NCBI GenBank assembly: GCA_963422375.2
Contig: OY729428.2
Coordinates: 2,400,001 to 2,464,000, forward strand
DNA length: 64,000 nt
Direction of reading: 5' to 3'
From: Bryobacterales bacterium
Lineage (GTDB): Bacteria > Acidobacteriota > Terriglobia > Bryobacterales > UBA6623
Shown here: piece by piece, positions 1 through 64,000 of the stretch
How the letters are laid out: each line of letters begins with the position of its first letter
How positions within the stretch are numbered: position 1 is the stretch's first letter
Notes under the pieces: generated by a model
Seen by the model: the letters and a program-made list of their open reading frames with translations, nothing else
The model's database searches: none
Told to the model about the DNA's origin: nothing
Program-made: the position numbers and the translations under genes

Positions 1-160
1 GATGAGCGTCCGTCATCTCGGCCGCTACCTCACGGAGTTCGCGGGACGGCGCAACGACCGCGACTGCGACAGGGCGGAACAACGGCGGAACGGATGCGGC
101 GCATGGCGCGGGGCTTGGTCGGCCGGACGCTGACCTGCCGGCAGCTGACCGGCAAGGCCG
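1..160 (+). pseudogene. 3' remnant of IS1595-family transposase, frameshifted
   Basis: Frame 2 gives MSVRHLGRYLTEFAGRRNDRD; frame 1 from 94 gives MRRMARGLVGRTLTCRQLT. Both resemble the IS1595 C-terminus (KHL.RY..EF.GR.N...L.Y..L). The frame changes at a short ggcggaac duplication. Confidence 0.65.
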
Positions 161-591
161 CGGTCGCGGCCCGAGCGGCGCCCGCCGCGCCGAGCGCGGC
201 AGCCCGCTGCGGGCGCGCTCTTCACGCTCGGTGCGCTGCACGCTCGGTACGAGGGTCGCACCGGATCCGGCATGCCCCGGCGCGACCCCGGTCCGGTCCG
301 GACCGTCCATGCAGGCCGTCGAGCGCCGGGGATCCGCTGTCTTCGGCCCTCGCAGGGCCTGCAAGCGGCTTGCAAGGCGTGCCCTGCCACCGCCAACCGG
401 GTTCCACCGGGGCAACCGGCGCATGCGAGGCGGCCTCTCTAGTCCCTTCCTCGTCCAATCCGCTGGCAGGCTCGATTCAGATACGATCCCACACCCCACC
501 CCTCTGTGCCCGCCGCGGCCGCACTCGCATGACCCCAGCTCGACACCCACCTCCCTGCTCACAGCAGTTCTAGTCGGACCATGGCGTTGTC

Positions 592-613
592 GGCACTCAG
601 ATATATAATTCCC
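592..613. mobile_element. Possible right terminal inverted repeat of the IS1595-like element
   Basis: GGCACTCAGATATATAATTCCC is an AT-rich island downstream of the transposase remnant and resembles IS1595-type ends from recall. The partner end would lie outside the window. Confidence 0.35.
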
Positions 614-1250
614 CTTGCGAATGCCTCGCGCGCACGGGCTGCAAGTTCGAGCGCGATTCCGGGCGCAGCAAGGCCGGCCTCCTGCCAGCCTCCAACGTGC
701 TAGCCCTCGCGGCGTGCATGGCGTGCCGGGCCCTGCCCTCGAGGTGTAGCGGCGGCGCCGCCGCGCATCCATCACTCCCCGGGATCAGTTCCGGGAAGTG
801 CAGGCCGAGCCGCGCCAGTACCGCTTCCCGGACCCGCTCGCCCCGTTGGGACGCCACGGGACGACGCGCCCACACGCGCCCGAATGAACCGGTGCCTTCA
901 CTGGCGGACGGCTGTTCTGCTCCGGCAGCCGCCTGCCGCCGAAGTGAGTCCGCCAGGCCACGGGGCCATGCTCCGTGCCGGTCGCAAGTTCCACGGGCCC
1001 GAGGCGAGACCGGGGCAGGCTCTCCCCAGCGGCGGTGTCAGCCCTCCTGCGGGCTCCACGGCCACGGCCCGAACACCGCGAAGGCCCCCTCTCAAGCACG
1101 AGATGGTCCATAATGAGAGTCACTGGCCATGGTGCGAACGGAAGGTCGGGCAACCGGCTAGGTCCGGCGCGGCGCAGGCGATGGGACTCTATCCTTGCGA
1201 CCCCCCGCAGCTTGTCAATCTGCCGGACATGTAGGGAAGGGAGAGACAGA

Positions 1251-1640
1251 ATGACATTTCTAGGATGGATTCTCGCGTCGCTCGCGCTGCTGCTAGCACC
1301 TGGCCAAGCCGAGGAGAAGCCGGACGCGCCACCCTACGCAACCGGCGAGGCCAAGCACTACGACCAGTACGGAGCCCGAATCGGCCAGTCCAAAGAGTCG
1401 GGTTCGACGACCCGTCACTACGACCAATACGGCAATCGGACCGGGCGGTCTACCAAGAGCGGCTCCACGACTCGGCACTACGACAGGTACGGCTCGAGCG
1501 TCGGTAAGTCCCGCACGTCGGGCGACACGAAATACCATTACGACCGGTACGGTCGCAGGACCGGCAAGTCGCGAACCTCCGGAAACACGACGTACCACTA
1601 CGACAATTACGGGCGCAGGATCGGAAAATCGCGGAAATAG
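1251..1640 (+). CDS. Secreted protein with ~5 tandem 20-aa repeats
   Basis: Purine-rich RBS before ATG 1251; signal peptide MTFLGWILASLALLLAPGQA; repeats SGSTTRHYDQYGNRTGRSTK. Confidence 0.8.
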   Translation: MTFLGWILASLALLLAPGQAEEKPDAPPYATGEAKHYDQYGARIGQSKESGSTTRHYDQYGNRTGRSTKSGSTTRHYDRYGSSVGKSRTSGDTKYHYDRYGRRTGKSRTSGNTTYHYDNYGRRIGKSRK

Positions 1641-1766
1641 AACGCGAGGCGACCTGTCGTTGAAGACGGCTGTGCGGGCCGGTGAGCCTGCGAGTCTTGC
1701 GCACGCCACCATCGCGGCCAACCTGCCGTCGGCGTCTTCAGAGCGGGCTGGCAGGTAAGGTCGCGA

Positions 1767-3050
1767 CTATCGGTAGAAAAAGTCCACGAGGAACATCGGG
1801 ACTGCTGGTACGTAGGTCACCACCCCCAGCACGAGCAGCAGCACGCTCACGAAAACGGCGTTCGCCCGGCTTACATCCCAGATCTCGGCCTTCGCGATCG
1901 AGCAGGCGGTCAACAGCACGCTCGCCACGGGAGGCGTCTGCTGGCCGATGCCTAGGTTCAGGGTCACGACGAGCCCGAAATGCACCGGATCAATGCCGGT
2001 CTGCTGCACCAATGGCATCACGATAGGGACGACGAGGATGATCGCCGCCGCGGAGTGCAGGAACAGGCCGACCACGAGGAAGAACACGTTCAACAACGCG
2101 AGGATCACCCACCTGCTGTCGGTGAATGCGAGGAGCTGCTCCGCGAACTGCTGCGGCACCTGCATCGATGTCAGGTACTCCCCGAGCAGGGCCGAGGTGG
2201 AAACAAGCAGCATGACGACAGCCGTCTGGATGCCGCCGTCAACGGTCGCCTTCCGCAGCAAGCTCCAATCCAGTTCCCGGTAGACCACGCCTCCAATGAC
2301 AGCCGCGGCAAGCACCGCGAGACCCGCGCCTTCCGTGGCCGTGACCCAGCCGGAGAAGATCCCGCCGAGGATGATGACGGGCAGCAGAAGCGCCCAGACG
2401 GCCTCGCGAAACGCGGTCTTGACGCGCGCCCAGCGGAAGGCCGCGTCCGCGGGAAACCCGCGCCGAACCGCCACGCGGTAAGCCGCGCCCATCAGGAGCA
2501 GCCCCCCGAGCAGGCCGGGCACGATTCCCGCCACGAACAGCTCCACCACCGAGGCTCCTGCCATCACGGCATAGAGGATCATCGGTATGGACGGCGGGAT
2601 GATCACGGCTAGGGTCGACGCCGACGAGGTCACGGCCGCCGCGAATTCCTTGGTGTAGCCGGCCCTCTTCATGGAAGGAATCAGCACCGACCCGAGCGCG
2701 GCCACGTCAGCTACCGCCGAACCCGAGATTTCCGCGAAGAACAGCGAAGTCCCGACCGTCACCATCGACAGGCCGCCCCGCACGAAACCGATGAGCGAGG
2801 ATGTCAGGGCGATTAGCCGTCGAGAGATGCCGCTGGCGTTCATGATCGCCCCGGCGAGGATGAACAGCGGCACGGCGATCAGCGAGAACTTGACCGCTCC
2901 GTCGAAGAGTGTCAGCGGGACGTTGGGCAGATCCCGCAGGCCGGTCTCGAGAGCCATCGCGGCCACGGACGCCAAGCCGAGTGCGACGGCCACCGGCACG
3001 TTCAGAAGGACCAGGGCCGCCAGCCCGAGCAGGACCAAGACGAGGCTCAC
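1767..3050 (-). CDS. dctM: TRAP transporter large permease
   Basis: 427-aa polytopic protein with AVPLFILAG, ISGSAVAD, IIPPSIPMILY and TPPV motifs. Confidence 0.95.
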   Translation of the reverse strand: MSLVLVLLGLAALVLLNVPVAVALGLASVAAMALETGLRDLPNVPLTLFDGAVKFSLIAVPLFILAGAIMNASGISRRLIALTSSLIGFVRGGLSMVTVGTSLFFAEISGSAVADVAALGSVLIPSMKRAGYTKEFAAAVTSSASTLAVIIPPSIPMILYAVMAGASVVELFVAGIVPGLLGGLLLMGAAYRVAVRRGFPADAAFRWARVKTAFREAVWALLLPVIILGGIFSGWVTATEGAGLAVLAAAVIGGVVYRELDWSLLRKATVDGGIQTAVVMLLVSTSALLGEYLTSMQVPQQFAEQLLAFTDSRWVILALLNVFFLVVGLFLHSAAAIILVVPIVMPLVQQTGIDPVHFGLVVTLNLGIGQQTPPVASVLLTACSIAKAEIWDVSRANAVFVSVLLLVLGVVTYVPAVPMFLVDFFYR

Positions 3051-3598
3051 GCAGGATCCCCCCGCTTCCAGTCGTCAACCGCGGCGACCAGCTCGGCGGC
3101 GATGAACAGCGCCGCTCCGACCGGTATCGCGGAGTAGACGATCCCCGCCGGCAGCCAGGGCAAGCTGACCAAGTACACCCCGCCGAGAACGGACAGCAGC
3201 TTGATGCCCATCCAAGCCGTCAGCGCAAAGAACCCGACGATGGCGGCTTCCCTCGACAACGCCAGCACGAGCCGCAGGCGGCGAGGAGCCCGCTGGACCA
3301 GGTTCGGCAGGCCTAGATGGGCGCGGCGCAGCGCCGCCAGCGCCGCGCCGTAGTACGTGAGCCATGCCAGCAGGATCGCGGCGACCTCGTCGTACCAGAC
3401 CAAGGAGAATCCGGCCTTGCGGCTCCCCACGCCGACAACAACCAGGATGGCGAGCGCCGCCGTGATGCCCACCACGGCGGCCTCTAGGAAGCGCCCAAGC
3501 GTCGCTCGGAGTCGGCCCGTCAACGATCGGCCCGCATTCCTGCTAGGGCGCGGCCAGGGCGAGGGACCGCTCGACCAGTTCCCCGCCCCCCGGGACAT
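3047..3598 (-). CDS. dctQ: TRAP transporter small permease
   Basis: 4 TM segments, WYDEVA..LLAWLTYYGAA..H motif, lies between dctP and dctM. Start uncertain. Confidence 0.9.
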   Translation of the reverse strand: MSRGAGNWSSGPSPWPRPSRNAGRSLTGRLRATLGRFLEAAVVGITAALAILVVVGVGSRKAGFSLVWYDEVAAILLAWLTYYGAALAALRRAHLGLPNLVQRAPRRLRLVLALSREAAIVGFFALTAWMGIKLLSVLGGVYLVSLPWLPAGIVYSAIPVGAALFIAAELVAAVDDWKRGDPA

Positions 3599-4526
3599 CC
3601 GAGGAGAACTGGTCGAAAATCGGCCGACCGGCAGCGAGAAAGCTCTCGCGGTCGCATTCGTTGACCTCGATGCCCTGGCTGCGCAGGTCGGCTAGCAGGC
3701 GCTGGTCGAGCGCCTCGGCCTCCGCGTACACGAAGTCCTGCAATTCCCGAGCCGTGCCGCTCAGAACGGTCCGAATCTCAGGCGGGAGCGTCCGCCAGCG
3801 ATCCCGGCCGGCCAGCAGGTAGGCCGGCGTGTACACGTGCCCGGTCAGGGTCAGGTACCGCTGAACCTCATGAAACTTCTGGCTGTGGATCTGGCTGAGT
3901 GGGTTCTCCTGGCCGTCGATCACCCCGGTTTGGAGGGCCATGAACGTCTCGGCCAGCGACATCGGCGTGGGATTGGCCCCGAGCGTCTGGAAGAGCCGCA
4001 CGCGCCAGCGACCACGGGGGGTTCGCAGCTTGACCCCCTTCAGGTCGCCGGGGACCTGGATCGGCCGGCGGCTGTTCGTGATGTGACGAAAGCCGTTCTC
4101 CCACACGGCCAGCAGCTCGAAGCCTCGGTCCGCTGCAGCCGGGGCGAGGCGCGGCCAGACCACTTCGCGCTCGATGCGCCCCATGTGCTGGCGGTCCCGG
4201 ACGAGGTAGGGCATTTCGAAGAGACCGAACAGATCGACTGCCGACGACATGATCGTCGACGGCAGGGAGAAGTCGACTGTCCCGAGCTTCAGCTTGACGA
4301 GTAGCGTCTCGTCGTCGCCTAGCTGGCTCGACCCGAAGACCGTGACCCGTGCCTCGTCCCCGAGGCGCTCGTTCGCCCTTCGCGCGAATTCCTCCGCTGA
4401 GAGGGCCGTCAGGGAGCCGGGCGAAGCCACGTGGGCCAGCCGCAGGTCCAGCGGACCGCCCCGCTCGCCGCAACCGGCTGCGACGAGAAGGGCGAGACCG
4501 GCCCCACGGCGGAGACCGCCTACCAC
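3543..4526 (-). CDS. dctP: TRAP substrate-binding protein (lipoprotein)
   Basis: Lipobox-like AAGC; ENGFRH, DLKGVKLR, ALQTGVIDGQENP motifs. Confidence 0.95.
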   Translation of the reverse strand: MVGGLRRGAGLALLVAAGCGERGGPLDLRLAHVASPGSLTALSAEEFARRANERLGDEARVTVFGSSQLGDDETLLVKLKLGTVDFSLPSTIMSSAVDLFGLFEMPYLVRDRQHMGRIEREVVWPRLAPAAADRGFELLAVWENGFRHITNSRRPIQVPGDLKGVKLRTPRGRWRVRLFQTLGANPTPMSLAETFMALQTGVIDGQENPLSQIHSQKFHEVQRYLTLTGHVYTPAYLLAGRDRWRTLPPEIRTVLSGTARELQDFVYAEAEALDQRLLADLRSQGIEVNECDRESFLAAGRPIFDQFSSDVPGGGELVERSLALAAP

Positions 4527-5470
4527 GGCATCTTGCGTCCGGTGTGTTCGCGCCCCTTGGCCATGGCTGCCTCGTTAGCGCCCGCTCCGATGCGGACGCC
4601 CTCGTCGAACATGTCGGTCACGTCATCCGGCCGCACTGTGTTGAGGAACGAGATCTTGTTCGCCTTGCAGGCGTTCAGCACCTTGGAGCGAGCTTCCCTC
4701 ATCTTCGGGTGGAGCGAGCGATTCGGTCCGTGACCGTCCGGCAGGCCCAAGGACAGGGCCATGTCGCCGGGGCCCCACTCGGCGAACCCGACACCGGGCA
4801 CCGCGGCAACCTCCTCGGCGTTCGCCAAGGCGTACTTGTCCTCGATCTTCAGGCCGAGCAGGAACTCGCCTTCGGGGTTGAGCGGCCACGGATCCGCCTT
4901 GCGCTGGTACTCGTGCCGCGACACGCCCCAGATCTCGGCCGGGAACCCCTGGCTGCCGTTGCCGAGCAAGCCCTCCCCGAGCTCGGGGACGACTGGCTTG
5001 GCGTTGGGATAGCGAGCGGCCCGCACCATCCACTTCACCGCCTCGGGATCGCGGGCGTGGCACAGCAGGATGCCGTGGATTCCGCACAGCAGAGCCTGCT
5101 GGACCACCCAGAAGTTCGCGCGCATGTGCATCTCGTCCACGCCTAGGACGGGGAGCGTGGCGATGACCGCGGGCGTGCGGTGGCCGCTGCGGGTCGGGCC
5201 GCCGTCCACCAGACCCTGCATGAAGGCGCGCAGCGCGCTGAAGTCGAGTGCGCCGTGCTCCATTTCGTAGTTGATGTAGTCGTAGGGCGTGCCGGCGGAG
5301 CGCACTCCCTCCTCGTACCCCCCACGTCCGCCCGTGTAATAGATCATCTGGTCGTCCTCGAGCAGCTCGATCGCACGGTTGATCCGCCGCGACTTGTAGC
5401 TCAAAGTGTTCGCCGCCGAGGCCGCTCCGGCAGCGAGAAGGGGCGAAGCGAGGAATTGCTTCCGTGTCAT
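4520..5470 (-). CDS. HpcH/HpaI aldolase/citrate lyase family protein
   Basis: Likely start MTRKQFLASP (ATG 5470, Tat-like leader); EMEHG, KIED, EWGPGDM motifs. Confidence 0.85.
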   Translation of the reverse strand: MTRKQFLASPLLAAGAASAANTLSYKSRRINRAIELLEDDQMIYYTGGRGGYEEGVRSAGTPYDYINYEMEHGALDFSALRAFMQGLVDGGPTRSGHRTPAVIATLPVLGVDEMHMRANFWVVQQALLCGIHGILLCHARDPEAVKWMVRAARYPNAKPVVPELGEGLLGNGSQGFPAEIWGVSRHEYQRKADPWPLNPEGEFLLGLKIEDKYALANAEEVAAVPGVGFAEWGPGDMALSLGLPDGHGPNRSLHPKMREARSKVLNACKANKISFLNTVRPDDVTDMFDEGVRIGAGANEAAMAKGREHTGRKMPW

Positions 5471-5601
5471 AGCGACAAGATACCGCCCGGCGACGTGTCG
5501 GGTCAACAGCTGCCGGTACGTCGGGGCCCCGGGCGCGGAGGGCCCGGCGACTCCTTCCGCGGGCCGACACCTGCCGGGAGCGGCCCGCGATGCAGGAAGA
5601 A

Positions 5602-5651
5602 TGGTCGGGGCGCCGAGATTTGAACTCGGGACCTCTTGCTCCCGAAGCAAG
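5602..5651 (-). tRNA. 3' fragment of tRNA-Pro(CGG); prophage att core
   Basis: Minus strand reads CTTGC-TTCGGGA-GCAAG anticodon arm, T-arm GTTCAAATC, acceptor 3' strand and CCA. The D-arm and 5' half are absent. Lies 34 bp from the integrase stop. Confidence 0.9.
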
Positions 5652-5684
5652 AGGACTTTGGTCGCATTACTTGCCTGCGGCGTG

Positions 5685-6827
5685 CTACGGAGACTGTACC
5701 ACACTCGGGCAGAGCTTGGCCGCAATTCGATCCACGGCATCCCTGCGGTCGTCCAGCCGGACGTGCAGGTAGCGGGCGTTGATGCCGGTCGCCTTGTGCC
5801 CGAGCTGCGCCATCCTCTGGGCCTCGGACACGCCTTCGTCGAACAGCCACGTGTTGTGGGTATGACGGAAGGCGTGCCAGCTAACGGCAGGCACGCCGGC
5901 GAAGGCTGCCGCGGGCTTGAGATGCCGGGCGGCAAGAGTGCATCCGTCGAGCGGGTTCCCGGTGCGCGCTGCGAAAGCGAAGCGGTCCTTGCCGCGGTCG
6001 CCGCCGGAACGCCGCAGCAGGATCGCGGCCATCGGGTCCGACAGGGGGATTACCCGCTCGCTCGCCGCGCTCTTGAGCGGGCCCAGCTTGCCTCGGTACC
6101 ACTGCTGGCGAATCGCGACGGATCGCGGCGGCAGCCGCACGGCCCCGGCGGAACGCGGACCCCGGCCGACGTTGACCCAGAGCCACTTGAGACCGAGGAT
6201 CTCGGAGATCCGGCATCCCGAGAGCAGGGCGAACAAGGCCACCTCGCGGGCGTCTTCCGACGCGAGGGCGTCGATCAGGGCGCGGGCCTCGTCGTAGGCC
6301 AGGGCGAACGTCTCCTTGGGCATCTTCCCCGCCACGCGCACGCCCTTGGCCGGATTGCGCCCGTCGAAGCGGTCCTCGTCGGCGGCAGCCTCGAAGACTC
6401 TGTGCAGCATCGCCCGGACGTGCCGCACGGTCTGGCCGGCGTAGCCCGACTCGGCCATGCCGTCGCAGACGCGCTGCACGTCGGCCTTGGTCACGTCGAT
6501 CAGGCGCTTGGCCGAGAGCCACTCGGGAACGTGGTTGCGGACGAGCGCGCGGTACCACTCGGGATGGCGGGTGCGATCCGCGTGCTGCGGATAGAACACG
6601 TCCTCGACGAACCCGCCGAGCGTGTCCCCGGACGGGGGCGCGGCGTCTTCGAGCTTGGTCAAGTACACCTCCGCGAAAATCTGCCGCGCCACTGCGCGCG
6701 GCACGGCGAACGGGCCGTCGGCCGGAGCGACGCTGACGCGAGGCGACCAGCGGAGGCCGACGGGGGACTTCCGCCGCCAGCGGGCCTTCCACATGCCGGC
6801 CGAGACGACCATCTCTCCGGCCTGCAT
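5685..6827 (-). CDS. int: Phage tyrosine integrase
   Basis: SGCRISE (R), LKS (K), HAFRH, LGH, ARY catalytic residues; adjacent to att. Confidence 0.95.
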   Translation of the reverse strand: MQAGEMVVSAGMWKARWRRKSPVGLRWSPRVSVAPADGPFAVPRAVARQIFAEVYLTKLEDAAPPSGDTLGGFVEDVFYPQHADRTRHPEWYRALVRNHVPEWLSAKRLIDVTKADVQRVCDGMAESGYAGQTVRHVRAMLHRVFEAAADEDRFDGRNPAKGVRVAGKMPKETFALAYDEARALIDALASEDAREVALFALLSGCRISEILGLKWLWVNVGRGPRSAGAVRLPPRSVAIRQQWYRGKLGPLKSAASERVIPLSDPMAAILLRRSGGDRGKDRFAFAARTGNPLDGCTLAARHLKPAAAFAGVPAVSWHAFRHTHNTWLFDEGVSEAQRMAQLGHKATGINARYLHVRLDDRRDAVDRIAAKLCPSVVQSP

Positions 6828-7174
6828 CAGACAGTATCCTCGCCTCCGCGCTCCAGCGTGACGCCGTAGCGCTGGCGGGCCACGACGCAGGACAGGGCCA
6901 CCACGGCCCGCTCCATCGTCTCGGCGTGTTCCCGGTACAGGGCGCGCGTGCCGTCCGCGGCGCTCGCGTCGCGCTCGAGGGCGTCGACGCGCTCCTGCAG
7001 GCGGTCGCGCTTGTCCTCGGCGGCCTCGGCCCGCTCGATCGCGCGGTCGCGCTTGTCCTCGGCGGCCTCGGCTCGCTCGCTCAGGGTCCTGACCGCCTCG
7101 CGCAGGTCCTTGATCCCGGAGTCCTTGTCGATCTCGCGTTCGATCTCGCGTTCGATTCCGTTGGGCATGGGCAT
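6827..7174 (-). CDS. Coiled-coil hypothetical protein
   Basis: Coupled to int start; internal duplication ERAEAAEDKRDR. Start uncertain (7168, 7174 or 7198). Confidence 0.7.
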   Translation of the reverse strand: MPMPNGIEREIEREIDKDSGIKDLREAVRTLSERAEAAEDKRDRAIERAEAAEDKRDRLQERVDALERDASAADGTRALYREHAETMERAVVALSCVVARQRYGVTLERGGEDTV

Positions 7175-7194
7175 CCTCGCATCTCCCTCCGCAT

Positions 7195-7362
7195 TCACGG
7201 CAGCATCCCGGCGATCCGGCGGATCGCCCCCTCCGCGAGCATGGCCGCGATGGCGATGGCCGCGAACAGCGCCGCCGCCCAGATCACGGCGAAGAAGGCC
7301 TCGGCGAACACGCGGGCCGATGCCAGCGCCTTGGCGAGCGTCTCAGGTAACTCAGGTAACAT
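7195..7362 (-). CDS. Small membrane protein (55 aa, not in ORF track)
   Basis: GGAGGGG RBS before ATG 7362; MLPELPETLAKALASARVFAEAFFAVIWAAALFAAIAIAAML is hydrophobic. Confidence 0.6.
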   Translation of the reverse strand: MLPELPETLAKALASARVFAEAFFAVIWAAALFAAIAIAAMLAEGAIRRIAGMLP

Positions 7363-7627
7363 CGTTCCCCTCCCTTGCCTCCCTGGCCGCGGCGGCCAGC
7401 ACGCGCTCGCGCGCCTCCTCGGCGGCCTCCTCCGCCCGGGCGCAGAGGTCGATCGTCCGCCGCAGCGAATCCAGGAAGCCCGCGGACGGCGGGCAGTGCC
7501 CCCTGAGCACCCGGTTCAGGTGCGACGGGTGGCAGCCGGCCAGCCGCGCCAGCCGCGCCTGGGTGACGCCCGAGCGCGCCAGTTCCGCCCGGATGCCGGC
7601 GATCTCGGAATTGCGGGCTGCCATCAC
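7352..7627 (-). CDS. Cro-like XRE HTH protein
   Basis: IRAELARSGVTQARLARLAGCHPSHLNRVLRG; divergent from the repressor. Confidence 0.85.
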   Translation of the reverse strand: MMAARNSEIAGIRAELARSGVTQARLARLAGCHPSHLNRVLRGHCPPSAGFLDSLRRTIDLCARAEEAAEEARERVLAAAAREAREGNDVT

Positions 7628-7632
7628 TGACT

Positions 7633-7661
7633 ACTATAGGCAAGTAACGGCGTCCTGTCAA
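7633..7661 (-). promoter_or_regulatory. sigma70 promoter for the Cro/int operon
   Basis: Minus strand TTGACA (7661-7656), 17-nt spacer, TATAGT (7638-7633). Confidence 0.75.
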
Positions 7662-7693
7662 GAGCTTTGTTGCTGCTATGCTGGATTGGCGCC

Positions 7694-8353
7694 ATGCTGC
7701 CCGTCGGCGAGAGGATTCGCGAGGCGCGTCTCGCCCGCAACGCGTCCCAGGCGAAGGTCGCCGCCGAGATCGGCGTCACGCGCCAGATGGTGACCGGGGT
7801 GGAGGGCGGCAACGCGGGCATCTCGGTCGAGGCGCTGGCCGGCGTGGCCCGCGCCCTCGACGTGTCGGCGGACTACCTGCTGGGGCTCACCGACGATCCC
7901 GCGCCCGCCGCGCGGCGGCGGCCGCCCTGCGGCGAGGAGACCGGCGTGACCGACGCCGTGCAGCCGCGCTCGCTGGAGGCCGCCGCCCGCCGGGGCCTCG
8001 GCGAGCCGGAACCGCCGGAGCCCCTGGCGCCCGTGCGCGTGCCGCTCGCCCGCGACTGGCTGGCCCGCCGCGATCTCGCCCTGGAGCGGTGCAGCCTGGC
8101 CCGCATGGACGGCCGCCGCATGGAGCCCGCCATCGAGGACGGCGCGTGGATGCTGGTCGATCACCGCCAGCGCGACCCGGCCCCCGGCGGGGTCTACCTG
8201 GCCCTGGCCGGCGACGGGGCGCTGGTGGGCCGCGCCGCCCTGTTCCGCGGGCGCTGGTTCCTGCGGCCCGACAGCCCCGGGTTCTCCGACAGCCCCCTCG
8301 GGGCCGGCTGCCGCCTCGCCGGGCGCGTCGTCGCCTTCTGGCGGGCCTGCTAG
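7694..8353 (+). CDS. CI-like repressor (XRE HTH + S24-like domain with degenerate catalytic residues)
   Basis: N-terminal GERIREAR..SQAKVA..IGV..LDVSADYLLGLTDDP; C-terminal MDGRRMEPAIEDGAWMLVD...GRVV. Confidence 0.85.
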   Translation: MLPVGERIREARLARNASQAKVAAEIGVTRQMVTGVEGGNAGISVEALAGVARALDVSADYLLGLTDDPAPAARRRPPCGEETGVTDAVQPRSLEAAARRGLGEPEPPEPLAPVRVPLARDWLARRDLALERCSLARMDGRRMEPAIEDGAWMLVDHRQRDPAPGGVYLALAGDGALVGRAALFRGRWFLRPDSPGFSDSPLGAGCRLAGRVVAFWRAC

Positions 8354-10611
8354 GCCAGCTCGTCGGTGCGAGCGTCCAGGAACCCCGCCGTGATGCGGAA
8401 GTCCACGTCCAGACCGACCGACCGGCTGTCCGCGTTCAGGGCGAAGTACTCGATCGCGGGGGTCAGGACGGAGCCGCTGCGGCGCTTGATCCTCGGTATC
8501 GCGCGGAGCGCGGTCGCTCGGAAGCCCAGGCCCCCGACCGCGGTGGCTGTCCTCCCGTCGAGACGGTAGAGAATGCTGTTTCGGTCCCCCGCGTACGTGC
8601 TCCCCGCCGCGTACAGCGTCCCGCCGAAATCGCCCATCGCGTCGATCCGCTGCAGCCGGGTTCCGTAGTTGGTCCGGATGACGTTGGAATCGGCCGGGAC
8701 GTCGCGCAGCGCTACCCGATTGTCGCGGTAATACGATGCGTAGGAATAGCCTCGTAAATTGCCAGGCGGATTGGTTCTGCCGGCCGGCGTGAAGCCTTCG
8801 GCCCCGGGCGATTGCGGAGAGTACTGCAGCAGGTGCCACCCGTCGCCGGGCCTGAACTTGTCGCTGGAGAGGGGCGGCGCCGCCAGGAAGCGCCCGTTGG
8901 CGAAGCGGACGCTTGGAATGTACGGATAGATTGCGAAGTGGCCGGTCTGCCGGAGGTCCCTGGCGAGATTGCCTGCCGGCATGAACGTTCTCTTGCCCGG
9001 ATCGATGCTGCCGAGCTCGGTTATCATGCCGGAGCCGCCCCGCGTGCTGTTGAGCAGGATCTGCCCGCCGACCGCCACGACATCCCCCGGAGATTCCAGC
9101 GCCCACCCGACGGAAGAGACCCGCAGCGTGCGCGAGAACGAATGAGAGCGGCGGTTGCCGGGGCTCCACCTTTCCACTCGCACGCTCTCGTTCGCGCCCG
9201 GTCCGACGGTCCAGAGCGCTCCGCGCAGCCAGACGAGCCTGGACACGCCCGTTCCGTCGGCGGACAGCGTCGTATCGCCCGACGCCGGATCGAGTTCGTA
9301 GATCTTCCCGGACGAGAATGCGTGCGGGGCGATATCGGCGGTGTCGAGGTACTGCTGGCCCCGGACCCCGCCGCCGCGACCGAAGGCGAGCAGTTGCATG
9401 CCCCGCTCGCTGCGGGCGGGCACGGGCTGGCCGGGCGACAGCGGCAGGGACGCGCCCCCCGAGACGTAAGGCACGGCGCCGGCAGGGAGCTGGCCGGCGC
9501 GGGCGGCCGCGGTCCACCAGACGAAGGAAGTGCCGTCGGGCATGTCGATGGCGGGACCGAGCAGCGTGAGGCTGTGGTCGTACTCGCTCGCAGCGGCGGC
9601 CGCGCCGGAGCTGGCGCCGTGGAGCCTGTAAGTCTTCCCGAGCCTAAAAGGGGCCTCCACGAGGGAGAGGGCACCTCCGGACCCGCGCTGGATGAGGTAC
9701 TTGCCGTCGGATGCGGGAGTGCGCAGCCTGGCGATGGGCTGCGTGGCCGCGATGTGGCCCAGTTCGACGGTTTCCCCGCGCCGGCGCACCCCGTACATCC
9801 CGTCCGCCCGGGGCTCGGGCAGGTAGGCCAGCGCTCCCGGAACCTCGCCGCGGGCGCCGAAGATCTTGAGCGGCACGGGGTCCGAGCCCCGCTCCGTGGC
9901 GAGCAGCAGGTTCGTGGCGGTGCGCCCGAGGAAGCACCCTTCCCCGAGCCCGTCGGGCCCGGCCACGTAGATGGAATCGACGCCTCCGTCGAGGGCGTTG
10001 TCGCCGACCCGCGCGACGGGCAGGCCGGCGAGCGCCGCCGCCCGCACCCAGCCGGCCGATCCGCGGCGTTTCCCGCCGGGGCCGCGCCTGCCGCCCTCGA
10101 CCAGGAGCCAGGCGAAGTCGGCGAGGCGCAGGTCGGCGACGGCGATGCCGGTGTCGGCGAACGCCCCGGCCTTGGCCTCGGGCACGTTCGCGACGGCGAG
10201 CTCGGGCGTGTTCAGGAAGCCCTGCACCTGCGTGCCCCCGCCGTCCTTCCAGCGAGCGTGCCCGAGGGCCCGGTCCATCGTCTCTTCCAGCGTCGCCGCG
10301 GACATGGCGTCGATGGTCTCCAGCCGGGGCTTGCCGGTGGCGAGCCGCGAGAGCACGGCCAGGCCGCCGTTTGAGGCCTTGCCGACCGAGATGACGAAGC
10401 TGCCGCCCAGGTCGTTGACCGCGCGGCCCGCGAGCAGGTCCAGGGAGACGCTCCCCTCGACCCCGGCGGCGTCCTGGGAGCGGACGTCGAGCAGCTTGCT
10501 CTCGGGGTTGCGGGTCACGCCGCGGACGATGCTGCCGCCGACGTCGGCGGAATCGACGACCTTCTGGCCGGGAATGGTGCGCTTGATCCGGTCGAACACG
10601 TAGGTCGGCAC
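8350..10611 (-). CDS. Putative tail fibre / receptor-binding protein
   Basis: GTG 10611 after a GGAGGGA RBS; last gene of the tail module; lower-GC, beta-rich C-terminal part. Confidence 0.6.
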   Translation of the reverse strand: MPTYVFDRIKRTIPGQKVVDSADVGGSIVRGVTRNPESKLLDVRSQDAAGVEGSVSLDLLAGRAVNDLGGSFVISVGKASNGGLAVLSRLATGKPRLETIDAMSAATLEETMDRALGHARWKDGGGTQVQGFLNTPELAVANVPEAKAGAFADTGIAVADLRLADFAWLLVEGGRRGPGGKRRGSAGWVRAAALAGLPVARVGDNALDGGVDSIYVAGPDGLGEGCFLGRTATNLLLATERGSDPVPLKIFGARGEVPGALAYLPEPRADGMYGVRRRGETVELGHIAATQPIARLRTPASDGKYLIQRGSGGALSLVEAPFRLGKTYRLHGASSGAAAAASEYDHSLTLLGPAIDMPDGTSFVWWTAAARAGQLPAGAVPYVSGGASLPLSPGQPVPARSERGMQLLAFGRGGGVRGQQYLDTADIAPHAFSSGKIYELDPASGDTTLSADGTGVSRLVWLRGALWTVGPGANESVRVERWSPGNRRSHSFSRTLRVSSVGWALESPGDVVAVGGQILLNSTRGGSGMITELGSIDPGKRTFMPAGNLARDLRQTGHFAIYPYIPSVRFANGRFLAAPPLSSDKFRPGDGWHLLQYSPQSPGAEGFTPAGRTNPPGNLRGYSYASYYRDNRVALRDVPADSNVIRTNYGTRLQRIDAMGDFGGTLYAAGSTYAGDRNSILYRLDGRTATAVGGLGFRATALRAIPRIKRRSGSVLTPAIEYFALNADSRSVGLDVDFRITAGFLDARTDELA

Positions 10612-10619
10612 GGTCCCTC

Positions 10620-12185
10620 CTACTCCAGCCGCAGCGACGCGCCGGAGATGGCGGCGCCCTGCTTTTCGCGCCCGACCCACAGGTCGTAGGCGATGCCGCC
10701 GACGGACACGGCGCTCCGGCGGAGCTCGAAGGCGCTGATCGCGTTGCCCGTGCCGAGCCCGATCAGCGTCAGGGGCGGGAAGCCCTGGATCGCGGCGGGC
10801 TGGGCCACGACGATGAACTTCTCCCCGGCGAAGGCGGGCAGGTCGATCGACTTGTCGGCCAGCGCCCCGCGGGTGCCCGCCGCCAGCTGCCGCGCGTCGA
10901 TGGCGTCGCGGTCGTCCACGGCCGCGGCGTAGCGGCTGCCGCGCACGTCCACGAGCACGCGGAAGCGCGTGGTGGCCCGGCCCGGCACGGGCGCGGAATC
11001 GCGCGCCGAGTAGACGGCTGCGAAGACGCCGGACTTGGACGGCGTGCCGGAAATCTCGCGGCTGGCGGCGTCGAAGCGCAGCCCGGCGGGCAGCCCCGCC
11101 AGGGCGTAGGCGTGCGGCGCGGTCCCGCCCGCGGCCTCCGGCAGCGTCACCGCGTCGCCGGGCCGGCCCTGCTGGTAGCGCAGGTCGTCCACCAGCGGCA
11201 GGCTGAGGGGCCCGACGCCCACCACGGTGACGTCGAACTCGGCCGCGGCCGTCTGGCCGTCCTTCGAGCGCGCCCGGTAGGACACGCCGCGGTAGACGCC
11301 CGGGGGCCGCGCCGTGCCGTACACCTGGCGCGTGACCGGATCGAAGGCCAGCCCGCCCGGCAGGCCGCTCACCTCGTACTCGTAGGGCGGCGTCCCGCCC
11401 GCGGCCTCCGGCAGCGGCAGGTCGTAGGAGCGGTCCTGGATCAGCTGCAGGTCCGGCGGGTCGGGCAGCGACAGCACCGAGGAGACCACCCGGATCAGGA
11501 ACACCTGCACGCGCGTCCTGCCTTTGGCGTCGCGGGCGGTGTACTCGACCTCGTAATCGCCCTTGGCTTCCGGGGCGCCCGAGATCGAGCGGCTTTCGGC
11601 GTCGAAGCGCAGCCCCCCCGGGAGCCCCGCGGCGCTGTAGGCGTAGGGCCGGGTGCCGCCCACGGCCTTCGACAGCGTGACCGGCTCGGCCGGCTCGCCC
11701 CGCTGCATCGTGAGCGTCCCGGGGAAGCTCTTGAACAGCACGGTCAGGTCCACGCCCGCCGAGCTCAGCAGGCGCCAGGACCATCCGTCGAAGAAGCAAT
11801 GCACGGGCAGGCCCGCCGCGACCTCGCGCCCGGACAGCCTGGTCCCGTCGATGCGCCGCAGCGGCTTCGGGCCGCGGCCGTCCACCTCGACCGTGGCGGG
11901 CCCCGTGTTCGTGCCGCGGGCCACCCATTCCAGCTGCGAGCCCGCGGGATAGCCCGTGCCGGGCCGCTCGCCCGAGTTGGACGAGTAGGTGCCGCGCAGC
12001 TTGTAGGCGTCGGGCAGGCTGGCGCTCGTCTCGTAGCAGAACACGGACGAGAGGAAGCTGAGCTCGGCGCGCGAGGGCAGCCGGCGGAAGCCGCGGCCGA
12101 TACGCTGGAGCTCCCCCGAGATCAATCCGGCCCGGGCCCGGGTGAACTCCGCGGGCAGCGCCACGGTGCGGTACCAGTCGCTCAT
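10620..12185 (-). CDS. Tail protein with three putative Ig (He_PIG-like) repeats
   Basis: Start MSDWYRT (12185); NTGPATVEVDGRG tail-fibre motif; 3x GGT.PY.Y...GLP.GL.FD...R.ISG.P. Confidence 0.8.
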   Translation of the reverse strand: MSDWYRTVALPAEFTRARAGLISGELQRIGRGFRRLPSRAELSFLSSVFCYETSASLPDAYKLRGTYSSNSGERPGTGYPAGSQLEWVARGTNTGPATVEVDGRGPKPLRRIDGTRLSGREVAAGLPVHCFFDGWSWRLLSSAGVDLTVLFKSFPGTLTMQRGEPAEPVTLSKAVGGTRPYAYSAAGLPGGLRFDAESRSISGAPEAKGDYEVEYTARDAKGRTRVQVFLIRVVSSVLSLPDPPDLQLIQDRSYDLPLPEAAGGTPPYEYEVSGLPGGLAFDPVTRQVYGTARPPGVYRGVSYRARSKDGQTAAAEFDVTVVGVGPLSLPLVDDLRYQQGRPGDAVTLPEAAGGTAPHAYALAGLPAGLRFDAASREISGTPSKSGVFAAVYSARDSAPVPGRATTRFRVLVDVRGSRYAAAVDDRDAIDARQLAAGTRGALADKSIDLPAFAGEKFIVVAQPAAIQGFPPLTLIGLGTGNAISAFELRRSAVSVGGIAYDLWVGREKQGAAISGASLRLE

Positions 12186-13783
12186 CGCATCTCGCGCAGG
12201 GGCCGGTAGGTGGCCGTCAGGGCCGACAGGACGTGCGGCGGGTTGCCCGGGTCGTCCGAGGACACGTGCACGGAGAGGTTGCGGCCGCGCCCGGCGAGCC
12301 GCGCCGCGGCCATGCGCCGCGGCGAGCCGTCCCACGCGAACGTGCCCCAGGGGCGCTCGCCCCAGCGGCTGGGCGAGCCCAGCACGCGGAAGTCCTCCCC
12401 CTCCCAGTCCCGCGACACCGAGTCGTCGTGGAAGTCCGCGGCCACGCGCAGGGCGCTCCAGTCGTCGCTGTCGCAATGCACGCGCAGCTTGAGCCAGCGC
12501 TTGAGCCGGTCGGGGCTGCCCGCGTCGTAGTAGGACGTGCGCAGGTAGGAGACCACGGGATGCCCGTCGAAGGTGTTGCCGCGGTCCATCTCGTAGACGT
12601 AGCCCGAGCCCTCCAGGGCGAAGAACACGCGCTCGCGGCCGTCGGCGTCCTCCACCGAGCAGCCGCAGCGCACCACGCCCGGGGAGGGCGCGCCCGCGCC
12701 GTCGTGCAGGTCGTAGGCCGAGACGGTGAACTCGGCCCGCGGGCCGCGCTCGCGCAGCACCAGGGTCGTCACCAGGCACTCGCCGTCCTCGAAGCACAGC
12801 CGGTACTGGCTCTTGCGCCGCACGCGCAGCGCCTGGGACGGCAGCACGCCCGCGTCGCGCTTGTAGTCCAGGTACTTGCGCACGCGCTCGCTAATCGTGG
12901 CGATGGAGAAGTCGCCGATGCTCTCGGCCGCGCTGACCGTGCGGATGCCGCGGTCGTCCAGGCACACCGGCTGGTCCATCACGGCCGCCGTGCGGCGCAT
13001 CGCCCCGGCCTCGCCGGAGAGCTCCGACAGCCGCCAGTCGGCCGCGGACGCGCCGGTCAGGGCGTAGCAGGAGTTGCGCCCGAACAGGATCAGCGCCTGG
13101 CGGTAGCCCGCCAGCATCCCGGTCAGGTCGTCCCCGACCGCCATCTCGGCCGCCCCGCCGGAGGATGCGAACGAGCCCGGGTCGCCCAGGGCCGAATGCA
13201 CCACCGAGCCGCGCTCGTAGCCCAGGAACAGGTGCGAGCGGTACGCGGCCACCAGCACGGGCGTGTCGTCGGCGTGGGCGATGCCCGTGCGCAGGTGGCG
13301 CAGGCGCCGCGCCCGCGGGTCGTATTCCACGGCCGGCCCCGCCCCGGTGACCGCGTACACCCGCGACTGGCCGGACTGGCCGCGGAAGTTGGCCGAGCAG
13401 AACTCCATGCGCCGGCCCGGGTCGTGCTCCGGCCGCGCGCCGTCCACCTCGCGCCAGCCCTCGGCGGTGCTCTCGTGCATGGCGCAGGAGCCGCTCCCGT
13501 CGGCGCGGAAGGCGTAGGTGACGCCCAGGTGGCGCCACACGCCGAGGATCTCGCCCTCGCCCGGCACCGCGCCGATCTTGGCCCGGCGGTAGGCCGCCTC
13601 GTCGGCGCCCTCCGCCTCGGACGGCGCGGGCTGGCCGTCGAAGCGCTCGTAGCCGTCCACGCGGCGGTAGCCGTCGGAGAGGCTCTCGTAGTTCAGGCAG
13701 CCCGTCAGGCTGCCGGGATGCGCCCGCGCGGGCGCGGTCAGGTCGATGCCGCCGCCGAGCCGCCAGGTCTTCGAGCGCGTCAC
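12182..13783 (-). CDS. Tail tubular / nozzle-like protein
   Basis: GTG 13783; GYRRVDGYERFDG motif; position after the adaptor gene; 533 aa. Confidence 0.7.
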   Translation of the reverse strand: MTRSKTWRLGGGIDLTAPARAHPGSLTGCLNYESLSDGYRRVDGYERFDGQPAPSEAEGADEAAYRRAKIGAVPGEGEILGVWRHLGVTYAFRADGSGSCAMHESTAEGWREVDGARPEHDPGRRMEFCSANFRGQSGQSRVYAVTGAGPAVEYDPRARRLRHLRTGIAHADDTPVLVAAYRSHLFLGYERGSVVHSALGDPGSFASSGGAAEMAVGDDLTGMLAGYRQALILFGRNSCYALTGASAADWRLSELSGEAGAMRRTAAVMDQPVCLDDRGIRTVSAAESIGDFSIATISERVRKYLDYKRDAGVLPSQALRVRRKSQYRLCFEDGECLVTTLVLRERGPRAEFTVSAYDLHDGAGAPSPGVVRCGCSVEDADGRERVFFALEGSGYVYEMDRGNTFDGHPVVSYLRTSYYDAGSPDRLKRWLKLRVHCDSDDWSALRVAADFHDDSVSRDWEGEDFRVLGSPSRWGERPWGTFAWDGSPRRMAAARLAGRGRNLSVHVSSDDPGNPPHVLSALTATYRPLREMR

Positions 13784-14466
13784 GCCAGGGTCCCTCCCAC
13801 GCCGGTCCCGGGCAGCATCTGCCGGCGCAGCGGCTCCAGCGCCTGCAGGTAGGCGTTGCGGGCGAAGGCGTAGCCGTCCCCGTCGCTGTCGCTGCCGTGC
13901 ATCAGCGCGACCGCCCGCCACACGATCGCCATGCGGTGCTCGGCGGGCAGCCCGTCCGGCTCGTCGCCGTCCGCCGCGAGCGACTGGGCGCCCTTGCGGT
14001 ACTCCCCGTCCAGCAGCTGCGGCTCGGACGGGACCGGGTGCAGCAGCAGGTCGAGATTGGGCGCCTGGCCCCACTCGCGCAGGCGGGCCCCGGGCCGCGG
14101 GGGGCCCGAGCCGGTCATGCGGCGCCACTCCGGATAGGAGATCCGCCGCAGCCGGCCCTTGGCGGCGGGATCGGACAGCGGCGCGGCCAGCCACAGCCCG
14201 TCGCCGCGCCATTGGCCGAAGCGCTCCACGCCCAGCCCGCGCGGCGAGACGCGCGAGACGCCGCGCTCCACGCGCGCCACCAGCCGCGCCGCGGACCAGC
14301 CCCAGTCGGGGTGCAGGTGCTGGATGTCGAGCCACGCCTGGCGCACGCACAGGGCCACCTGGGACTCGTAGTCGGAAGCCCGGCCGGGGCCGACGCCGTC
14401 CATCGAGCGCGGCGAGTCCGTGCCCGCGGCCCGCAGCGCCTCCCGGCACAGCTCCAGGTAGTTCAT
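13780..14466 (-). CDS. Head-tail adaptor (tail tubular A-like)
   Basis: MNYLELC...QAWLDIQ..HPDW, LHPVP, LPAEHRMAIVWRA pattern typical of podovirus adaptors. Confidence 0.75.
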   Translation of the reverse strand: MNYLELCREALRAAGTDSPRSMDGVGPGRASDYESQVALCVRQAWLDIQHLHPDWGWSAARLVARVERGVSRVSPRGLGVERFGQWRGDGLWLAAPLSDPAAKGRLRRISYPEWRRMTGSGPPRPGARLREWGQAPNLDLLLHPVPSEPQLLDGEYRKGAQSLAADGDEPDGLPAEHRMAIVWRAVALMHGSDSDGDGYAFARNAYLQALEPLRRQMLPGTGVGGTLA

Positions 14467-14484
14467 GCGACGCTAGCCGGCTCG

Positions 14485-15105
14485 CTAGCCGGCTCGGAAG
14501 TCCCGGGCCGCCTTCTGCGTGGCCTTGGCCGCCGCGGCCAGCGACGCGCCGTCGTCGATCAGGACGACGCCCTCGTGGCCCGGCGGGCGGCCGTCCCGCA
14601 CCAGCCCGAAATAGCCGTAGAAGCGCATGGGGTAGCGGTCGTAGTCCAGCAGCTGCGACGCGCTCAGGTGCGTCGTGGCGACGCCGTGCCGGTCCACCGC
14701 CTGCTCGTAGCGCTGGTCGTAGGTCGACACGACGTGCCGGTACAGGCGCTCGCGGATCAGGATCACCACCCCGCGCGGCAGGTACGCCTGGCAGTCGTTC
14801 ACGGACACGAAGACCGGGGTCTTCCGGTTCTCGCCGTCGTCGAGCGCGAACTTCACCTTGGCCCAGCGCTCGCGCGCGGGGTCCCAGGCGTCGTCCTGCC
14901 GGCCCTGCAGGCCCTCCGCGTGCAGCGACACGCGGTCCTCGGGCACGAACACGCCGGTGGTGGCGAAGCCGCCCACGGTGAGCGCCTCGACCAGTTCCGA
15001 CCGCTTCATGCCCCCGCGGACTTCCAGCTGCGCCGTGCGGCCGAACTCGAGCAGCTGCTCGTCGGTCGCTTCCTCGATCGAGACCTTCCTCAGCCCCTTG
15101 GTCAT
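14485..15105 (-). CDS. Phage protein downstream of capsid
   Basis: PVFVSVND..Y.PRGV motif; synteny. Confidence 0.7.
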   Translation of the reverse strand: MTKGLRKVSIEEATDEQLLEFGRTAQLEVRGGMKRSELVEALTVGGFATTGVFVPEDRVSLHAEGLQGRQDDAWDPARERWAKVKFALDDGENRKTPVFVSVNDCQAYLPRGVVILIRERLYRHVVSTYDQRYEQAVDRHGVATTHLSASQLLDYDRYPMRFYGYFGLVRDGRPPGHEGVVLIDDGASLAAAAKATQKAARDFRAG

Positions 15106-15112
15106 GTCGCGG

Positions 15113-15508
15113 CTACGCCTCTCTCACGCCGATCACCGACGGGTCGGCGGTGGGCTCGGACAGGTCCATCGCCGGCAGCGGGAACAGCTCCCGGAAGCAC
15201 AGGAAGACCAGCTTCTTGCCCTCGACCTTGAAGGCCGCGTGCTGGCCGATCCTGAAGCCGCGGGCGGTGAAGGTGACGCCCTTGGCGACCTCGCCCACGT
15301 CGTGGGCGTCGCTGCCCGTGGCGCTCAGGTCGAACGCCAGCATCTTGCCCGCCGCCGTCACGCCGTCCACGGCGAAGGCCAGTATCTTGCCGCTGCCGTC
15401 CGAGCGGAAGAACGCGACGGCCTTGGGCCGCCAGCCGATCGTGAACTCGTAGTCCTTGGCCGCGTTGGACGTTTCCGCCGTCACGCAGCAGAATGGCTGC
15501 TGAGTCAT
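15113..15508 (-). CDS. Hypothetical virion protein (decoration-like)
   Basis: RBS; immediately follows the capsid gene. Confidence 0.65.
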   Translation of the reverse strand: MTQQPFCCVTAETSNAAKDYEFTIGWRPKAVAFFRSDGSGKILAFAVDGVTAAGKMLAFDLSATGSDAHDVGEVAKGVTFTARGFRIGQHAAFKVEGKKLVFLCFRELFPLPAMDLSEPTADPSVIGVREA

Positions 15509-15520
15509 TTCCGGTCCCTC

Positions 15521-16540
15521 CTAGATCGAGCAGACGGTCTCGGCCCGCCGCATCCAGGCCTCGTTGAGGACCTTGCAGGCGAACCACATCTTCCAGGCGA
15601 TGGTGCCGCGCTGCCCCAGCGGGTCGCCGCCGCGCGGCACGTTCGGATTCAGCACCATCGGGCGCACCGCGCCCTTGCCGCGCAAGGGGATGCAGCCGAA
15701 CGCCTCGCGGCCCAGGTACAGCACCGGGTACACGTCGAACTTGCCGCCCGTCACGCGGAACTTGGCCGCGTCGTCCCCGGCCGCGGCCCCGGCGCCCTTG
15801 AACGGCGACAGGTCCGGGCTCAGGATGTAGCGCACTTCCTCGAACGAGCCGGCCTCGTGCGGGGACAGCGGGCGCTGCGAGCCGTAGCGCGCCACCGGCA
15901 CGAACGAGTCCGCGTCGATGACGCCCTTCAGATTGCGGACATGCGACATGATGTCCGTGTTGGACACGCCGACGTAGCACGCCTCGACGGCGTAGCTCTC
16001 GAACTTGTCCGAGCCGGCCAGGATGCTCGTGAACTTCTTGGCCTTGTTGCGGCGCAAGTCGGTCACGCAGGACCGCTGCAGCTTGACGTCGAGGACCGCG
16101 GTCTTGTCGAGCGCGCCGCGGGCGGTCTTGGATCCGGCGTAGCGCACGGACGTGCCGTTGCGCAGCACGGCCCAGGTCAGGGCCTCGCGCGTCTCGCCGA
16201 TCTGCTCGCCCTGGCGCACGGCCATGTCGCGCAGCACCTGGTCCCGGGACGTGTCCTTGACCACGTCGGTGAGGCCGCTGTAGTCCCCGTACTGGACGAC
16301 CTGCGCGGTCACCGTGTCGTAGCCGAAGTCGGACCCGTCGGGGGTGACGCCCTCCACCAGCGGGATCGTGGCGGGGGTGAACGGCTGGCTGCGCCGGAAC
16401 TCGATGACCTTGGTCTCGTTCGGCGGCAGCACCTTGGTCAGGCCGAAGCGCTCCAGCACTAACACTGGAATGGCGTGGGACAGCAGCCGCCGCGAGTACC
16501 AGCCCGCGGTGGCGTTCCCTATATCTCCGTAGGTGTTCAT
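15521..16540 (-). CDS. Major capsid protein, N4-gp56 family
   Basis: YGDI, LVEGVTP, QYGD, DVYPVLYLG..AFG, DPLGQRGTIAWK..LNEAWM. Confidence 0.92.
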   Translation of the reverse strand: MNTYGDIGNATAGWYSRRLLSHAIPVLVLERFGLTKVLPPNETKVIEFRRSQPFTPATIPLVEGVTPDGSDFGYDTVTAQVVQYGDYSGLTDVVKDTSRDQVLRDMAVRQGEQIGETREALTWAVLRNGTSVRYAGSKTARGALDKTAVLDVKLQRSCVTDLRRNKAKKFTSILAGSDKFESYAVEACYVGVSNTDIMSHVRNLKGVIDADSFVPVARYGSQRPLSPHEAGSFEEVRYILSPDLSPFKGAGAAAGDDAAKFRVTGGKFDVYPVLYLGREAFGCIPLRGKGAVRPMVLNPNVPRGGDPLGQRGTIAWKMWFACKVLNEAWMRRAETVCSI

Positions 16541-16561
16541 GTTTGCAATCCTTGCGAGCGC

Positions 16562-17590
16562 CTAGGCGAAACGCCCCCTGGCGTCCCGCGGGCGCTCCTG
16601 CCCGCGCAGCTCCCGCCCGGCCTCCGCCCAGCCCGCGTCGAAATCGTCGCCGGCCTGCACGTCGCCCCGGGCGGCGCGCCGGCCGGGCACGCTCGCGGCG
16701 GACCTCAGCTGGGCCGCGCGACGGGACGCCAGGCCGGCGTCCCCCCCGCTGCCGGAGTATCGAGAGAGGATGTCGACGATGTCGCCGGAGCGCTCCGACT
16801 CGGCGAGCGTGCGCCGGACGTAGTCCGGCTGGCCCTCGAGCCACTCGGTGAACTCGGGCGAGACGACGGTGTCCTTCCAGGCCGGGTAGGCCTGCGCCAC
16901 CGCGTCCGCTTCCCGCTGCAGCCCGTCTTCCCGGGCCGACCGGCGTCGCGAGTCGCGCTCGCTCTCCAGTTCGCGGATGCGCTCCTGCATCGGCCCGAAG
17001 GCCTTCTGCAGCGAGTCGGCCAGCTCCGGCTCGAGCTCGCGCAGGTCGGCCAGCTGCTTGTTCAGCTCGTCGCCTTCGCTCCCGGCGCCCTCGCCGTCGC
17101 TCTTGCCCTCGCCGTCGCTCTTGCCCTCGCCGTCGCTCTTGCCCTCGCCGTCGCTCTTGCCCTCGCCGTCGCTCTTGCCGTCGCCCGACCGGCCGGCCTT
17201 CTTGAGCCTGCCGATCTCCGACCGCAAGTCGTTCTCTCTCTTGGCGAAGCCCTCCTTGAGGGTCGCGACTTCCTGTCGCAGAGCCTGCAAGTCCGGACCG
17301 TCCGCCCGCTGTTCCGGGCCAGCTTCAGGGGGTGGGCCGGTATCCCCCGCTGCCGGGGCCGGATTGCTGGCCCCGGGATCTTGTGCGCCCGCCTCTCGCC
17401 TGTCGGCGGCTTCCGGCGGCCTGTCCGCGGGCTCCTCGTCCCAGCCCGCCCCGAACTCGGGGTCGGTCCGCTGGTCCGGCTCGGCCGGTTCGGGAGCAGC
17501 GGGAGGCGCGGGAGGCGCGGCTTCGGCCGCGGCGCTCGCGCCGGTGCTTTCTTCTGCGTTGGAAGCCGCGCTCTTTTGGTCTTCGTCCAT
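16562..17590 (-). CDS. Scaffolding-like protein
   Basis: Acidic/Pro-rich N-terminus, YPAWKDTVVSPEFTEWL..QP and DDFDAGW; directly upstream of the capsid gene. Confidence 0.75.
   Translation of the reverse strand: MDEDQKSAASNAEESTGASAAAEAAPPAPPAAPEPAEPDQRTDPEFGAGWDEEPADRPPEAADRREAGAQDPGASNPAPAAGDTGPPPEAGPEQRADGPDLQALRQEVATLKEGFAKRENDLRSEIGRLKKAGRSGDGKSDGEGKSDGEGKSDGEGKSDGEGKSDGEGAGSEGDELNKQLADLRELEPELADSLQKAFGPMQERIRELESERDSRRRSAREDGLQREADAVAQAYPAWKDTVVSPEFTEWLEGQPDYVRRTLAESERSGDIVDILSRYSGSGGDAGLASRRAAQLRSAASVPGRRAARGDVQAGDDFDAGWAEAGRELRGQERPRDARGRFA
17092..17185. repeat. 18-bp tandem repeat (~5x, encodes DGEGKS)
   Basis: cgccgtcgctcttgccct repeated. Confidence 0.9.
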
Positions 17591-17660
17591 GAGACAGCGG
17601 GAGCTACAGACAGTTTACACTGAACGCAAGTCTCCGCTGCCCACGGGGGCGCTCCGGGCT

Positions 17661-18017
17661 TCAGAGCTCGCGCAGGTCGGCCAGCTGCTTGTTCAGCTCG
17701 TCGCCCTCGCTCCCGGCGCCCTCGCCGTCGCTCTTGCCGTCGCCGTCGCTCTTGCCGGCGCCGTCCTTCCCGTAGTAGCCGACATACATTTCGGGGTACC
17801 GGTAGAAGCTGTCGTCGCCCTGGATGCAGTAGGAGCACAGGCGGCTCGTGTATCCGACGGGCATGGAGGATCCGCACTCCATGCACTGCATTCCCGGGCT
17901 GGTGTCGTACTCGCGCGGGGGCTCGATCATGGGCGGGCGGTTACGCTTGGAGCCCATAGCACCCGGAGCCTTTCCGGGCGGGGGCGCGGGGTTACGCTTG
18001 GATGCCATGGCCCTCAT
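17661..18017 (-). CDS. CxxC-CxxC Zn-finger protein ending in a copy of a scaffold segment
   Basis: ATGA overlap with the giant ORF stop; CMEC...CSYC; last ~30 aa match the scaffold. Confidence 0.6.
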   Translation of the reverse strand: MRAMASKRNPAPPPGKAPGAMGSKRNRPPMIEPPREYDTSPGMQCMECGSSMPVGYTSRLCSYCIQGDDSFYRYPEMYVGYYGKDGAGKSDGDGKSDGEGAGSEGDELNKQLADLREL

Positions 18018-21000
18018 TCTCTCAGCATTTCCGCGCGGCCCTTGCCGTAAGTCTCGCCCCACCACTTGACCGCCCGCGCGAGACCGCGCCTCTCGTCGGG
18101 CTGCAGCGTGGCCAGGAAGCGCCGCCGGTCCGTGACGCCCAGCATGCCCAGGGGGTGCGCCCGCTTGAGCATGTCCGCGTACTCCTCGCGCTGGACCCGC
18201 AGCTCCTTCAGGCGCTCGAACCAGAACCGGGCCGCGTCGCGATCCTTGTAGCGCACGGCCAGGCGGTGATAGTAGTACGCCGCCGCCCGGTCGGACTGGA
18301 AGCCGCCGGCGTAGGCCTGGCCCTTCTCCTCCTTCAGCCAGCGGTAGGCCAGCGAGCGGACGCGCGCGTAGGAGCTCTCGCCGAGGTCCCGCATGTCCGC
18401 GGCCAGCGACGCCGCCGTGTTCCCGAAGCCTCGCGTGGGCCGGCCCAGCGTCAGGTCGTAGACGTGTTCCAGGCGGAACGCCTGGGCCAGGTGCCGCCCC
18501 TTGTCCCGGATCACTCGCGGGGACAGCGGCGCGGGGAACAGGCTCCTGCCCGCGGCGAGCTCCAGCGGCAGCTTGACCACGGGCACGACGCCGTTGATCA
18601 GGCGCTCGACCGGGGCCTTCGAGATCGCGGCCAGCACGTCTCCGAAACTGCCCCGGCCCTTGTCCACGTGGTCGAGCGCGACCCGTACGTCGTCGAGCCC
18701 GAACACGTTCAAGAAGTCCGACAGCGCTCCCGGCGTGCGCGCCATGACGACCTGGCCGTCCGCCGTCTTGCCGACGATCAGGTGCAGGCGGCGCTGGTCC
18801 TCCTCGCGCAGCTCCTCCTCCTCGTCGTCCCAGAAGAGCCGGTTGAAGATCTGGACGCCGGCCCAGAAGAGGAAGGCGCGGCTGCCCGCCCAGAGCGCCG
18901 CCCGCGTCCCCACGCTGACGCCCAGGTTGCGCATGCGCTCCTTCGCCCCGTAGCCCCTGCCGGCCTTGTAGGCGTTGCCGAACAGGCGCCAGTAGCGCTT
19001 GAAGTTGATCTCCTGCCACGACCAGAAGGGAACCAGCATCGAGCGCAGCTGCTGCCCGTAGACGCTGATCGCGCCGTAGTCGCCGACCGTCTCCCGGGCG
19101 ATGTAGGCCGCCCGGTCCCGGTCGTCGCCGATATGCTCGGCTACGGCCGGGTTGCCCGCGCCGTAGCCGACCGTCGGCATCAGCGCCTTGCTGTCCGTGC
19201 CGGCCGCCCGCTGCTCCGCGATGGAGTCGCGCACGGCCAGGTACACCGCGTAGCGCAGGATGTTCTCCCGCGCGGCGGTGGCCTTCGGCAGGTAGCTCCA
19301 GGCCTTCTTCACGCCGTTCCACGCGCCTCGGGAGAGCTCCCGGTCCACTTCGTTGCGCACGTCGTAGACCTCGGCCATCGACCAGCCCGCGTCGAACAGC
19401 CCGCGCTCGGCGGCCTCCCGGTAGTCCGCGCTCGGCGTCTTGCCCAGCACGGTCACGTCCCAGCTCTCGCGGGCGGCCCGCCGCGCCAGCTCGCGGCTGC
19501 GGCCTCTCCACAGCGCGGCCGGCCCGGGGAAGCCCGCGATCACGCCGTCCAGGTCCCCCGACACGTTGTTCATGTTGTATTTGAGGACCGAGAACGGATT
19601 GGTGAGCACCCAGCGCTTCCACCAGCGGACGATCGCCCGCGCCCATTCGAAGACCCAGGCGCCCTCGGACTTGTCGCCGAACGAATCCAGCGTGGCCGCC
19701 AGCTCGGCGGGCAGGGCCAGCTGGCGGCGCGGCCCGCCCAGCATCAGGCCCTCCCGGATGTTGTCCGTCAGCAGCTGGATCTCGGCCGCGCCGACCTGCG
19801 GGCCCTGCGCCCCGGGCGCCCGCAGCGCCTCCCCCAGGCGCTCCCGCAGGCGCTCGGCGATATGCTGCGGCACAGTGAGGGCGGTAAACAGCACGCGCCC
19901 CGGATCGGGCTGCCAGGCCGTCATCCGCTCGAATCCCGGAACCTCGTTCCGGCGCAGCCGCTCGAGCGCCTGCTGCAGGTCCCGCGGGTTCGCGTAGGCT
20001 TCGCCCAGGACGTCCCGCACCCGCGAGCGCTTGTCGCCGAGCGCCTTGAAGAGCCCCGCCGCCTCCCGCCCGACCTCGCCGGCGTTGTGCGCCAGCCACG
20101 CCGCCGCCTCCCACAGGCGCGGGTGATCGGCCTGCGGGGCGTCCTCCCGGCCGGTCGTCTCGTTCGTCACTTTGCGCGCCGCGACCGCGAGCGCGTCCAC
20201 GGCCTCGTCCAGCCCGCGGGGCAGCTTGGAAATCCACGGATCGCTCCGCTCGTACGCCGCCTCGATCGCCCGGGCGAGGAAGCCGAACTGCTTCGCGACG
20301 GCCGTGTTGGCCGCGTACAGGCCGCCGAACACGCGCAGCTCCGAGGCCTCGGAGCGCCGCTCGGCCCGCTCCCGCCTGTCCTCGATGCCCCGCAGGTACG
20401 CCATCGCGTCGTCGTAGCCGCTCGCGGCGAACGGCATCCTCTCCCGCCATTCCTCCGCGATCATCCCGTCGAGCAGACGCCGGTTCAGATCGTCGGCGCC
20501 CTTGCGCACCTCGCCGGAATAGTCGTACCTGCCGGCGATCTTCTCGATGGTGTCGGCCATCTTGATATCGACCAGGGCCTTCGCCAGCCAGTGGGCCTCG
20601 GCTTCGAGCAAGTCGGTGTTGATGAGCAGCTTGGTGCCCATGCGCCTGGCCCACCGGGGCCGCGCCACCTTCTTCGCCACGGGGTGCGACGCCGCCCGGG
20701 CGTATTCCAGCACCTGGTGGGTGACGTAGTTCTGCCGGGCCAGCGATTCGGGCGAGATGAGCCCCGCCGCGACCAGCTTCTGCGCGACCGAGCGGACGTA
20801 GGCCCGCCGCCTGCGAATCCGCAGCTGCAGGTCGGGCCGCTTCGCGAGCTCGGCGCGCACGCGCCGGCGCTCGGCGCGGAAGCTCTCCTCGCTGTCGAAG
20901 ATCGGCACGGCCCGGCCCCGCAGCACGTCCTCGGCCAGGTCCTCCATGAAGACGCCCCGCGCCAGCAGGTCCGCCTCGCTCCCGTCCAGCCCGCCCGCCA

Positions 21001-24000
21001 GCTTGCGCAGGTGCCGCGACAAGTCGGTCGCGGCCAGCGACGGAGCCGCTTCCAGCGCCCGCAGCCACTCGTGCGCGTCCGCGTAGCCCGCCGAGCGCGG
21101 CAGGTCGCGGTACGTGCGCACGAACATCTGCGCCTGCTCCTTGAGCCCGTCGCGGATGCGCTCGGCCAGCCCGGGACGGTCGCCCCGCACGCCCTTGCGG
21201 CCCTCCTGCCAGGCCCGCTCCTCCGCCTCGTCCTCGAAGCGGAACGCCTCGCCGGCCGCGCGAGACTCGCGGACGCCCCCGCCGGAGCGCTCGCCGGAGC
21301 CGAACTCGCGCCGCCCGACCTCGCCCGTCTCGATATCCACGTACACGTCCTCGGGCTTCACCCCGGCCGCGCCCAGCGCCTGGCCCAGCCGCCGCAGGAA
21401 GCGCCGCAGGCGGATGAACAGGCGCCTCGCGGCGGCGGCGAACCCGGGCTTGGAATAGTCGGCGGCCCATTCCGCGTAGGCCTCGGCCACCGCTTCCTCG
21501 TAGGCGCTCTCGGTCCAGCCGCCGCTGTCGTCCAGCAGCTCCGGATAGCGCCCGGCGATGTCGTAGCGGGCCAGCCAGCGCCCGTCCTCGCCCGCCGCGA
21601 CCAGCGCGCCCCATTCCTCCTCCGCGAACAGGCCGCTGTGCCGCAGCGCGTGGACGGCCTCGTGCCGCAGGGCCCGCAGCGCGTCCGGGCCGCCCAGCGC
21701 CACGCGCACGACCCCCGCCCAGCCCGGCGAGACCCCCTCCGGGTCGAACTGCCCTTGCGGCGGGCCGAAGAATCCCGGCTGGTCCAGCGCCTCGCCCAGG
21801 CTGATCGTCCCGCCCGATGCCAGCGTCTCGCGGGCGTCCAGGTCCGCCCGGGGCACCAGCCTCCGGAGCGTGTCCCGCAGCGCCTCGCGAACGGGCTCGG
21901 CCTTGGCCGGGGCGACGGTCCGGCGGTAGGGCCGCATGTCCCGCGGGCGGTCGGAGAGCGCAGCCTCCGGCGCGTCCCCCTCCTCCCGTCGCGCGTCCCG
22001 CCCGAGCTTCTCCTCGATCTGCCGCAACTCGTCCCTCAGCGCCTCCAGGCGCTCGTTCCCGGGAAATTCGCCTTCGATCCTGCTCTCCATGTCGTCGGCG
22101 GACCGGCGCAGACTCGACGCCTCGCTCTCCGACCGCTCGATGCCGCGCGCGACCCGCTTGATGTCGGCGGAGATCATGGCGGCGGGCGTGCTGCCGCGGC
22201 CGTGCTCGTACTTCTCCACGCCGATCTCAAGCACGAACGCGGTCTCGGCGTCCTTCCAGCGCCGCTCCTGCCCGAAGCCGGTTTCGCGCCCCTTGACGAG
22301 GCTCAGGTAGACGGTGCCGACCTCCTGTTCGTTGCCGTTCAGCATCGACGCCAGGGTCATGCCGTCCCTGTACCGGCCGGTCCTGGCGTTCTCCTCCTCC
22401 GCCTGCCTGTCCAGCTTCTCGGGGATGCCGCCGACGGCCTCCTTCCACGCCTTGGCCGACTTGCCCAGCTCGTAGGTCGCGCGGCCCTCGCCCGGCTCGC
22501 CGGTCCCGTGCGCCCGCTTGCGCCAGCTGACGTGCGTGACGGACTCCAGCACCGCGGCCTGCAGGCGCAGGTCCCCCGCCCGGGCGTCCGTCCGTTCGGC
22601 GCGCTCCCGCCGCGAGTCGGCCTCGATGCCGGCCTCGCGGCGCTCGTTGTCGTGGGCCTCCTTCAGGACCGACATGCGGGCTGCCTGCGCCTGCAGCTCC
22701 GCCCTCCGGATGTAGTCCGGGTTGTCGGCGAGCGCGGCCTGCATCTCGGACAGGCCCGACTCGCTGGCGAAATCGACCGCGCTCGATCCCACGTCCTCGA
22801 TCTCGCGATCCTGCACGAACCCCGCAGCCAGCCGCTGCAGGACGTGGCCCTTGTTCAGGACCTTCTCCCACATCAGGTTGTCCACGGTGCCCTTGACCCC
22901 GTAGTAGTAGATGCGCAGGTCCCAGCCGTACTCCCCGCTGAGGTTGCCCTGGCGCAGGCCGCGCCCGTTGCGCTGCTCCAGGTCGGCCGCGGTCCACGTC
23001 GGGTCCAGATGGTGCAGCGCGGCGATCCGTTCCTGGATGTTGGTGCCCCGGCCGCCCCGCGTGGAGGACGCCAGCACCACCCGCACCTCGCCCTCCCGGG
23101 CCTTCCGCTGCAGCTCCTCGCTGCGCAGCATGCCCGACCTCGTGCCCTCGTCCAGCTCCAGGAACGAGCCGATCTCACGCTCGGGGATCCCGCGCAGGGA
23201 CAGCTTGCGCGCGACCTCCCGCGCGAAGTGGAACTCGAACGCCGCGTGCTCCCTCTGCGGCGCGTGGCGGTCCATGAAGATCACCTGCACGCCCTTCCAG
23301 TCCGCCGTCCGCCGGTAGATGTCCTCCAGCTCGTCGGCCATCCGGTCGACTTTCGTCTGCCCCGTGTCCCCGTCGGGATGGTCCTCGCGCAGGCTGTCGG
23401 GCCATGTCAGGGGGTTGATCCAGCGCATGTCCGCGACGGCCTTGCGCCCCTTGTCGATCACCTGCAGGGGCGTCAGGGGCAGCTCGGCCGACTCGTGGCG
23501 CAGCTGCTTCATCAGCCACGCCAGGTACTCGTCCAGGTACCGGTTGCGCTCGATGGTGACCACCTGCGGCTTGCCCTTCCACAGCTTCGGGCGCTCCAGG
23601 CCGATCCCTTCCGCCGTCACCGAGTCGTTGTTCTGGGCGTAGTTGGCCACGAGCTCGGGGACGTTCGTGAACTTCTTGAACCGCCTGCGCTCCTTGACGT
23701 TCCGCCCGGTCGCGTCGTACTCCGTCACCGCCTCGACCCGGGCGAACGTCGCCGCCCAGGCGTCGAAATGCGAGATGCCCAGATGGCGCAGCATTTCCGG
23801 CTGCACGTAGCGCGCCAGGGTGAACATCTCCGCGATGCTGTTGCTCAGCGGCGTGCCCGAGGCCAGCACCGCCCGCCCGCCGGTCTGGCGCAGCTGCTCC
23901 AGCTTGTTGTAGAGCTCCAGCGACCGGGCGGCGCCTTCCGGCTGGATGCCGGCGATGCCGTCCAGCCGGGTGTCGAATTCCAGGTTCTTGTACAGGTCGG

Positions 24001-27000
24001 CCTCGTCGACCAGTAGCATGTCGATGCCGGTCTCCTCGAAGGGCATCGCGTCGTCCGGGAGCGTCGCCTCCCGCCCCAGCTCGAGCAGCCTGCTCTCCAG
24101 CCTGCGCGCCTCCTCCCGCAGCTGCCGGCCGACCGCGGGGCCCGACCCTTCCGGCAGCGTGGCGATCTCGGTCTGCACCTGGCCGAGCTCGCGACGGACG
24201 GTGGCGATCCTGGCGTTCGGGCCGGTGCGGACGTACTCGAGATGCTCGTGCGAGAGGATGACCGCGTCCCAGTCGAACTCGGCTATGCGGGCCACGGCCG
24301 TCTTCCGCCGCGCCATGCGCGCCTCGGCCTTGGCCGCGGAATCGCGCAGTCTCTCCAGGCGCGAGCTGTCTTGCGCGGACAGCTCGCCTCCCGCCCCGAT
24401 CCGCGCTTCCAGCCCCTCGATCTGCTCGACCCAGCCGGCGAGCCGGACGTAGTCCACCGGCTGGGGGACGTTCAGGACCAGCGCGCGGGCGGCCGGGAAC
24501 CATTGGCGGAATTCCCGGGCGAAGTCCCCCACCTTCTTCTTGGGCACCGCCAGCGCCGGCTTGCGCGCCAGGCCCATCTGCTTGGCCCGCACGGCCGCGC
24601 CGACCAGGATGAGCGTCTTGCCGGTCCCGACGGCGTGCGACAGGTACGCGAAGCGCTGCTGCAGCACGCGCCAGATCGCGTCCGCCTGGTGCTTGCGGGG
24701 CCGGTACCGCTCCCGCCGCGGCAGGCTAATCAGCGGGAAGTTCAGGAAGCCGCCGTCGAAGGTCCGCCGCACGTGGGCGTTGAACGCGTCGTTGTAGGCG
24801 CGTTCCAGCTCGCGGGCGGACGCGTCGCCCGCGGCGACCAGCCGCTCGAACTCCTCCTGGATGCGCTCCTTGATCTCCTCCGCCCGGGCCATCGACGCCT
24901 CGTCGATCACCGGCTTGCCGCTCTCCCCCTCCCTCCTGATCTTGCTCGTCGACTGGTTGAGCATGTCGTTGAAGATGTCTTGGAAGGTGAGCGTGCCCGC
25001 CCCGTAGGTGCGGGCGGCCAGCGCGGTGCCCTTCAGCGCGTGCTCCGAGGCGGGCGCGGCCCCGTAGGCGCGCCAGGAGTTCACCTTCGGCACGTGATCG
25101 ATGCGGAAGTGGCGCGCCTCGAAGCGATTCGACGCGCCGGAAGACCGGTTCGCGAAGTCCGCCAGGAACTCCCGGATCAGCCCGTGCGGGATCCACGGGC
25201 TGCCCAGGCGGTACGCGATCTTGTCGATGGCGATGTCCGCGGGCACCTTCTTCCGCAGCGCCTCGACGTTCCGCCGGTAGGCCGCGCTGGCCTCGGCCGC
25301 CGCCTCGGCCGCCGCCAGCTTCTCGCGCACGTTGCCCGACAGGTACTCGTCCGCCGTCACCCAGTCGTTCGTCGAGGGATCCCGGTACGCGCGGCCCCCC
25401 AAAGCGAGCGCCGTCTGGTCGCGCGACATGCCCGTCAGCCCGCTCATGTACCCGAGATCGACCCGGCCGTGGATGTTCAGGCTCCACCCCAGCGCGTCCT
25501 CCGGGCCGTCCGCCGTGCGCGGCTCGGCCGGCGGCTCCACCATGTCGCGGAAGAAGATATCCGTCTTGACCCACTCTTTCTCTTCCGTGTCCCACTTCTC
25601 CAGATCGAACACCAGGCGGTACTCGGGGTCGGCTTCGAACGGCGCCCTCCCGCCGGTGCCGAAGAAGACGCTCGCCCGGACGGCCTGCTGGATCGGCCCG
25701 TAGCCTCGGAAGCGGGCGCTCTTCTTCACGCGCCAGCCCTCGCGGAAGGTGTCGTAGAGCCTGTTGAGCAGCTTGCGCGCCTGCTCGATCCGGTCGCGGC
25801 CGGCCCCCCGCTGCCCCTGCAGGTACAGCAGCTTGCGCGCGGCGTCCCGCAGGGCGATCAGCCGCAGCAGGACGAATTTCTCCCGCTCCTTCGCCTTGGC
25901 GGTCAGATGCGAGGCGAACTCGACCTCGCGCAGCTTGCCGCCGACCTTCTGGTGCGGCACCCCGCCCTTGTCGACGTAGGCGTACTCGGGCACGTCGTCG
26001 GGAGTGGTGGCGAACCACTTGCGCCCGCGCCCCTCGCCTTCCGCGGCGCTCGCGGTCTCGTACCCTCCGTCCGGCAGCCGCGTCAGCGCGTCGTTCATCC
26101 GCCCCTGCAGGCCCGGGTCGGTCCCGGGCGCTCCGTCCGGCGAGGGGCCCGGCAGGGCCGCGGGCGCGAGATCGTCGCCCGTGCCGTCGGGGACCAGGGC
26201 CCGGCCGCCCAGCCACAGGGCGGCGGAGTTGCCCGCGCCGCCGACCCAGATCTCGTTGAGCCGCGTCTCCAGCCGCTCGTCGCCGAACCTGTCGCGATAC
26301 TCCTCCGCCACCGCCCAGCGGTCGGGGGCCCGCGCGGCGCCGTTCATCCATCTCCCCCAGCCGGCGTCCGCCTCCCCGGGCACCTTGCGGCGCAGGACCA
26401 GCACGTCGGCGGCCGGGGTGCCGCCCGCGTGGCGGTCCAGGAACGTGTACGGGAGGCGGATCGCCGCCACCAGGTCCGCGTGCTCGGACAGGATGCTCCG
26501 CGGCGATCCCCGGGCGTCCTGCCGCTCCATGTACCCGCTCTCGACCAGCGCGACGGCGACGCCGCCCGGGCGCAGCAGCTGGACCGTCTTCCAGAGCATG
26601 TAGGCCGAGAGCCGGGCGCCGTGGCGCCGGTTGTACTTCGGGTCCTTCGGCGCCTCGCCCGCCGCCGGCAGGTGCCCGATGGCCAGGTCGAACCAGCCGG
26701 CGGGCAGGGCGGCCTTCTCCAGCCCCTGCGGGTAGACCGCCGCCTGGCGGTACAGGCGCTTGGCGATCGCGGCCGCCACCGGGTCCGGCTCGACCAGGAA
26801 CAGTCCGTCCCGCACGCCGGCCAGCAGGCTGTCCGGAACCAGGCCCGCCAGGTGGCCGACGCCGGCCCCCGGCACGAGCACGCGCCCTCCGCGGAAGCCC
26901 GCCGCCTGCGCCACGTTCCACAGGAACGCTCCGGTCGTCCGGTCGATCTGCGCGGAGCCGCCCGCCAGCCGCTTCATCCGCTCGACGTCCTCGGCGCCGA

Positions 27001-30000
27001 CCAGCTCGAGCAGCCGCGAGCGGGCCGAGACGAGCCACTCGTAGCGGCGGGCCGCGCGGTCGCCGAAGACCCCGCGCAGGGGGAACCAGCCCGCGTACGC
27101 CGCCAGGTCGCGCTGCTCCCGGAGGGACGGAGCGCGCCTCTCCTCCCTCAGCCGGAAGAGGATCTCGAGCGCCCGGACGTTGCCTCGCGCCGCCGCCCGG
27201 AGCCCGTCCGCGACCCCCGGGGGGTGCCAGTCGCCGGGCTCGGAGCCGATGCGGTAGAGCGCCAGGCCGGCTTGCCCCCGAGCCAGGCCGGCCCGGGCTC
27301 CGGTTCCCCGCTCGCCGGTCTCCATTCCTCCGCCAGGGGCCGCGCCTCCGCCGGAATCCCGGTCCCTTCCTCCGTCGCCGTCCGGATCGCCGCCTGCGGC
27401 GCTCCCGCCGCCTTCAGGCGCCTCGCCGTCTCCGGCCGGGTCGCCCTTAGGCTCGCCCAGGCCGGTTTCCTTCCATCGGCCGTCCGGGCCGTCGCCGTCT
27501 TCCGCGCCTTGCTCACCCGTCGCTCCCTCCCCGCTCTCGTTCTCCAGCGGAGCGAACCCGCCCCTGTTGTCGAATATCGTCGGCTCGAGCCCGGATTCCC
27601 GCACCGTCTCCGGCAGCAGCGGAGCGGCGTACCCGACGAATTCGGCGTTGCCGCCGTCGCGCCAGTGCCAGCCGTAGTCCTGCGGGACGCTGCGGGCGCG
27701 CCGCCCGGCCCGGCCCGTCCGGTACCAGTAGCGCCCGTCCTCGGACGGGAGGTTCATGCCGGCTTCCCAGCTCTCGGGATCGATACCCATCGCGTCCCGG
27801 GCCCGCGCCAGCTCCCGCCCGCGCGCGTAGGGGGGCGCTTCCCAGCCCCGGCCGAGCGGGTACTGGCCGTGCCGGTCGAGCTCGAACGAGCCCTCCGGGA
27901 TGCGGAGCCTCCGGAAGAACTCCTGCCAGTTCGCGAAGAACGCCTCCCGCTCCGCTCGCCTCGGATACACGGTGGGCACGCCCTCCGGAGGCTCGATCGC
28001 GTAGTCGTCCACCAGGTACAGGGACTTGCGCCCGGCGAGCAGGTCGTGCACCATCGCCTCGAACGACCGCGCCCACAGCTCCTCGTCGTTGGCCCAGTAG
28101 CTCGCGTTCCCGGTCGCCTGCGACGCCTCGAGGTAATCGGTGGCGTAAGCGCGCCGCTCGGCGGAGCCCCCGTAGAGGCTCTCCGCCGCGAGCAGTTTGG
28201 AGAGCTCCGGCAGGACCACGGCGCGGGAATGCTCGTAGATCTGCGCCGAGCTCCGCTCCCGCGCCTCGGCTTCCCGCTCCTTCGCTTCGGCGTAGGCGTT
28301 CAGCCGGTCCAGAATCCGGTTGAACGCCTTGCGGTAGGAGGGCCGGTCCCTGAACGTCTCGCTCATCAACCGGTGCAGCGCGTCGCTGTCCGGGCGGTTC
28401 AGGTTGTTGCGCAGGAAGTGGTCCAGCGCGTGGCCCCACTCGTGGGCCAGCGTGCCGTCGCCGGCGACTTTCGTCACGTTGATGTGAAAGTCCTTCGGCT
28501 CGAAGAACGCCGCGGACGGCAGCGCGCCGCCGCGGCCGGTATGCGCGATGGATATCTTGAGCTGGCCCTTGAGGCCGATCTCGACCGGATCGAGGCCGAG
28601 CAGGTGGGCCAGGTCCATGAACCCGTCGTAGATCCAGTTGGCTCGGTCCTGCACCTCCCGGTCGCTCATGTAGCTCTCGCTGCCGGCCGTCACGCCCTTG
28701 AAGCCGAACTTCGACTTGAGCTCCTCCAAGCTCGCGTCGCGGCCGCCCTCGCGCCATTCCGGCATGCCCGCCCGGTCGGGCGGGTGATCCCGGTCGAACT
28801 TGTACGTGGGCCGGACGCTGCCCGGGTTCCCGACCGGGATCGTGTCCTCGATGCGCACGGACAGGGCCTCGACCATGCCGACGATGTTCGTGCGCTGGAT
28901 CTCGTACACCCCCCTCGCGCCGGTCGGCTCAGCGGTAGCCGTGCCCCCCCGGGCGATGTTGTCCACGAACCACTCGCCCAGCTCCGTCAGCTCGACGTTC
29001 TGCCGGACCCACGACTTCCGGAACAGGTCCCTCATGCGGAAATGGCCGGGCAGCTTGACGTACACGGCGGCCCGCAAGCTGTCGCGGGCCTGCTTCACCG
29101 TGTCGGCCCCCTTGACCGCTTCGGCTAGCGCGCCGTAAGCCGCGCTGTATTCCGCGGCCCACCCGTGGAGGTCCTCGAACGAGAACCGGCCCTCCCGGAC
29201 GAGTTCGTCGATGATCCTCTTGGAGCTCCGCCCGCGCGCGCGGAACAGGTTCTTGCGCTCCTCCAGCCATTTCAGGAAGGTCGGCTGGGCTTCGTAGACG
29301 AGATGCAGGTAGTGGTTCCGGCCCTCCGTGCCGCCGGGATTGCCGAAGTCCAGCAGCTTGGCCTTCTGCGTCATCCGGAGCAGCTTTTCCAGGTCCTCGC
29401 CGATCTCCGCCGCCTGCGCGCGCGCCTTTTTCCGGCTGTCCCGCCAGTAATCGATGACTTCCTCGCCCGCGGAGCGCTTGACCCGCGCGTACCGCTTGGC
29501 GGCCCTGGCGACGGCGGCGGTCGAGTCCATCGCCTTGTCGATGCCGCGCGAGATGACCTGGGGCGCCCTGCGCAGCGACTCGTAGGTCTTCTGCAGGTAG
29601 GGCCGGATGTTGTCCCCGGCGATCCGGATCATTCGGTCGGCGAAGTCCTGGAACTTGCGGGCGCCCAGGCTGAACACGTGCCGCCCGAGCTGCACGGCCT
29701 TGCCCAGTAGCTTCGGGTCCAGCGCCGGGGCCGCCAGCGCCAGCTCGATGCCCTCAGCCGTCCCGCCCAGGTACCAGGAAGCGAACGCTCCGGTGCCCAG
29801 GGCGGCCGCGCCCGCGGTCGATATCCCGGGGAGCCCGGAGAACATCCCGGCGAGTTCCTCTAGCTCCTTGTCCGTCTTGTCCCATTCGCCTATTTGTCCC
29901 TTTCCTTCATCCTGATCCTCCTCCTGATCCTCCTGTTGGTCCTCCTGCTGCCGCTGCTCCTGCGTCGAGGCGGCCTCGCCGGCAGCCTGCCCGGAGGACC

Positions 30001-33000
30001 CCTTCCGCGAGCCCCCGCTCGCGCCGGTCGCCCGCCTCTTCCGGCGCCTCCCCTTGTAGAACTCCTCGAGTTCTCGCGCGGCGCCTTCGATGTCCTCGGC
30101 GCTCATGACGTAGAGCTGCTCCAGCAGCTCCCTGCTCATGTCGCCGAAGTCCGCGAGCATCCGCTCCCGCCAGCCCTTGAATCCGTCGTCCTCGATGCGG
30201 GCCATGCCCGCGACCGCGCCCAGCCCGTCGATCCTGTCCGTGTCGTCCGCCAGCACGGCCTTGGCGAACGCGGCGTCGTCGGAATCGTCGCCCGGCCTGA
30301 CCTTGCCGCCCTTCGGCTTGCCCGGCGTCCGCGGGCCTCCCGCGGTCTCGCCTTCCTCGCTCTCGGCCTGCTTGCCCGGCGTCCGCGGGCCTCCCGCGGT
30401 CTCGCCTTCCTCGCTCTCGGCCTGCTTGCCCGGCGTCCGCGGGCCTCCCGCGGTCCCGCCTTCCTCGCCCGCGGCCCGCTTGCCGCGGCCGCCGCGCTTG
30501 CCGCCGGTCCCGGCATCGCCCTCCCCGGCGTCCTCGGGGGCCCCGAGCTTCTTCGCGGCGGATTCGACCCAGCCCGTGGCGTCGTCCAGGGACTCCTTGC
30601 CGATGTCGGCGAGGATCTGGTCGAGGGCTTTCCCCCTGTCGCGTCCGAACGCCTCGTAGTGGAACTCGGCCAGTTCCTGCCCGTCGGCGGCCCGCTCCAT
30701 CTCGCTGGCCGCGGCGTCCTGGAGGCGGCCCGCGGCCTGCGCGGCGGCCTCGCGCCCGACCCCCTCGTTCTTCGCGCCGTGACCGTCGGGCCAGACGACC
30801 TGGATCGCGGCGGTTCCGTCGCCGCCCTCCGCCCCGGCCGCCTCGGGCGTGGCCGGCGGCGGCACGGGGCCCCCCGGCGGCACGGGGCCCCCCGGCGGTA
30901 CGGGGACTCCCGGCGGTACGGGGGAGCCCGGCGGCACGGGGCCCCCCGGCGGCACGGGGACTCCCGGCGGTACGGGGGAGCCCGGCGGCACGGGGCCCCC
31001 CGGCGGCACGGGGACTCCCGGCGGTACGGGGGAGCCCGGCGGCACGGGGCCCCCCGGCGGCACGGGGACTCCCGGCGGTACGGGGGAGCCCGGCGGCACG
31101 GGGCCCCCCGGCGGCACGGGGACTCCCGGCGGTACGGGGGAGCCCGGCGGCACGGGGCCCCCCGGCGGCACGGGGACTCCCGGCGGTACGGGGGAGCCCG
31201 GCGGCACGGGGCCCCCCGGCGGCACGGGGACTCCCGGCGGTACGGGGGAGCCCGGCGGCACGGGGCCCCCCGGCGGTACGGGGACTCCCGGCGGCGTATC
31301 CGCCGGCGGGGTTCCGGACGCGCCCGGATCGGCAACGGTTCCGGCATCGGCGCCCGTCCCGGTCCCCGCGCCCGCTTCCCGCTCGGACTCCTTCTTGCTC
31401 CGGTCCAGCGCTTTCAACCGGGTGCGGAGGATCTTGAGCAGCGACCTCAGCCGCTGCGTGGAGAGCGCGCTTTCCGCGATGGGGTCCGCGGGACCCAGGC
31501 CGACCGCTTCCTTGGCGCCGGCGATCATGCCCTCGGCCGCGCTCTTGCCGTGGACCCTCTCGGCGTATTCGCGCAGGCTGAAGAATTCGGCCGATACCTC
31601 GGCCCGGGTCAGCTCCTCGGCCTCCCGTTCCTTCGCGTCCCGCTCGGCGGCCTTCAGGCTCTCGCCCTGCAGCTGCCGGAGGAATCGCTGCCGCTTCTCC
31701 GCGGGCAGGTCGTCCGGGCTGTCGATGCCCTTGTAGCCCGCGAGAATTTCCGCGACCAGGGTGCCTTCGGGGTCCGCCGTCCGGACCTCGCCCAGGAATG
31801 CTTCCAGCGCGGGATCGGCGATCTTCTCCGCCCGGGCGCCCTGCAGCGGCAGGTCCATCTCGAACGGATCGTCCGGGCTGTCCTCCCGAACCAGCTTCAC
31901 GAAGGCCGGGATGACCGAGCCGTCCTCCTCGGTGACGCTCGCGCCGGCCCCGGCCACCCTGGCCTTGACCTTCTCGCCCGCGTCGTCGTCGATCCGAATC
32001 CACTCGCCTACCTTGGCCGGCAGCTGCCCCGCGGCCAGGATCCGGTTCTCCGCGACGTCCGCCTCGGCGTCCGCGACGATCTCCTTGCCCCTCCGGACCT
32101 TGTCCGTGTCCACCGGGGAGCGCTCGTCCTCGGGCGTGACGCTCGCCGCGGCCTCGCTCGCCTTCTTCTCGCGCTCGGTGGCCCGCCGCCCGTTCCGGCG
32201 GTTGTCCCAGGCCGTCGAAACCGCCGAGAAGCCGCCGCCGGCGACGCCTCCCGCCACGCCTTCGACGGCGACGTTCAGCGCCCGCCGGTCCAGGTTCGGG
32301 TCCCCGGTCGCCATGGCGACGGTGGTCTCGTGCAGGATCGCTTGGATCGCCTCGGTGGATCCCTCCTTGCCGAATCCGATCCCCGCTTCCGCCAGCAAGC
32401 CCTTCCTGTCCCTGGCCGCCAGGGTCGAGGCCAGGTGCTTGAAGAACTCCTTGCGCTTGCGCCCGGCGAGCCCCTTGATCCAGCCGAATCCCAGCGAGTC
32501 GACGCTGCCGATCAGCGGCGCGACCCAAATGGCGATGTCCGCGGCGCGCTTGTCGTCTCTTTCCGCCTCCCCGGGGGCGTTCCTCAACCCCTCCGACCCC
32601 GACCAAACCGCGTTCCGCTTGGCGGCGAACTCTTCCTGCAGCGCGGCGAAGAGCTCGCCCTTCGCCATGATGCCGCCGACCGTGAGGGCCGCGCCGAGGC
32701 CTCCGAAGGTTCCGCCCGCGACCGCTCCCGCCGCCGCTCCTTTCGGGCCTCCCGCGGCGCCCAGCTTGGCTCCGGCCGCCGCTCCGGCCGCGGTTCCGGC
32801 CGCTCCGGCCAGCAGCGACGGGATCGTGGTCCCGACGCCCTGGGCGAGCGTCGACACGAGCTTCCCGGCATCGAGGAAATCGGACCAGCTCTCGATGGAC
32901 CGGACCTCGCCCACGGGGATCCCCCGGGCCATCTTCCGGATCGCGATGCCGTTGGCGCGCCTGTCCTCGTCTCCGGACCGGATGCCCTCCGCTTCCCACG

Positions 33001-33571
33001 CCGCGCCCAGCATCTCGAGATTGGATTGCGTCAGGCCTGCGAACAGCCCCCGCAAGCCGGCCTCCCACCAGCTCGGCCCCTCCTCTTCCTCTTCCGGCCG
33101 GGGGGGCGCGGCGGGGAGCGACTCCGGGAACCCCCGCAGGAACCCGCGCTCGTTGAAATCCGTCGCCGGGGGGTACCGTTCCCCCTCCAGGTCGATCCGC
33201 GACCGGATCTCCGAGGCCTGCCGCCGCCACGCGGCCGCCCTGCTCGGCAGGCTGTCCAGCCACTCGCTGAAGTTCCTCTCCTCTTCCTTCAGCTGCTCCT
33301 TGAAAGCGTCCGAGCGCCCCTCGATCTCTGCGATCTCCCTATCGGCGCTTTCTCCAATTTCTTTCCGCTGGCCTGCGTGACGCTCCCCGATCCGTTCCGT
33401 CTCGTCATCGAGCTGCTTCTTCTGGTCCTCCAGCCATGTATCGTGCCGCGCCCGCCGCTGCTGCACGAACTCGTCCGCCTCCCGCCTCTTCCTCTCCCGG
33501 CGTTCCCTGGACTCGAAGAACAGGTCGTCGAGAACCTTCCGCAGGTTCGGACCGGGAACGTGTCTGGCCAT
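18014..33571 (-). CDS. Giant polyvalent DarB-like protein (LPD1-like, N6-MTase-like, SNF2 helicase, zincin-like)
   Basis: 5185 aa. [88 protein letters not shown]. Confidence 0.9.
30318..30470. repeat. 54-bp tandem repeat (~3x, [18 protein letters not shown])
   Basis: Seen directly in DNA and protein. Confidence 0.85.
30856..31294. repeat. Higher-order VNTR: 8 x 54 bp built from 18-bp subunits ([18 protein letters not shown])
   Basis: Near-perfect repeats inside the giant ORF. Confidence 0.95.
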
Positions 33572-33596
33572 GGCGGAATCCCGCGGAATTCCGCGG

Positions 33597-34412
33597 CTAG
33601 TTTTCCCTGTCGATCGGGTGGCCCATTTTGGAGTAGTACTCCGCGAGCTCTTCCCAAGTCACCGGATCCCCGCCCCGATCCGCGATAAGAGCGTTCTTTT
33701 CTTGCGCCTCGGCCTCGAGCTCCGACCTCGAGTAGGGGTGCTGCGTCGGCAGCCTCCAGTCTTCCGCGCCGTGCAGGTCGATGGAGTTAGCCGCGAAGCT
33801 CTGCCAGTACTTGATGACGCCCAGGTCCTGGACTTCCGCCCACGTTTCCTCGTCGACGGTCGTGGCCCACGCCTGCACCGCGTCCGTGGCGAGCTTGGTG
33901 ACCTGGTTGCGGAAGGCGGCGTAGCCCGGCGCGCCCTTGCGCATCGGATCCTGGAGGGCAGCGTTCTTCAATTTCAGATGCGCGATCTGGATTTCCCGGT
34001 ACGCCTGCGTGTCTTCCAACTGGTTCGCTCTGAATTCCAAGTCCCTCTTCTGGCGAGAGTTCTGGCCTTCCTGGTTCATCTCGGCCAGCTTCATGCTATG
34101 CGCGCGGTTGGCCCGGCCTTCGCTTTCCCTGACCTTGTTCGACGTCGCGGATCTCTCGTCGTCGGCCTCGCGTTCCGCGACCGAGATTTTCCAACGGCTG
34201 TTCAGGTTTTCGAGGTGCCGGATTTCGGCATCGTTCCGCTCGATCCTTAAGCGCCTTTCCGCCGCGTCCTCCGCCTCCCGGGCGCGGTTGGTCAGGTAGG
34301 CCTGGCGCAGCGTCTCGCCGCGCATCTGGCGCACGTGCTCGGCATGGGACGCGATGCCCGTGCCCGCTCCCCTGGCGGCCCCGGCCAGGGCGTAGGAGAG
34401 CAGGCTAGGCAC
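33597..34412 (-). CDS. Putative internal virion (ejection) protein
   Basis: Gly/Ala N-terminus LAGAARGAGTG followed by coiled coil; synteny. Confidence 0.65.
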   Translation of the reverse strand: MPSLLSYALAGAARGAGTGIASHAEHVRQMRGETLRQAYLTNRAREAEDAAERRLRIERNDAEIRHLENLNSRWKISVAEREADDERSATSNKVRESEGRANRAHSMKLAEMNQEGQNSRQKRDLEFRANQLEDTQAYREIQIAHLKLKNAALQDPMRKGAPGYAAFRNQVTKLATDAVQAWATTVDEETWAEVQDLGVIKYWQSFAANSIDLHGAEDWRLPTQHPYSRSELEAEAQEKNALIADRGGDPVTWEELAEYYSKMGHPIDREN

Positions 34413-35106
34413 CGGGAGCGGCCCCCGTCTGGGGCGCGGCCTGCGTCCCGGGCGGCGCCATGCCCTGCTCCGCGGCCAGGTCCCGCGCCATGCCGTCCAG
34501 CGTGCCGTCGGCGTCCATGCCGACCAGGCCCTCGAGCTCCCGCTCGGCCTCGCCCCGCTCCCACAGGCCCGAATCCCGCGTCAGGCCGTACAGCTGCTCC
34601 GCCGCGCGCAACCCCGCGCTGTTGACCTCTTCCTGCGAGTAGTCGTAGATGCCCTCGCGGGCCGACACCTCGGCCAGCTCCCCGACCGCTTCCATCGTGC
34701 CCGCGTAGGCCGTCGCGCCCTCCAGGGGCGCCCCCGCCCGGCCCGCGTCGCTCGCCACCTTCGCCCCCAGCGCCGCCGCCGCCGCCGCCAGCGCGTTCAC
34801 CGCCGCGTCCGGGTCCGACTGGTCGAACCGCAGCATGTTCACCGGCTCCGGGGCGGCCTGCCCGTCCGGCGTGCCGCCGCCGTAGATCAGCCCGTAGATC
34901 TTGTCCAGGAACTCCCGGACCTCCGCCTCGTCCGCCCGCTCCCGCTCCCCGGCCCGCAGCGCCTCGGCGTGCTCGGCCGCTCCCGCGGCGAGCGCCGCCT
35001 GCGTGGCGGTCTCGGCTCCCTCCGCCGCGGCGGGAGCGGCGGGAGCGGCTCGCGGGGCGGCCGCCGGGGCGGTCCGGGGCGCCTGCGCCGCGTCGATCAG
35101 GGCCAT
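34405..35106 (-). CDS. Hypothetical virion-module protein
   Basis: Acidic Ala-rich ORF coupled to the downstream gene. Confidence 0.7.
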   Translation of the reverse strand: MALIDAAQAPRTAPAAAPRAAPAAPAAAEGAETATQAALAAGAAEHAEALRAGERERADEAEVREFLDKIYGLIYGGGTPDGQAAPEPVNMLRFDQSDPDAAVNALAAAAAALGAKVASDAGRAGAPLEGATAYAGTMEAVGELAEVSAREGIYDYSQEEVNSAGLRAAEQLYGLTRDSGLWERGEAERELEGLVGMDADGTLDGMARDLAAEQGMAPPGTQAAPQTGAAPGA

Positions 35107-35138
35107 GCCGCAGCGGCCGGGAAAGAGCCGCTTACGGT

Positions 35139-35927
35139 CTATGGTAACGGATGAATGCCGTCAGTCGGCGATGCGAACTCGATGCTCGACTCCGCGTCGA
35201 ACTTGCGGCAGTCGCTGTACTCGATCAAAAAGCTATAAGGGATATACCCCTTGAAGTGAATCTCGCTATACGATCGGGCGGGCAGCAGGTGCGTTCCCTC
35301 GCCGATGCGGACGCGCTGGTAGTCGAGCCTGAAGCTCCAGCTCCTCAGGCGGGAGCGCCTGGGAATGAAGAATTCCCGCGACTCGACGGAGAGCACCGAG
35401 CCGGCGGCGGGCTCGGTCGTCAGGTGCGCCCTGAAGCCGAACTGGCGGCTGCGGGTGTCGTTGAGCCACGTGGAGTACCCCCAAGGCTTGGCAGGCACCA
35501 CGGCTTCCAGAACGCGACGGCCGCCCCGCGTATTTCCGACCCACCGGAACCTGGTCTTCGCCGCAGGCTGGAAGATCCCCTGGAGCATCTGGTTGAAGTA
35601 CCCTCTGGATGCGACGCCCCGATCGGACTCGGACGTAATGGCTTCCGAGCACGGCAGGCTCCGCAACGGCCCGCCTCTTTCGGAATACCGGCAGTCCGCG
35701 TACTGGTCCGTGCCCTCCACGTACCGCACGGTCGAACGGAAGACGCTGTACGGTCGCATCACCCCGCGGACCCGGTGCCATTGCCGCTCCTCCTTCCCGC
35801 ACAGGAAGTCGGGCAGGGAATCGTCGTATCCCCGCACCCACAACTTGACGCGCTCCAGGTCGGCGTCGCCGCGGGCGGGCGTCGCGCAGGCCGCCAGCAG
35901 GACCGGCAGGATCAGCTTCCAGCGCAC
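35139..35927 (-). CDS. Predicted lipoprotein (moron)
   Basis: MRWKLILPVLLAAC lipobox; LPDFLC...EYSDCRKFDAESSI resembles a family of exported acidobacterial hypotheticals (recall); lower GC. Confidence 0.7.
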   Translation of the reverse strand: MRWKLILPVLLAACATPARGDADLERVKLWVRGYDDSLPDFLCGKEERQWHRVRGVMRPYSVFRSTVRYVEGTDQYADCRYSERGGPLRSLPCSEAITSESDRGVASRGYFNQMLQGIFQPAAKTRFRWVGNTRGGRRVLEAVVPAKPWGYSTWLNDTRSRQFGFRAHLTTEPAAGSVLSVESREFFIPRRSRLRSWSFRLDYQRVRIGEGTHLLPARSYSEIHFKGYIPYSFLIEYSDCRKFDAESSIEFASPTDGIHPLP

Positions 35928-35945
35928 GGCAGATTCCCGTGCCCC

Positions 35946-36947
35946 CTACCCGAGGGCGTAGGCCGCGAGGCTCCCCTCCTGCGGCTTGATACGGGGGTAC
36001 TTCCCTTCCAGCACGTCGTCCGCCACTCGCAGCAGCTTCGGGCGCTTGTCCTCCGCGGAAGCGACGGCCGCCAGCGGCGATACCGCGACGGGCGTCGCGG
36101 CCTCGGCCCGCACGGGCAGCTCCTGCACGGGCTGCGGTTCCGGCAGGTACTTGGCGAACAGGCCCCTGCCCGGCGGGGTGATGTAGAACTGGCGGTCGAA
36201 CACCGTGTCCCAGTCGATTTCGTAGCTCTCCCGGCGATCCTCGATCGTCTCCCGTTCCATCTCGGCGCGAGCCCTGTCCCCGAGACCTTGCAGCGCCCCC
36301 GTGCCGACTCCGGCCAGGGTCGGGCCTATCCACGGGCCGTGCCTGTCCCAGAACCCTCCCTGCGGAGTAGATCTGGGCGGCGGGATCGGGTCCGGTTGCG
36401 GGGCGCCGCCGCCGGGGCCGGTCCCGGGCGGCGGCGTCTGGTTAGCAGGCGGCGGCGACGGGGGAGCAACGCCCTGCCTGCCGAAGCCCCTGACCTGGCT
36501 GGGATCCTTGACGCCGACGCCGAAGGCTCCGAGAGCGGCCCCGCTGACCGCTCCGACACCGGCCCCGGCGGCGGCGCCCCGGCGCCAGTCCTGACCGCTG
36601 GCGGCGGCCGTGCCGGCCCCGACCAGGGCCCCGTAGCCGGCCTGCTTGATCGCGCCGGTCAGCATGCCGTGCAGCACGCCGGCCTTGGTCCCGAACTTGA
36701 TGCCGATCAAGTTCACGAACTTCGACACGGCGCCGCCCCAGAAGGGCGTCACGCCGAGCGCGGCCCCGACGGTGAAGAACGCCGCTCCGGCCAGCAGCAC
36801 GATGGGCGCGACCTTCTTGACCGCCTTGCCGACCTTCTTGATGCCGCTCCAGACTTTCTTGCCGACCTTCTTGATGCCGCGCCAGACTTTTTTGAAGAAA
36901 CCGAGGAAGACGCACCTCCCGTCGGTCAGATCTCCCACACGCGGCAC
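35946..36947 (-). CDS. Putative DNA ejection/pilot protein
   Basis: Lys-rich amphipathic repeats GFFKKVWRGIKKVGKKVWSGIKKVGK followed by Gly/Ala hydrophobic segments. Start uncertain. Confidence 0.65.
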   Translation of the reverse strand: MPRVGDLTDGRCVFLGFFKKVWRGIKKVGKKVWSGIKKVGKAVKKVAPIVLLAGAAFFTVGAALGVTPFWGGAVSKFVNLIGIKFGTKAGVLHGMLTGAIKQAGYGALVGAGTAAASGQDWRRGAAAGAGVGAVSGAALGAFGVGVKDPSQVRGFGRQGVAPPSPPPANQTPPPGTGPGGGAPQPDPIPPPRSTPQGGFWDRHGPWIGPTLAGVGTGALQGLGDRARAEMERETIEDRRESYEIDWDTVFDRQFYITPPGRGLFAKYLPEPQPVQELPVRAEAATPVAVSPLAAVASAEDKRPKLLRVADDVLEGKYPRIKPQEGSLAAYALG

Positions 36948-37345
36948 ACCGGCCTGGGATGCAGCGGGCGCAGGAGCCTGCCGAACGCTTCCATGTTACC
37001 AAGCGCGGCCCAGGACGGCACCAGAACCCGCTTGCGCGTGCGCTGCCGCAGCGCCGCGAGCAGGGGCAGGCCGCAGCCGGGCCCGAGCAGGAAGACCACC
37101 TGCAGCCAGGCCATGCGGTCGCACACGTCCCACGCCTGGCACAGGCCCGCGAAGACCCATCCGCGCACGCTCCCGTCCTCGGCGACGGCCACCAGGCACT
37201 CCCCCTTGCGCGCCTTGCGCGCCCAGGCGACGCAGTTGCCCGCCCGGCGGCGGCAGGATCGCGGGCTCGCCTTGCCCCGCGCCGCGGCGTGCAGGATCGC
37301 GGCCATCCGCTGCACGTCGGCGAAAGCCGCCTCGCGGACGGTCAC
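36926..37345 (-). CDS. GNAT-like protein
   Basis: TVREAAFADV...CLVAVAEDGSVRGW; usual position before ejection genes. Confidence 0.55.
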   Translation of the reverse strand: MTVREAAFADVQRMAAILHAAARGKASPRSCRRRAGNCVAWARKARKGECLVAVAEDGSVRGWVFAGLCQAWDVCDRMAWLQVVFLLGPGCGLPLLAALRQRTRKRVLVPSWAALGNMEAFGRLLRPLHPRPVCRVWEI

Positions 37346-37348
37346 GCG

Positions 37349-38659
37349 CTAGGGCCGCGGCTCGTCCGCTGCCGGCTCGTCCGCTGCCGGCTCGTCCGCT
37401 GCCGGCTCGTCGTAGGTGCTGGGACCGTCGAGGATGGCGTCGAAGGCCTGCTGGCTCCGCTCGTCTTGCTCCTTGAGCGCTTTCAGCGCCCTCTCCCTGG
37501 CTGCGGGCGTCATGTCCCTGCTCATGACGACCTGGAACTGCGCGTTGTAGTTCGCGTCGAGGGCCAGCTTGCCGTCGATCTTCATCTTCTCGCGCTTGAG
37601 CGCTTCGTCCAGCGCCGCGAGCTCCTTGCGGTTGGCCTCGGAAGCTTCGAACTGGTCCTTCCTCTGGTTCAGCTCGGCCTCCTTGAGGTTCTTATCGTTT
37701 TCGTCCCGCAGCTTCTGGATCCCGTTGCGGGCTTCCTCCAGCTCGACCGACTTCAGGCGGTGCGCCTGCAGGCTGTCGATCTCGTCCTTGCGCAGCGCCC
37801 TGTCGAGCGCGGCGATCCGCTCTCGGACTCCCGACTCGTATTCCTGCATCTCCTTCTGCTGGATCCGGAACGCCTTCTTCTCCGCCAGCTCGGCCGACCA
37901 GTGACTCACCTGCGCGTTCAGCTTGTCCCTCTCGTGCGCCAGCCCCTCGCGGCGGACCGTGACGTCCACCCCGTGCTGCCGCTTCTGCTCGGCGAGAGAC
38001 TCCCGCCTCACGCTGATCTCCTCGCCGTGCTGGCGCCTCTGCTCGCCGAGCGTCTCGCGGCGGACGGCGATCTCCTCGCCGTGCTGCCGCGCCTGCTGCG
38101 CCAGGGAATCCTTCCTGACGCCGATCTCGGCCCCGTGGTGGCGGTCTTGCTGCGCCAGCGAGTCCCGGCGGTATCCCATCTCGGCCCCGTGGTGGCGGTC
38201 CTGCTGCGCCAGGGAATCCTTCCTGACGCCGATCTCGGCTCCGTGGTGGCGGTCCTGCTGCTGCAGCGAGTCCCGGCGGAACCCCATCTCGGCCCCGTGG
38301 TGGCGGTCCCGCTGCGCCAGGTCGGACTCGCGCAGCCGCACGTCGTCGCCGTGCTTGCTCTCGTCCAGCGCCAGGCGGAGCAGGCTGCCCTCGCGGGAGT
38401 CCTTCAGGCGGCGCGCCTCGATCGCGGCCGCCGAGTCCGCCTGCGCCAGAGGCACGGCGTGCCGCACCACCGCGTCCTGCGCCGACTGGGCGGCCAGGGA
38501 CGAATTCAGCAGCCCGCGCGAGTGCGCCCGCTGCAAGCCCTGCGTCCGCGCCTGCCGCATCAGCGGCCCGTCGGTCTCCACGATGGAGCGCACGCGCTCC
38601 GTCGGCAGCGGCAGCTTCGTCCGCTCCCTTTTCAGCGCCAGCTGCGCCAGGCTAGCCAT
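37349..38659 (-). CDS. Internal virion protein with ~7 x 17-aa repeats
   Basis: RGLLNSSLA..A...A.P.AQ.D motif; repeats RHHGAEMGFRRDSLQQQD; C-terminal DEPAA x3. Confidence 0.75.
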   Translation of the reverse strand: MASLAQLALKRERTKLPLPTERVRSIVETDGPLMRQARTQGLQRAHSRGLLNSSLAAQSAQDAVVRHAVPLAQADSAAAIEARRLKDSREGSLLRLALDESKHGDDVRLRESDLAQRDRHHGAEMGFRRDSLQQQDRHHGAEIGVRKDSLAQQDRHHGAEMGYRRDSLAQQDRHHGAEIGVRKDSLAQQARQHGEEIAVRRETLGEQRRQHGEEISVRRESLAEQKRQHGVDVTVRREGLAHERDKLNAQVSHWSAELAEKKAFRIQQKEMQEYESGVRERIAALDRALRKDEIDSLQAHRLKSVELEEARNGIQKLRDENDKNLKEAELNQRKDQFEASEANRKELAALDEALKREKMKIDGKLALDANYNAQFQVVMSRDMTPAARERALKALKEQDERSQQAFDAILDGPSTYDEPAADEPAADEPAADEPRP

Positions 38660-38981
38660 TGCGGCGGAGTTTCGCTCCGGCGGCCCTCGTCGCCCTCGTC
38701 GCCCTCGTCGCGCTCGTCGCGGCCAGCTCGATCTCGCGGATCGCCTTGATGATCTCGGCGTGCTCCCGGCGGTGCATGTCGGTCATCGAGACCAGCTGGT
38801 CGCAGGCCTTGGCGATCTTGCCGTACATCTCCGCCAGATCCCCGCAGGACCGGGACACCATCCTGTGCATCTCCGCGATCTGGCTCATCGAGCGCGTGGC
38901 GCGCTGCACGAAGAAGGCCGCGGCCACGATCAATATGACCAGGCTGACGCCGCTGTCCACGACCTGCACCCACTCGCCCAT
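38652..38981 (-). CDS. Membrane-anchored protein (lysis module)
   Basis: One TM plus helical tail; coupled. Confidence 0.55.
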   Translation of the reverse strand: MGEWVQVVDSGVSLVILIVAAAFFVQRATRSMSQIAEMHRMVSRSCGDLAEMYGKIAKACDQLVSMTDMHRREHAEIIKAIREIELAATSATRATRATRAAGAKLRRNG

Positions 38982-38984
38982 TCC

Positions 38985-39635
38985 TTACCTCCCGAACAGG
39001 ACCGTCAGGCCCATCGACGCCCCCGGCGACCAGCCGGGACCGAATCCCTTGACCGCGCCGGCCGTCGCGCCGACGCCCCAGCGCAGCTTCCAGCGCTGCC
39101 TCCCCTCGAGCGTCCCGGCGCGGGCCTCGGCCAGCTCCCGGGCCGCCCGCTCGCGCTGCGCCAGCTCCTCGAAGCGGTCGGCCAGCTCCCGCACGGAAAC
39201 GGTCTCCCGGCGCGCCGCCGCCAGGGCGTCCCGCAAGGCGGCCACCTGCCGGAACAGCGCCTCGATCTCCTCGCCGCTGACCCGCAGGGCCTCCGGCAGA
39301 TCCGCGCGGAGCAGCTCCAAGCGCTTCCGGTCGAGCGCGGCTACGGGCAGTGTCTCCCGCTCGGCCGCGGCGACCGCGGCGACCGTTTCCGAGCCCCTCC
39401 GCTCGGCCTCGGCGCGGGCGGCCTCGGCCGCCTCGCGAGCCTCCCTCACGGCCGCGGCCCGCAAGCCCATCTCCGCCGCGTAGGCTCGCGCCTCGGCCTC
39501 GATCCGCGCCCGGCCGGCCCGCTCCCAGACGGCGAGCGCCTGCGCGGGCAGGCCCGGGGCCGGCAGCAGGGCCGCCAGGCCGAAGCCCAGCCCGACGCCG
39601 GCGGCCAGCGCCCCCGCCAGGGCCCAGGCGCTCAC
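38985..39635 (-). CDS. Spanin-like TM + coiled-coil protein
   Basis: N-terminal TM, long Ala/Glu/Arg coiled coil, beta-strand-like C-terminus (possible unimolecular spanin). Confidence 0.55.
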   Translation of the reverse strand: MSAWALAGALAAGVGLGFGLAALLPAPGLPAQALAVWERAGRARIEAEARAYAAEMGLRAAAVREAREAAEAARAEAERRGSETVAAVAAAERETLPVAALDRKRLELLRADLPEALRVSGEEIEALFRQVAALRDALAAARRETVSVRELADRFEELAQRERAARELAEARAGTLEGRQRWKLRWGVGATAGAVKGFGPGWSPGASMGLTVLFGR

Positions 39636-39844
39636 GCGCCCCCCTGCCGGCGGTGCCAGGCTTTCGCCAGCCGCTCGAGCGGCCCGCAGAGCGCCGCCCA
39701 GGCCCCGGACTGCAGCATGGCCGCCAGTCCGCCGACCGCCAGCAGCAGGCCGCAGGCGATCTCCAGCCAGCGCGCGTTCGCCAGCAGGACGAGCCCCGCG
39801 AACAGCGCCGCGACAGGCACGGGGCGCGGCCGGAACGCCGTCAC
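39632..39844 (-). CDS. Small membrane protein
   Basis: GTGA overlap; 2 hydrophobic segments. Confidence 0.5.
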   Translation of the reverse strand: MTAFRPRPVPVAALFAGLVLLANARWLEIACGLLLAVGGLAAMLQSGAWAALCGPLERLAKAWHRRQGGA

Positions 39845-40170
39845 GACCGCTCCTCGGGCGGCGCGAACACGGGGTGCAAGCGCTCGAACTCCCGCCCGGT
39901 GAACGTCATCACCGCGCCCCGGGCGTCCCGCACGGCCATGCGCCCGACCCCGAACTCGACGATCCGGCAGTCCCGCATGGCGGTGTGCGGCAGGCCCTCT
40001 ATCTCCAGCCGCTCGATGGTCGCGCCGACGCGCACCAGGGGGTCGGACGCCAGCCGGCGGTAAGCCCGCCGCCGCCGCCCGCCCTCGACGAAGGCCGACG
40101 CCCCGAACGCCGCCAGCGGCGACAGGAACGCCAGCGCCAGGGCCGTGCACAACGCTTCGATCATGGTCAC
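39841..40170 (-). CDS. Membrane-anchored hypothetical protein
   Basis: GTGA overlap; N-terminal TM MIEALCTALALAFLSPLAAFG. Confidence 0.55.
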   Translation of the reverse strand: MTMIEALCTALALAFLSPLAAFGASAFVEGGRRRRAYRRLASDPLVRVGATIERLEIEGLPHTAMRDCRIVEFGVGRMAVRDARGAVMTFTGREFERLHPVFAPPEERS

Positions 40171-40382
40171 TCGCAGTCCCCCCGGGCGCACTGCCAGGCC
40201 AAATGCAGCGCCAGCGCGCCGCACGACACGAACACCACCGCCGGCCCGATTTGGAACGCCAGCAAGGCCATCCGCTCTATCCGCTGCCCCAGATCGTGCA
40301 CGTTCATCGCCCACAGGAACGCGAGCGCGATCGAGGCGCAGCCCAGGGCCGCGAGCCCCAGCGTCTTCGCGAGCGTCTTCAT
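40167..40382 (-). CDS. Small 2-TM protein (holin-like)
   Basis: MKTLAKTLGLAALGCASIALAFLW...; directly after the endolysin. Confidence 0.55.
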   Translation of the reverse strand: MKTLAKTLGLAALGCASIALAFLWAMNVHDLGQRIERMALLAFQIGPAVVFVSCGALALHLAWQCARGDCE

Positions 40383-40390
40383 CGGATTCG

Positions 40391-40930
40391 CTAGCGGCAG
40401 CCGCCCTCCCGGTACAGGGGCACGAGGCCCCCGACCTTCGCCGGGTAGGCGCGGTTCTCCGCGCAGGCCCAGGCGGCCCGGATGCAGTGCCGCTCGACGT
40501 GGCCCGTCCAGCGCCGCGGGTCGCAGCCCGGCTCGCGCCGGCAGCGCGACTTCTCTCTCGCGATCCAGCCCGGTCCGCCGTTGTAGGCCGCCCACGAGAA
40601 CTCCCACGGCTCGCGATCGAAGCGGTAGCGCGCCAGCAGCCGCCGCATGTAGACGATCTGGGCCCGGATCGCGCAGCCCGGGTCGGTCGGGTCCGTCCCG
40701 TCGCAGCGCGGCGCGGTCAGCGGGGCGATGTCGCTCCACGTCGGCGGGGTGAACTGGGCCAGCCCGCTGGCGTAGCGCGAGCGCGCCCGCGGGCGCCACG
40801 ACGACTCGCGGTGGATCTGCGCCGCCAGCTCGGCCCGCATGCCGGCCGCCCCGGCGCGCGCGACCTCGGCCTCGAAGACCGGGGCCAGCTCGCACGGCAC
40901 CGCCAGCAGGGCCGCGGCCAGCAGGAGCAT
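40391..40930 (-). CDS. Lytic transglycosylase (SLT) endolysin
   Basis: IHRESSW, GLAQF, AAYNGGPG, ENRAYP motifs; hydrophobic N-terminus. Confidence 0.92.
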   Translation of the reverse strand: MLLLAAALLAVPCELAPVFEAEVARAGAAGMRAELAAQIHRESSWRPRARSRYASGLAQFTPPTWSDIAPLTAPRCDGTDPTDPGCAIRAQIVYMRRLLARYRFDREPWEFSWAAYNGGPGWIAREKSRCRREPGCDPRRWTGHVERHCIRAAWACAENRAYPAKVGGLVPLYREGGCR

Positions 40931-41256
40931 CAGTAGGCCCCGCCCCAGGCGAAGGCCGTCAGGGTGGCCCCGTACAGCAGGCACCAGCCCACGATGTAGG
41001 CCGCCCGGGGCACGTCCTCCCCGTGCTGGCTGAACGGCGGCTGGCCCCGGATCACCTTGAGGATGTCGAAATCGCGGAACAGCGCCCGCTTCATGCCGAG
41101 GAAGAACAGCGTCGCCCCGGCGCAGGTCATGGTCTTGCCCAGGAGGGCGCCCAGGGCCCGCTCCAGCTCGCCGGGCCGCGCCCCCGCGCCGCCGTCGAGG
41201 AGAGCCAGCAGGAGCCCGCTCAGAGGAATCACCAGAAAAAACAGCAGGGCGCCCAC
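40930..41256 (-). CDS. Putative holin (3 TM)
   Basis: Three hydrophobic segments; coupled to the SLT gene. Confidence 0.7.
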   Translation of the reverse strand: MGALLFFLVIPLSGLLLALLDGGAGARPGELERALGALLGKTMTCAGATLFFLGMKRALFRDFDILKVIRGQPPFSQHGEDVPRAAYIVGWCLLYGATLTAFAWGGAY

Positions 41257-41295
41257 GGCGGCTCTCCTCCGCCCTATGGTAACCCACGCCGCCCG

Positions 41296-41502
41296 CTAGG
41301 GGAAACCGGAACCTTCCTCCCGTTCCGACTCCTCGATCGCCGGCAGCCGCAGCAGCCAGCGCAGGCAGGCCAGCTCCCCGCGCACGAACTGCGTGCGCGA
41401 CTCGGGCAGGTCGGGCCGCTCCAGCTCCTCCCGCAGGGCCTGCATCCGGCGCCCCGCGCGGGCCGCCACGGCATCCCAGGTGCCCGACGACGGGTCGATC
41501 AT
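41296..41502 (-). CDS. Small conserved protein after portal
   Basis: MIDPSSGTW...TQFVRGELACLRWLLRL; overlaps the portal stop. Confidence 0.7.
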   Translation of the reverse strand: MIDPSSGTWDAVAARAGRRMQALREELERPDLPESRTQFVRGELACLRWLLRLPAIEESEREEGSGFP

Positions 41503-43532
41503 ATGCCGCTCCCCTGGCGCTCCTTGACGGCGAACTCCGCCGCCGTCAGGCGCTCCTTGCTGCCGGTGGTCAGCCGCGCTTTCTCCAGATCCGCCTGGAT
41601 GCGCGCCACGGTGGTCTCCTGCTGCGCGGCCAGCCGCAGGATTTCGGTCTGCTTGTGCATCTCGGCCAGCTGCAGCTGCCCCTGGACGCGCGCCCGCTCC
41701 AGCTGCAGCTTGGCCTCCAGCTCGGGGTCGGACCCGCCTTGCTCGGCGCGCGCCCGCGCCAGCTCGCCCAGCTCCTCGTCGCTCAGCACGGCCTCCCCGC
41801 CCGGCACCTGCAGGGCCGCGAACAGGCGCCGGGCCAGCTGCGGCACCCGCACCATGTCCGACAGCAGCGGGTTGCTCGCGGCCAGGTTCAGGATCATCAG
41901 CAGGTTCTGGGCCTGCAGCTCCCGCAGCATGAGCACGCTCGACCCCCTCGCCTTGACGCGCATGTCGCCCTTCACGACGTCCGGCCCGAACTGCATGTTC
42001 CACTCGTAGAGCCGGCGGATGTTGGGCAGGGTGAATTCGGCGTCGAAGGCCCTGGCCGCGTTGCGGAAGACTATGTTCACGGCGTTGACCAGCAGGCTCA
42101 TGCCGTGCGCCGTCTGGGCTACCTGCGCGCCCTGGTCCCCCTGCGCGATCAGCGGCAGGTTGGTCTCGTCGTCGCAGAAGCGGCTGGCGTATTCGATGAT
42201 GCGCACCAGGTTGTCGGTGTTGCCGTCGATGCGCACCGCCTCGATGCCCGCCCGGTCGCCCGAGCCCTCGCGGTACCACACCTTGCGCGGGGCGATCTCC
42301 CAGCCGCCCTCGGCCGGCTGGATGCTGGCGCGGTCCACCACGAACATGGGCACGCCGCTCAGCCCGCCGTTCTCCATGCACATGCGCCAGGCGGCGTTCA
42401 GCGCCGACTGCGGGTCGCGCATCTGGGCCGGGATGCCGTGTCCGAACAGCCCCCCGTCGGCGGGGTCCAGGCGATAGACCGAGTACAGCGGGGCCTCCGA
42501 GTCCAGGTGATGCACGCCGTAGCGCAGCACGCGCCCCTGGCAGCACCAGATCACCGCCTCGGTCATGTCCAGCGGGTCGTCCGCTTCCAGGCTCGCCGCC
42601 ACCTCGGCGTCGCCGTGCCGCCGCGCCAGCGCCCGCAGCCGCCCCGCCGGCACCGGCCCGTGGTATTCCAGCACCCAGTAGCGCCGCGTCTCGCCGTCCT
42701 CCAGCGCGTGCTCGCCGATCAGCCGCAGGTCGCGCATGCCCTCCGCCAGCTCCCCGCCTTGCGGCTGCTCCAGCAGCAGCGAGCGGATCTCCTCGCCCAG
42801 GAAGCCCGGCACCCGCGCCAGCCGCCGCAGCTTGCGCTTGGTCATGCGATGGATCTCGAAGACGAACTCGCAGTCCTCCACGCTCTCCGCGTCCATGTCG
42901 GGCAGGAAGTTCCACACGTCCACGAACTCGAAGGCCGGGGCCGTCGCGGGCGTTCGCCGCATGAACCAGCCGCTCTCGCTCTCGACCCATTCCGACTTCT
43001 CGGCGGAGCGCGCGAACGGCCCCTTGCACACGCCCGTGCCCAGCTTGCAGGCCTGCTCCACCACCCGCCGCCCGACCTCGGCGTAGCCGCATTCCTCGAG
43101 CTGGTCGGCCACCAGCTCGGACATGGCCTTGGCGCGCTCCTCCGCGGCCGCCCGGGCCGCCTCCATGCCGCCCCGCTCGATCTCCTCTTCCGCCACGCCC
43201 TCGATGTCCGGCACCGGCGTCGCCTCGACGCTCCAGTTGGCCTCGTCGGAAGGGAACAGGATGTCCGCCAGCCGCGAGCGCATCACGCGCGTCTTGGGCC
43301 GCGTCAGGTTGACGAACAGGCGGCTCGCGCCCTTCGTCTCCGCAAGCCGCTTCTCGGTGCCTTCGTCGTAGTGGCCGTAGTACTGCCGCGTGTCGCGGTA
43401 CCAGCGCTCCTCGATAGAGCGCCGCCGCCGCGCCTGCTCGGCCGCCAGCTCCTGCAGCTCCTGCGCCAGCTGCGACCCGGCCGACGGCTCGGGCGGGTCC
43501 GGCCGCGCCGCGGGCAGCTCGTCCGGCCGCAT
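41499..43532 (-). CDS. Portal protein
   Basis: SRLFVNLTRPK, LGTGVCKGP, W.FLPD, YEWNMQF..KGD..V.ARGSS, KERQGSGI. Confidence 0.9.
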   Translation of the reverse strand: MRPDELPAARPDPPEPSAGSQLAQELQELAAEQARRRRSIEERWYRDTRQYYGHYDEGTEKRLAETKGASRLFVNLTRPKTRVMRSRLADILFPSDEANWSVEATPVPDIEGVAEEEIERGGMEAARAAAEERAKAMSELVADQLEECGYAEVGRRVVEQACKLGTGVCKGPFARSAEKSEWVESESGWFMRRTPATAPAFEFVDVWNFLPDMDAESVEDCEFVFEIHRMTKRKLRRLARVPGFLGEEIRSLLLEQPQGGELAEGMRDLRLIGEHALEDGETRRYWVLEYHGPVPAGRLRALARRHGDAEVAASLEADDPLDMTEAVIWCCQGRVLRYGVHHLDSEAPLYSVYRLDPADGGLFGHGIPAQMRDPQSALNAAWRMCMENGGLSGVPMFVVDRASIQPAEGGWEIAPRKVWYREGSGDRAGIEAVRIDGNTDNLVRIIEYASRFCDDETNLPLIAQGDQGAQVAQTAHGMSLLVNAVNIVFRNAARAFDAEFTLPNIRRLYEWNMQFGPDVVKGDMRVKARGSSVLMLRELQAQNLLMILNLAASNPLLSDMVRVPQLARRLFAALQVPGGEAVLSDEELGELARARAEQGGSDPELEAKLQLERARVQGQLQLAEMHKQTEILRLAAQQETTVARIQADLEKARLTTGSKERLTAAEFAVKERQGSGI

Positions 43533-43536
43533 CGGA

Positions 43537-44289
43537 TCAGAAGCCCGCCACGCGGTCCGCCACCGCCGGGGCGCCCCAGCCCGCCGCCGCCCGCTCCTGC
43601 GAGCGGCGCGTGCGGGCCACCCTCAGGCCGCTGCGCAGGCCGTAGCGCATGCAGTCCATCAGGTGGTCGTGCTTCTTCACCACGCGCCCCCTCTCGTCGC
43701 GGCGGTAGATGCCGAACTCGAAGCGGAAGTACTGGAGCGTGCGGAACACCCGCAGCCGCCCCGTCTGCATGCGATCGTAGCACTCCTCGATGCCCGCGCT
43801 CACCGCGTTGTCCGCCGGGTGCATCGCCAGCCCGCAGCGGGCGTAGCTCTCCATCACCGACTCGCCGTCCTTCACCGTCGCGCCCGCCGAGGACGGGTCG
43901 ATCACCCCCGGCACCCACGCCCCGCGGGCCTTGATCGCCAGCGCGTGCAGCTGCACCGGCTTGCGCCCCTGGTAGTACTCCGACACCAGGTACGCGCAGT
44001 CGGCGTCCCGGTCGTGCGCCAGCCACAGGCACGCCGTGCGGTTCCAACCCGTGTCCAGCGCGAAGCAGCGCGTCCACGCGTCCGGCACCCGGAACGGATC
44101 GACCGTGATCGAATCCACGTCCAGGTCGTAGATGCGCCCGACCCCCAGCACCGGCTCCCCGCGCACCCGCGCGCCCCGCAGGTGCGGCGGCGTCGCCGAC
44201 AGCATCTCCCGCTTGGTCTTCTCCGCCAGGTGCGGGACGTCCCCCCAGCCCACCTGCGTCGTGTAGCGGCTCCCCCCGACCCGCGGCAT
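43537..44289 (-). CDS. Terminase large subunit, C-terminal nuclease part
   Basis: WGDVPHL, ALDTGWNRTA, IDPSS, DHLMDCMRY; own GGAGGT RBS. Confidence 0.88.
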   Translation of the reverse strand: MPRVGGSRYTTQVGWGDVPHLAEKTKREMLSATPPHLRGARVRGEPVLGVGRIYDLDVDSITVDPFRVPDAWTRCFALDTGWNRTACLWLAHDRDADCAYLVSEYYQGRKPVQLHALAIKARGAWVPGVIDPSSAGATVKDGESVMESYARCGLAMHPADNAVSAGIEECYDRMQTGRLRVFRTLQYFRFEFGIYRRDERGRVVKKHDHLMDCMRYGLRSGLRVARTRRSQERAAAGWGAPAVADRVAGF

Positions 44290-44323
44290 CTCGCCCTACC
44301 TCCCGGCCCCGCTCCCGGCCCCG

Positions 44324-45154
44324 CTACCAGCCCGGACGCGCGTCCGGGTCCGGCGGCCGCAACTCGTCCGGCAGGAAGTTCAGCACCACGTCCGTCAGCC
44401 CCTCCAGGGGCGTGAAGGTCAGGTACACGATCCCGTCCACCGTGCCCGTGCGGATCACGCACTCCCCGTACACGTCGTCCGGAGGCTCCTCGTCCAGCCA
44501 GATCACGTGCTTGGCCGTGCCCTCGAACGAGCCCCGCCCCTGCTCGTAGCTCTTCAGGGTCAGCAGGCTGCGCTCCGTGCGCGAGTCCCGCCACAGCACG
44601 TCCACCTCGTTCAAAAGCGCGTTGAAGCCCGAGCGGAACTTCGCCGACTGGTGCGCGATCCGCTCCGCCGGCACCATCCCCTCGCCCGACAGCCGGTTCT
44701 GCCCCCGCGAGTCCTTGCGCACCGGCCCGAACAGCTTCTCCTGCACGATGTCCCGCGTGGTCTCGTTGGTCTTGCCCACCGCCCACGCCTGCACCGGGCG
44801 GTCGAACCTCCGGCCTTCCCACCAGTCCGGGTACAGCCCCGTCAGATGCGCCGTCATCTCGTAGGCCGCCATCTCCGTCTTGCCCGTCCGGTTGCCCCCC
44901 ATCACCGCCCGCTCGCGCGCCCACGCCCCCGCCCGGAAATGCTCCAGGTGCTTCGCGTAGGCGTGCCGCGACAGCTTGCCCGTCCCGGGGTACATGCGGA
45001 AGTACCGCCCCCCCTTGCTCAGCTTGCCCAGCTCCGACAGCACCTCTCCCAGACGCTCGCGCGCGGGCGCGTCCAGCCGCCCCACCGCTTCCGCGTCCCG
45101 CGCCGCCCGCGCCAAACGCTCCGCCGTCTCCGCGATGGCCGCTCCCTGCATCAA
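44324..45154 (-). CDS. Terminase large subunit, N-terminal ATPase part
   Basis: Walker A GGNRTGKT, KSYEQGR, Walker B WLDEEP, coupling motif TFTP. Confidence 0.9.
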   Translation of the reverse strand: MMQGAAIAETAERLARAARDAEAVGRLDAPARERLGEVLSELGKLSKGGRYFRMYPGTGKLSRHAYAKHLEHFRAGAWARERAVMGGNRTGKTEMAAYEMTAHLTGLYPDWWEGRRFDRPVQAWAVGKTNETTRDIVQEKLFGPVRKDSRGQNRLSGEGMVPAERIAHQSAKFRSGFNALLNEVDVLWRDSRTERSLLTLKSYEQGRGSFEGTAKHVIWLDEEPPDDVYGECVIRTGTVDGIVYLTFTPLEGLTDVVLNFLPDELRPPDPDARPGW

Positions 45155-45226
45155 TGGCCATTATCGCCCGCCCCGGAGACGGCTGGAGGACGGCGGCGAG
45201 CCGCCGAGTGCGCCGGGTTGGCCGAG

Positions 45227-45845
45227 GTGTGACAAGTGTGACAAAAAGTGTGACACTTTTCGTTTCGATGAAGCCATTGGAAACAAAGAACTTAATCTCT
45301 GGAAACGCGAACTCTAGGTCCCGTCACACTTGTCACGCCAAAATATGCCCTTCACGACATGCGCGCATGCGCGTCTGCGCGCCCGCGCGGGCGCGCGCGT
45401 ACAGGGGGGGCATATTTTGTGTGACAACCGTGACATACTACTACTACTACTACTAAATACTTTGTTTCCAAGGGATTAAGTGTCACGGACGGTGTCACAC
45501 TTTTTGTCACACTTGTCACACTTGTCACGCTTTTGGCTAGAAGTCGTTTATTTCCAGCGATTTAGGTGACATATATTCGTCTAATTTTTTATCTTCATTA
45601 GTATTGATTTCCGTATTTCCTCCATAGGCTGTCGGCATTTACGAAGTTCATGCGAACAAAAAACCGAAGTGTTTTTGTTTACACTCTGTGACAGCGTGTC
45701 GATAGAGCTGATACATAGCGCCGCAAGGGAAAGTGTCACTTGCCTTTGCCGGCGTAAGGCCAAGTGCGAGAGATCAGGCCGGCACGCCCTTAACTACTAA
45801 GTCCTTTGTTTCCAACGTCTCAGGTGGCACAAAAAGTGTCACGCT
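45227..45845. repeat. AT-rich region with GTGACA/TGTCAC iterons forming a ~300-bp nested inverted repeat; candidate origin
   Basis: 45227-45256 is the exact reverse complement of 45492-45521; inner arms also pair; more TGTCAC boxes to 45845. Confidence 0.8.
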
Positions 45846-45983
45846 TTCAGAGGCAGTCGGTCTTCACAAAGATTCAGGCACACTCATACGAACAGAAAAC
45901 AGAAGTTTTACGAATCGTGGCTCCGCTAGTGCCCGTGTCAGGGTGTCAAGCGGTTTCCGGGCACTATGTGATAAAATCTCGAC

Positions 45984-46397
45984 ATGAGTCTGAAGGCCCC
46001 CGATTTCGACTGGGTCTCTGCCCGCTTCGCCTGCACCGCCGGCAGTGTCTTCAACGATCTGCGAGGACTCGCAGAGGTCAACGTCGAGACGCGGTCGGAG
46101 CAACCGAACGCCGGGACGCTGGATTTCCGGGCGTCTGCACCGGGCAGCACGCCAGCGGCCTTCACCGTGCGGCGCATCTGCATCGGAGAGACCTACTCGG
46201 TGCGATTCCGGCTGGTCAACGGGGTCATCAGGATCGACAGCGAGCGGTTGAACCCACCCATTGAGCCGTTCGAGGTCCAGGTCAAGATGGACGACGATGG
46301 CCGGTGCGTCTGCGTGGTGGACGGCCAGATCCGCCTGCTCTGGCAGATCCTGCACCGCGCGCTCGACAGTCTGCTGTTTGGGCACTATCCGATATAA
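45984..46397 (+). CDS. Hypothetical protein
   Basis: Globular-looking 137 aa; extended -10 TGATAAAAT 6 nt before ATG (leaderless?). Confidence 0.65.
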   Translation: MSLKAPDFDWVSARFACTAGSVFNDLRGLAEVNVETRSEQPNAGTLDFRASAPGSTPAAFTVRRICIGETYSVRFRLVNGVIRIDSERLNPPIEPFEVQVKMDDDGRCVCVVDGQIRLLWQILHRALDSLLFGHYPI

Positions 46398-46411
46398 TTC
46401 CCTAACAGCCA

Positions 46412-46756
46412 GTGCGTTTCATCAAGCGTCACTCCGGCTCCACCCCGCCGCCCGACGAAGAGCGCAGGGGCCGCATCTCCCGCCCCACCTCCGCGGACGT
46501 CACGCCCGTCCTCTCGCCCGGCCAGATCCGCTCGCTGCGCGCGGATCTCGGCCTCTCCCGCATCCAGCTCGGACGCGCCCTCGGCTTCCACTCCATCGAG
46601 CCCGACAGGGCCGTCGCCTCCTGGGAGCACGGACGCTCTACCATCCCGGGCCCCTGCCAGCTGATCCTCCTCGCCCGCTGGCGCAACTTCCGCGAGGAAG
46701 GCTCCGACGCCCTCCTCGCCCTCAGAATCCCGGACGGCCCTCCCCCTCCTCGATGA
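46412..46756 (+). CDS. XRE-family HTH protein
   Basis: LSPGQIRSLRADLGLSRIQLGRALG..VASWEHGRSTIPGP. Confidence 0.8.
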   Translation: MRFIKRHSGSTPPPDEERRGRISRPTSADVTPVLSPGQIRSLRADLGLSRIQLGRALGFHSIEPDRAVASWEHGRSTIPGPCQLILLARWRNFREEGSDALLALRIPDGPPPPR

Positions 46757-47240
46757 GGGCCGGGCCCCCCGCCTTGCGGCCGGGCCCCCCCGTCCGCGCC
46801 TCGATCTGGTCCAGAATCTCCTGCGCCAGAGCCCCCACGTCGCCCGCGCTCATCTCCGCTACCGGCCGCTTCGACGCCAGCCGCTGGTCGTCCTGCCAGC
46901 CCTGCCGCGCCTTCAGCCAGAAGATCGCCGCCACCACCGAGGCGCCCTTGCGCCGCCCGGTCTTCTCGTCCACGTACCCCACCGCCTGGTCGTGCAGCGA
47001 CTGCACCACCTCCGCGTCAGCCGCCAGCGCCTGCGCCCGCGCTTCCCGCAGTTCCGGGAATTCATCCATCCAGCGGTTCAGCGTCGACAGCTCGATGCCC
47101 AGCATCGCCGCGATCTGGTCCGCCTTGTACCCCGCCAGCAGGCCCCGGAACACCATGCCCGGATCGCGCTTCTCGTCGAACAGCCGGACTCGCTTCTCCC
47201 CCGGCAGCCTCACGCGCCCGATCTCGCGCATGTTTCGCAT
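46722..47240 (-). CDS. Terminase small subunit-like HTH protein
   Basis: QIAAMLGI..STLNRW..EFPE, ADAEVVQSL..AVGY, AAIFWLKARQGW; GAGGAG RBS. Confidence 0.8.
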   Translation of the reverse strand: MRNMREIGRVRLPGEKRVRLFDEKRDPGMVFRGLLAGYKADQIAAMLGIELSTLNRWMDEFPELREARAQALAADAEVVQSLHDQAVGYVDEKTGRRKGASVVAAIFWLKARQGWQDDQRLASKRPVAEMSAGDVGALAQEILDQIEARTGGPGRKAGGPALIEEGEGRPGF

Positions 47241-47432
47241 CTTTTTTTTCTCTCCTCCTCAAAAACGCCGACCTTTTGGCCCGCGTCCGCTCCTACGGAT
47301 AAGGTATACCAGCAACGGGCCGATGGGACCATCGGTCGTTGGGGGTCCCCGGGCCCTCTGATTTGCTGCCCCCCCCCTCGGTCGGCTTTCGCTTTCCGCT
47401 CTCGGCCGGCCGGCAGAAAACTACCGACCTAA

Positions 47433-47460
47433 ATGACCGATAACGCACACTATCGGTCAC
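47433..47460. other. dif/Xer-like 11-6-11 site
   Basis: ATGACCGATAA-CGCACA-CTATCGGTCAC; arms are 9/11 symmetric. Confidence 0.55.
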
Positions 47461-47689
47461 TTGAGTCGCCCCAGCCCCAGCGACAGCGCCAACGCGGCTC
47501 CAATCCGTCGCCGCGCCCGCCGATCTCGCAGCTGCCCCTCACGCCCCACCGCCGCGCCAGCGCCCCGCCATCCGGTTCGGCCGGCGCCGGCCCAGACTGC
47601 GATGGCCTGCCGAATCCGCCGAATCCGCCCGTGAGCCGGCCGTGTATATACACGGTGCCGGCCGAACTCCGGGAAAACCGATGACACTA

Positions 47690-47765
47690 GGAAATATTTA
47701 TGAAAAAACCAGAAATATACCTAAATACCTATTGACATGAGACCACGATGTGGTATGCTGTAGGT
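47690..47765 (+). promoter_or_regulatory. Strong sigma70 promoter P1 with A-tract UP element
   Basis: TTGACA 47732-37, 16-nt spacer containing CCACGATGTGG, TATGCT 47754-59. Confidence 0.8.
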
Positions 47766-48124
47766 ATGACAGCCTGGTGGGACAGCCTACGCCACGCCCG
47801 ACGCGCTCGCAGCCGCGGACGCGATCTGGGGGGTTTACATGCTGCCCGCCCTCGCGGCCGGCAGCGCGGCGGTCGCCGCCGGAATCCTGGCCGGGCCCGC
47901 CGTCGGGCTCGGCCTCGCCGGCATCGCCGGGCCGCGACCCGCGGCTCGCCCCGAGACGGCCAGGGCGCGGCTCGGCCGGACCCGCTCCACGCCGGACGGG
48001 CTGCGGGCCGAAGCCCGCGAGGCCCGCGAGGCGGCCGAGAGGATCTCGCGCAGCGAGTGGATACCCGCTGCGACAATCCGCAGCCTGGTCCACGTGCTGC
48101 TGGACCAGGCGGACTGGCTGGACA

Positions 48125-48152
48125 TTGACAGTACCACACGATGTGGTACTGT
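48125..48152 (+). promoter_or_regulatory. Promoter P2 overlapped by a perfect palindrome with 11-bp arms
   Basis: TTGACA 48125-30, 16 nt, TACTGT; ACAGTACCACA-CGA-TGTGGTACTGT at 48128-48152. Confidence 0.75.
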
Positions 48153-48171
48153 ACGGGAGGAAAGGAACACC

Positions 48172-48906
48172 ATGACCACCTATACATGCGTTGGTCCGGT
48201 GCGCGGGTGCTGCGGCATCCGGCACCGGACCCACGAGGAGGCCGACCGCTGCGTGCGCTACGACTCGGACGGCGAAGTTTCGCTGGGCCGGCACAGCGAT
48301 CGCCAGGTGGTGGTGGCGGAGGAGCACGAGGAGCTCCTTCCGCCGATCACATATACCTGCGTCGGACCGGTGCTCGGATGCTGCGGCATCCGGCACCGGA
48401 CCCACGAGGAGGCCGACCGCTGCATCGAGAGCAGCGAGGTCGTTGCTCCCGGCGATTGGTACGATCGCCGGATCGTGATCGCCGAGCGACACGGCGACGC
48501 GATCGCGGCCGTTCGGCAGCGGATCGATCTGCCGGCCGACATCGACCTGAGCCCGGTGGGTCTCGTGCTCACCGGGCACGAAATCCCGGCGATGGTGCAC
48601 CAGCAGCTGCACGCGGCTGGCCTGCACCCGGCCACCATGTGGTGCGACCACCACATGGGCGTACTGCTCGAGGACGTGCGCGGCACGCACGTCCTCGAGA
48701 TCCTACGAGAGGACGATCGCGAGGGCCTGCCGGCCCGCCTGGCGGTGCGTGCGGCCGGGTATCACCTGCTGGTGCTACCACGACCGCACGAGCAGGCGGG
48801 CCGGGCGCGGTACTACTCGTGCACGCGCAACGGCCCGCTGTGGGCGCCGCCCGGGCCGACTATGCGGGAGGCGGGTCGCGCCGCCTCCCAGGAGGAGACA
48901 CCATGA
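48172..48906 (+). CDS. Cys/His micro-domain protein (Z-Z-X architecture)
   Basis: RBS before ATG 48172; two copies of TYTCVGPV.GCCGIRHRTHEEADRC, then the LPADIDLSPVGLV domain. Confidence 0.8.
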   Translation: MTTYTCVGPVRGCCGIRHRTHEEADRCVRYDSDGEVSLGRHSDRQVVVAEEHEELLPPITYTCVGPVLGCCGIRHRTHEEADRCIESSEVVAPGDWYDRRIVIAERHGDAIAAVRQRIDLPADIDLSPVGLVLTGHEIPAMVHQQLHAAGLHPATMWCDHHMGVLLEDVRGTHVLEILREDDREGLPARLAVRAAGYHLLVLPRPHEQAGRARYYSCTRNGPLWAPPGPTMREAGRAASQEETP

Positions 48907-49319
48907 CCGAGGGGCAATGCGTACTGCTAATTGACCCGGACCGCGAGGATTGCGCCGGCGGCACGATCCTCGCATCCCTCTCAGACGGCCTAGTAGAGGT
49001 CGACTGGGACTACGAGATTAGCGGGCCGGTCGACCTTTCCGCGCTCGAGCCGACCGAGGCGCGCAGCGCGGCGGCGCGCGATCGCGAGATCTCGCGCCTA
49101 TGGAGCGAGCGTCACGCCTACACGTGCGTCGGGAGCGTGCGGGGATGCTGCGGCATCCGGCACCGCTCCCGTGCCGCCGCCGAGCGCTGCATCGAGCGAG
49201 ACGAGCGCCGTCTCGCCTCGCATGGGTGCTTCGGCGACCGCCAGGTGGTGCTCGCGAGGGAGCACGAGGACGAGCTGCGGTACCTCGCGGAGCTCCGGCG
49301 GCGCGGCCATCCATCATGA
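48903..49319 (+). CDS. Cys/His micro-domain protein (Y-Z)
   Basis: AGGAGGAG RBS, ATGA overlap; C-terminal YTCVGSVRGCCGIRHRSRAAAERC. Confidence 0.8.
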   Translation: MTEGQCVLLIDPDREDCAGGTILASLSDGLVEVDWDYEISGPVDLSALEPTEARSAAARDREISRLWSERHAYTCVGSVRGCCGIRHRSRAAAERCIERDERRLASHGCFGDRQVVLAREHEDELRYLAELRRRGHPS

Positions 49320-49588
49320 CCTATCCCGAGCCCACCTACACCTGCCTTGGGCCGGTGAGCGGATGCTGCGGCATCCGCCACCGGACCAAGTCCGCGGCCG
49401 AGCGCTGCGTCAATCGCCACTGGCGCAGCTGCGCCGACCAGGGCGGGTACGGCGAGCGCGTCGTCGTACCCGCGGACGAGCTCGAGCCGCCGCGGCGGCT
49501 CTCCGACGAGCCCGAGGCCGCTGCCGATCTCGAGCGGCGGTACGCCGACTCGCTGCAAACGCTGCGGCGGCTCGGACATTTTCCGTGA
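49316..49588 (+). CDS. Cys/His micro-domain protein (Z + short tail)
   Basis: ATGA overlap; MTYPEPTYTCLGPVSGCCGIRHRTKSAAERC. Confidence 0.8.
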   Translation: MTYPEPTYTCLGPVSGCCGIRHRTKSAAERCVNRHWRSCADQGGYGERVVVPADELEPPRRLSDEPEAAADLERRYADSLQTLRRLGHFP

Positions 49589-50517
49589 CGCCGCCGCGCC
49601 CCGGCCACGGGGCGGAGGCGCGGTTCGCCGAGCGCTTCGCCCCGGCCACGGCCCGCCTGTACGCGGGCCAGTGGCGGGCCTGGGAAACGTGGGCCTGGCT
49701 GTCGGGGCGGACGCCCCTGCCGGCCGATTCGGCTTCCCTGGCCGAGCACGTGCTGGCGCGCTCGGCCTCGGCCTCGATGCCCACGCTGCGGGCGGCGGTG
49801 GCGGCGGTCGGGGCCGCCCACCGCTTGGCTGGATCGCCCGACCCGTCGGACAGCGAGACCGTGCGGGCGGCGCTCGCGATGGCCGCGCGCAAGATCGGCA
49901 GCGACAGCGCGCAGGCGCGGCCGCTGGACGCGGCGGCGCTCGAGCTCGTTGTCGCGACCGCGACCAAGCCCCGGCGGGGGCGGGGGGGCAGTCGGGAGAC
50001 GCCGCGGAGGGCCGAGCGGCGCGGGCGGGTGGACATCGCGCTCTGCCGCGTGATGCGAGACGCCATGCTGCGGCGGTCCGAGGCCGCGGCGCTAGGATGG
50101 GGCGACGTGGAGACCTACACGGACGGGTCGGCGCGTCTGACGGTGAGGCGATCGAAGACGGACCAGGCGGGGCGGGGGGCGGTCCTGTACCTCGGTCCCG
50201 AGGCCGCCGCGGCGCTGGCCGCGATCCGTCCGGAGACGCCGCGCGGGACGGTATTCGGCCTGGGGGCGCGGCAGATCTGCCGCCGCATCGCCGCGGCCTG
50301 CCAGGCGGCCGGCCTGGGGGCGGGCTACTCGGGCCACTCTCCGCGGGTGGGCATGGCGCAGGACTTGGTGGCCTACGGGGCGGACCTGCCCGCCGTCATG
50401 CAGGCCGGGCGGTGGTCCTCGCCCGACATGCCCGCCCGCTACTCGCGGCACCTGCTGGCCGGGCGGGGGGCCGTCGCGCAGTACTACGCGTGCGGGCAGG
50501 TCCCGCGCGGACGATGA
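49585..50517 (+). CDS. Cre-like tyrosine recombinase
   Basis: GTGA overlap; LRRSE (R), RSKTDQ (K), GHSPRVG (HxxR), GRW, MPARY; SAM-like N-domain. Confidence 0.92.
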   Translation: MTPPRPGHGAEARFAERFAPATARLYAGQWRAWETWAWLSGRTPLPADSASLAEHVLARSASASMPTLRAAVAAVGAAHRLAGSPDPSDSETVRAALAMAARKIGSDSAQARPLDAAALELVVATATKPRRGRGGSRETPRRAERRGRVDIALCRVMRDAMLRRSEAAALGWGDVETYTDGSARLTVRRSKTDQAGRGAVLYLGPEAAAALAAIRPETPRGTVFGLGARQICRRIAAACQAAGLGAGYSGHSPRVGMAQDLVAYGADLPAVMQAGRWSSPDMPARYSRHLLAGRGAVAQYYACGQVPRGR

Positions 50518-50551
50518 GAGAGGCCGGTCGCGCCGGCCAGGAGGAGACACC

Positions 50552-51082
50552 ATGACCTATCCCAAGCCCACATACACCTGCCTCGGCAGGGTGAGCGGAT
50601 GCTGCGGCATCCGCCACCGGAGCAGGGCCGAGGCCGAGCGCTGCATTGAGCGCGCGGCCGCTGCCTCGGAGGAGCAAGACGCTTATTTCGACCGCCGCAT
50701 CGTGCTCGCGTCAGAGCACGAATACGCGTTGGCGGCGGCGCGGCAGGTCATCGAGCTGCCGGCCGACATCGCGCTGAGCCCGGTAGGCCTGGTGGCCACG
50801 AGGCTCAAGCCCGAAATCCCGGACTCCTTTGAGCAGCTGCTCCTGGCGTCTGGGCTAAGCCCAGACGCCGAGTGGCGCGACGACCGCGGTCTGGGCGAGC
50901 AGGACACCAGGGATCGCATCGTCCTGGAGATCGTCCGGGAGGACGCTCGACTCAGCGAGGGGCTGTCGGCGCGGCTGGCGGTGCTGGCCAGAGCGTACCA
51001 TCTGCTGGTCCTGCCAGCTGTCCTGCCCGCCCCCATGCACGACGAGCGGGGAGGGGGCGTCGCGCGGTACGCTCGCTCCTAA
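50552..51082 (+). CDS. Cys/His micro-domain protein (Z-X')
   Basis: MTYPKPTYTCLGRVSGCCGIRHRS plus LPADIALSPVGLV...YHLLVLP, paralogous to the 48172 ORF. Confidence 0.8.
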   Translation: MTYPKPTYTCLGRVSGCCGIRHRSRAEAERCIERAAAASEEQDAYFDRRIVLASEHEYALAAARQVIELPADIALSPVGLVATRLKPEIPDSFEQLLLASGLSPDAEWRDDRGLGEQDTRDRIVLEIVREDARLSEGLSARLAVLARAYHLLVLPAVLPAPMHDERGGGVARYARS

Positions 51083-51116
51083 CTGACAGCCGCCCTCGGC
51101 GTGGTAGGCTGTAGGC

Positions 51117-51422
51117 ATGACGACGGAGAGCTCCCGCACCGCCGAGCCGGCCCCGAAGAAGCGCTACGGCGCCAAGCAGGTGCGTGTCACGCAGCCGTGC
51201 ATGGACCTGCTAGCGGACTTGACGGCGCGCCTGGGGCCGCACTGGGCGCACCGGCCGGCGAGCGACGTGATCGCGTGGGCGGTCACGCGAGCGATCGCGA
51301 CGCTGGACCCCGAGACGGCGAAGACGGCGACCGGGCTGGCCGCGGCCCTGGACGCGCACGAGGCGGCGCTGCGCAGGTTCCGCGCGGGCTGGCCGGGCGA
51401 GCCGGCCGAGATGCCGCGATAG
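51117..51422 (+). CDS. Small putative DNA-binding (RHH-like) protein, probably leaderless
   Basis: KQVRVT strand plus two helices; preceded by CTGACA-16-TAGGCT, with ATG 6 nt later. Confidence 0.6.
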   Translation: MTTESSRTAEPAPKKRYGAKQVRVTQPCMDLLADLTARLGPHWAHRPASDVIAWAVTRAIATLDPETAKTATGLAAALDAHEAALRRFRAGWPGEPAEMPR

Positions 51423-51491
51423 TTGCCCCGCTCCCGATACGCATAGGGCGGGCCCTGGCGGGCCGGGGCGCCTAGCGCCAGGCAGGCCCGG

Positions 51492-51565
51492 AGAAATATT
51501 TGAAAAAAATCGGCATACGGGCTAAATACCTATTGACAGACCTCCACGATGTGGTATACTGTATA
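51492..51565 (+). promoter_or_regulatory. Strong sigma70 promoter P4 (near copy of P1)
   Basis: CTAAATACCTATTGACA (-35 at 51533-38), CCACGATGTGG, TATACT 51555-60. Confidence 0.85.
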
Positions 51566-51584
51566 CAGGAAAGGAGGTCAGCAC

Positions 51585-51875
51585 ATGCAGTTTGACCTTA
51601 TCATCACGCGCCACCCGGCGCTGCTTACAGTCCTCGTCGAGGACTTCGGCGTGTCCCCGGACACGCCCGTGGTCGCCCACGCTACGGCGGGCGACCTGAA
51701 GGACAAGCACACCCTAGGCGTGCTTCCCGTGGGACTCGCGGCGCTTACCGCGAGTCACACGGAACTGGTGCTCCGGGTTCCCCCGGAGCTCCGGGGCACC
51801 GAACTCAACGCCCAGCAGGTCCGCCAGTACATGGCGGGCCTCAAGGCCTACCAAATTCAAGAGGTGACGCTGTAG
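51585..51875 (+). CDS. Csx16-like protein (candidate cOA ring nuclease)
   Basis: AAGGAGGT RBS; IITRHP, H, GVLPVGLAA, L.VPPELRGTEL...L.AY.I match the Csx16/VVA1548 pattern and size (96 aa). Confidence 0.78.
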   Translation: MQFDLIITRHPALLTVLVEDFGVSPDTPVVAHATAGDLKDKHTLGVLPVGLAALTASHTELVLRVPPELRGTELNAQQVRQYMAGLKAYQIQEVTL

Positions 51876-51882
51876 GTCACCT

Positions 51883-51911
51883 GAGGCGCCCGGGCTTAGT
51901 CCGGGCGCCTC
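51883..51911 (+). terminator. GC hairpin after the Csx16-like gene (no U-tract)
   Basis: GAGGCGCCCGG/CCGGGCGCCTC 11-bp stem. Confidence 0.5.
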
Positions 51912-51929
51912 TAACCTTAGGGATTTCAG

Positions 51930-52535
51930 ATGACGACGATGCTATCGGCGACCGCCGGCCCGACCTTGAGTGACCTCGAAAACAAGAGGCAGCCCAAGGA
52001 AGCTGCCGAGAAGTACGGTATCACGACAGCCATGTATCGGCTGATGAGGTACGACGTGCTGAATCTCTGGGCTTACGTAGAGAAGTACCGGATTAGGCGG
52101 GACACCTATTACGACATTTACAATATAGAGGTCCTTCTTCTCGGCAAGGTGGCAGTCTACGCCCCGATAGGGCGCAGGCCCGAAATTCCTAGCCGATACG
52201 TGGAAAAGGAACTGCATATCGGCGAGGTAAGGCCTTGCGGTCATCAGATTCGCGTGGAGCGCAACTACGCGAGCGAGAAGGCACCCATCGAGTATCTGCC
52301 CGAGAGGGCATTCAATAAATGCTTCGAGGGCGATATGAACGTCCTGGTCAGGGACGTCATACGTCACTTCGATATAACGTGTCGGAGGATAGCAGGCATG
52401 ATTCTCTACTCCTACGACGACGAGATATATGCTAGCAAGCTGTATCAACGTCTGAGTATGGGCAGGGAAGTTGCGGACTTGCCTGTAGCCAGGGACGCGC
52501 TCCTGAGTGAGTATCGTACCCTAAAAGGAGAATAA
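51930..52535 (+). CDS. Low-GC paralog 1, unknown function
   Basis: IGEVRPCGHQIRVERNYASE..PIEY...RDVIRHFDITC shared motif. Confidence 0.85.
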   Translation: MTTMLSATAGPTLSDLENKRQPKEAAEKYGITTAMYRLMRYDVLNLWAYVEKYRIRRDTYYDIYNIEVLLLGKVAVYAPIGRRPEIPSRYVEKELHIGEVRPCGHQIRVERNYASEKAPIEYLPERAFNKCFEGDMNVLVRDVIRHFDITCRRIAGMILYSYDDEIYASKLYQRLSMGREVADLPVARDALLSEYRTLKGE

Positions 52536-53042
52536 ATGAAATACAAATACAAGTATCTTAGTAAGTACGAGATCGACAAGCTGGGGAGGGACTTCTTCCT
52601 CATAGTAGCTCCGATTACTACGATACCTATGTATCGGATGGGCCTCGAGGGGGATCCTACGGTCCCTAAGGGCCACATGAAATACTCGTTCTGTCTAGCG
52701 GATGTTAGGTCGTGTAGTAACAGGCTCCGTATAGAGTATCATTACGCGGGCGAGTGGGATCCGCTGGAGTACATGTCCAAGGAGCGCTACGAGAGCGATT
52801 ACGGGGGCGATTTGGATACTCTATGTAGAGACATCGCACGTCGTTTCGATATGTCGTGCAGTAAGATCAAGGGCATGGTGTCTTATCAAAAGTTTCCCGA
52901 GCCCAGCGCTTGGGATGAGATAAGGGCTATTAAGCTCTACGAGTGGCTACTAACAGGCAACGAGCCGTCGGACCTGTTAGTAGGCATAGGCAAGGGTAAC
53001 GTCTTGAGGGAGTTTACCTTACTAATGAAAGGAGAAGCATGA
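52536..53042 (+). CDS. Low-GC paralog 2
   Basis: LADVRSCSNRLRIEYHYAGE..PLEY...RDIARRFDMSC; AAGGAG RBS. Confidence 0.85.
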   Translation: MKYKYKYLSKYEIDKLGRDFFLIVAPITTIPMYRMGLEGDPTVPKGHMKYSFCLADVRSCSNRLRIEYHYAGEWDPLEYMSKERYESDYGGDLDTLCRDIARRFDMSCSKIKGMVSYQKFPEPSAWDEIRAIKLYEWLLTGNEPSDLLVGIGKGNVLREFTLLMKGEA

Positions 53043-53539
53043 AGTTCGAAATGGAAAGACGAGTCGGGCCGACATACGTTGTGTATGTCGTTCCGGACGA
53101 TGAAGACCCATTACGGGTGTTCACTATGGAGAGGGGCGCAGAGACGCCCCTGAAGGTCGACCTAAAGAAGTCGATAGCCTGCTTCCGGGCGGCGGGCCGA
53201 CAACTGCTCGTAGAGAGGTACTACGCCTCCTGCGAGCTGCCCATTGAGTACCACTCTCAGTGGGCAGTCAAGCGTCTCTGGAGGCACGAGCCTCTAGAGA
53301 TCGCACGGTCTCTCGTGCGCCAGTTTAGGCTGGCGTATAACGAGGCCGGAGGAATGGTGATACGCTACCGGAGCTGTGACGACGGCTATTTCACGGCCGC
53401 TTCACAGGCTCTCTACGAAGATCTGACGGGCTTCGAGGGCCCCCAGATTAAGTTCCATAACGAGCCAGAGAAGATCACAGTACCCGTGACCTTCTACATC
53501 GTGGGAAGGGAGGAATCACATGAAGAAGAAGAAGTATGA
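53039..53539 (+). CDS. Low-GC paralog 3 (most diverged)
   Basis: IACFRAAGRQLLVERYYASCELPIEY...RSLVRQF..GM. Confidence 0.8.
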   Translation: MKFEMERRVGPTYVVYVVPDDEDPLRVFTMERGAETPLKVDLKKSIACFRAAGRQLLVERYYASCELPIEYHSQWAVKRLWRHEPLEIARSLVRQFRLAYNEAGGMVIRYRSCDDGYFTAASQALYEDLTGFEGPQIKFHNEPEKITVPVTFYIVGREESHEEEEV

Positions 53540-54077
53540 CGAGTCCGGAGCATACTACAGGGTGTATCGGTACACCCAGATGGGCTTCTGGAGTCATATC
53601 CAGAGCTACGAGGTCTCGGAAGCGGCAGGGGACTTCTTTGTTTCAGTGCGGCCTATGAACGAGATATGTCTGTACAAGCCGCCCATACATGGGGATAACC
53701 TAATTTCCAGCGTTCGGATCAATCATCCTATTCCTATCGCGGACGTAAGGCCCTGCGGTAGGGAACTGCGCGTAGAGAGATACTACGCGAGCGAGATGGC
53801 TCGCGTAGATCATATCCCTGAGGGGGTATTCGATCGCGAGTACGGGCAAGATCTAGATCTATTAGCTCGTGACATTGCACGTCATTTCGATTTGACGTGC
53901 CGTAGGATAGACGGAGCGGTGTTCTACCCGCACGCTTCAGATGGCGGCCCCCGGGAAGAGGTTAGGGCCGACAAGCTGTTTCGCCGCCTTCGGACGGGCG
54001 AGGATGTGGAGGACTTGATCCCGAACAGGAAGTATGTCCCAAAGGGGTATGCTTCCCTGCTTAAGTGGTACTCCTAA
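53520..54077 (+). CDS. Low-GC paralog 4
   Basis: IADVRPCGRELRVERYYASE...RDIARHFDLTC. Confidence 0.85.
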   Translation: MKKKKYDESGAYYRVYRYTQMGFWSHIQSYEVSEAAGDFFVSVRPMNEICLYKPPIHGDNLISSVRINHPIPIADVRPCGRELRVERYYASEMARVDHIPEGVFDREYGQDLDLLARDIARHFDLTCRRIDGAVFYPHASDGGPREEVRADKLFRRLRTGEDVEDLIPNRKYVPKGYASLLKWYS

Positions 54078-54189
54078 GCATCCGATTCGATAGTGGATGT
54101 AACTCAGGTTTGCGGGCATGGCGGATCGTTCCGCTAGAAAGGAGGTCACCTCATGAAGGTTGACCTGGTCGTCCTCGGCGCCTCGCCCA

Positions 54190-55251
54190 TCAGGAGAGCC
54201 TTCCCACATCCTTCAGATGCTCGATGAACCGGTGGCCGATCAGCTCCGCCAAGCGGACAGGGACCGCGTTGCCGATCTGTCTCGACATCGACGCCATGCT
54301 CCCCTCGAAAACGAAGTCCTCCGGGAACGTCTGCAGGCAAGCCGCTTCTCGAACGCTGATGGCCCTGTGCTGCTCCGGGTGGCCGAAGCGGCCGTTCGAG
54401 TAGCTTGTGCATCGTGTGGTGAGCCCCGATGCGGGCGTGTCCCACGACATCCGGCCGTAGACGTCGCTATAGCCTGAGAAACCCTTGTGGCATTGGAGTC
54501 GCAGATGTTCCGGCCAGTCCCGATTGCCGCCGCCTTCCGGCGTCGCCTTGATGCGCTCCAGGTTGCGCGGGGAGAGATTTGCCGCTCTGTGGTTCGCAAC
54601 CTTCCTGTGCGCAGCGCCAGCCCGTAGCGGCGGAAGATGGGATATCCGGTCCCGGACCGTGGTGTATCGCTCGCACGACGTTCCCGGCCCGTGCGTCTCA
54701 TCGGGCAGATGGATCGCACCGTGGCGGCTCCCGACCAGGACGAGCCGGCGGCGGCTCTGCGGTACGCCGTACTTGGCGAGCGTGATGGGACGGTAGTCCA
54801 TTTTGTAACCCGCTCCGTCCAGTCGGCTCAGGAAACCGCCGAAAGGCTGACTGTTCGCGTCGAGCTTCTGCAAACCCGGAACGTTTTCCACGAAAACGAG
54901 ATCCGGGCGGCAAACTTCCACCAAGCGCGCAAAGCAGGCAAGCAGTGGCACGCGCTCGTCTCGATCCGGCAACGGTCGTGTCGTATTCTGTTGCGTGAAG
55001 GGCTGACACGGTGCGCATCCGCTGAACAGCACCGGTTTGGACCCTTCTGCCTCTACCCGGCTCCGGATCGCCTGGAGACTTGCCTTGCGGATATCCGCAA
55101 GTTCGAAATGCGCATCGGGAAAGTTGGCTTCGAAGCTCCCCTTCGCATCCGCATCGTGATCCAGGGCAAACGCGATCTCCATGCCCGCGGCTTGAAAACC
55201 GCAGCTTGCACCGCCACAGCCAGCGAAGAAGTCGTATACCCGAACCGTCAG
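54190..55251 (-). CDS. DNA (cytosine-5) methyltransferase
   Basis: Motif I DFFAGCGG lies upstream of the track's ATG, so CTG 55251 is the likely start; APCQPF, ENVPG, PQSRRR, REAACLQTFP, IGNAVP. Confidence 0.93.
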   Translation of the reverse strand: MTVRVYDFFAGCGGASCGFQAAGMEIAFALDHDADAKGSFEANFPDAHFELADIRKASLQAIRSRVEAEGSKPVLFSGCAPCQPFTQQNTTRPLPDRDERVPLLACFARLVEVCRPDLVFVENVPGLQKLDANSQPFGGFLSRLDGAGYKMDYRPITLAKYGVPQSRRRLVLVGSRHGAIHLPDETHGPGTSCERYTTVRDRISHLPPLRAGAAHRKVANHRAANLSPRNLERIKATPEGGGNRDWPEHLRLQCHKGFSGYSDVYGRMSWDTPASGLTTRCTSYSNGRFGHPEQHRAISVREAACLQTFPEDFVFEGSMASMSRQIGNAVPVRLAELIGHRFIEHLKDVGRLS

Positions 55252-55439
55252 TGGAACTCCGCGCAGCTCTGGAAGTAAGGGCAGAGCGGGCAGAGCAGCA
55301 TGCAGCCCCTCGGTCGCAGCGCCGTCCCGCAGGCGGGGCAGAGCGTCGCGAGGAGCGCGGGGTCGGGCCGCGGCGGGGGGTCCGCCGCGGCCTCCGGGCC
55401 GTCCGCGGGGCCGTCCGCGGGGGCGGCCGTCGCGCTCAG
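55248..55439 (-). CDS. Small Zn-ribbon protein
   Basis: CPACG..L...GC...CPLC. Start uncertain. Confidence 0.4.
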   Translation of the reverse strand: MSATAAPADGPADGPEAAADPPPRPDPALLATLCPACGTALRPRGCMLLCPLCPYFQSCAEFH

Positions 55440-55672
55440 TTCCTGCACAGCAGGCTGCTCATCTGGCAGGAAATCACCCGCTGCACGATCGCGACGGCCC
55501 TTGTCCGGTCGGAGGGTCTGTCCGGGTCGATGCCGACCTGGGACGCGACGGCCGCCAGGGCTGCCGCGCCGAGGCACTCGGACACCATGCCCGCGATCCA
55601 CTCGCTCTTGCTATTGTCGTCGGCGCCGCCCAGGGGAGCGGAATCGCCGAAGGTCACGAGCGGTCGCGGCAT
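55436..55672 (-). CDS. Hypothetical protein
   Basis: AGGAG RBS before MPRPLVTFG. Confidence 0.5.
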   Translation of the reverse strand: MPRPLVTFGDSAPLGGADDNSKSEWIAGMVSECLGAAALAAVASQVGIDPDRPSDRTRAVAIVQRVISCQMSSLLCRN

Positions 55673-56649
55673 CTGCGGTTGATCTCCTGCAGGCAGGCGA
55701 GGGCCGCGGCGCGACACTCCACGAGCGTGTCCTTGGAGAGGCCGGCCGCGTCGCGATGGCCGCCGCCGCCGTGCCGGCTGGCGACGGCCGACAGGTCGAT
55801 GCCGGGGGCCTTGCCGCGGGCCCAGGGGTTGGCGCCGAGCGAGACGCCGAACTTCTCGGGGCCGCTCCAGGTCTGCACGCTGAAGAGCGCCTCGGGGAAG
55901 CGCCGGTAGGGCGCGTAGCGCGAGAAGCCGTGCCGGCCCCCGGCTCCGTCGGCGAAGGCGACGGAGCCCCGCAGCTCGCAAGCCTTCTCCGCGTCGCTGT
56001 CGGCCTGCAGCTGCCGGCGGCGCATGGCGGCGAAGCGCTCGGTGGCGGCGATCTCGCGGGCGCAGCCGCCGAGCCCCTCGGCGCGCAGGGCCGCGATCAC
56101 CGAGCTCTGCTCGCCGGGCCGGGCATGCTTCAGGTAGAGGCGGACCTGCAGCGCGGGCAGGTCCGTGTCGAGCGCCTGGTCCGCCGACTCGTAGCTCGCC
56201 GTGTCGCACAGGTCGGCCCAATGCACCAGCTCTTCCCACTGGGGGCCGGCGACGCCCAGGGCGCGGGCGATCAGGCCCGCGCAGCTCGGGGCCGAGGGAT
56301 CGCAGGCGAAGCGGCCGGGCCGCTCCCCCTTGCGTATCTCGTATTCCGCCCGCTGCGCGTAGCCGTCCGGCCCGTCGGAGAAGCTGGTCTCGTGGTGGTC
56401 GAACCACCAGGCGAGCGCGGGGTCGGGCGTCCAGCGGAAGTCGACCACGGCGCTCGCGGAGAAGCCGTGCGCGGGCAGCGGCCGCGGGTCGACGTAGGCG
56501 CGCGGCAGGTAGGCGCAGGTCGCGTCCTGGCCGAGCTCGCGATGGACGGCCTCGGTGAGGACGGCGGCGCTGATCGCGCCGTCGAAGCAGTGCCCGTGGT
56601 AGGCGACCAGCACGCTCTTGCGGCTCGGTCCGGTGACGTTCGGTTGCAT
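55654..56649 (-). CDS. DHH/DHHA1 family phosphoesterase
   Basis: YHGHCFDG, VDF, FDHH, GGGGHRDAAG. Confidence 0.9.
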   Translation of the reverse strand: MQPNVTGPSRKSVLVAYHGHCFDGAISAAVLTEAVHRELGQDATCAYLPRAYVDPRPLPAHGFSASAVVDFRWTPDPALAWWFDHHETSFSDGPDGYAQRAEYEIRKGERPGRFACDPSAPSCAGLIARALGVAGPQWEELVHWADLCDTASYESADQALDTDLPALQVRLYLKHARPGEQSSVIAALRAEGLGGCAREIAATERFAAMRRRQLQADSDAEKACELRGSVAFADGAGGRHGFSRYAPYRRFPEALFSVQTWSGPEKFGVSLGANPWARGKAPGIDLSAVASRHGGGGHRDAAGLSKDTLVECRAAALACLQEINRRCRDRS

Positions 56650-56676
56650 TTTCTCGGTTCCTCTCTCTCGGCGGCG

Positions 56677-56997
56677 TCAGGCCGCCGCTTCCCGGCATGC
56701 CGGTTCTCCCGCCAGCGCGGGGACGATGCTCCCGTCCCAGTCGGAGGGCCGCCACAGGTAGGTTTCGGCTCCGGCGGCCTCGAGCCGGTCGAGCCAGACG
56801 CGCTGCGCGGGGCGCACGCGCCCCCTGGCGGACTTGAGCTCGGCGAACACGACGCGCTGGCCCCGCACGAGCACCAGATCGGGAAAGCCCGCCTGGCTGC
56901 GGCGCGAGTCGTGAGTGTGGTAGGCGAGCCAGCCGTGCAGCCGGGCCAGCTGCAGCACGGCCTCCTGGAAGGCCCGCTCTCCGAGGAAATCAGGCAA
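56677..56997 (-). CDS. VRR-NUC nuclease
   Basis: GFPDLVL..FAELKS..G...Q..W...WRPSDW. Confidence 0.9.
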   Translation of the reverse strand: MPDFLGERAFQEAVLQLARLHGWLAYHTHDSRRSQAGFPDLVLVRGQRVVFAELKSARGRVRPAQRVWLDRLEAAGAETYLWRPSDWDGSIVPALAGEPACREAAA

Positions 56998-57697
56998 GCA
57001 GGACGCTCCCCGCGGCGTGCAGGGCCCAGTCGGGCTCGCCGCCCTCGCTGTCGGCGCGGCCCTCGAGCAGGAAGCACAGGTCCTCGTCGATGCCCCTGAC
57101 CGCGGGCGCGTAGCCCCAGCGCAGGCGCTCGGGCCAGACCGCGGCCGCGCCGATCTCGGGGGCCAGGCAGGTCTCCAGGTCCGGCACGTAGAGCGTCCCG
57201 AGGGGCGGCAGCGCCGGCTCGGGCGCCGGGCGCTGGGTGAGGAAGACGCACCAGCGGCGGCCTTCCCCGTCGGGCTCCGGGCGCGAGTCCGCGGCGGGAA
57301 CGCCGCCGATCAGGCCCCGCAAGCGCGTGCCGGCCGGCTTGAGACGGGCGCCCGCCAGGTCCCGGCGCAGCAGGTCGACGAACGCGCCGACGCGGGCGAA
57401 GTCCGGTCGCCCCAGGCACAGCCGGCGGAAGTCCGACCCGTCGTAGCCGCGATCGATCGGCCCGGGCAGGTCCGCCGCCATCGCCCGGCAGGCGTTGGTC
57501 AGCTCCAGCGCCTCGAGCTCGGCGACCATCCCGCGGACGATCTCGAAGCGCCGGTGACGCTCCGGCACGGCGTCCCGGCCGGGCTCGCCGGCGCGGTAGG
57601 CGCCCCGCAGCCACTTCCGCAGTTCGCCCCAGCGCCGCTCTCGCTCGCGCCGCTCGCGGGCCGTCTCGCGCTTGCCCGCGTCTCTCTCGCGGCTCAT
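56990..57697 (-). CDS. Hypothetical protein
   Basis: GAGGAGG RBS; ATGA overlap with the primase stop (MSRERDAG). Confidence 0.7.
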   Translation of the reverse strand: MSRERDAGKRETARERRERERRWGELRKWLRGAYRAGEPGRDAVPERHRRFEIVRGMVAELEALELTNACRAMAADLPGPIDRGYDGSDFRRLCLGRPDFARVGAFVDLLRRDLAGARLKPAGTRLRGLIGGVPAADSRPEPDGEGRRWCVFLTQRPAPEPALPPLGTLYVPDLETCLAPEIGAAAVWPERLRWGYAPAVRGIDEDLCFLLEGRADSEGGEPDWALHAAGSVLLA

Positions 57698-60192
57698 ATG
57701 TCCTCCTCGTCCGGGCGCCCCTCCGGGCGCAGCTCGATGCCGTGCTTGCGGCAGGATTCCTCGGGGACGGACACGGCTCGCAGGCGCAGCTGGCCGAACC
57801 GAACGGGCGGGCCTTTGTAGGAAGCCCCGTCGAGCTGCAGCAGCAGGCGCCTGACCTGGACGCCGCGCAGGTCGCCGCGCCGCAGCAGGCGGGCCAGGCC
57901 GGGGTGGCCGGGGGCGACCTGCAGGGCGTCCCCTTCCGCGGACATGCGCACGCCGTGGTCGGCGGCCTCGCGGATCTTGTCCCGGTGCTCCGACAGGGCG
58001 AGGCTCAGCACGGGCAGCTCGGCGCCGCCGGAGCTGCGCACGGTGGAGGTGACGATCTCGCGCAGGGCCTCGCCGGCGTCGGCGGAGGCCCGCGGCTGCA
58101 TGACGGTCTCGAGATCGGGCGCGACCCACTCGTCGGTGCCGGACCACCACTGCCAGCCGGCGGTGAGAGCGCCGGCGATCGCGGACGGCCGCGAGCCGAA
58201 CGCGGTCGTGGCCATCTCGTCGGCGATCGCGCCGGCCTTCTCGGCGATCTCGCGCCCGTCGCGGACGACGGCCGCCAGCGCCGCCCGGCCCTTGCCGCCC
58301 GCGAGGGAACCCTCGATGCCCTGCCGCACGGCGGGCCAGTCGCTCACCCCCTGCTCGGCCAGGTAGGCGAACTCGAAGCGGCTCTGGTCGGCGGCCCGCA
58401 GCCGGGGGACGCGCGTCGAGCTCATCAGCAGGGAGAAGCGCGGTTGCATGACCTGCACCGAATCGGCCTGGTCGGCGCGGATGCGCTCGCCGTCGGCTCC
58501 CGCGGAGATGCGGGCGATGTCGAGAATCCCGGGCATCCACGAGCGGTCGGGCTCGGCCTCGTCCACGAGCACGGGCAGGGAGTCGGAGCGCATCCGCCGG
58601 GCCATCGCCGCGGGCGTGGGGTCGGCCACGCGCACGCACATGCCCCCGAGCACGCGCTGGGCGACTTCCTTGAGCAGCCAGCTCTTGCCGCTGTCCGCCG
58701 CGGCCGGGAGCCACAGGTGGGCGCGCCAGCGCAGGGCCCCGCCGACCGCCGAGGCCGCCAGCCAGCCGAGGAAGCGCTTGGCGTCCACTTCCTTGCGCCA
58801 GCGGTAGCGCAGGACCGCGTCGGCCACGCGCTTGCGGTCGTCGGGCGAGGCGGCGGCCCGCAGGTCGCAGTCGATGCGGGGCCCTGCCAGGTAGATCTCG
58901 GGCCCGCCCAGCTCGCCCAGGCCGCGCTCGCGGCCGTCGCAGAGCAGGCGATCGCCCAGGTGCCACACGTAGCGGCCTTCCTCGGTGCGCCCGAAGCCGC
59001 GCCCGAAGACCTTGCCGAAGTCCACCTGGCCCTTGCGGTCGGCGGCGCGGATCAGGGCCGAGCCGACGGGCTGGCACGCGCCGGGCGTGAGCGTGTTCGC
59101 GTGCAGCATGGCGGCCCACCACTGGTAGTCCGCCAGCGAGATGAGGCAGGCCGGGGAGAGCAGCTGCGAGCGCGCCACGTGCAGGACGCGATGGCTGGAC
59201 AGGCGCACCGCGATCGCGTCCCCGGCGTTGCCCAGGATCTCGAAATGCTCGTTGCGGTCGATGCCCGCGGGCGGCTCGGGCGGCGGCTCCTCGGCCGCCT
59301 TCCCGGCCGCCTTCCCGCGCGCGGGGGGCTGCCAGGGCGCGGCCAGCGACTTGAGCCAGGCGGCGGCCCGCGGCGGCCCGCCCGCCTCGATCTCGTCGGC
59401 GATGTCGCGCCCGTCCGAGCCCTCGGGCAGGACGGCGCGGATGTCGGGGCAGCCGAGCGAGCGCAGGCGCTCGGCGAGCTCGCCCATGCACTTGCGGCCG
59501 GGCTCGTCGGCGTCGGCCACGAGCGTGACCGGGCGGCCGCGCAGCGGCTCCCAGTCGGTCCTCTTCCAGGCCTTGGTGCCTCCGGCCCAGGCGACGACCG
59601 CCACGCGGGGGAAGGCGCCCGCCACCGCGTCGGCGCATTTCTCGCCCTCGACGACCATCACGCGGCGCTGGGGCGGGGCCGCGGCCAGCTCGCGCAAGCG
59701 GTACAGGGGCCGCTTCTCGCTGACCGCGAGCTGCCGCAGCCAGCCGTCGCGCCCGTCGGAATCGCGCTTGCCGGGCGAGAACGGCAGGCACTTGGGGCGC
59801 TTGCCGCCCGGGGCGAAGCGGCAGATCACGAAGGCCGGGCGGGCGGCGCCCGGAACCCAGTACTCGTGCCGGGCCGCGGCGTCCCGCGGCAGCTCCGAGA
59901 CCCAGCCCGGCCGTGACGGCTCGGGGCCGGCCGCGGGTCCCGGCGGGGCCTCCCGGTCGGGCTTGAGCCGTTGCAGGGCCTCGCGCTTCGAAAGGCCGCG
60001 GCGCCGCTCGAGCCACGTCACGGCGTCGCCCTTCGCGCCGCAGCCGTGGCACTGGTAGAGCCCCTTGTCGACATTCACCGACAGGCTCGGCGTCTTGTCC
60101 TCGTGGAAGGGGCAGAGGGCGGACCGCTGCGACCCGCCGCCGCGCAGGCGCACTCCGTCCTCCGCCATCAGGGCGGACAGGGTCGCCGTCAC
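57694..60192 (-). CDS. Primase-helicase (CHC2 Zn finger + TOPRIM + P-loop)
   Basis: CPFHEDKTPS..CHGC; VEGEK, DADEPG; SGKS and LVDEAE; GTGA overlap start. Confidence 0.9.
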   Translation of the reverse strand: MTATLSALMAEDGVRLRGGGSQRSALCPFHEDKTPSLSVNVDKGLYQCHGCGAKGDAVTWLERRRGLSKREALQRLKPDREAPPGPAAGPEPSRPGWVSELPRDAAARHEYWVPGAARPAFVICRFAPGGKRPKCLPFSPGKRDSDGRDGWLRQLAVSEKRPLYRLRELAAAPPQRRVMVVEGEKCADAVAGAFPRVAVVAWAGGTKAWKRTDWEPLRGRPVTLVADADEPGRKCMGELAERLRSLGCPDIRAVLPEGSDGRDIADEIEAGGPPRAAAWLKSLAAPWQPPARGKAAGKAAEEPPPEPPAGIDRNEHFEILGNAGDAIAVRLSSHRVLHVARSQLLSPACLISLADYQWWAAMLHANTLTPGACQPVGSALIRAADRKGQVDFGKVFGRGFGRTEEGRYVWHLGDRLLCDGRERGLGELGGPEIYLAGPRIDCDLRAAASPDDRKRVADAVLRYRWRKEVDAKRFLGWLAASAVGGALRWRAHLWLPAAADSGKSWLLKEVAQRVLGGMCVRVADPTPAAMARRMRSDSLPVLVDEAEPDRSWMPGILDIARISAGADGERIRADQADSVQVMQPRFSLLMSSTRVPRLRAADQSRFEFAYLAEQGVSDWPAVRQGIEGSLAGGKGRAALAAVVRDGREIAEKAGAIADEMATTAFGSRPSAIAGALTAGWQWWSGTDEWVAPDLETVMQPRASADAGEALREIVTSTVRSSGGAELPVLSLALSEHRDKIREAADHGVRMSAEGDALQVAPGHPGLARLLRRGDLRGVQVRRLLLQLDGASYKGPPVRFGQLRLRAVSVPEESCRKHGIELRPEGRPDEEDI

Positions 60193-61622
60193 CGGACGCC
60201 GATCGCCTCCGCCATGCGATAGGCCCAGGCGTCCTTGTAGCCCCGCTCCGCGGCGATCCCCAGCAGCCCTTCCAGCGGGTCGGCCAAGGGATGCTCGGGG
60301 TTGCGCGCGTCGGCCATGACCCGGGCGATCTCCTCGCGCAGGCGGGCGCGGCTGGCGCGCCGGCGGCGGGACGGCGCCTGCCCGGGCCGCGCCTCGCGCA
60401 GTTCGGTTTCGACCTCGATGGGCCGGGCGGGCACGCACGCCTCGCCGCAGGACGGGCAGGCGTCCAGCCGGGACGCGAAGACGCAGGCGCAGGACGGGCA
60501 GCATTTCTGCCTGCGGCCCGCGCTCGCGCGCCCGCCGTCGGTCTCGCCCTGGGCCTTGCCGGCCAGGTCCCACGAGCGCTTCTCGTCGGGCAGGCCGAGC
60601 CGCTGCACGTTGCCCGCGAGGTCCAGCAGCAGGGCGGTCTTGCCCTCGCGGTAGCGCATGGCCCGGCCGGCCTGCTGCAGGTACAGCGTGACGGACTGGG
60701 TGGGGCGTCCCATCAGCACCGCGTCGCAGGCCGGGCAGTCGAAGCCCTCGGAGATCAGGTCGACGTTGCAGACGACCCGCACCGAGCCCTCGGCCAGCTC
60801 GGCCATCGCGCGGTCCCGCCGGCGGGGATCGGTGCGGGCGTCGACGTGCTCGGCGCGCACCCCCGCGGCCGCGAGCGCGGCGGCGACCGAGCGCGAGTGC
60901 GGCACGTTGACGCCGAAGAACACGGCGCGCAGCCCCGCGGCGTAGGCGCGGTAGGCCGCGGCGGCGTCGGCCACCACCTTGGCCGTCACCTTCTCTCCCA
61001 GCTGCTTGCGGCTGTAGTCGCCGGCGGTCTTGCGCACGCCCTCGGCGGACATGCCGGCGTGCGGGTTGTAGTACACGCGCATGGGCGCCAGGCGCTTGAG
61101 CGCGACGAGCTCGGCGATGCTGGGCCCCTGCACCAGGCGGTCGAAGTGATCCCCGAGGGGCTTGCCGTCGAGCCGTCCGGGCGTGGCGGTGAGCCCCAGC
61201 ACGCGCGAGTCCGGATAGCGCGCCATGACCTTCTCCCAGGTGCGGGCCTTGGCGTGGTGGGCCTCGTCCACGATCACGAAGTCGGGCTTGTGCGCGGGGC
61301 GCGCGGCGCGGCGGGCGAGGGACTGGACCGAGGCGACCTGGAAGCGCGCCCACGGCGTCTCGGCCCGGCCGGCGGCGATCACGCCGAACTCGCCCGCCAG
61401 GCCGGCCTTGCCGAGCGTGTCGCAGAACTGGCGGACCAGCTCGCGCCGGTGGACCAGCACCAGCGCCCGCCTGCCGTTGCGCGCCAGGCCGCTGGCGATA
61501 TGCCCCGCGACCACGGTCTTGCCGCCGCCCGTGGGCAGCTGGTAGACCACCGAGCGCGTGCCGGAGGCGAAGGCCTGGCGCAGGCGGTGCACGTCCCGCC
61601 GCTGGTAGTCGTAGAGTTCCAC
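60189..61622 (-). CDS. SF2 DEAD/DEAH helicase
   Basis: PTGGGKT, DEAHH, TATP, EGFD, QQAGRAMR, C-terminal Zn ribbon. Confidence 0.95.
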   Translation of the reverse strand: MELYDYQRRDVHRLRQAFASGTRSVVYQLPTGGGKTVVAGHIASGLARNGRRALVLVHRRELVRQFCDTLGKAGLAGEFGVIAAGRAETPWARFQVASVQSLARRAARPAHKPDFVIVDEAHHAKARTWEKVMARYPDSRVLGLTATPGRLDGKPLGDHFDRLVQGPSIAELVALKRLAPMRVYYNPHAGMSAEGVRKTAGDYSRKQLGEKVTAKVVADAAAAYRAYAAGLRAVFFGVNVPHSRSVAAALAAAGVRAEHVDARTDPRRRDRAMAELAEGSVRVVCNVDLISEGFDCPACDAVLMGRPTQSVTLYLQQAGRAMRYREGKTALLLDLAGNVQRLGLPDEKRSWDLAGKAQGETDGGRASAGRRQKCCPSCACVFASRLDACPSCGEACVPARPIEVETELREARPGQAPSRRRRASRARLREEIARVMADARNPEHPLADPLEGLLGIAAERGYKDAWAYRMAEAIGVR

Positions 61623-61640
61623 CCTCCGGACCCCCTCCCT

Positions 61641-63383
61641 CTAGCCCCCCGCCGTGACGGCGGCCCAGTGCTCGGGGAAGAGGCCCTGCTCGCCCGTGGC
61701 GCAGACGACAGTGCCGAGGCCGCGGGTCTCGGAGAGGAAGTCGCACAGCCCGAACAGCTGCAGCCGTCCTGTCTCGTCGAGCACGTCGGCGCCGTCGAGG
61801 ATCGCGATGCCGTCGCCCAGGGTCAGGGCGACGGCGAGGATCAGGGACGCCTGGGCGCGCCACTGCTCCGACGTGGAGCACAGCTGCGTCGCGCGGCCGT
61901 CGAAGGAGGCCGCGTAGGTCGCGTCCAGCCGGGTTGGCGGCCAGCCGGCGCGGTCGCGCACCGCCTTCAGGTTGGCGGCCAGCTTGCCGAGCCCCTCTTT
62001 CATGGCCCGGGCGCGGATGCCGCGGGGCCCGAGGGTGTCGGCGACGTGAGCGTAGGCGTCCACCGAGCGGCGGGCGTCGGCGGCGTCGGCGGCCTGCGCC
62101 ACGAGCTCCTTGTCGCGGATGCGGTCCTGCACCCGCTGCTCGGCCGCGGCGGCCCGCTCGTCGTCGCCCTCGCCCCGCACGGGCGAGCGGGCCTCGCGGG
62201 CGGTGAGTTCGACGGAGCGGATCTCGGCCGCCAGCTCGGCCCGCTCGACCTTGATGCCCTCCGCCGTGCCCGCCACGGGGCGCAAGCGCCCCTGCACGGT
62301 CACGGCCTTGGCCCGCAGCGCGTGCAGCTGGTCGTCCATGCCCTTGAGGCGGGCCTCCCAGCGCGACTCGCGCCGGGCGAAGTCCCTGTCCGTCTCGGCC
62401 TTGAGCAGGGTGCGCCGGGCGCTGTCCCAGACGACCCGCTGCCCGCAGTGGGGGCAGCTGCGGCCGTCGTCGCGGCGGGGCCTGTCGGCGTCGTGCAGGT
62501 CGCGCCGGGAGCGCAGCTGCTTGCCCTCCGACCGCACGCCTTCGAGCTCCTTGCGGATCGCCCGCTCGGCTCGCTCGGCCTTGCGCAGGCGCTCGTCGAC
62601 CGGCCCGAGCCGCTCCTGCAGGGCGGGCAGCCGCTCGGCCGCGGCGCGGGCGGCCGCGGCCTGGGAGGCGCTGACGGCCCGGGCGACGTGGATGGCCTGC
62701 TGCGCCTCGCGGGCGTCCTGCAGGGCCTGCTCGGCCTCCAGGCGGGTCACGCCGTCCAGCTCCGCGCGCCAGCCGACGGGCTTCCAGGCGGGCGCCTTGC
62801 GCTTGCCGTAGGGCTCGCCCGCGATGGCGGCCCACACGCGCTTGGCCTCGACGGCCTTGCGCTTGTAGACGCCCTCGACGGCTTCCCAGCCCTGCTCGCG
62901 CAGGGTCTCCATGACGTCGTCGACCATGCGCGGGTTGGGCAGGGTCTCGCGCAGGGACTCGGCCATGAGATCCTGCAGCGTTTCCGGGGCGGGCAGGAAG
63001 ATCGCCTCCCAGTTCTCCGTGCGGGTCCGGGGCGTCTGCCGGCCGACGAAGTCGACCAGCCCCACGCTCGCGGCCGCGGCCTGGGCGGGGGCCTGCGCGG
63101 TGACGCGCAGGCCCTTCTCGGCCAGGATCCACTGGATGACCGGCTCGGGCCCCTCGTGCAGGGCCGCCTCGCCGTAGTCGGCTCCCTCGCGCATGTAGGA
63201 CTTGGTGACTCCCAGGCGCAAGGGGTTGGGGTCGCGGGCCAGCAGGGCCGCGAGGGCGGCCGCGATGGACGACTTGCCCGCCGCGTTGGGCCCGATGATC
63301 CCGATGGGCTTCGAGCCCGGCAGCGCGATGTCCGCGGAGGACACGCCGAGCACGTTGTTGACGGTCAGTCGCATCAGTCGCAT
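61641..63383 (-). CDS. SMC/Rad50-like ATPase
   Basis: GPNAAGKSS, coiled coil with CPHC hook, CSTSEQWR signature, ILDGADVLD. Confidence 0.88.
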   Translation of the reverse strand: MRLMRLTVNNVLGVSSADIALPGSKPIGIIGPNAAGKSSIAAALAALLARDPNPLRLGVTKSYMREGADYGEAALHEGPEPVIQWILAEKGLRVTAQAPAQAAAASVGLVDFVGRQTPRTRTENWEAIFLPAPETLQDLMAESLRETLPNPRMVDDVMETLREQGWEAVEGVYKRKAVEAKRVWAAIAGEPYGKRKAPAWKPVGWRAELDGVTRLEAEQALQDAREAQQAIHVARAVSASQAAAARAAAERLPALQERLGPVDERLRKAERAERAIRKELEGVRSEGKQLRSRRDLHDADRPRRDDGRSCPHCGQRVVWDSARRTLLKAETDRDFARRESRWEARLKGMDDQLHALRAKAVTVQGRLRPVAGTAEGIKVERAELAAEIRSVELTAREARSPVRGEGDDERAAAAEQRVQDRIRDKELVAQAADAADARRSVDAYAHVADTLGPRGIRARAMKEGLGKLAANLKAVRDRAGWPPTRLDATYAASFDGRATQLCSTSEQWRAQASLILAVALTLGDGIAILDGADVLDETGRLQLFGLCDFLSETRGLGTVVCATGEQGLFPEHWAAVTAGG

Positions 63384-64000
63384 CAGAACCCGGCCTCCTC
63401 CATGAGCTGCTGGGCGTCCTCGGGGGCCGGGGGCTCCTCGCCCTGCCACGGCTGGCCGTCGCCGTAGGCGCGGGGCTCGGCCCGGGCGGCTTGCTGCGGC
63501 TGGGGGTCCGCGGCCTGCGGCGCGGGCGCGGCCGGAGGCTGGGTCTGGACCTGCCCGGCCTGCGGCGCGGGCTGCTGCTGCACCGTCGGCTGCTGCTGGA
63601 CGGGAGCCGGCTGAGTCTGGACGGGAGCGCCGCCTTCCGCCGCGGCGGGATCGTCTTCGGCGCCGAGCTCCTCGGGGGGCTCGAAGTCCTCCATGAAGCT
63701 GCGACGCATGCCGCGGACGGGCAGGCGCTTGAGTAGCAGCCGGAGGACGGCTTTCTCGGCCATTTCGCCGAAGTGGTGGGCCCAGGGCCCGTGCGCTCCG
63801 GACGGCGACATGGCCCGCCGCCGCTCGATTTCGGGGCGGAACAGGACTTCGACCTCGGGCGGAGGTCCGGGCATCCCCGCGGCAGGCGGCACGTGCGCCA
63901 CGGCGTAGACGGCGATGATCTTCTCGGGCGAGCGATCGGCGGAGGGGCTCGGCACGTGCCGCAGCTCCAAATCTATGCCGTCGACGTATTCGAATACGTC
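63383..64000 (-). CDS. recT: RecT-like recombinase, C-terminal part (truncated by window)
   Basis: AVYAVA, GPW..HF.EMAEKAVLR.L.K.LP. Confidence 0.85.
   Translation of the reverse strand, partial: DVFEYVDGIDLELRHVPSPSADRSPEKIIAVYAVAHVPPAAGMPGPPPEVEVLFRPEIERRRAMSPSGAHGPWAHHFGEMAEKAVLRLLLKRLPVRGMRRSFMEDFEPPEELGAEDDPAAAEGGAPVQTQPAPVQQQPTVQQQPAPQAGQVQTQPPAAPAPQAADPQPQQAARAEPRAYGDGQPWQGEEPPAPEDAQQLMEEAGF

Follow-up and report, generated by a model that had tools for sequence, protein, structure and literature searches.

Does the small Csx16-like protein encoded in a prophage of this bacterium inhibit the type III CRISPR immunity of its own host? Few anti-CRISPR families have been proven to act against type III signalling, and several of them come without a matching virus-host pair, as is the case for AcrIII-2 according to the available part of its description (PMC12751052). 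In the genome analyzed here the candidate enzyme is accompanied by a host type III-B operon with its effector and by spacers directed at the carrier prophage, so that a cognate test of the whole chain is possible. Judged from sequence comparison and structure prediction, the protein is probably a cA4-degrading anti-CRISPR directed against the III-B system of the host.

The csx16-like gene is located on the plus strand at positions 51585 to 51875 of the window (the whole stretch of 64,000 nt that was analyzed). The reading frame is open and codes for 96 amino acids, and the Csx16 motifs quoted for it in the initial annotation are present. In a Pfam profile search the protein matched PF09652 (Cas_VVA1548) over positions 2 to 90 of the 91 in the profile, with 49.5 bits (cut-off 25) and E = 5e-13. 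Up to E = 1 this was the only family found, PF08960 (DUF1874) remaining unmatched. All conserved residues of the broad family are kept (R9, H10, H32, G45, L47, P48, L51, R70, G71, E73, L74 and Y89).

The curated Csx16 model TIGR02620, however, gave a score of only 19.7, below its cut-off of 46.35. The profile check proposed for the protein therefore agreed with Csx16 at the level of the Pfam family and disagreed at the level of the curated model, which places the protein in a sister branch and not among the canonical Csx16 proteins. The latter have been described as cA4-specific ring nucleases in vitro and are encoded in type III loci (10.1101/2024.09.24.614671), whereas the gene studied here lies in a prophage and the III-B locus of the host on another contig. 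No real relative of the protein was identified by a PDB sequence search, a single-protein word-index search returned only the protein itself, and PHROGs held no family for it. The DARPin matches of a PDB profile search were taken as artefacts.

The gene had also been credited with a promoter, a ribosome-binding site and a downstream hairpin of its own. A sigma-70-type promoter (TTGACA-16-TATACT; 11 of 12 matches) with an extended −10 (upstream TG) was located at 51533 to 51560, and a strong ribosome-binding site (GAAAGGAGG) at 51569 to 51577, 7 nt 5′ of the ATG, both on the plus strand. The single promoter site found in 3.5 kb is not above chance when compared with the mean of 0.8 for shuffled sequences. 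The phage early-promoter motif to which it belongs occurs four times in all, the other copies lying at 47721 (47721 to 47762, plus strand, at the head of an early cluster), 48124 and 51072, each ahead of a cluster of small plus-strand genes. From the recurrence of the motif before such clusters we infer that the csx16-like gene is situated in the early region of the prophage.

The GC-rich hairpin at 51883 to 51911 (plus strand) is real, with a stem of 13 bp and a z of −5.7 for the folded stretch of 76 nt. It has no U-run and is absent from the calls of a terminator scan of the plus strand, so that read-through into the next genes is possible. Promoter and ribosome-binding site were thus recovered as described, but the hairpin was not established as a terminator.

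The carrier prophage has a length of about 59.7 kb and is flanked by a direct repeat of 50 bp, with the left copy at 5602 to 5651, inside the window, and the right copy at 65293, just outside. It contains genes for an integrase (5685 to 6827, minus strand), a repressor, capsid, portal, terminase, primase and helicase. Genome-wide searches for Cas10, RAMP, Cas1, Csb2 and Cas3 gave no match inside the window and the sole CRISPR array found is on another contig, which bears out the earlier statement that the window is free of cas genes. As for AcrIII-type genes, the csx16-like gene is found on a mobile element and apart from cas genes.

Directly behind it, four tandem paralogous ORFs (201, 168, 166 and 185 amino acids) extend from 51930 to 54077 on the plus strand and are possibly co-transcribed. 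They show 25–37% identity to the first of them, and their GC content of 0.49–0.56 is low compared to about 0.7 for the prophage. No Pfam or PHROG match was obtained for the four, and one of them was searched further in the Atlas, IMG/VR and the relative genomes with no result. These ORFs are candidates for more anti-defence genes. Following them, at 54137 to 54173 (plus strand), a probable 5′ remnant of a second csx16 copy (ribosome-binding site and about 7 codons; 81% over 37 nt) abuts the end of a DNA methyltransferase gene.

Several other features of the prophage were observed. The early ORFs at 48156 to 50653 contain five copies of a Cys/His-rich module of about 35 residues, which starts with TYTC and includes GCCGIRHR; those of the ORFs that were scanned had no Pfam or PHROG match, and a search with one of them against the Atlas gave no usable match. 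An ORF at 55654 to 56649 resembles DHH-family phosphoesterases (phrog_4771) and may encode another nucleotide-degrading enzyme. The terminase large subunit (43537 to 45154) is encoded by two consecutive ORFs of 276 and 250 amino acids, each matching terminase families, and beside the terminase genes a cluster of direct and inverted GTCACA/TGTGAC repeats (45227 to 45847) may serve in packaging or as an origin. An ORF of 5185 amino acids (18014 to 33571, minus strand) is part of the virion gene block.

The branch to which the protein belongs is large and diverse. In a search of 1.84 billion representatives, 815 clusters (50% identity) matched the query at E ≤ 0.001. Pattern scans resulted in 50 IMG/VR loci, plus one with a second alignment, and in 84 metagenomic stretches, from which a set of 80 was retained; 44 distinct domain sequences are contained in the IMG/VR loci and 59 in the metagenomic stretches. 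A scan of GTDB yielded three loci, two phage-like by ORF reading and one that looks spurious, using a pattern different from that of the viral scans, so that the counts are not comparable. Further members of the branch were found in Bacillus phage Shbh1 and in a gene cluster resembling a plasmid leading region.

A quick tree built from 96 domains and 106 columns placed the query as sister to the copy of a second prophage family of the same genome, prophage B, within a mobile-element group of 49 rows. Between this group and the 45 canonical-type sequences, which are joined by PhiF3 ORF30 and an archaeal plasmid protein, lies a branch of 1.5 (SH-aLRT 99). This split is partly built in since the tree sets came from two seeds, with CRISPR context checked for one canonical-type gene. 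An independent split was obtained with TIGR02620, which was passed by 12 of 12 canonical-type sequences (67–122 bits) and failed by 12 of 12 from the mobile branch (at most 29). The branch has neither a 4-residue segment nor the Trp that is invariant in canonical-type sequences. The 12 residues listed above are each conserved at 80–100% in 45 canonical-type and 50 mobile-element sequences, and R9, H10, H32, G45, L47, P48, R70 and E73 at 89–100% in both groups. In the literature covered, none of the residues of Csx16 is designated as catalytic.

Since TIGR02620 was failed and the 4-residue segment and the Trp are missing, the substrate of the branch could differ from that of canonical Csx16. 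The protein might then be an anti-defence factor other than a cA4 nuclease, either a cA4 sponge or a protein acting on another cyclic oligonucleotide (cA3, cA6 or CBASS-type signals). The divergence at diagnostic positions would fit this, as would the low TIGR02620 scores of all 12 branch members compared with the model and the related precedents: some Csx15 proteins are non-enzymatic sponges according to the accessible part of PMC13148439, and a broad specificity was proposed for viral Csx15 (proposed AcrIII-3) in the accessible part of 10.64898/2026.10.26.761840. On the other hand, every conserved polar residue is kept, and a search of the host genome (96% complete) yielded no SMODS cyclase, while a type III-B system is present. 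We consider such a role rather unlikely and degradation of cA4 the better reading.

With regard to their context, no linkage of the branch genes to cas genes was seen. A BLASTP search with Cas queries matched none of 131 viral and metagenomic branch loci, the control locus L100 being matched by 6 of the 12 host Cas queries. Among neighbouring ORFs, 155 were picked by a simple rule and 150 scanned, with a Pfam match in 12 and a cas family in none. The metagenomic loci add up to 327 kb and are short, so the result says no more than that the genes do not lie inside cas operons. No cas neighbours are annotated in three plasmid and two distinct phage records either. CRISPR-like repeats in two loci (L047 and L067) looked like coding or tandem repeats on inspection and were rejected. 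A search with a single canonical Csx16 sequence, which is insensitive, revealed no viral relative.

Two larger proteins were noted among the related sequences. In a genome of the same genus (G016, L020:1132-2514), a Csx16-like domain without the conserved Arg is located inside an ORF of 460 amino acids with pentapeptide-like repeats. A plasmid protein of 671 amino acids is annotated as Csx16 (NC_014214, L096:10007-12022), and its record has three matching places, so several Csx16 domains may be fused.

The AlphaFold2 model of the 96-aa protein has a pLDDT of 96.9. Among 48,161 chains its best structural match was the AcrIII-1 homologue AFV3-109 (2J6C; Z 4.9, rmsd 2.6 Å, 74 residues), followed by the Crn2 domain of Csx1-Crn2 (8Y7G; Z 4.2); both scores are weak, being under 5, and Z 4.9 is within the range that the tool assigns to common arrangements. 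Foldseek against the PDB and BFVD gave nothing at E ≤ 0.001. The same top structural family, AcrIII-1/Crn2, was reported for canonical Csx16 with a Z of 4.8 (10.1101/2024.09.24.614671). Furthermore, a partial similarity of Csx16 to DUF1874 is described in the accessible portion of PMC8284326. The initial annotation had called AcrIII-1 unrelated to the protein, which is not clearly so in view of these matches.

The protein is also predicted to form a homodimer. The score was 0.71, compared with 0.01 for the best control, and the runs agreed in at least 97% of contacts (pLDDT 92). Of 30 solved homodimers 20 scored at least as high as this mark, as did 1 of 23 single chains, a rough calibration with AMP included in the prediction.

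The initial annotation had proposed a check of the host for Cas10, and this search was successful. Contig C1 carries cas2, cas4g-cas1g, a CRISPR array with 31 repeats and 30 spacers (C1:378282-380516), a CARF-HEPN effector (TIGR02710) and cmr1-6, and the Cas10 of this III-B system has a GGDD motif. The NCBIfam cut-offs were passed by Cmr1, 2, 4, 5 and 6 and by the effector. Of the proteins of this locus only Cmr3 is under its cut-off (61.5 vs. 100.4), and an IS remnant and a frameshifted neighbouring csx1 are located upstream of cmr1, for which reasons the system may be decaying.

The CARF and HEPN motifs of the effector are G-G-S, T-G-G-T-K and R-N-x5-H. In a comparison by eye, they resemble those of the cA4-activated TtCsm6, as given in the available text of PMC10897365, which suggests that cA4 is the signal of the host effector as well; a PDB sequence search with the effector gave no match. 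No ring nuclease was found in the III-B locus. Genome-wide, PF08960 (DUF1874) had no match and PF09652 matched in prophages only.

A Cas6 was not detected in the host genome using PF10040, and three Csb2 genes were found. Csb2 cuts a 36-nt repeat to leave an 8-nt handle, according to the available part of PMC9638904. With no separate Cas6 detected, the array is presumably processed in trans by Csb2 of type I-G. Two complete-looking I-G modules (C1:426.5-434.1 kb and C2:289.7-295.9 kb) pass all NCBIfam cut-offs.

Sequencing runs X1, X2 and X5, which may include the source sample, each contain the III-B locus together with the csx16 region. Among 60 relatives, PF09652 was present in one and a Cas10/Cmr2 match in seven, with no overlap, which is uninformative on co-occurrence.

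Six of the 30 host spacers match the window prophage with 0, 0, 0, 3, 3 and 5 mismatches, and six other spacers match prophage B with 0–3 mismatches. In a control with 300 shuffled spacers against the window prophage, the best case had 8 mismatches (one case) and all others at least 11. The perfect matches are spacer 15 (50529 to 50563, minus strand, antisense to the early operon and lacking a TTN PAM), spacer 16 (11931 to 11965, plus strand, antisense to a minus-strand gene, TTC PAM) and spacer 17 (18187 to 18223, minus strand, sense to the gene of the 5185-aa protein, TTC PAM, a target for type I-G only). Three mismatches each were counted for spacer 6 (48425 to 48462, minus strand, antisense to an early gene) and spacer 8 (50690 to 50729, plus strand, sense, TTC PAM), and five for spacer 13 (47668 to 47704, minus strand), which lies upstream of an early promoter. 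Three of the host spacers fall in or beside the genes with the Cys/His-rich module.

Because the repeat ends in the usual 8-nt handle and degenerate repeats are found at the far end, the array was taken to be transcribed from the plus strand. In this orientation the spacers antisense to prophage genes are 15, 16 and 6. No more than 2–3 of the 8 flanking positions agree with the handle, so that these spacers would be expected to activate type III. For prophage B, spacer 21 (3 mismatches) is the only antisense one. Together with the III-B operon, its cyclase motif and its CARF effector, the antisense spacers support the proposal of an anti-CRISPR at the level of sequence. Silent prophages are tolerated by type III, so the benefit of a ring nuclease would be greatest during induction or infection.

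A TTC is found upstream of 7 of the 12 protospacers, which is within the type I-G PAM TTN given in the accessible part of PMC9638904. Spacers 16, 17 and 27 match the resident prophages perfectly and are TTC-flanked (window positions 11931 and 18187; C2:1312822), despite the two I-G modules. A Csx16 ring nuclease cannot account for the tolerance of perfect, PAM-flanked type I-G spacers. The array may be silent, or another inhibitor, such as an anti-I-G protein, may be acting, and the claim of an active array is weakened by these spacers next to complete-looking I-G modules.

All three PF09652 matches in the host genome are within prophages, the two besides the window copy belonging to prophage B, which is present in three copies (csx16 sites at C1:1832367-1832657, C3:19530-19796 and C2:1341361-1341493). 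Its gene is intact in only one copy, where it is 54% identical to the window copy and located directly downstream of a CI-like repressor on the same strand. The second copy has lost the ribosome-binding site and the start codon, and the third the gene body. The two deletions differ, each lying at short microhomologies, and csx16 as a site-specific site of cassette insertion, considered since both deletions end within a few bases, was rejected on the basis of these junctions. An assembly chimera as the origin of the intact copy was also dismissed, as contigs from two runs (X1 and X2) of two studies contain the intact path as well as both deletion joints; either run may represent the source sample. 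One run covers the III-B locus but not the csx16 region of prophage B.

A block of 2.5 kb (38751 to 41196) with a tRNA-Arg(CCT) at 40087 to 40159 shows 95.6% identity between the window prophage and all three copies of prophage B. The DNA just upstream of csx16 in prophage B (C1:1832290-1832360) matches the start of a recombinase-like ORF of the window (about 49610 to 49650), which hints at an exchange of DNA between the two prophage families.

The position behind the CI-like repressor suggests an expression of the prophage B gene during lysogeny. The protein could thus be a cA4 nuclease that is useful mainly in the lysogen, where it damps auto-immune signalling from leaky prophage transcripts and supplies an off-switch for III-B, to the gain of both host and prophage. 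The host III-B locus has no ring nuclease gene of its own among those found, and an action of ring nucleases in trans was suggested previously (10.1101/2024.09.24.614671). Points against this reading are the early-type promoter of the window copy, the occurrence of the branch in the plasmid cluster and in phage Shbh1, and a possible self-limitation of the effector like that of TtCsm6 (accessible part of PMC10897365). As the main function this is unlikely, although it is compatible with the anti-CRISPR reading.

The loss of csx16 from two of three prophage B copies, which nevertheless persist, speaks against an anti-CRISPR function, though intact copies could act in trans. The broken copies, the probable second-copy remnant in the window and the partly damaged CRISPR machinery of the host would also be in line with a gene that is passively carried or decaying and has no current anti-CRISPR role. 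However, the gene in the window is intact, its signals are strong and all conserved residues are present, and the same residues are kept in a branch as large and diverse as the one described above. Passive carriage or decay is accordingly very unlikely, and an anti-CRISPR against III-B is still the preferred explanation.

Under this explanation, the array would be processed in trans by the type I-G Csb2, and spacers 15, 16 and 6 would guide Cmr to prophage transcripts, upon which Cas10 would make cA4. The phage protein would be made early from its own promoter and, as predicted, dimerise. It would cleave cA4 to linear products as canonical Csx16 does and in this way keep the RNase of the CARF-HEPN effector off during infection or induction.

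A more far-reaching proposal sees in the mobile-element branch a large, so far undescribed anti-CRISPR family against type III, its hundreds of diverse members residing in phages and conjugative plasmids. Two unrelated prophages would have acquired it here to live under type III self-targeting, one gene under an early promoter and the other in a repressor operon, and one intact copy would protect the copies that lost csx16. This wider scenario is doubtful and is put forward tentatively. The occurrence of Csx16 in phages is already published, with 2 of 28,114 phage genomes in the available part of PMC12409355, and viral ring nucleases are known; the principle is established and the surprise therefore limited. 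Should the branch prove active, phage Csx16 would grow from 2 published genomes to no fewer than 44 distinct domain sequences from IMG/VR alone. In the mainly open-access literature covered, no paper on the mobile-element branch or assay of a phage copy was found; the supplement of PMC12409355 may list members.

Compared with known systems, the window protein shares with canonical Csx16 the Pfam family, the size, the Arg, His, Glu and GxLP residues and, at weak scores, the top structural neighbour; the predicted dimer would be another common feature. It differs in failing TIGR02620, in having neither the 4-residue segment nor the Trp, in an identity of only about 33% over 55 residues to a CRISPR-linked example, and in the location of its gene in a prophage with its own promoter, outside a cas operon. 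The phage location and the absence of annotated cas genes nearby are also found for ORF30 of Methanobacterium virus PhiF3 and gp42 of Bacillus phage Shbh1. PhiF3 ORF30, however, groups with the canonical side on a long branch and reaches 45.5 bits on TIGR02620.

AcrIII-2 (viral SAVED), the Crn4b of phages and plasmids and viral Csx15 are likewise cellular ring-nuclease families on mobile elements and proposed anti-CRISPRs, according to the available parts of PMC12751052, PMC12830947 and 10.64898/2026.10.26.761840. They are separate protein families with no notable Pfam or structural match to the window protein. With AcrIII-1 (DUF1874/Crn2), a viral cA4 ring nuclease and its best, though weak, structural match, the protein has in common the proposed role, the small size and the carriage on mobile elements. 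It does not match PF08960 and the identity in the structural alignment is 12%; AcrIII-1 is a proven anti-CRISPR, whereas the window protein is a candidate.
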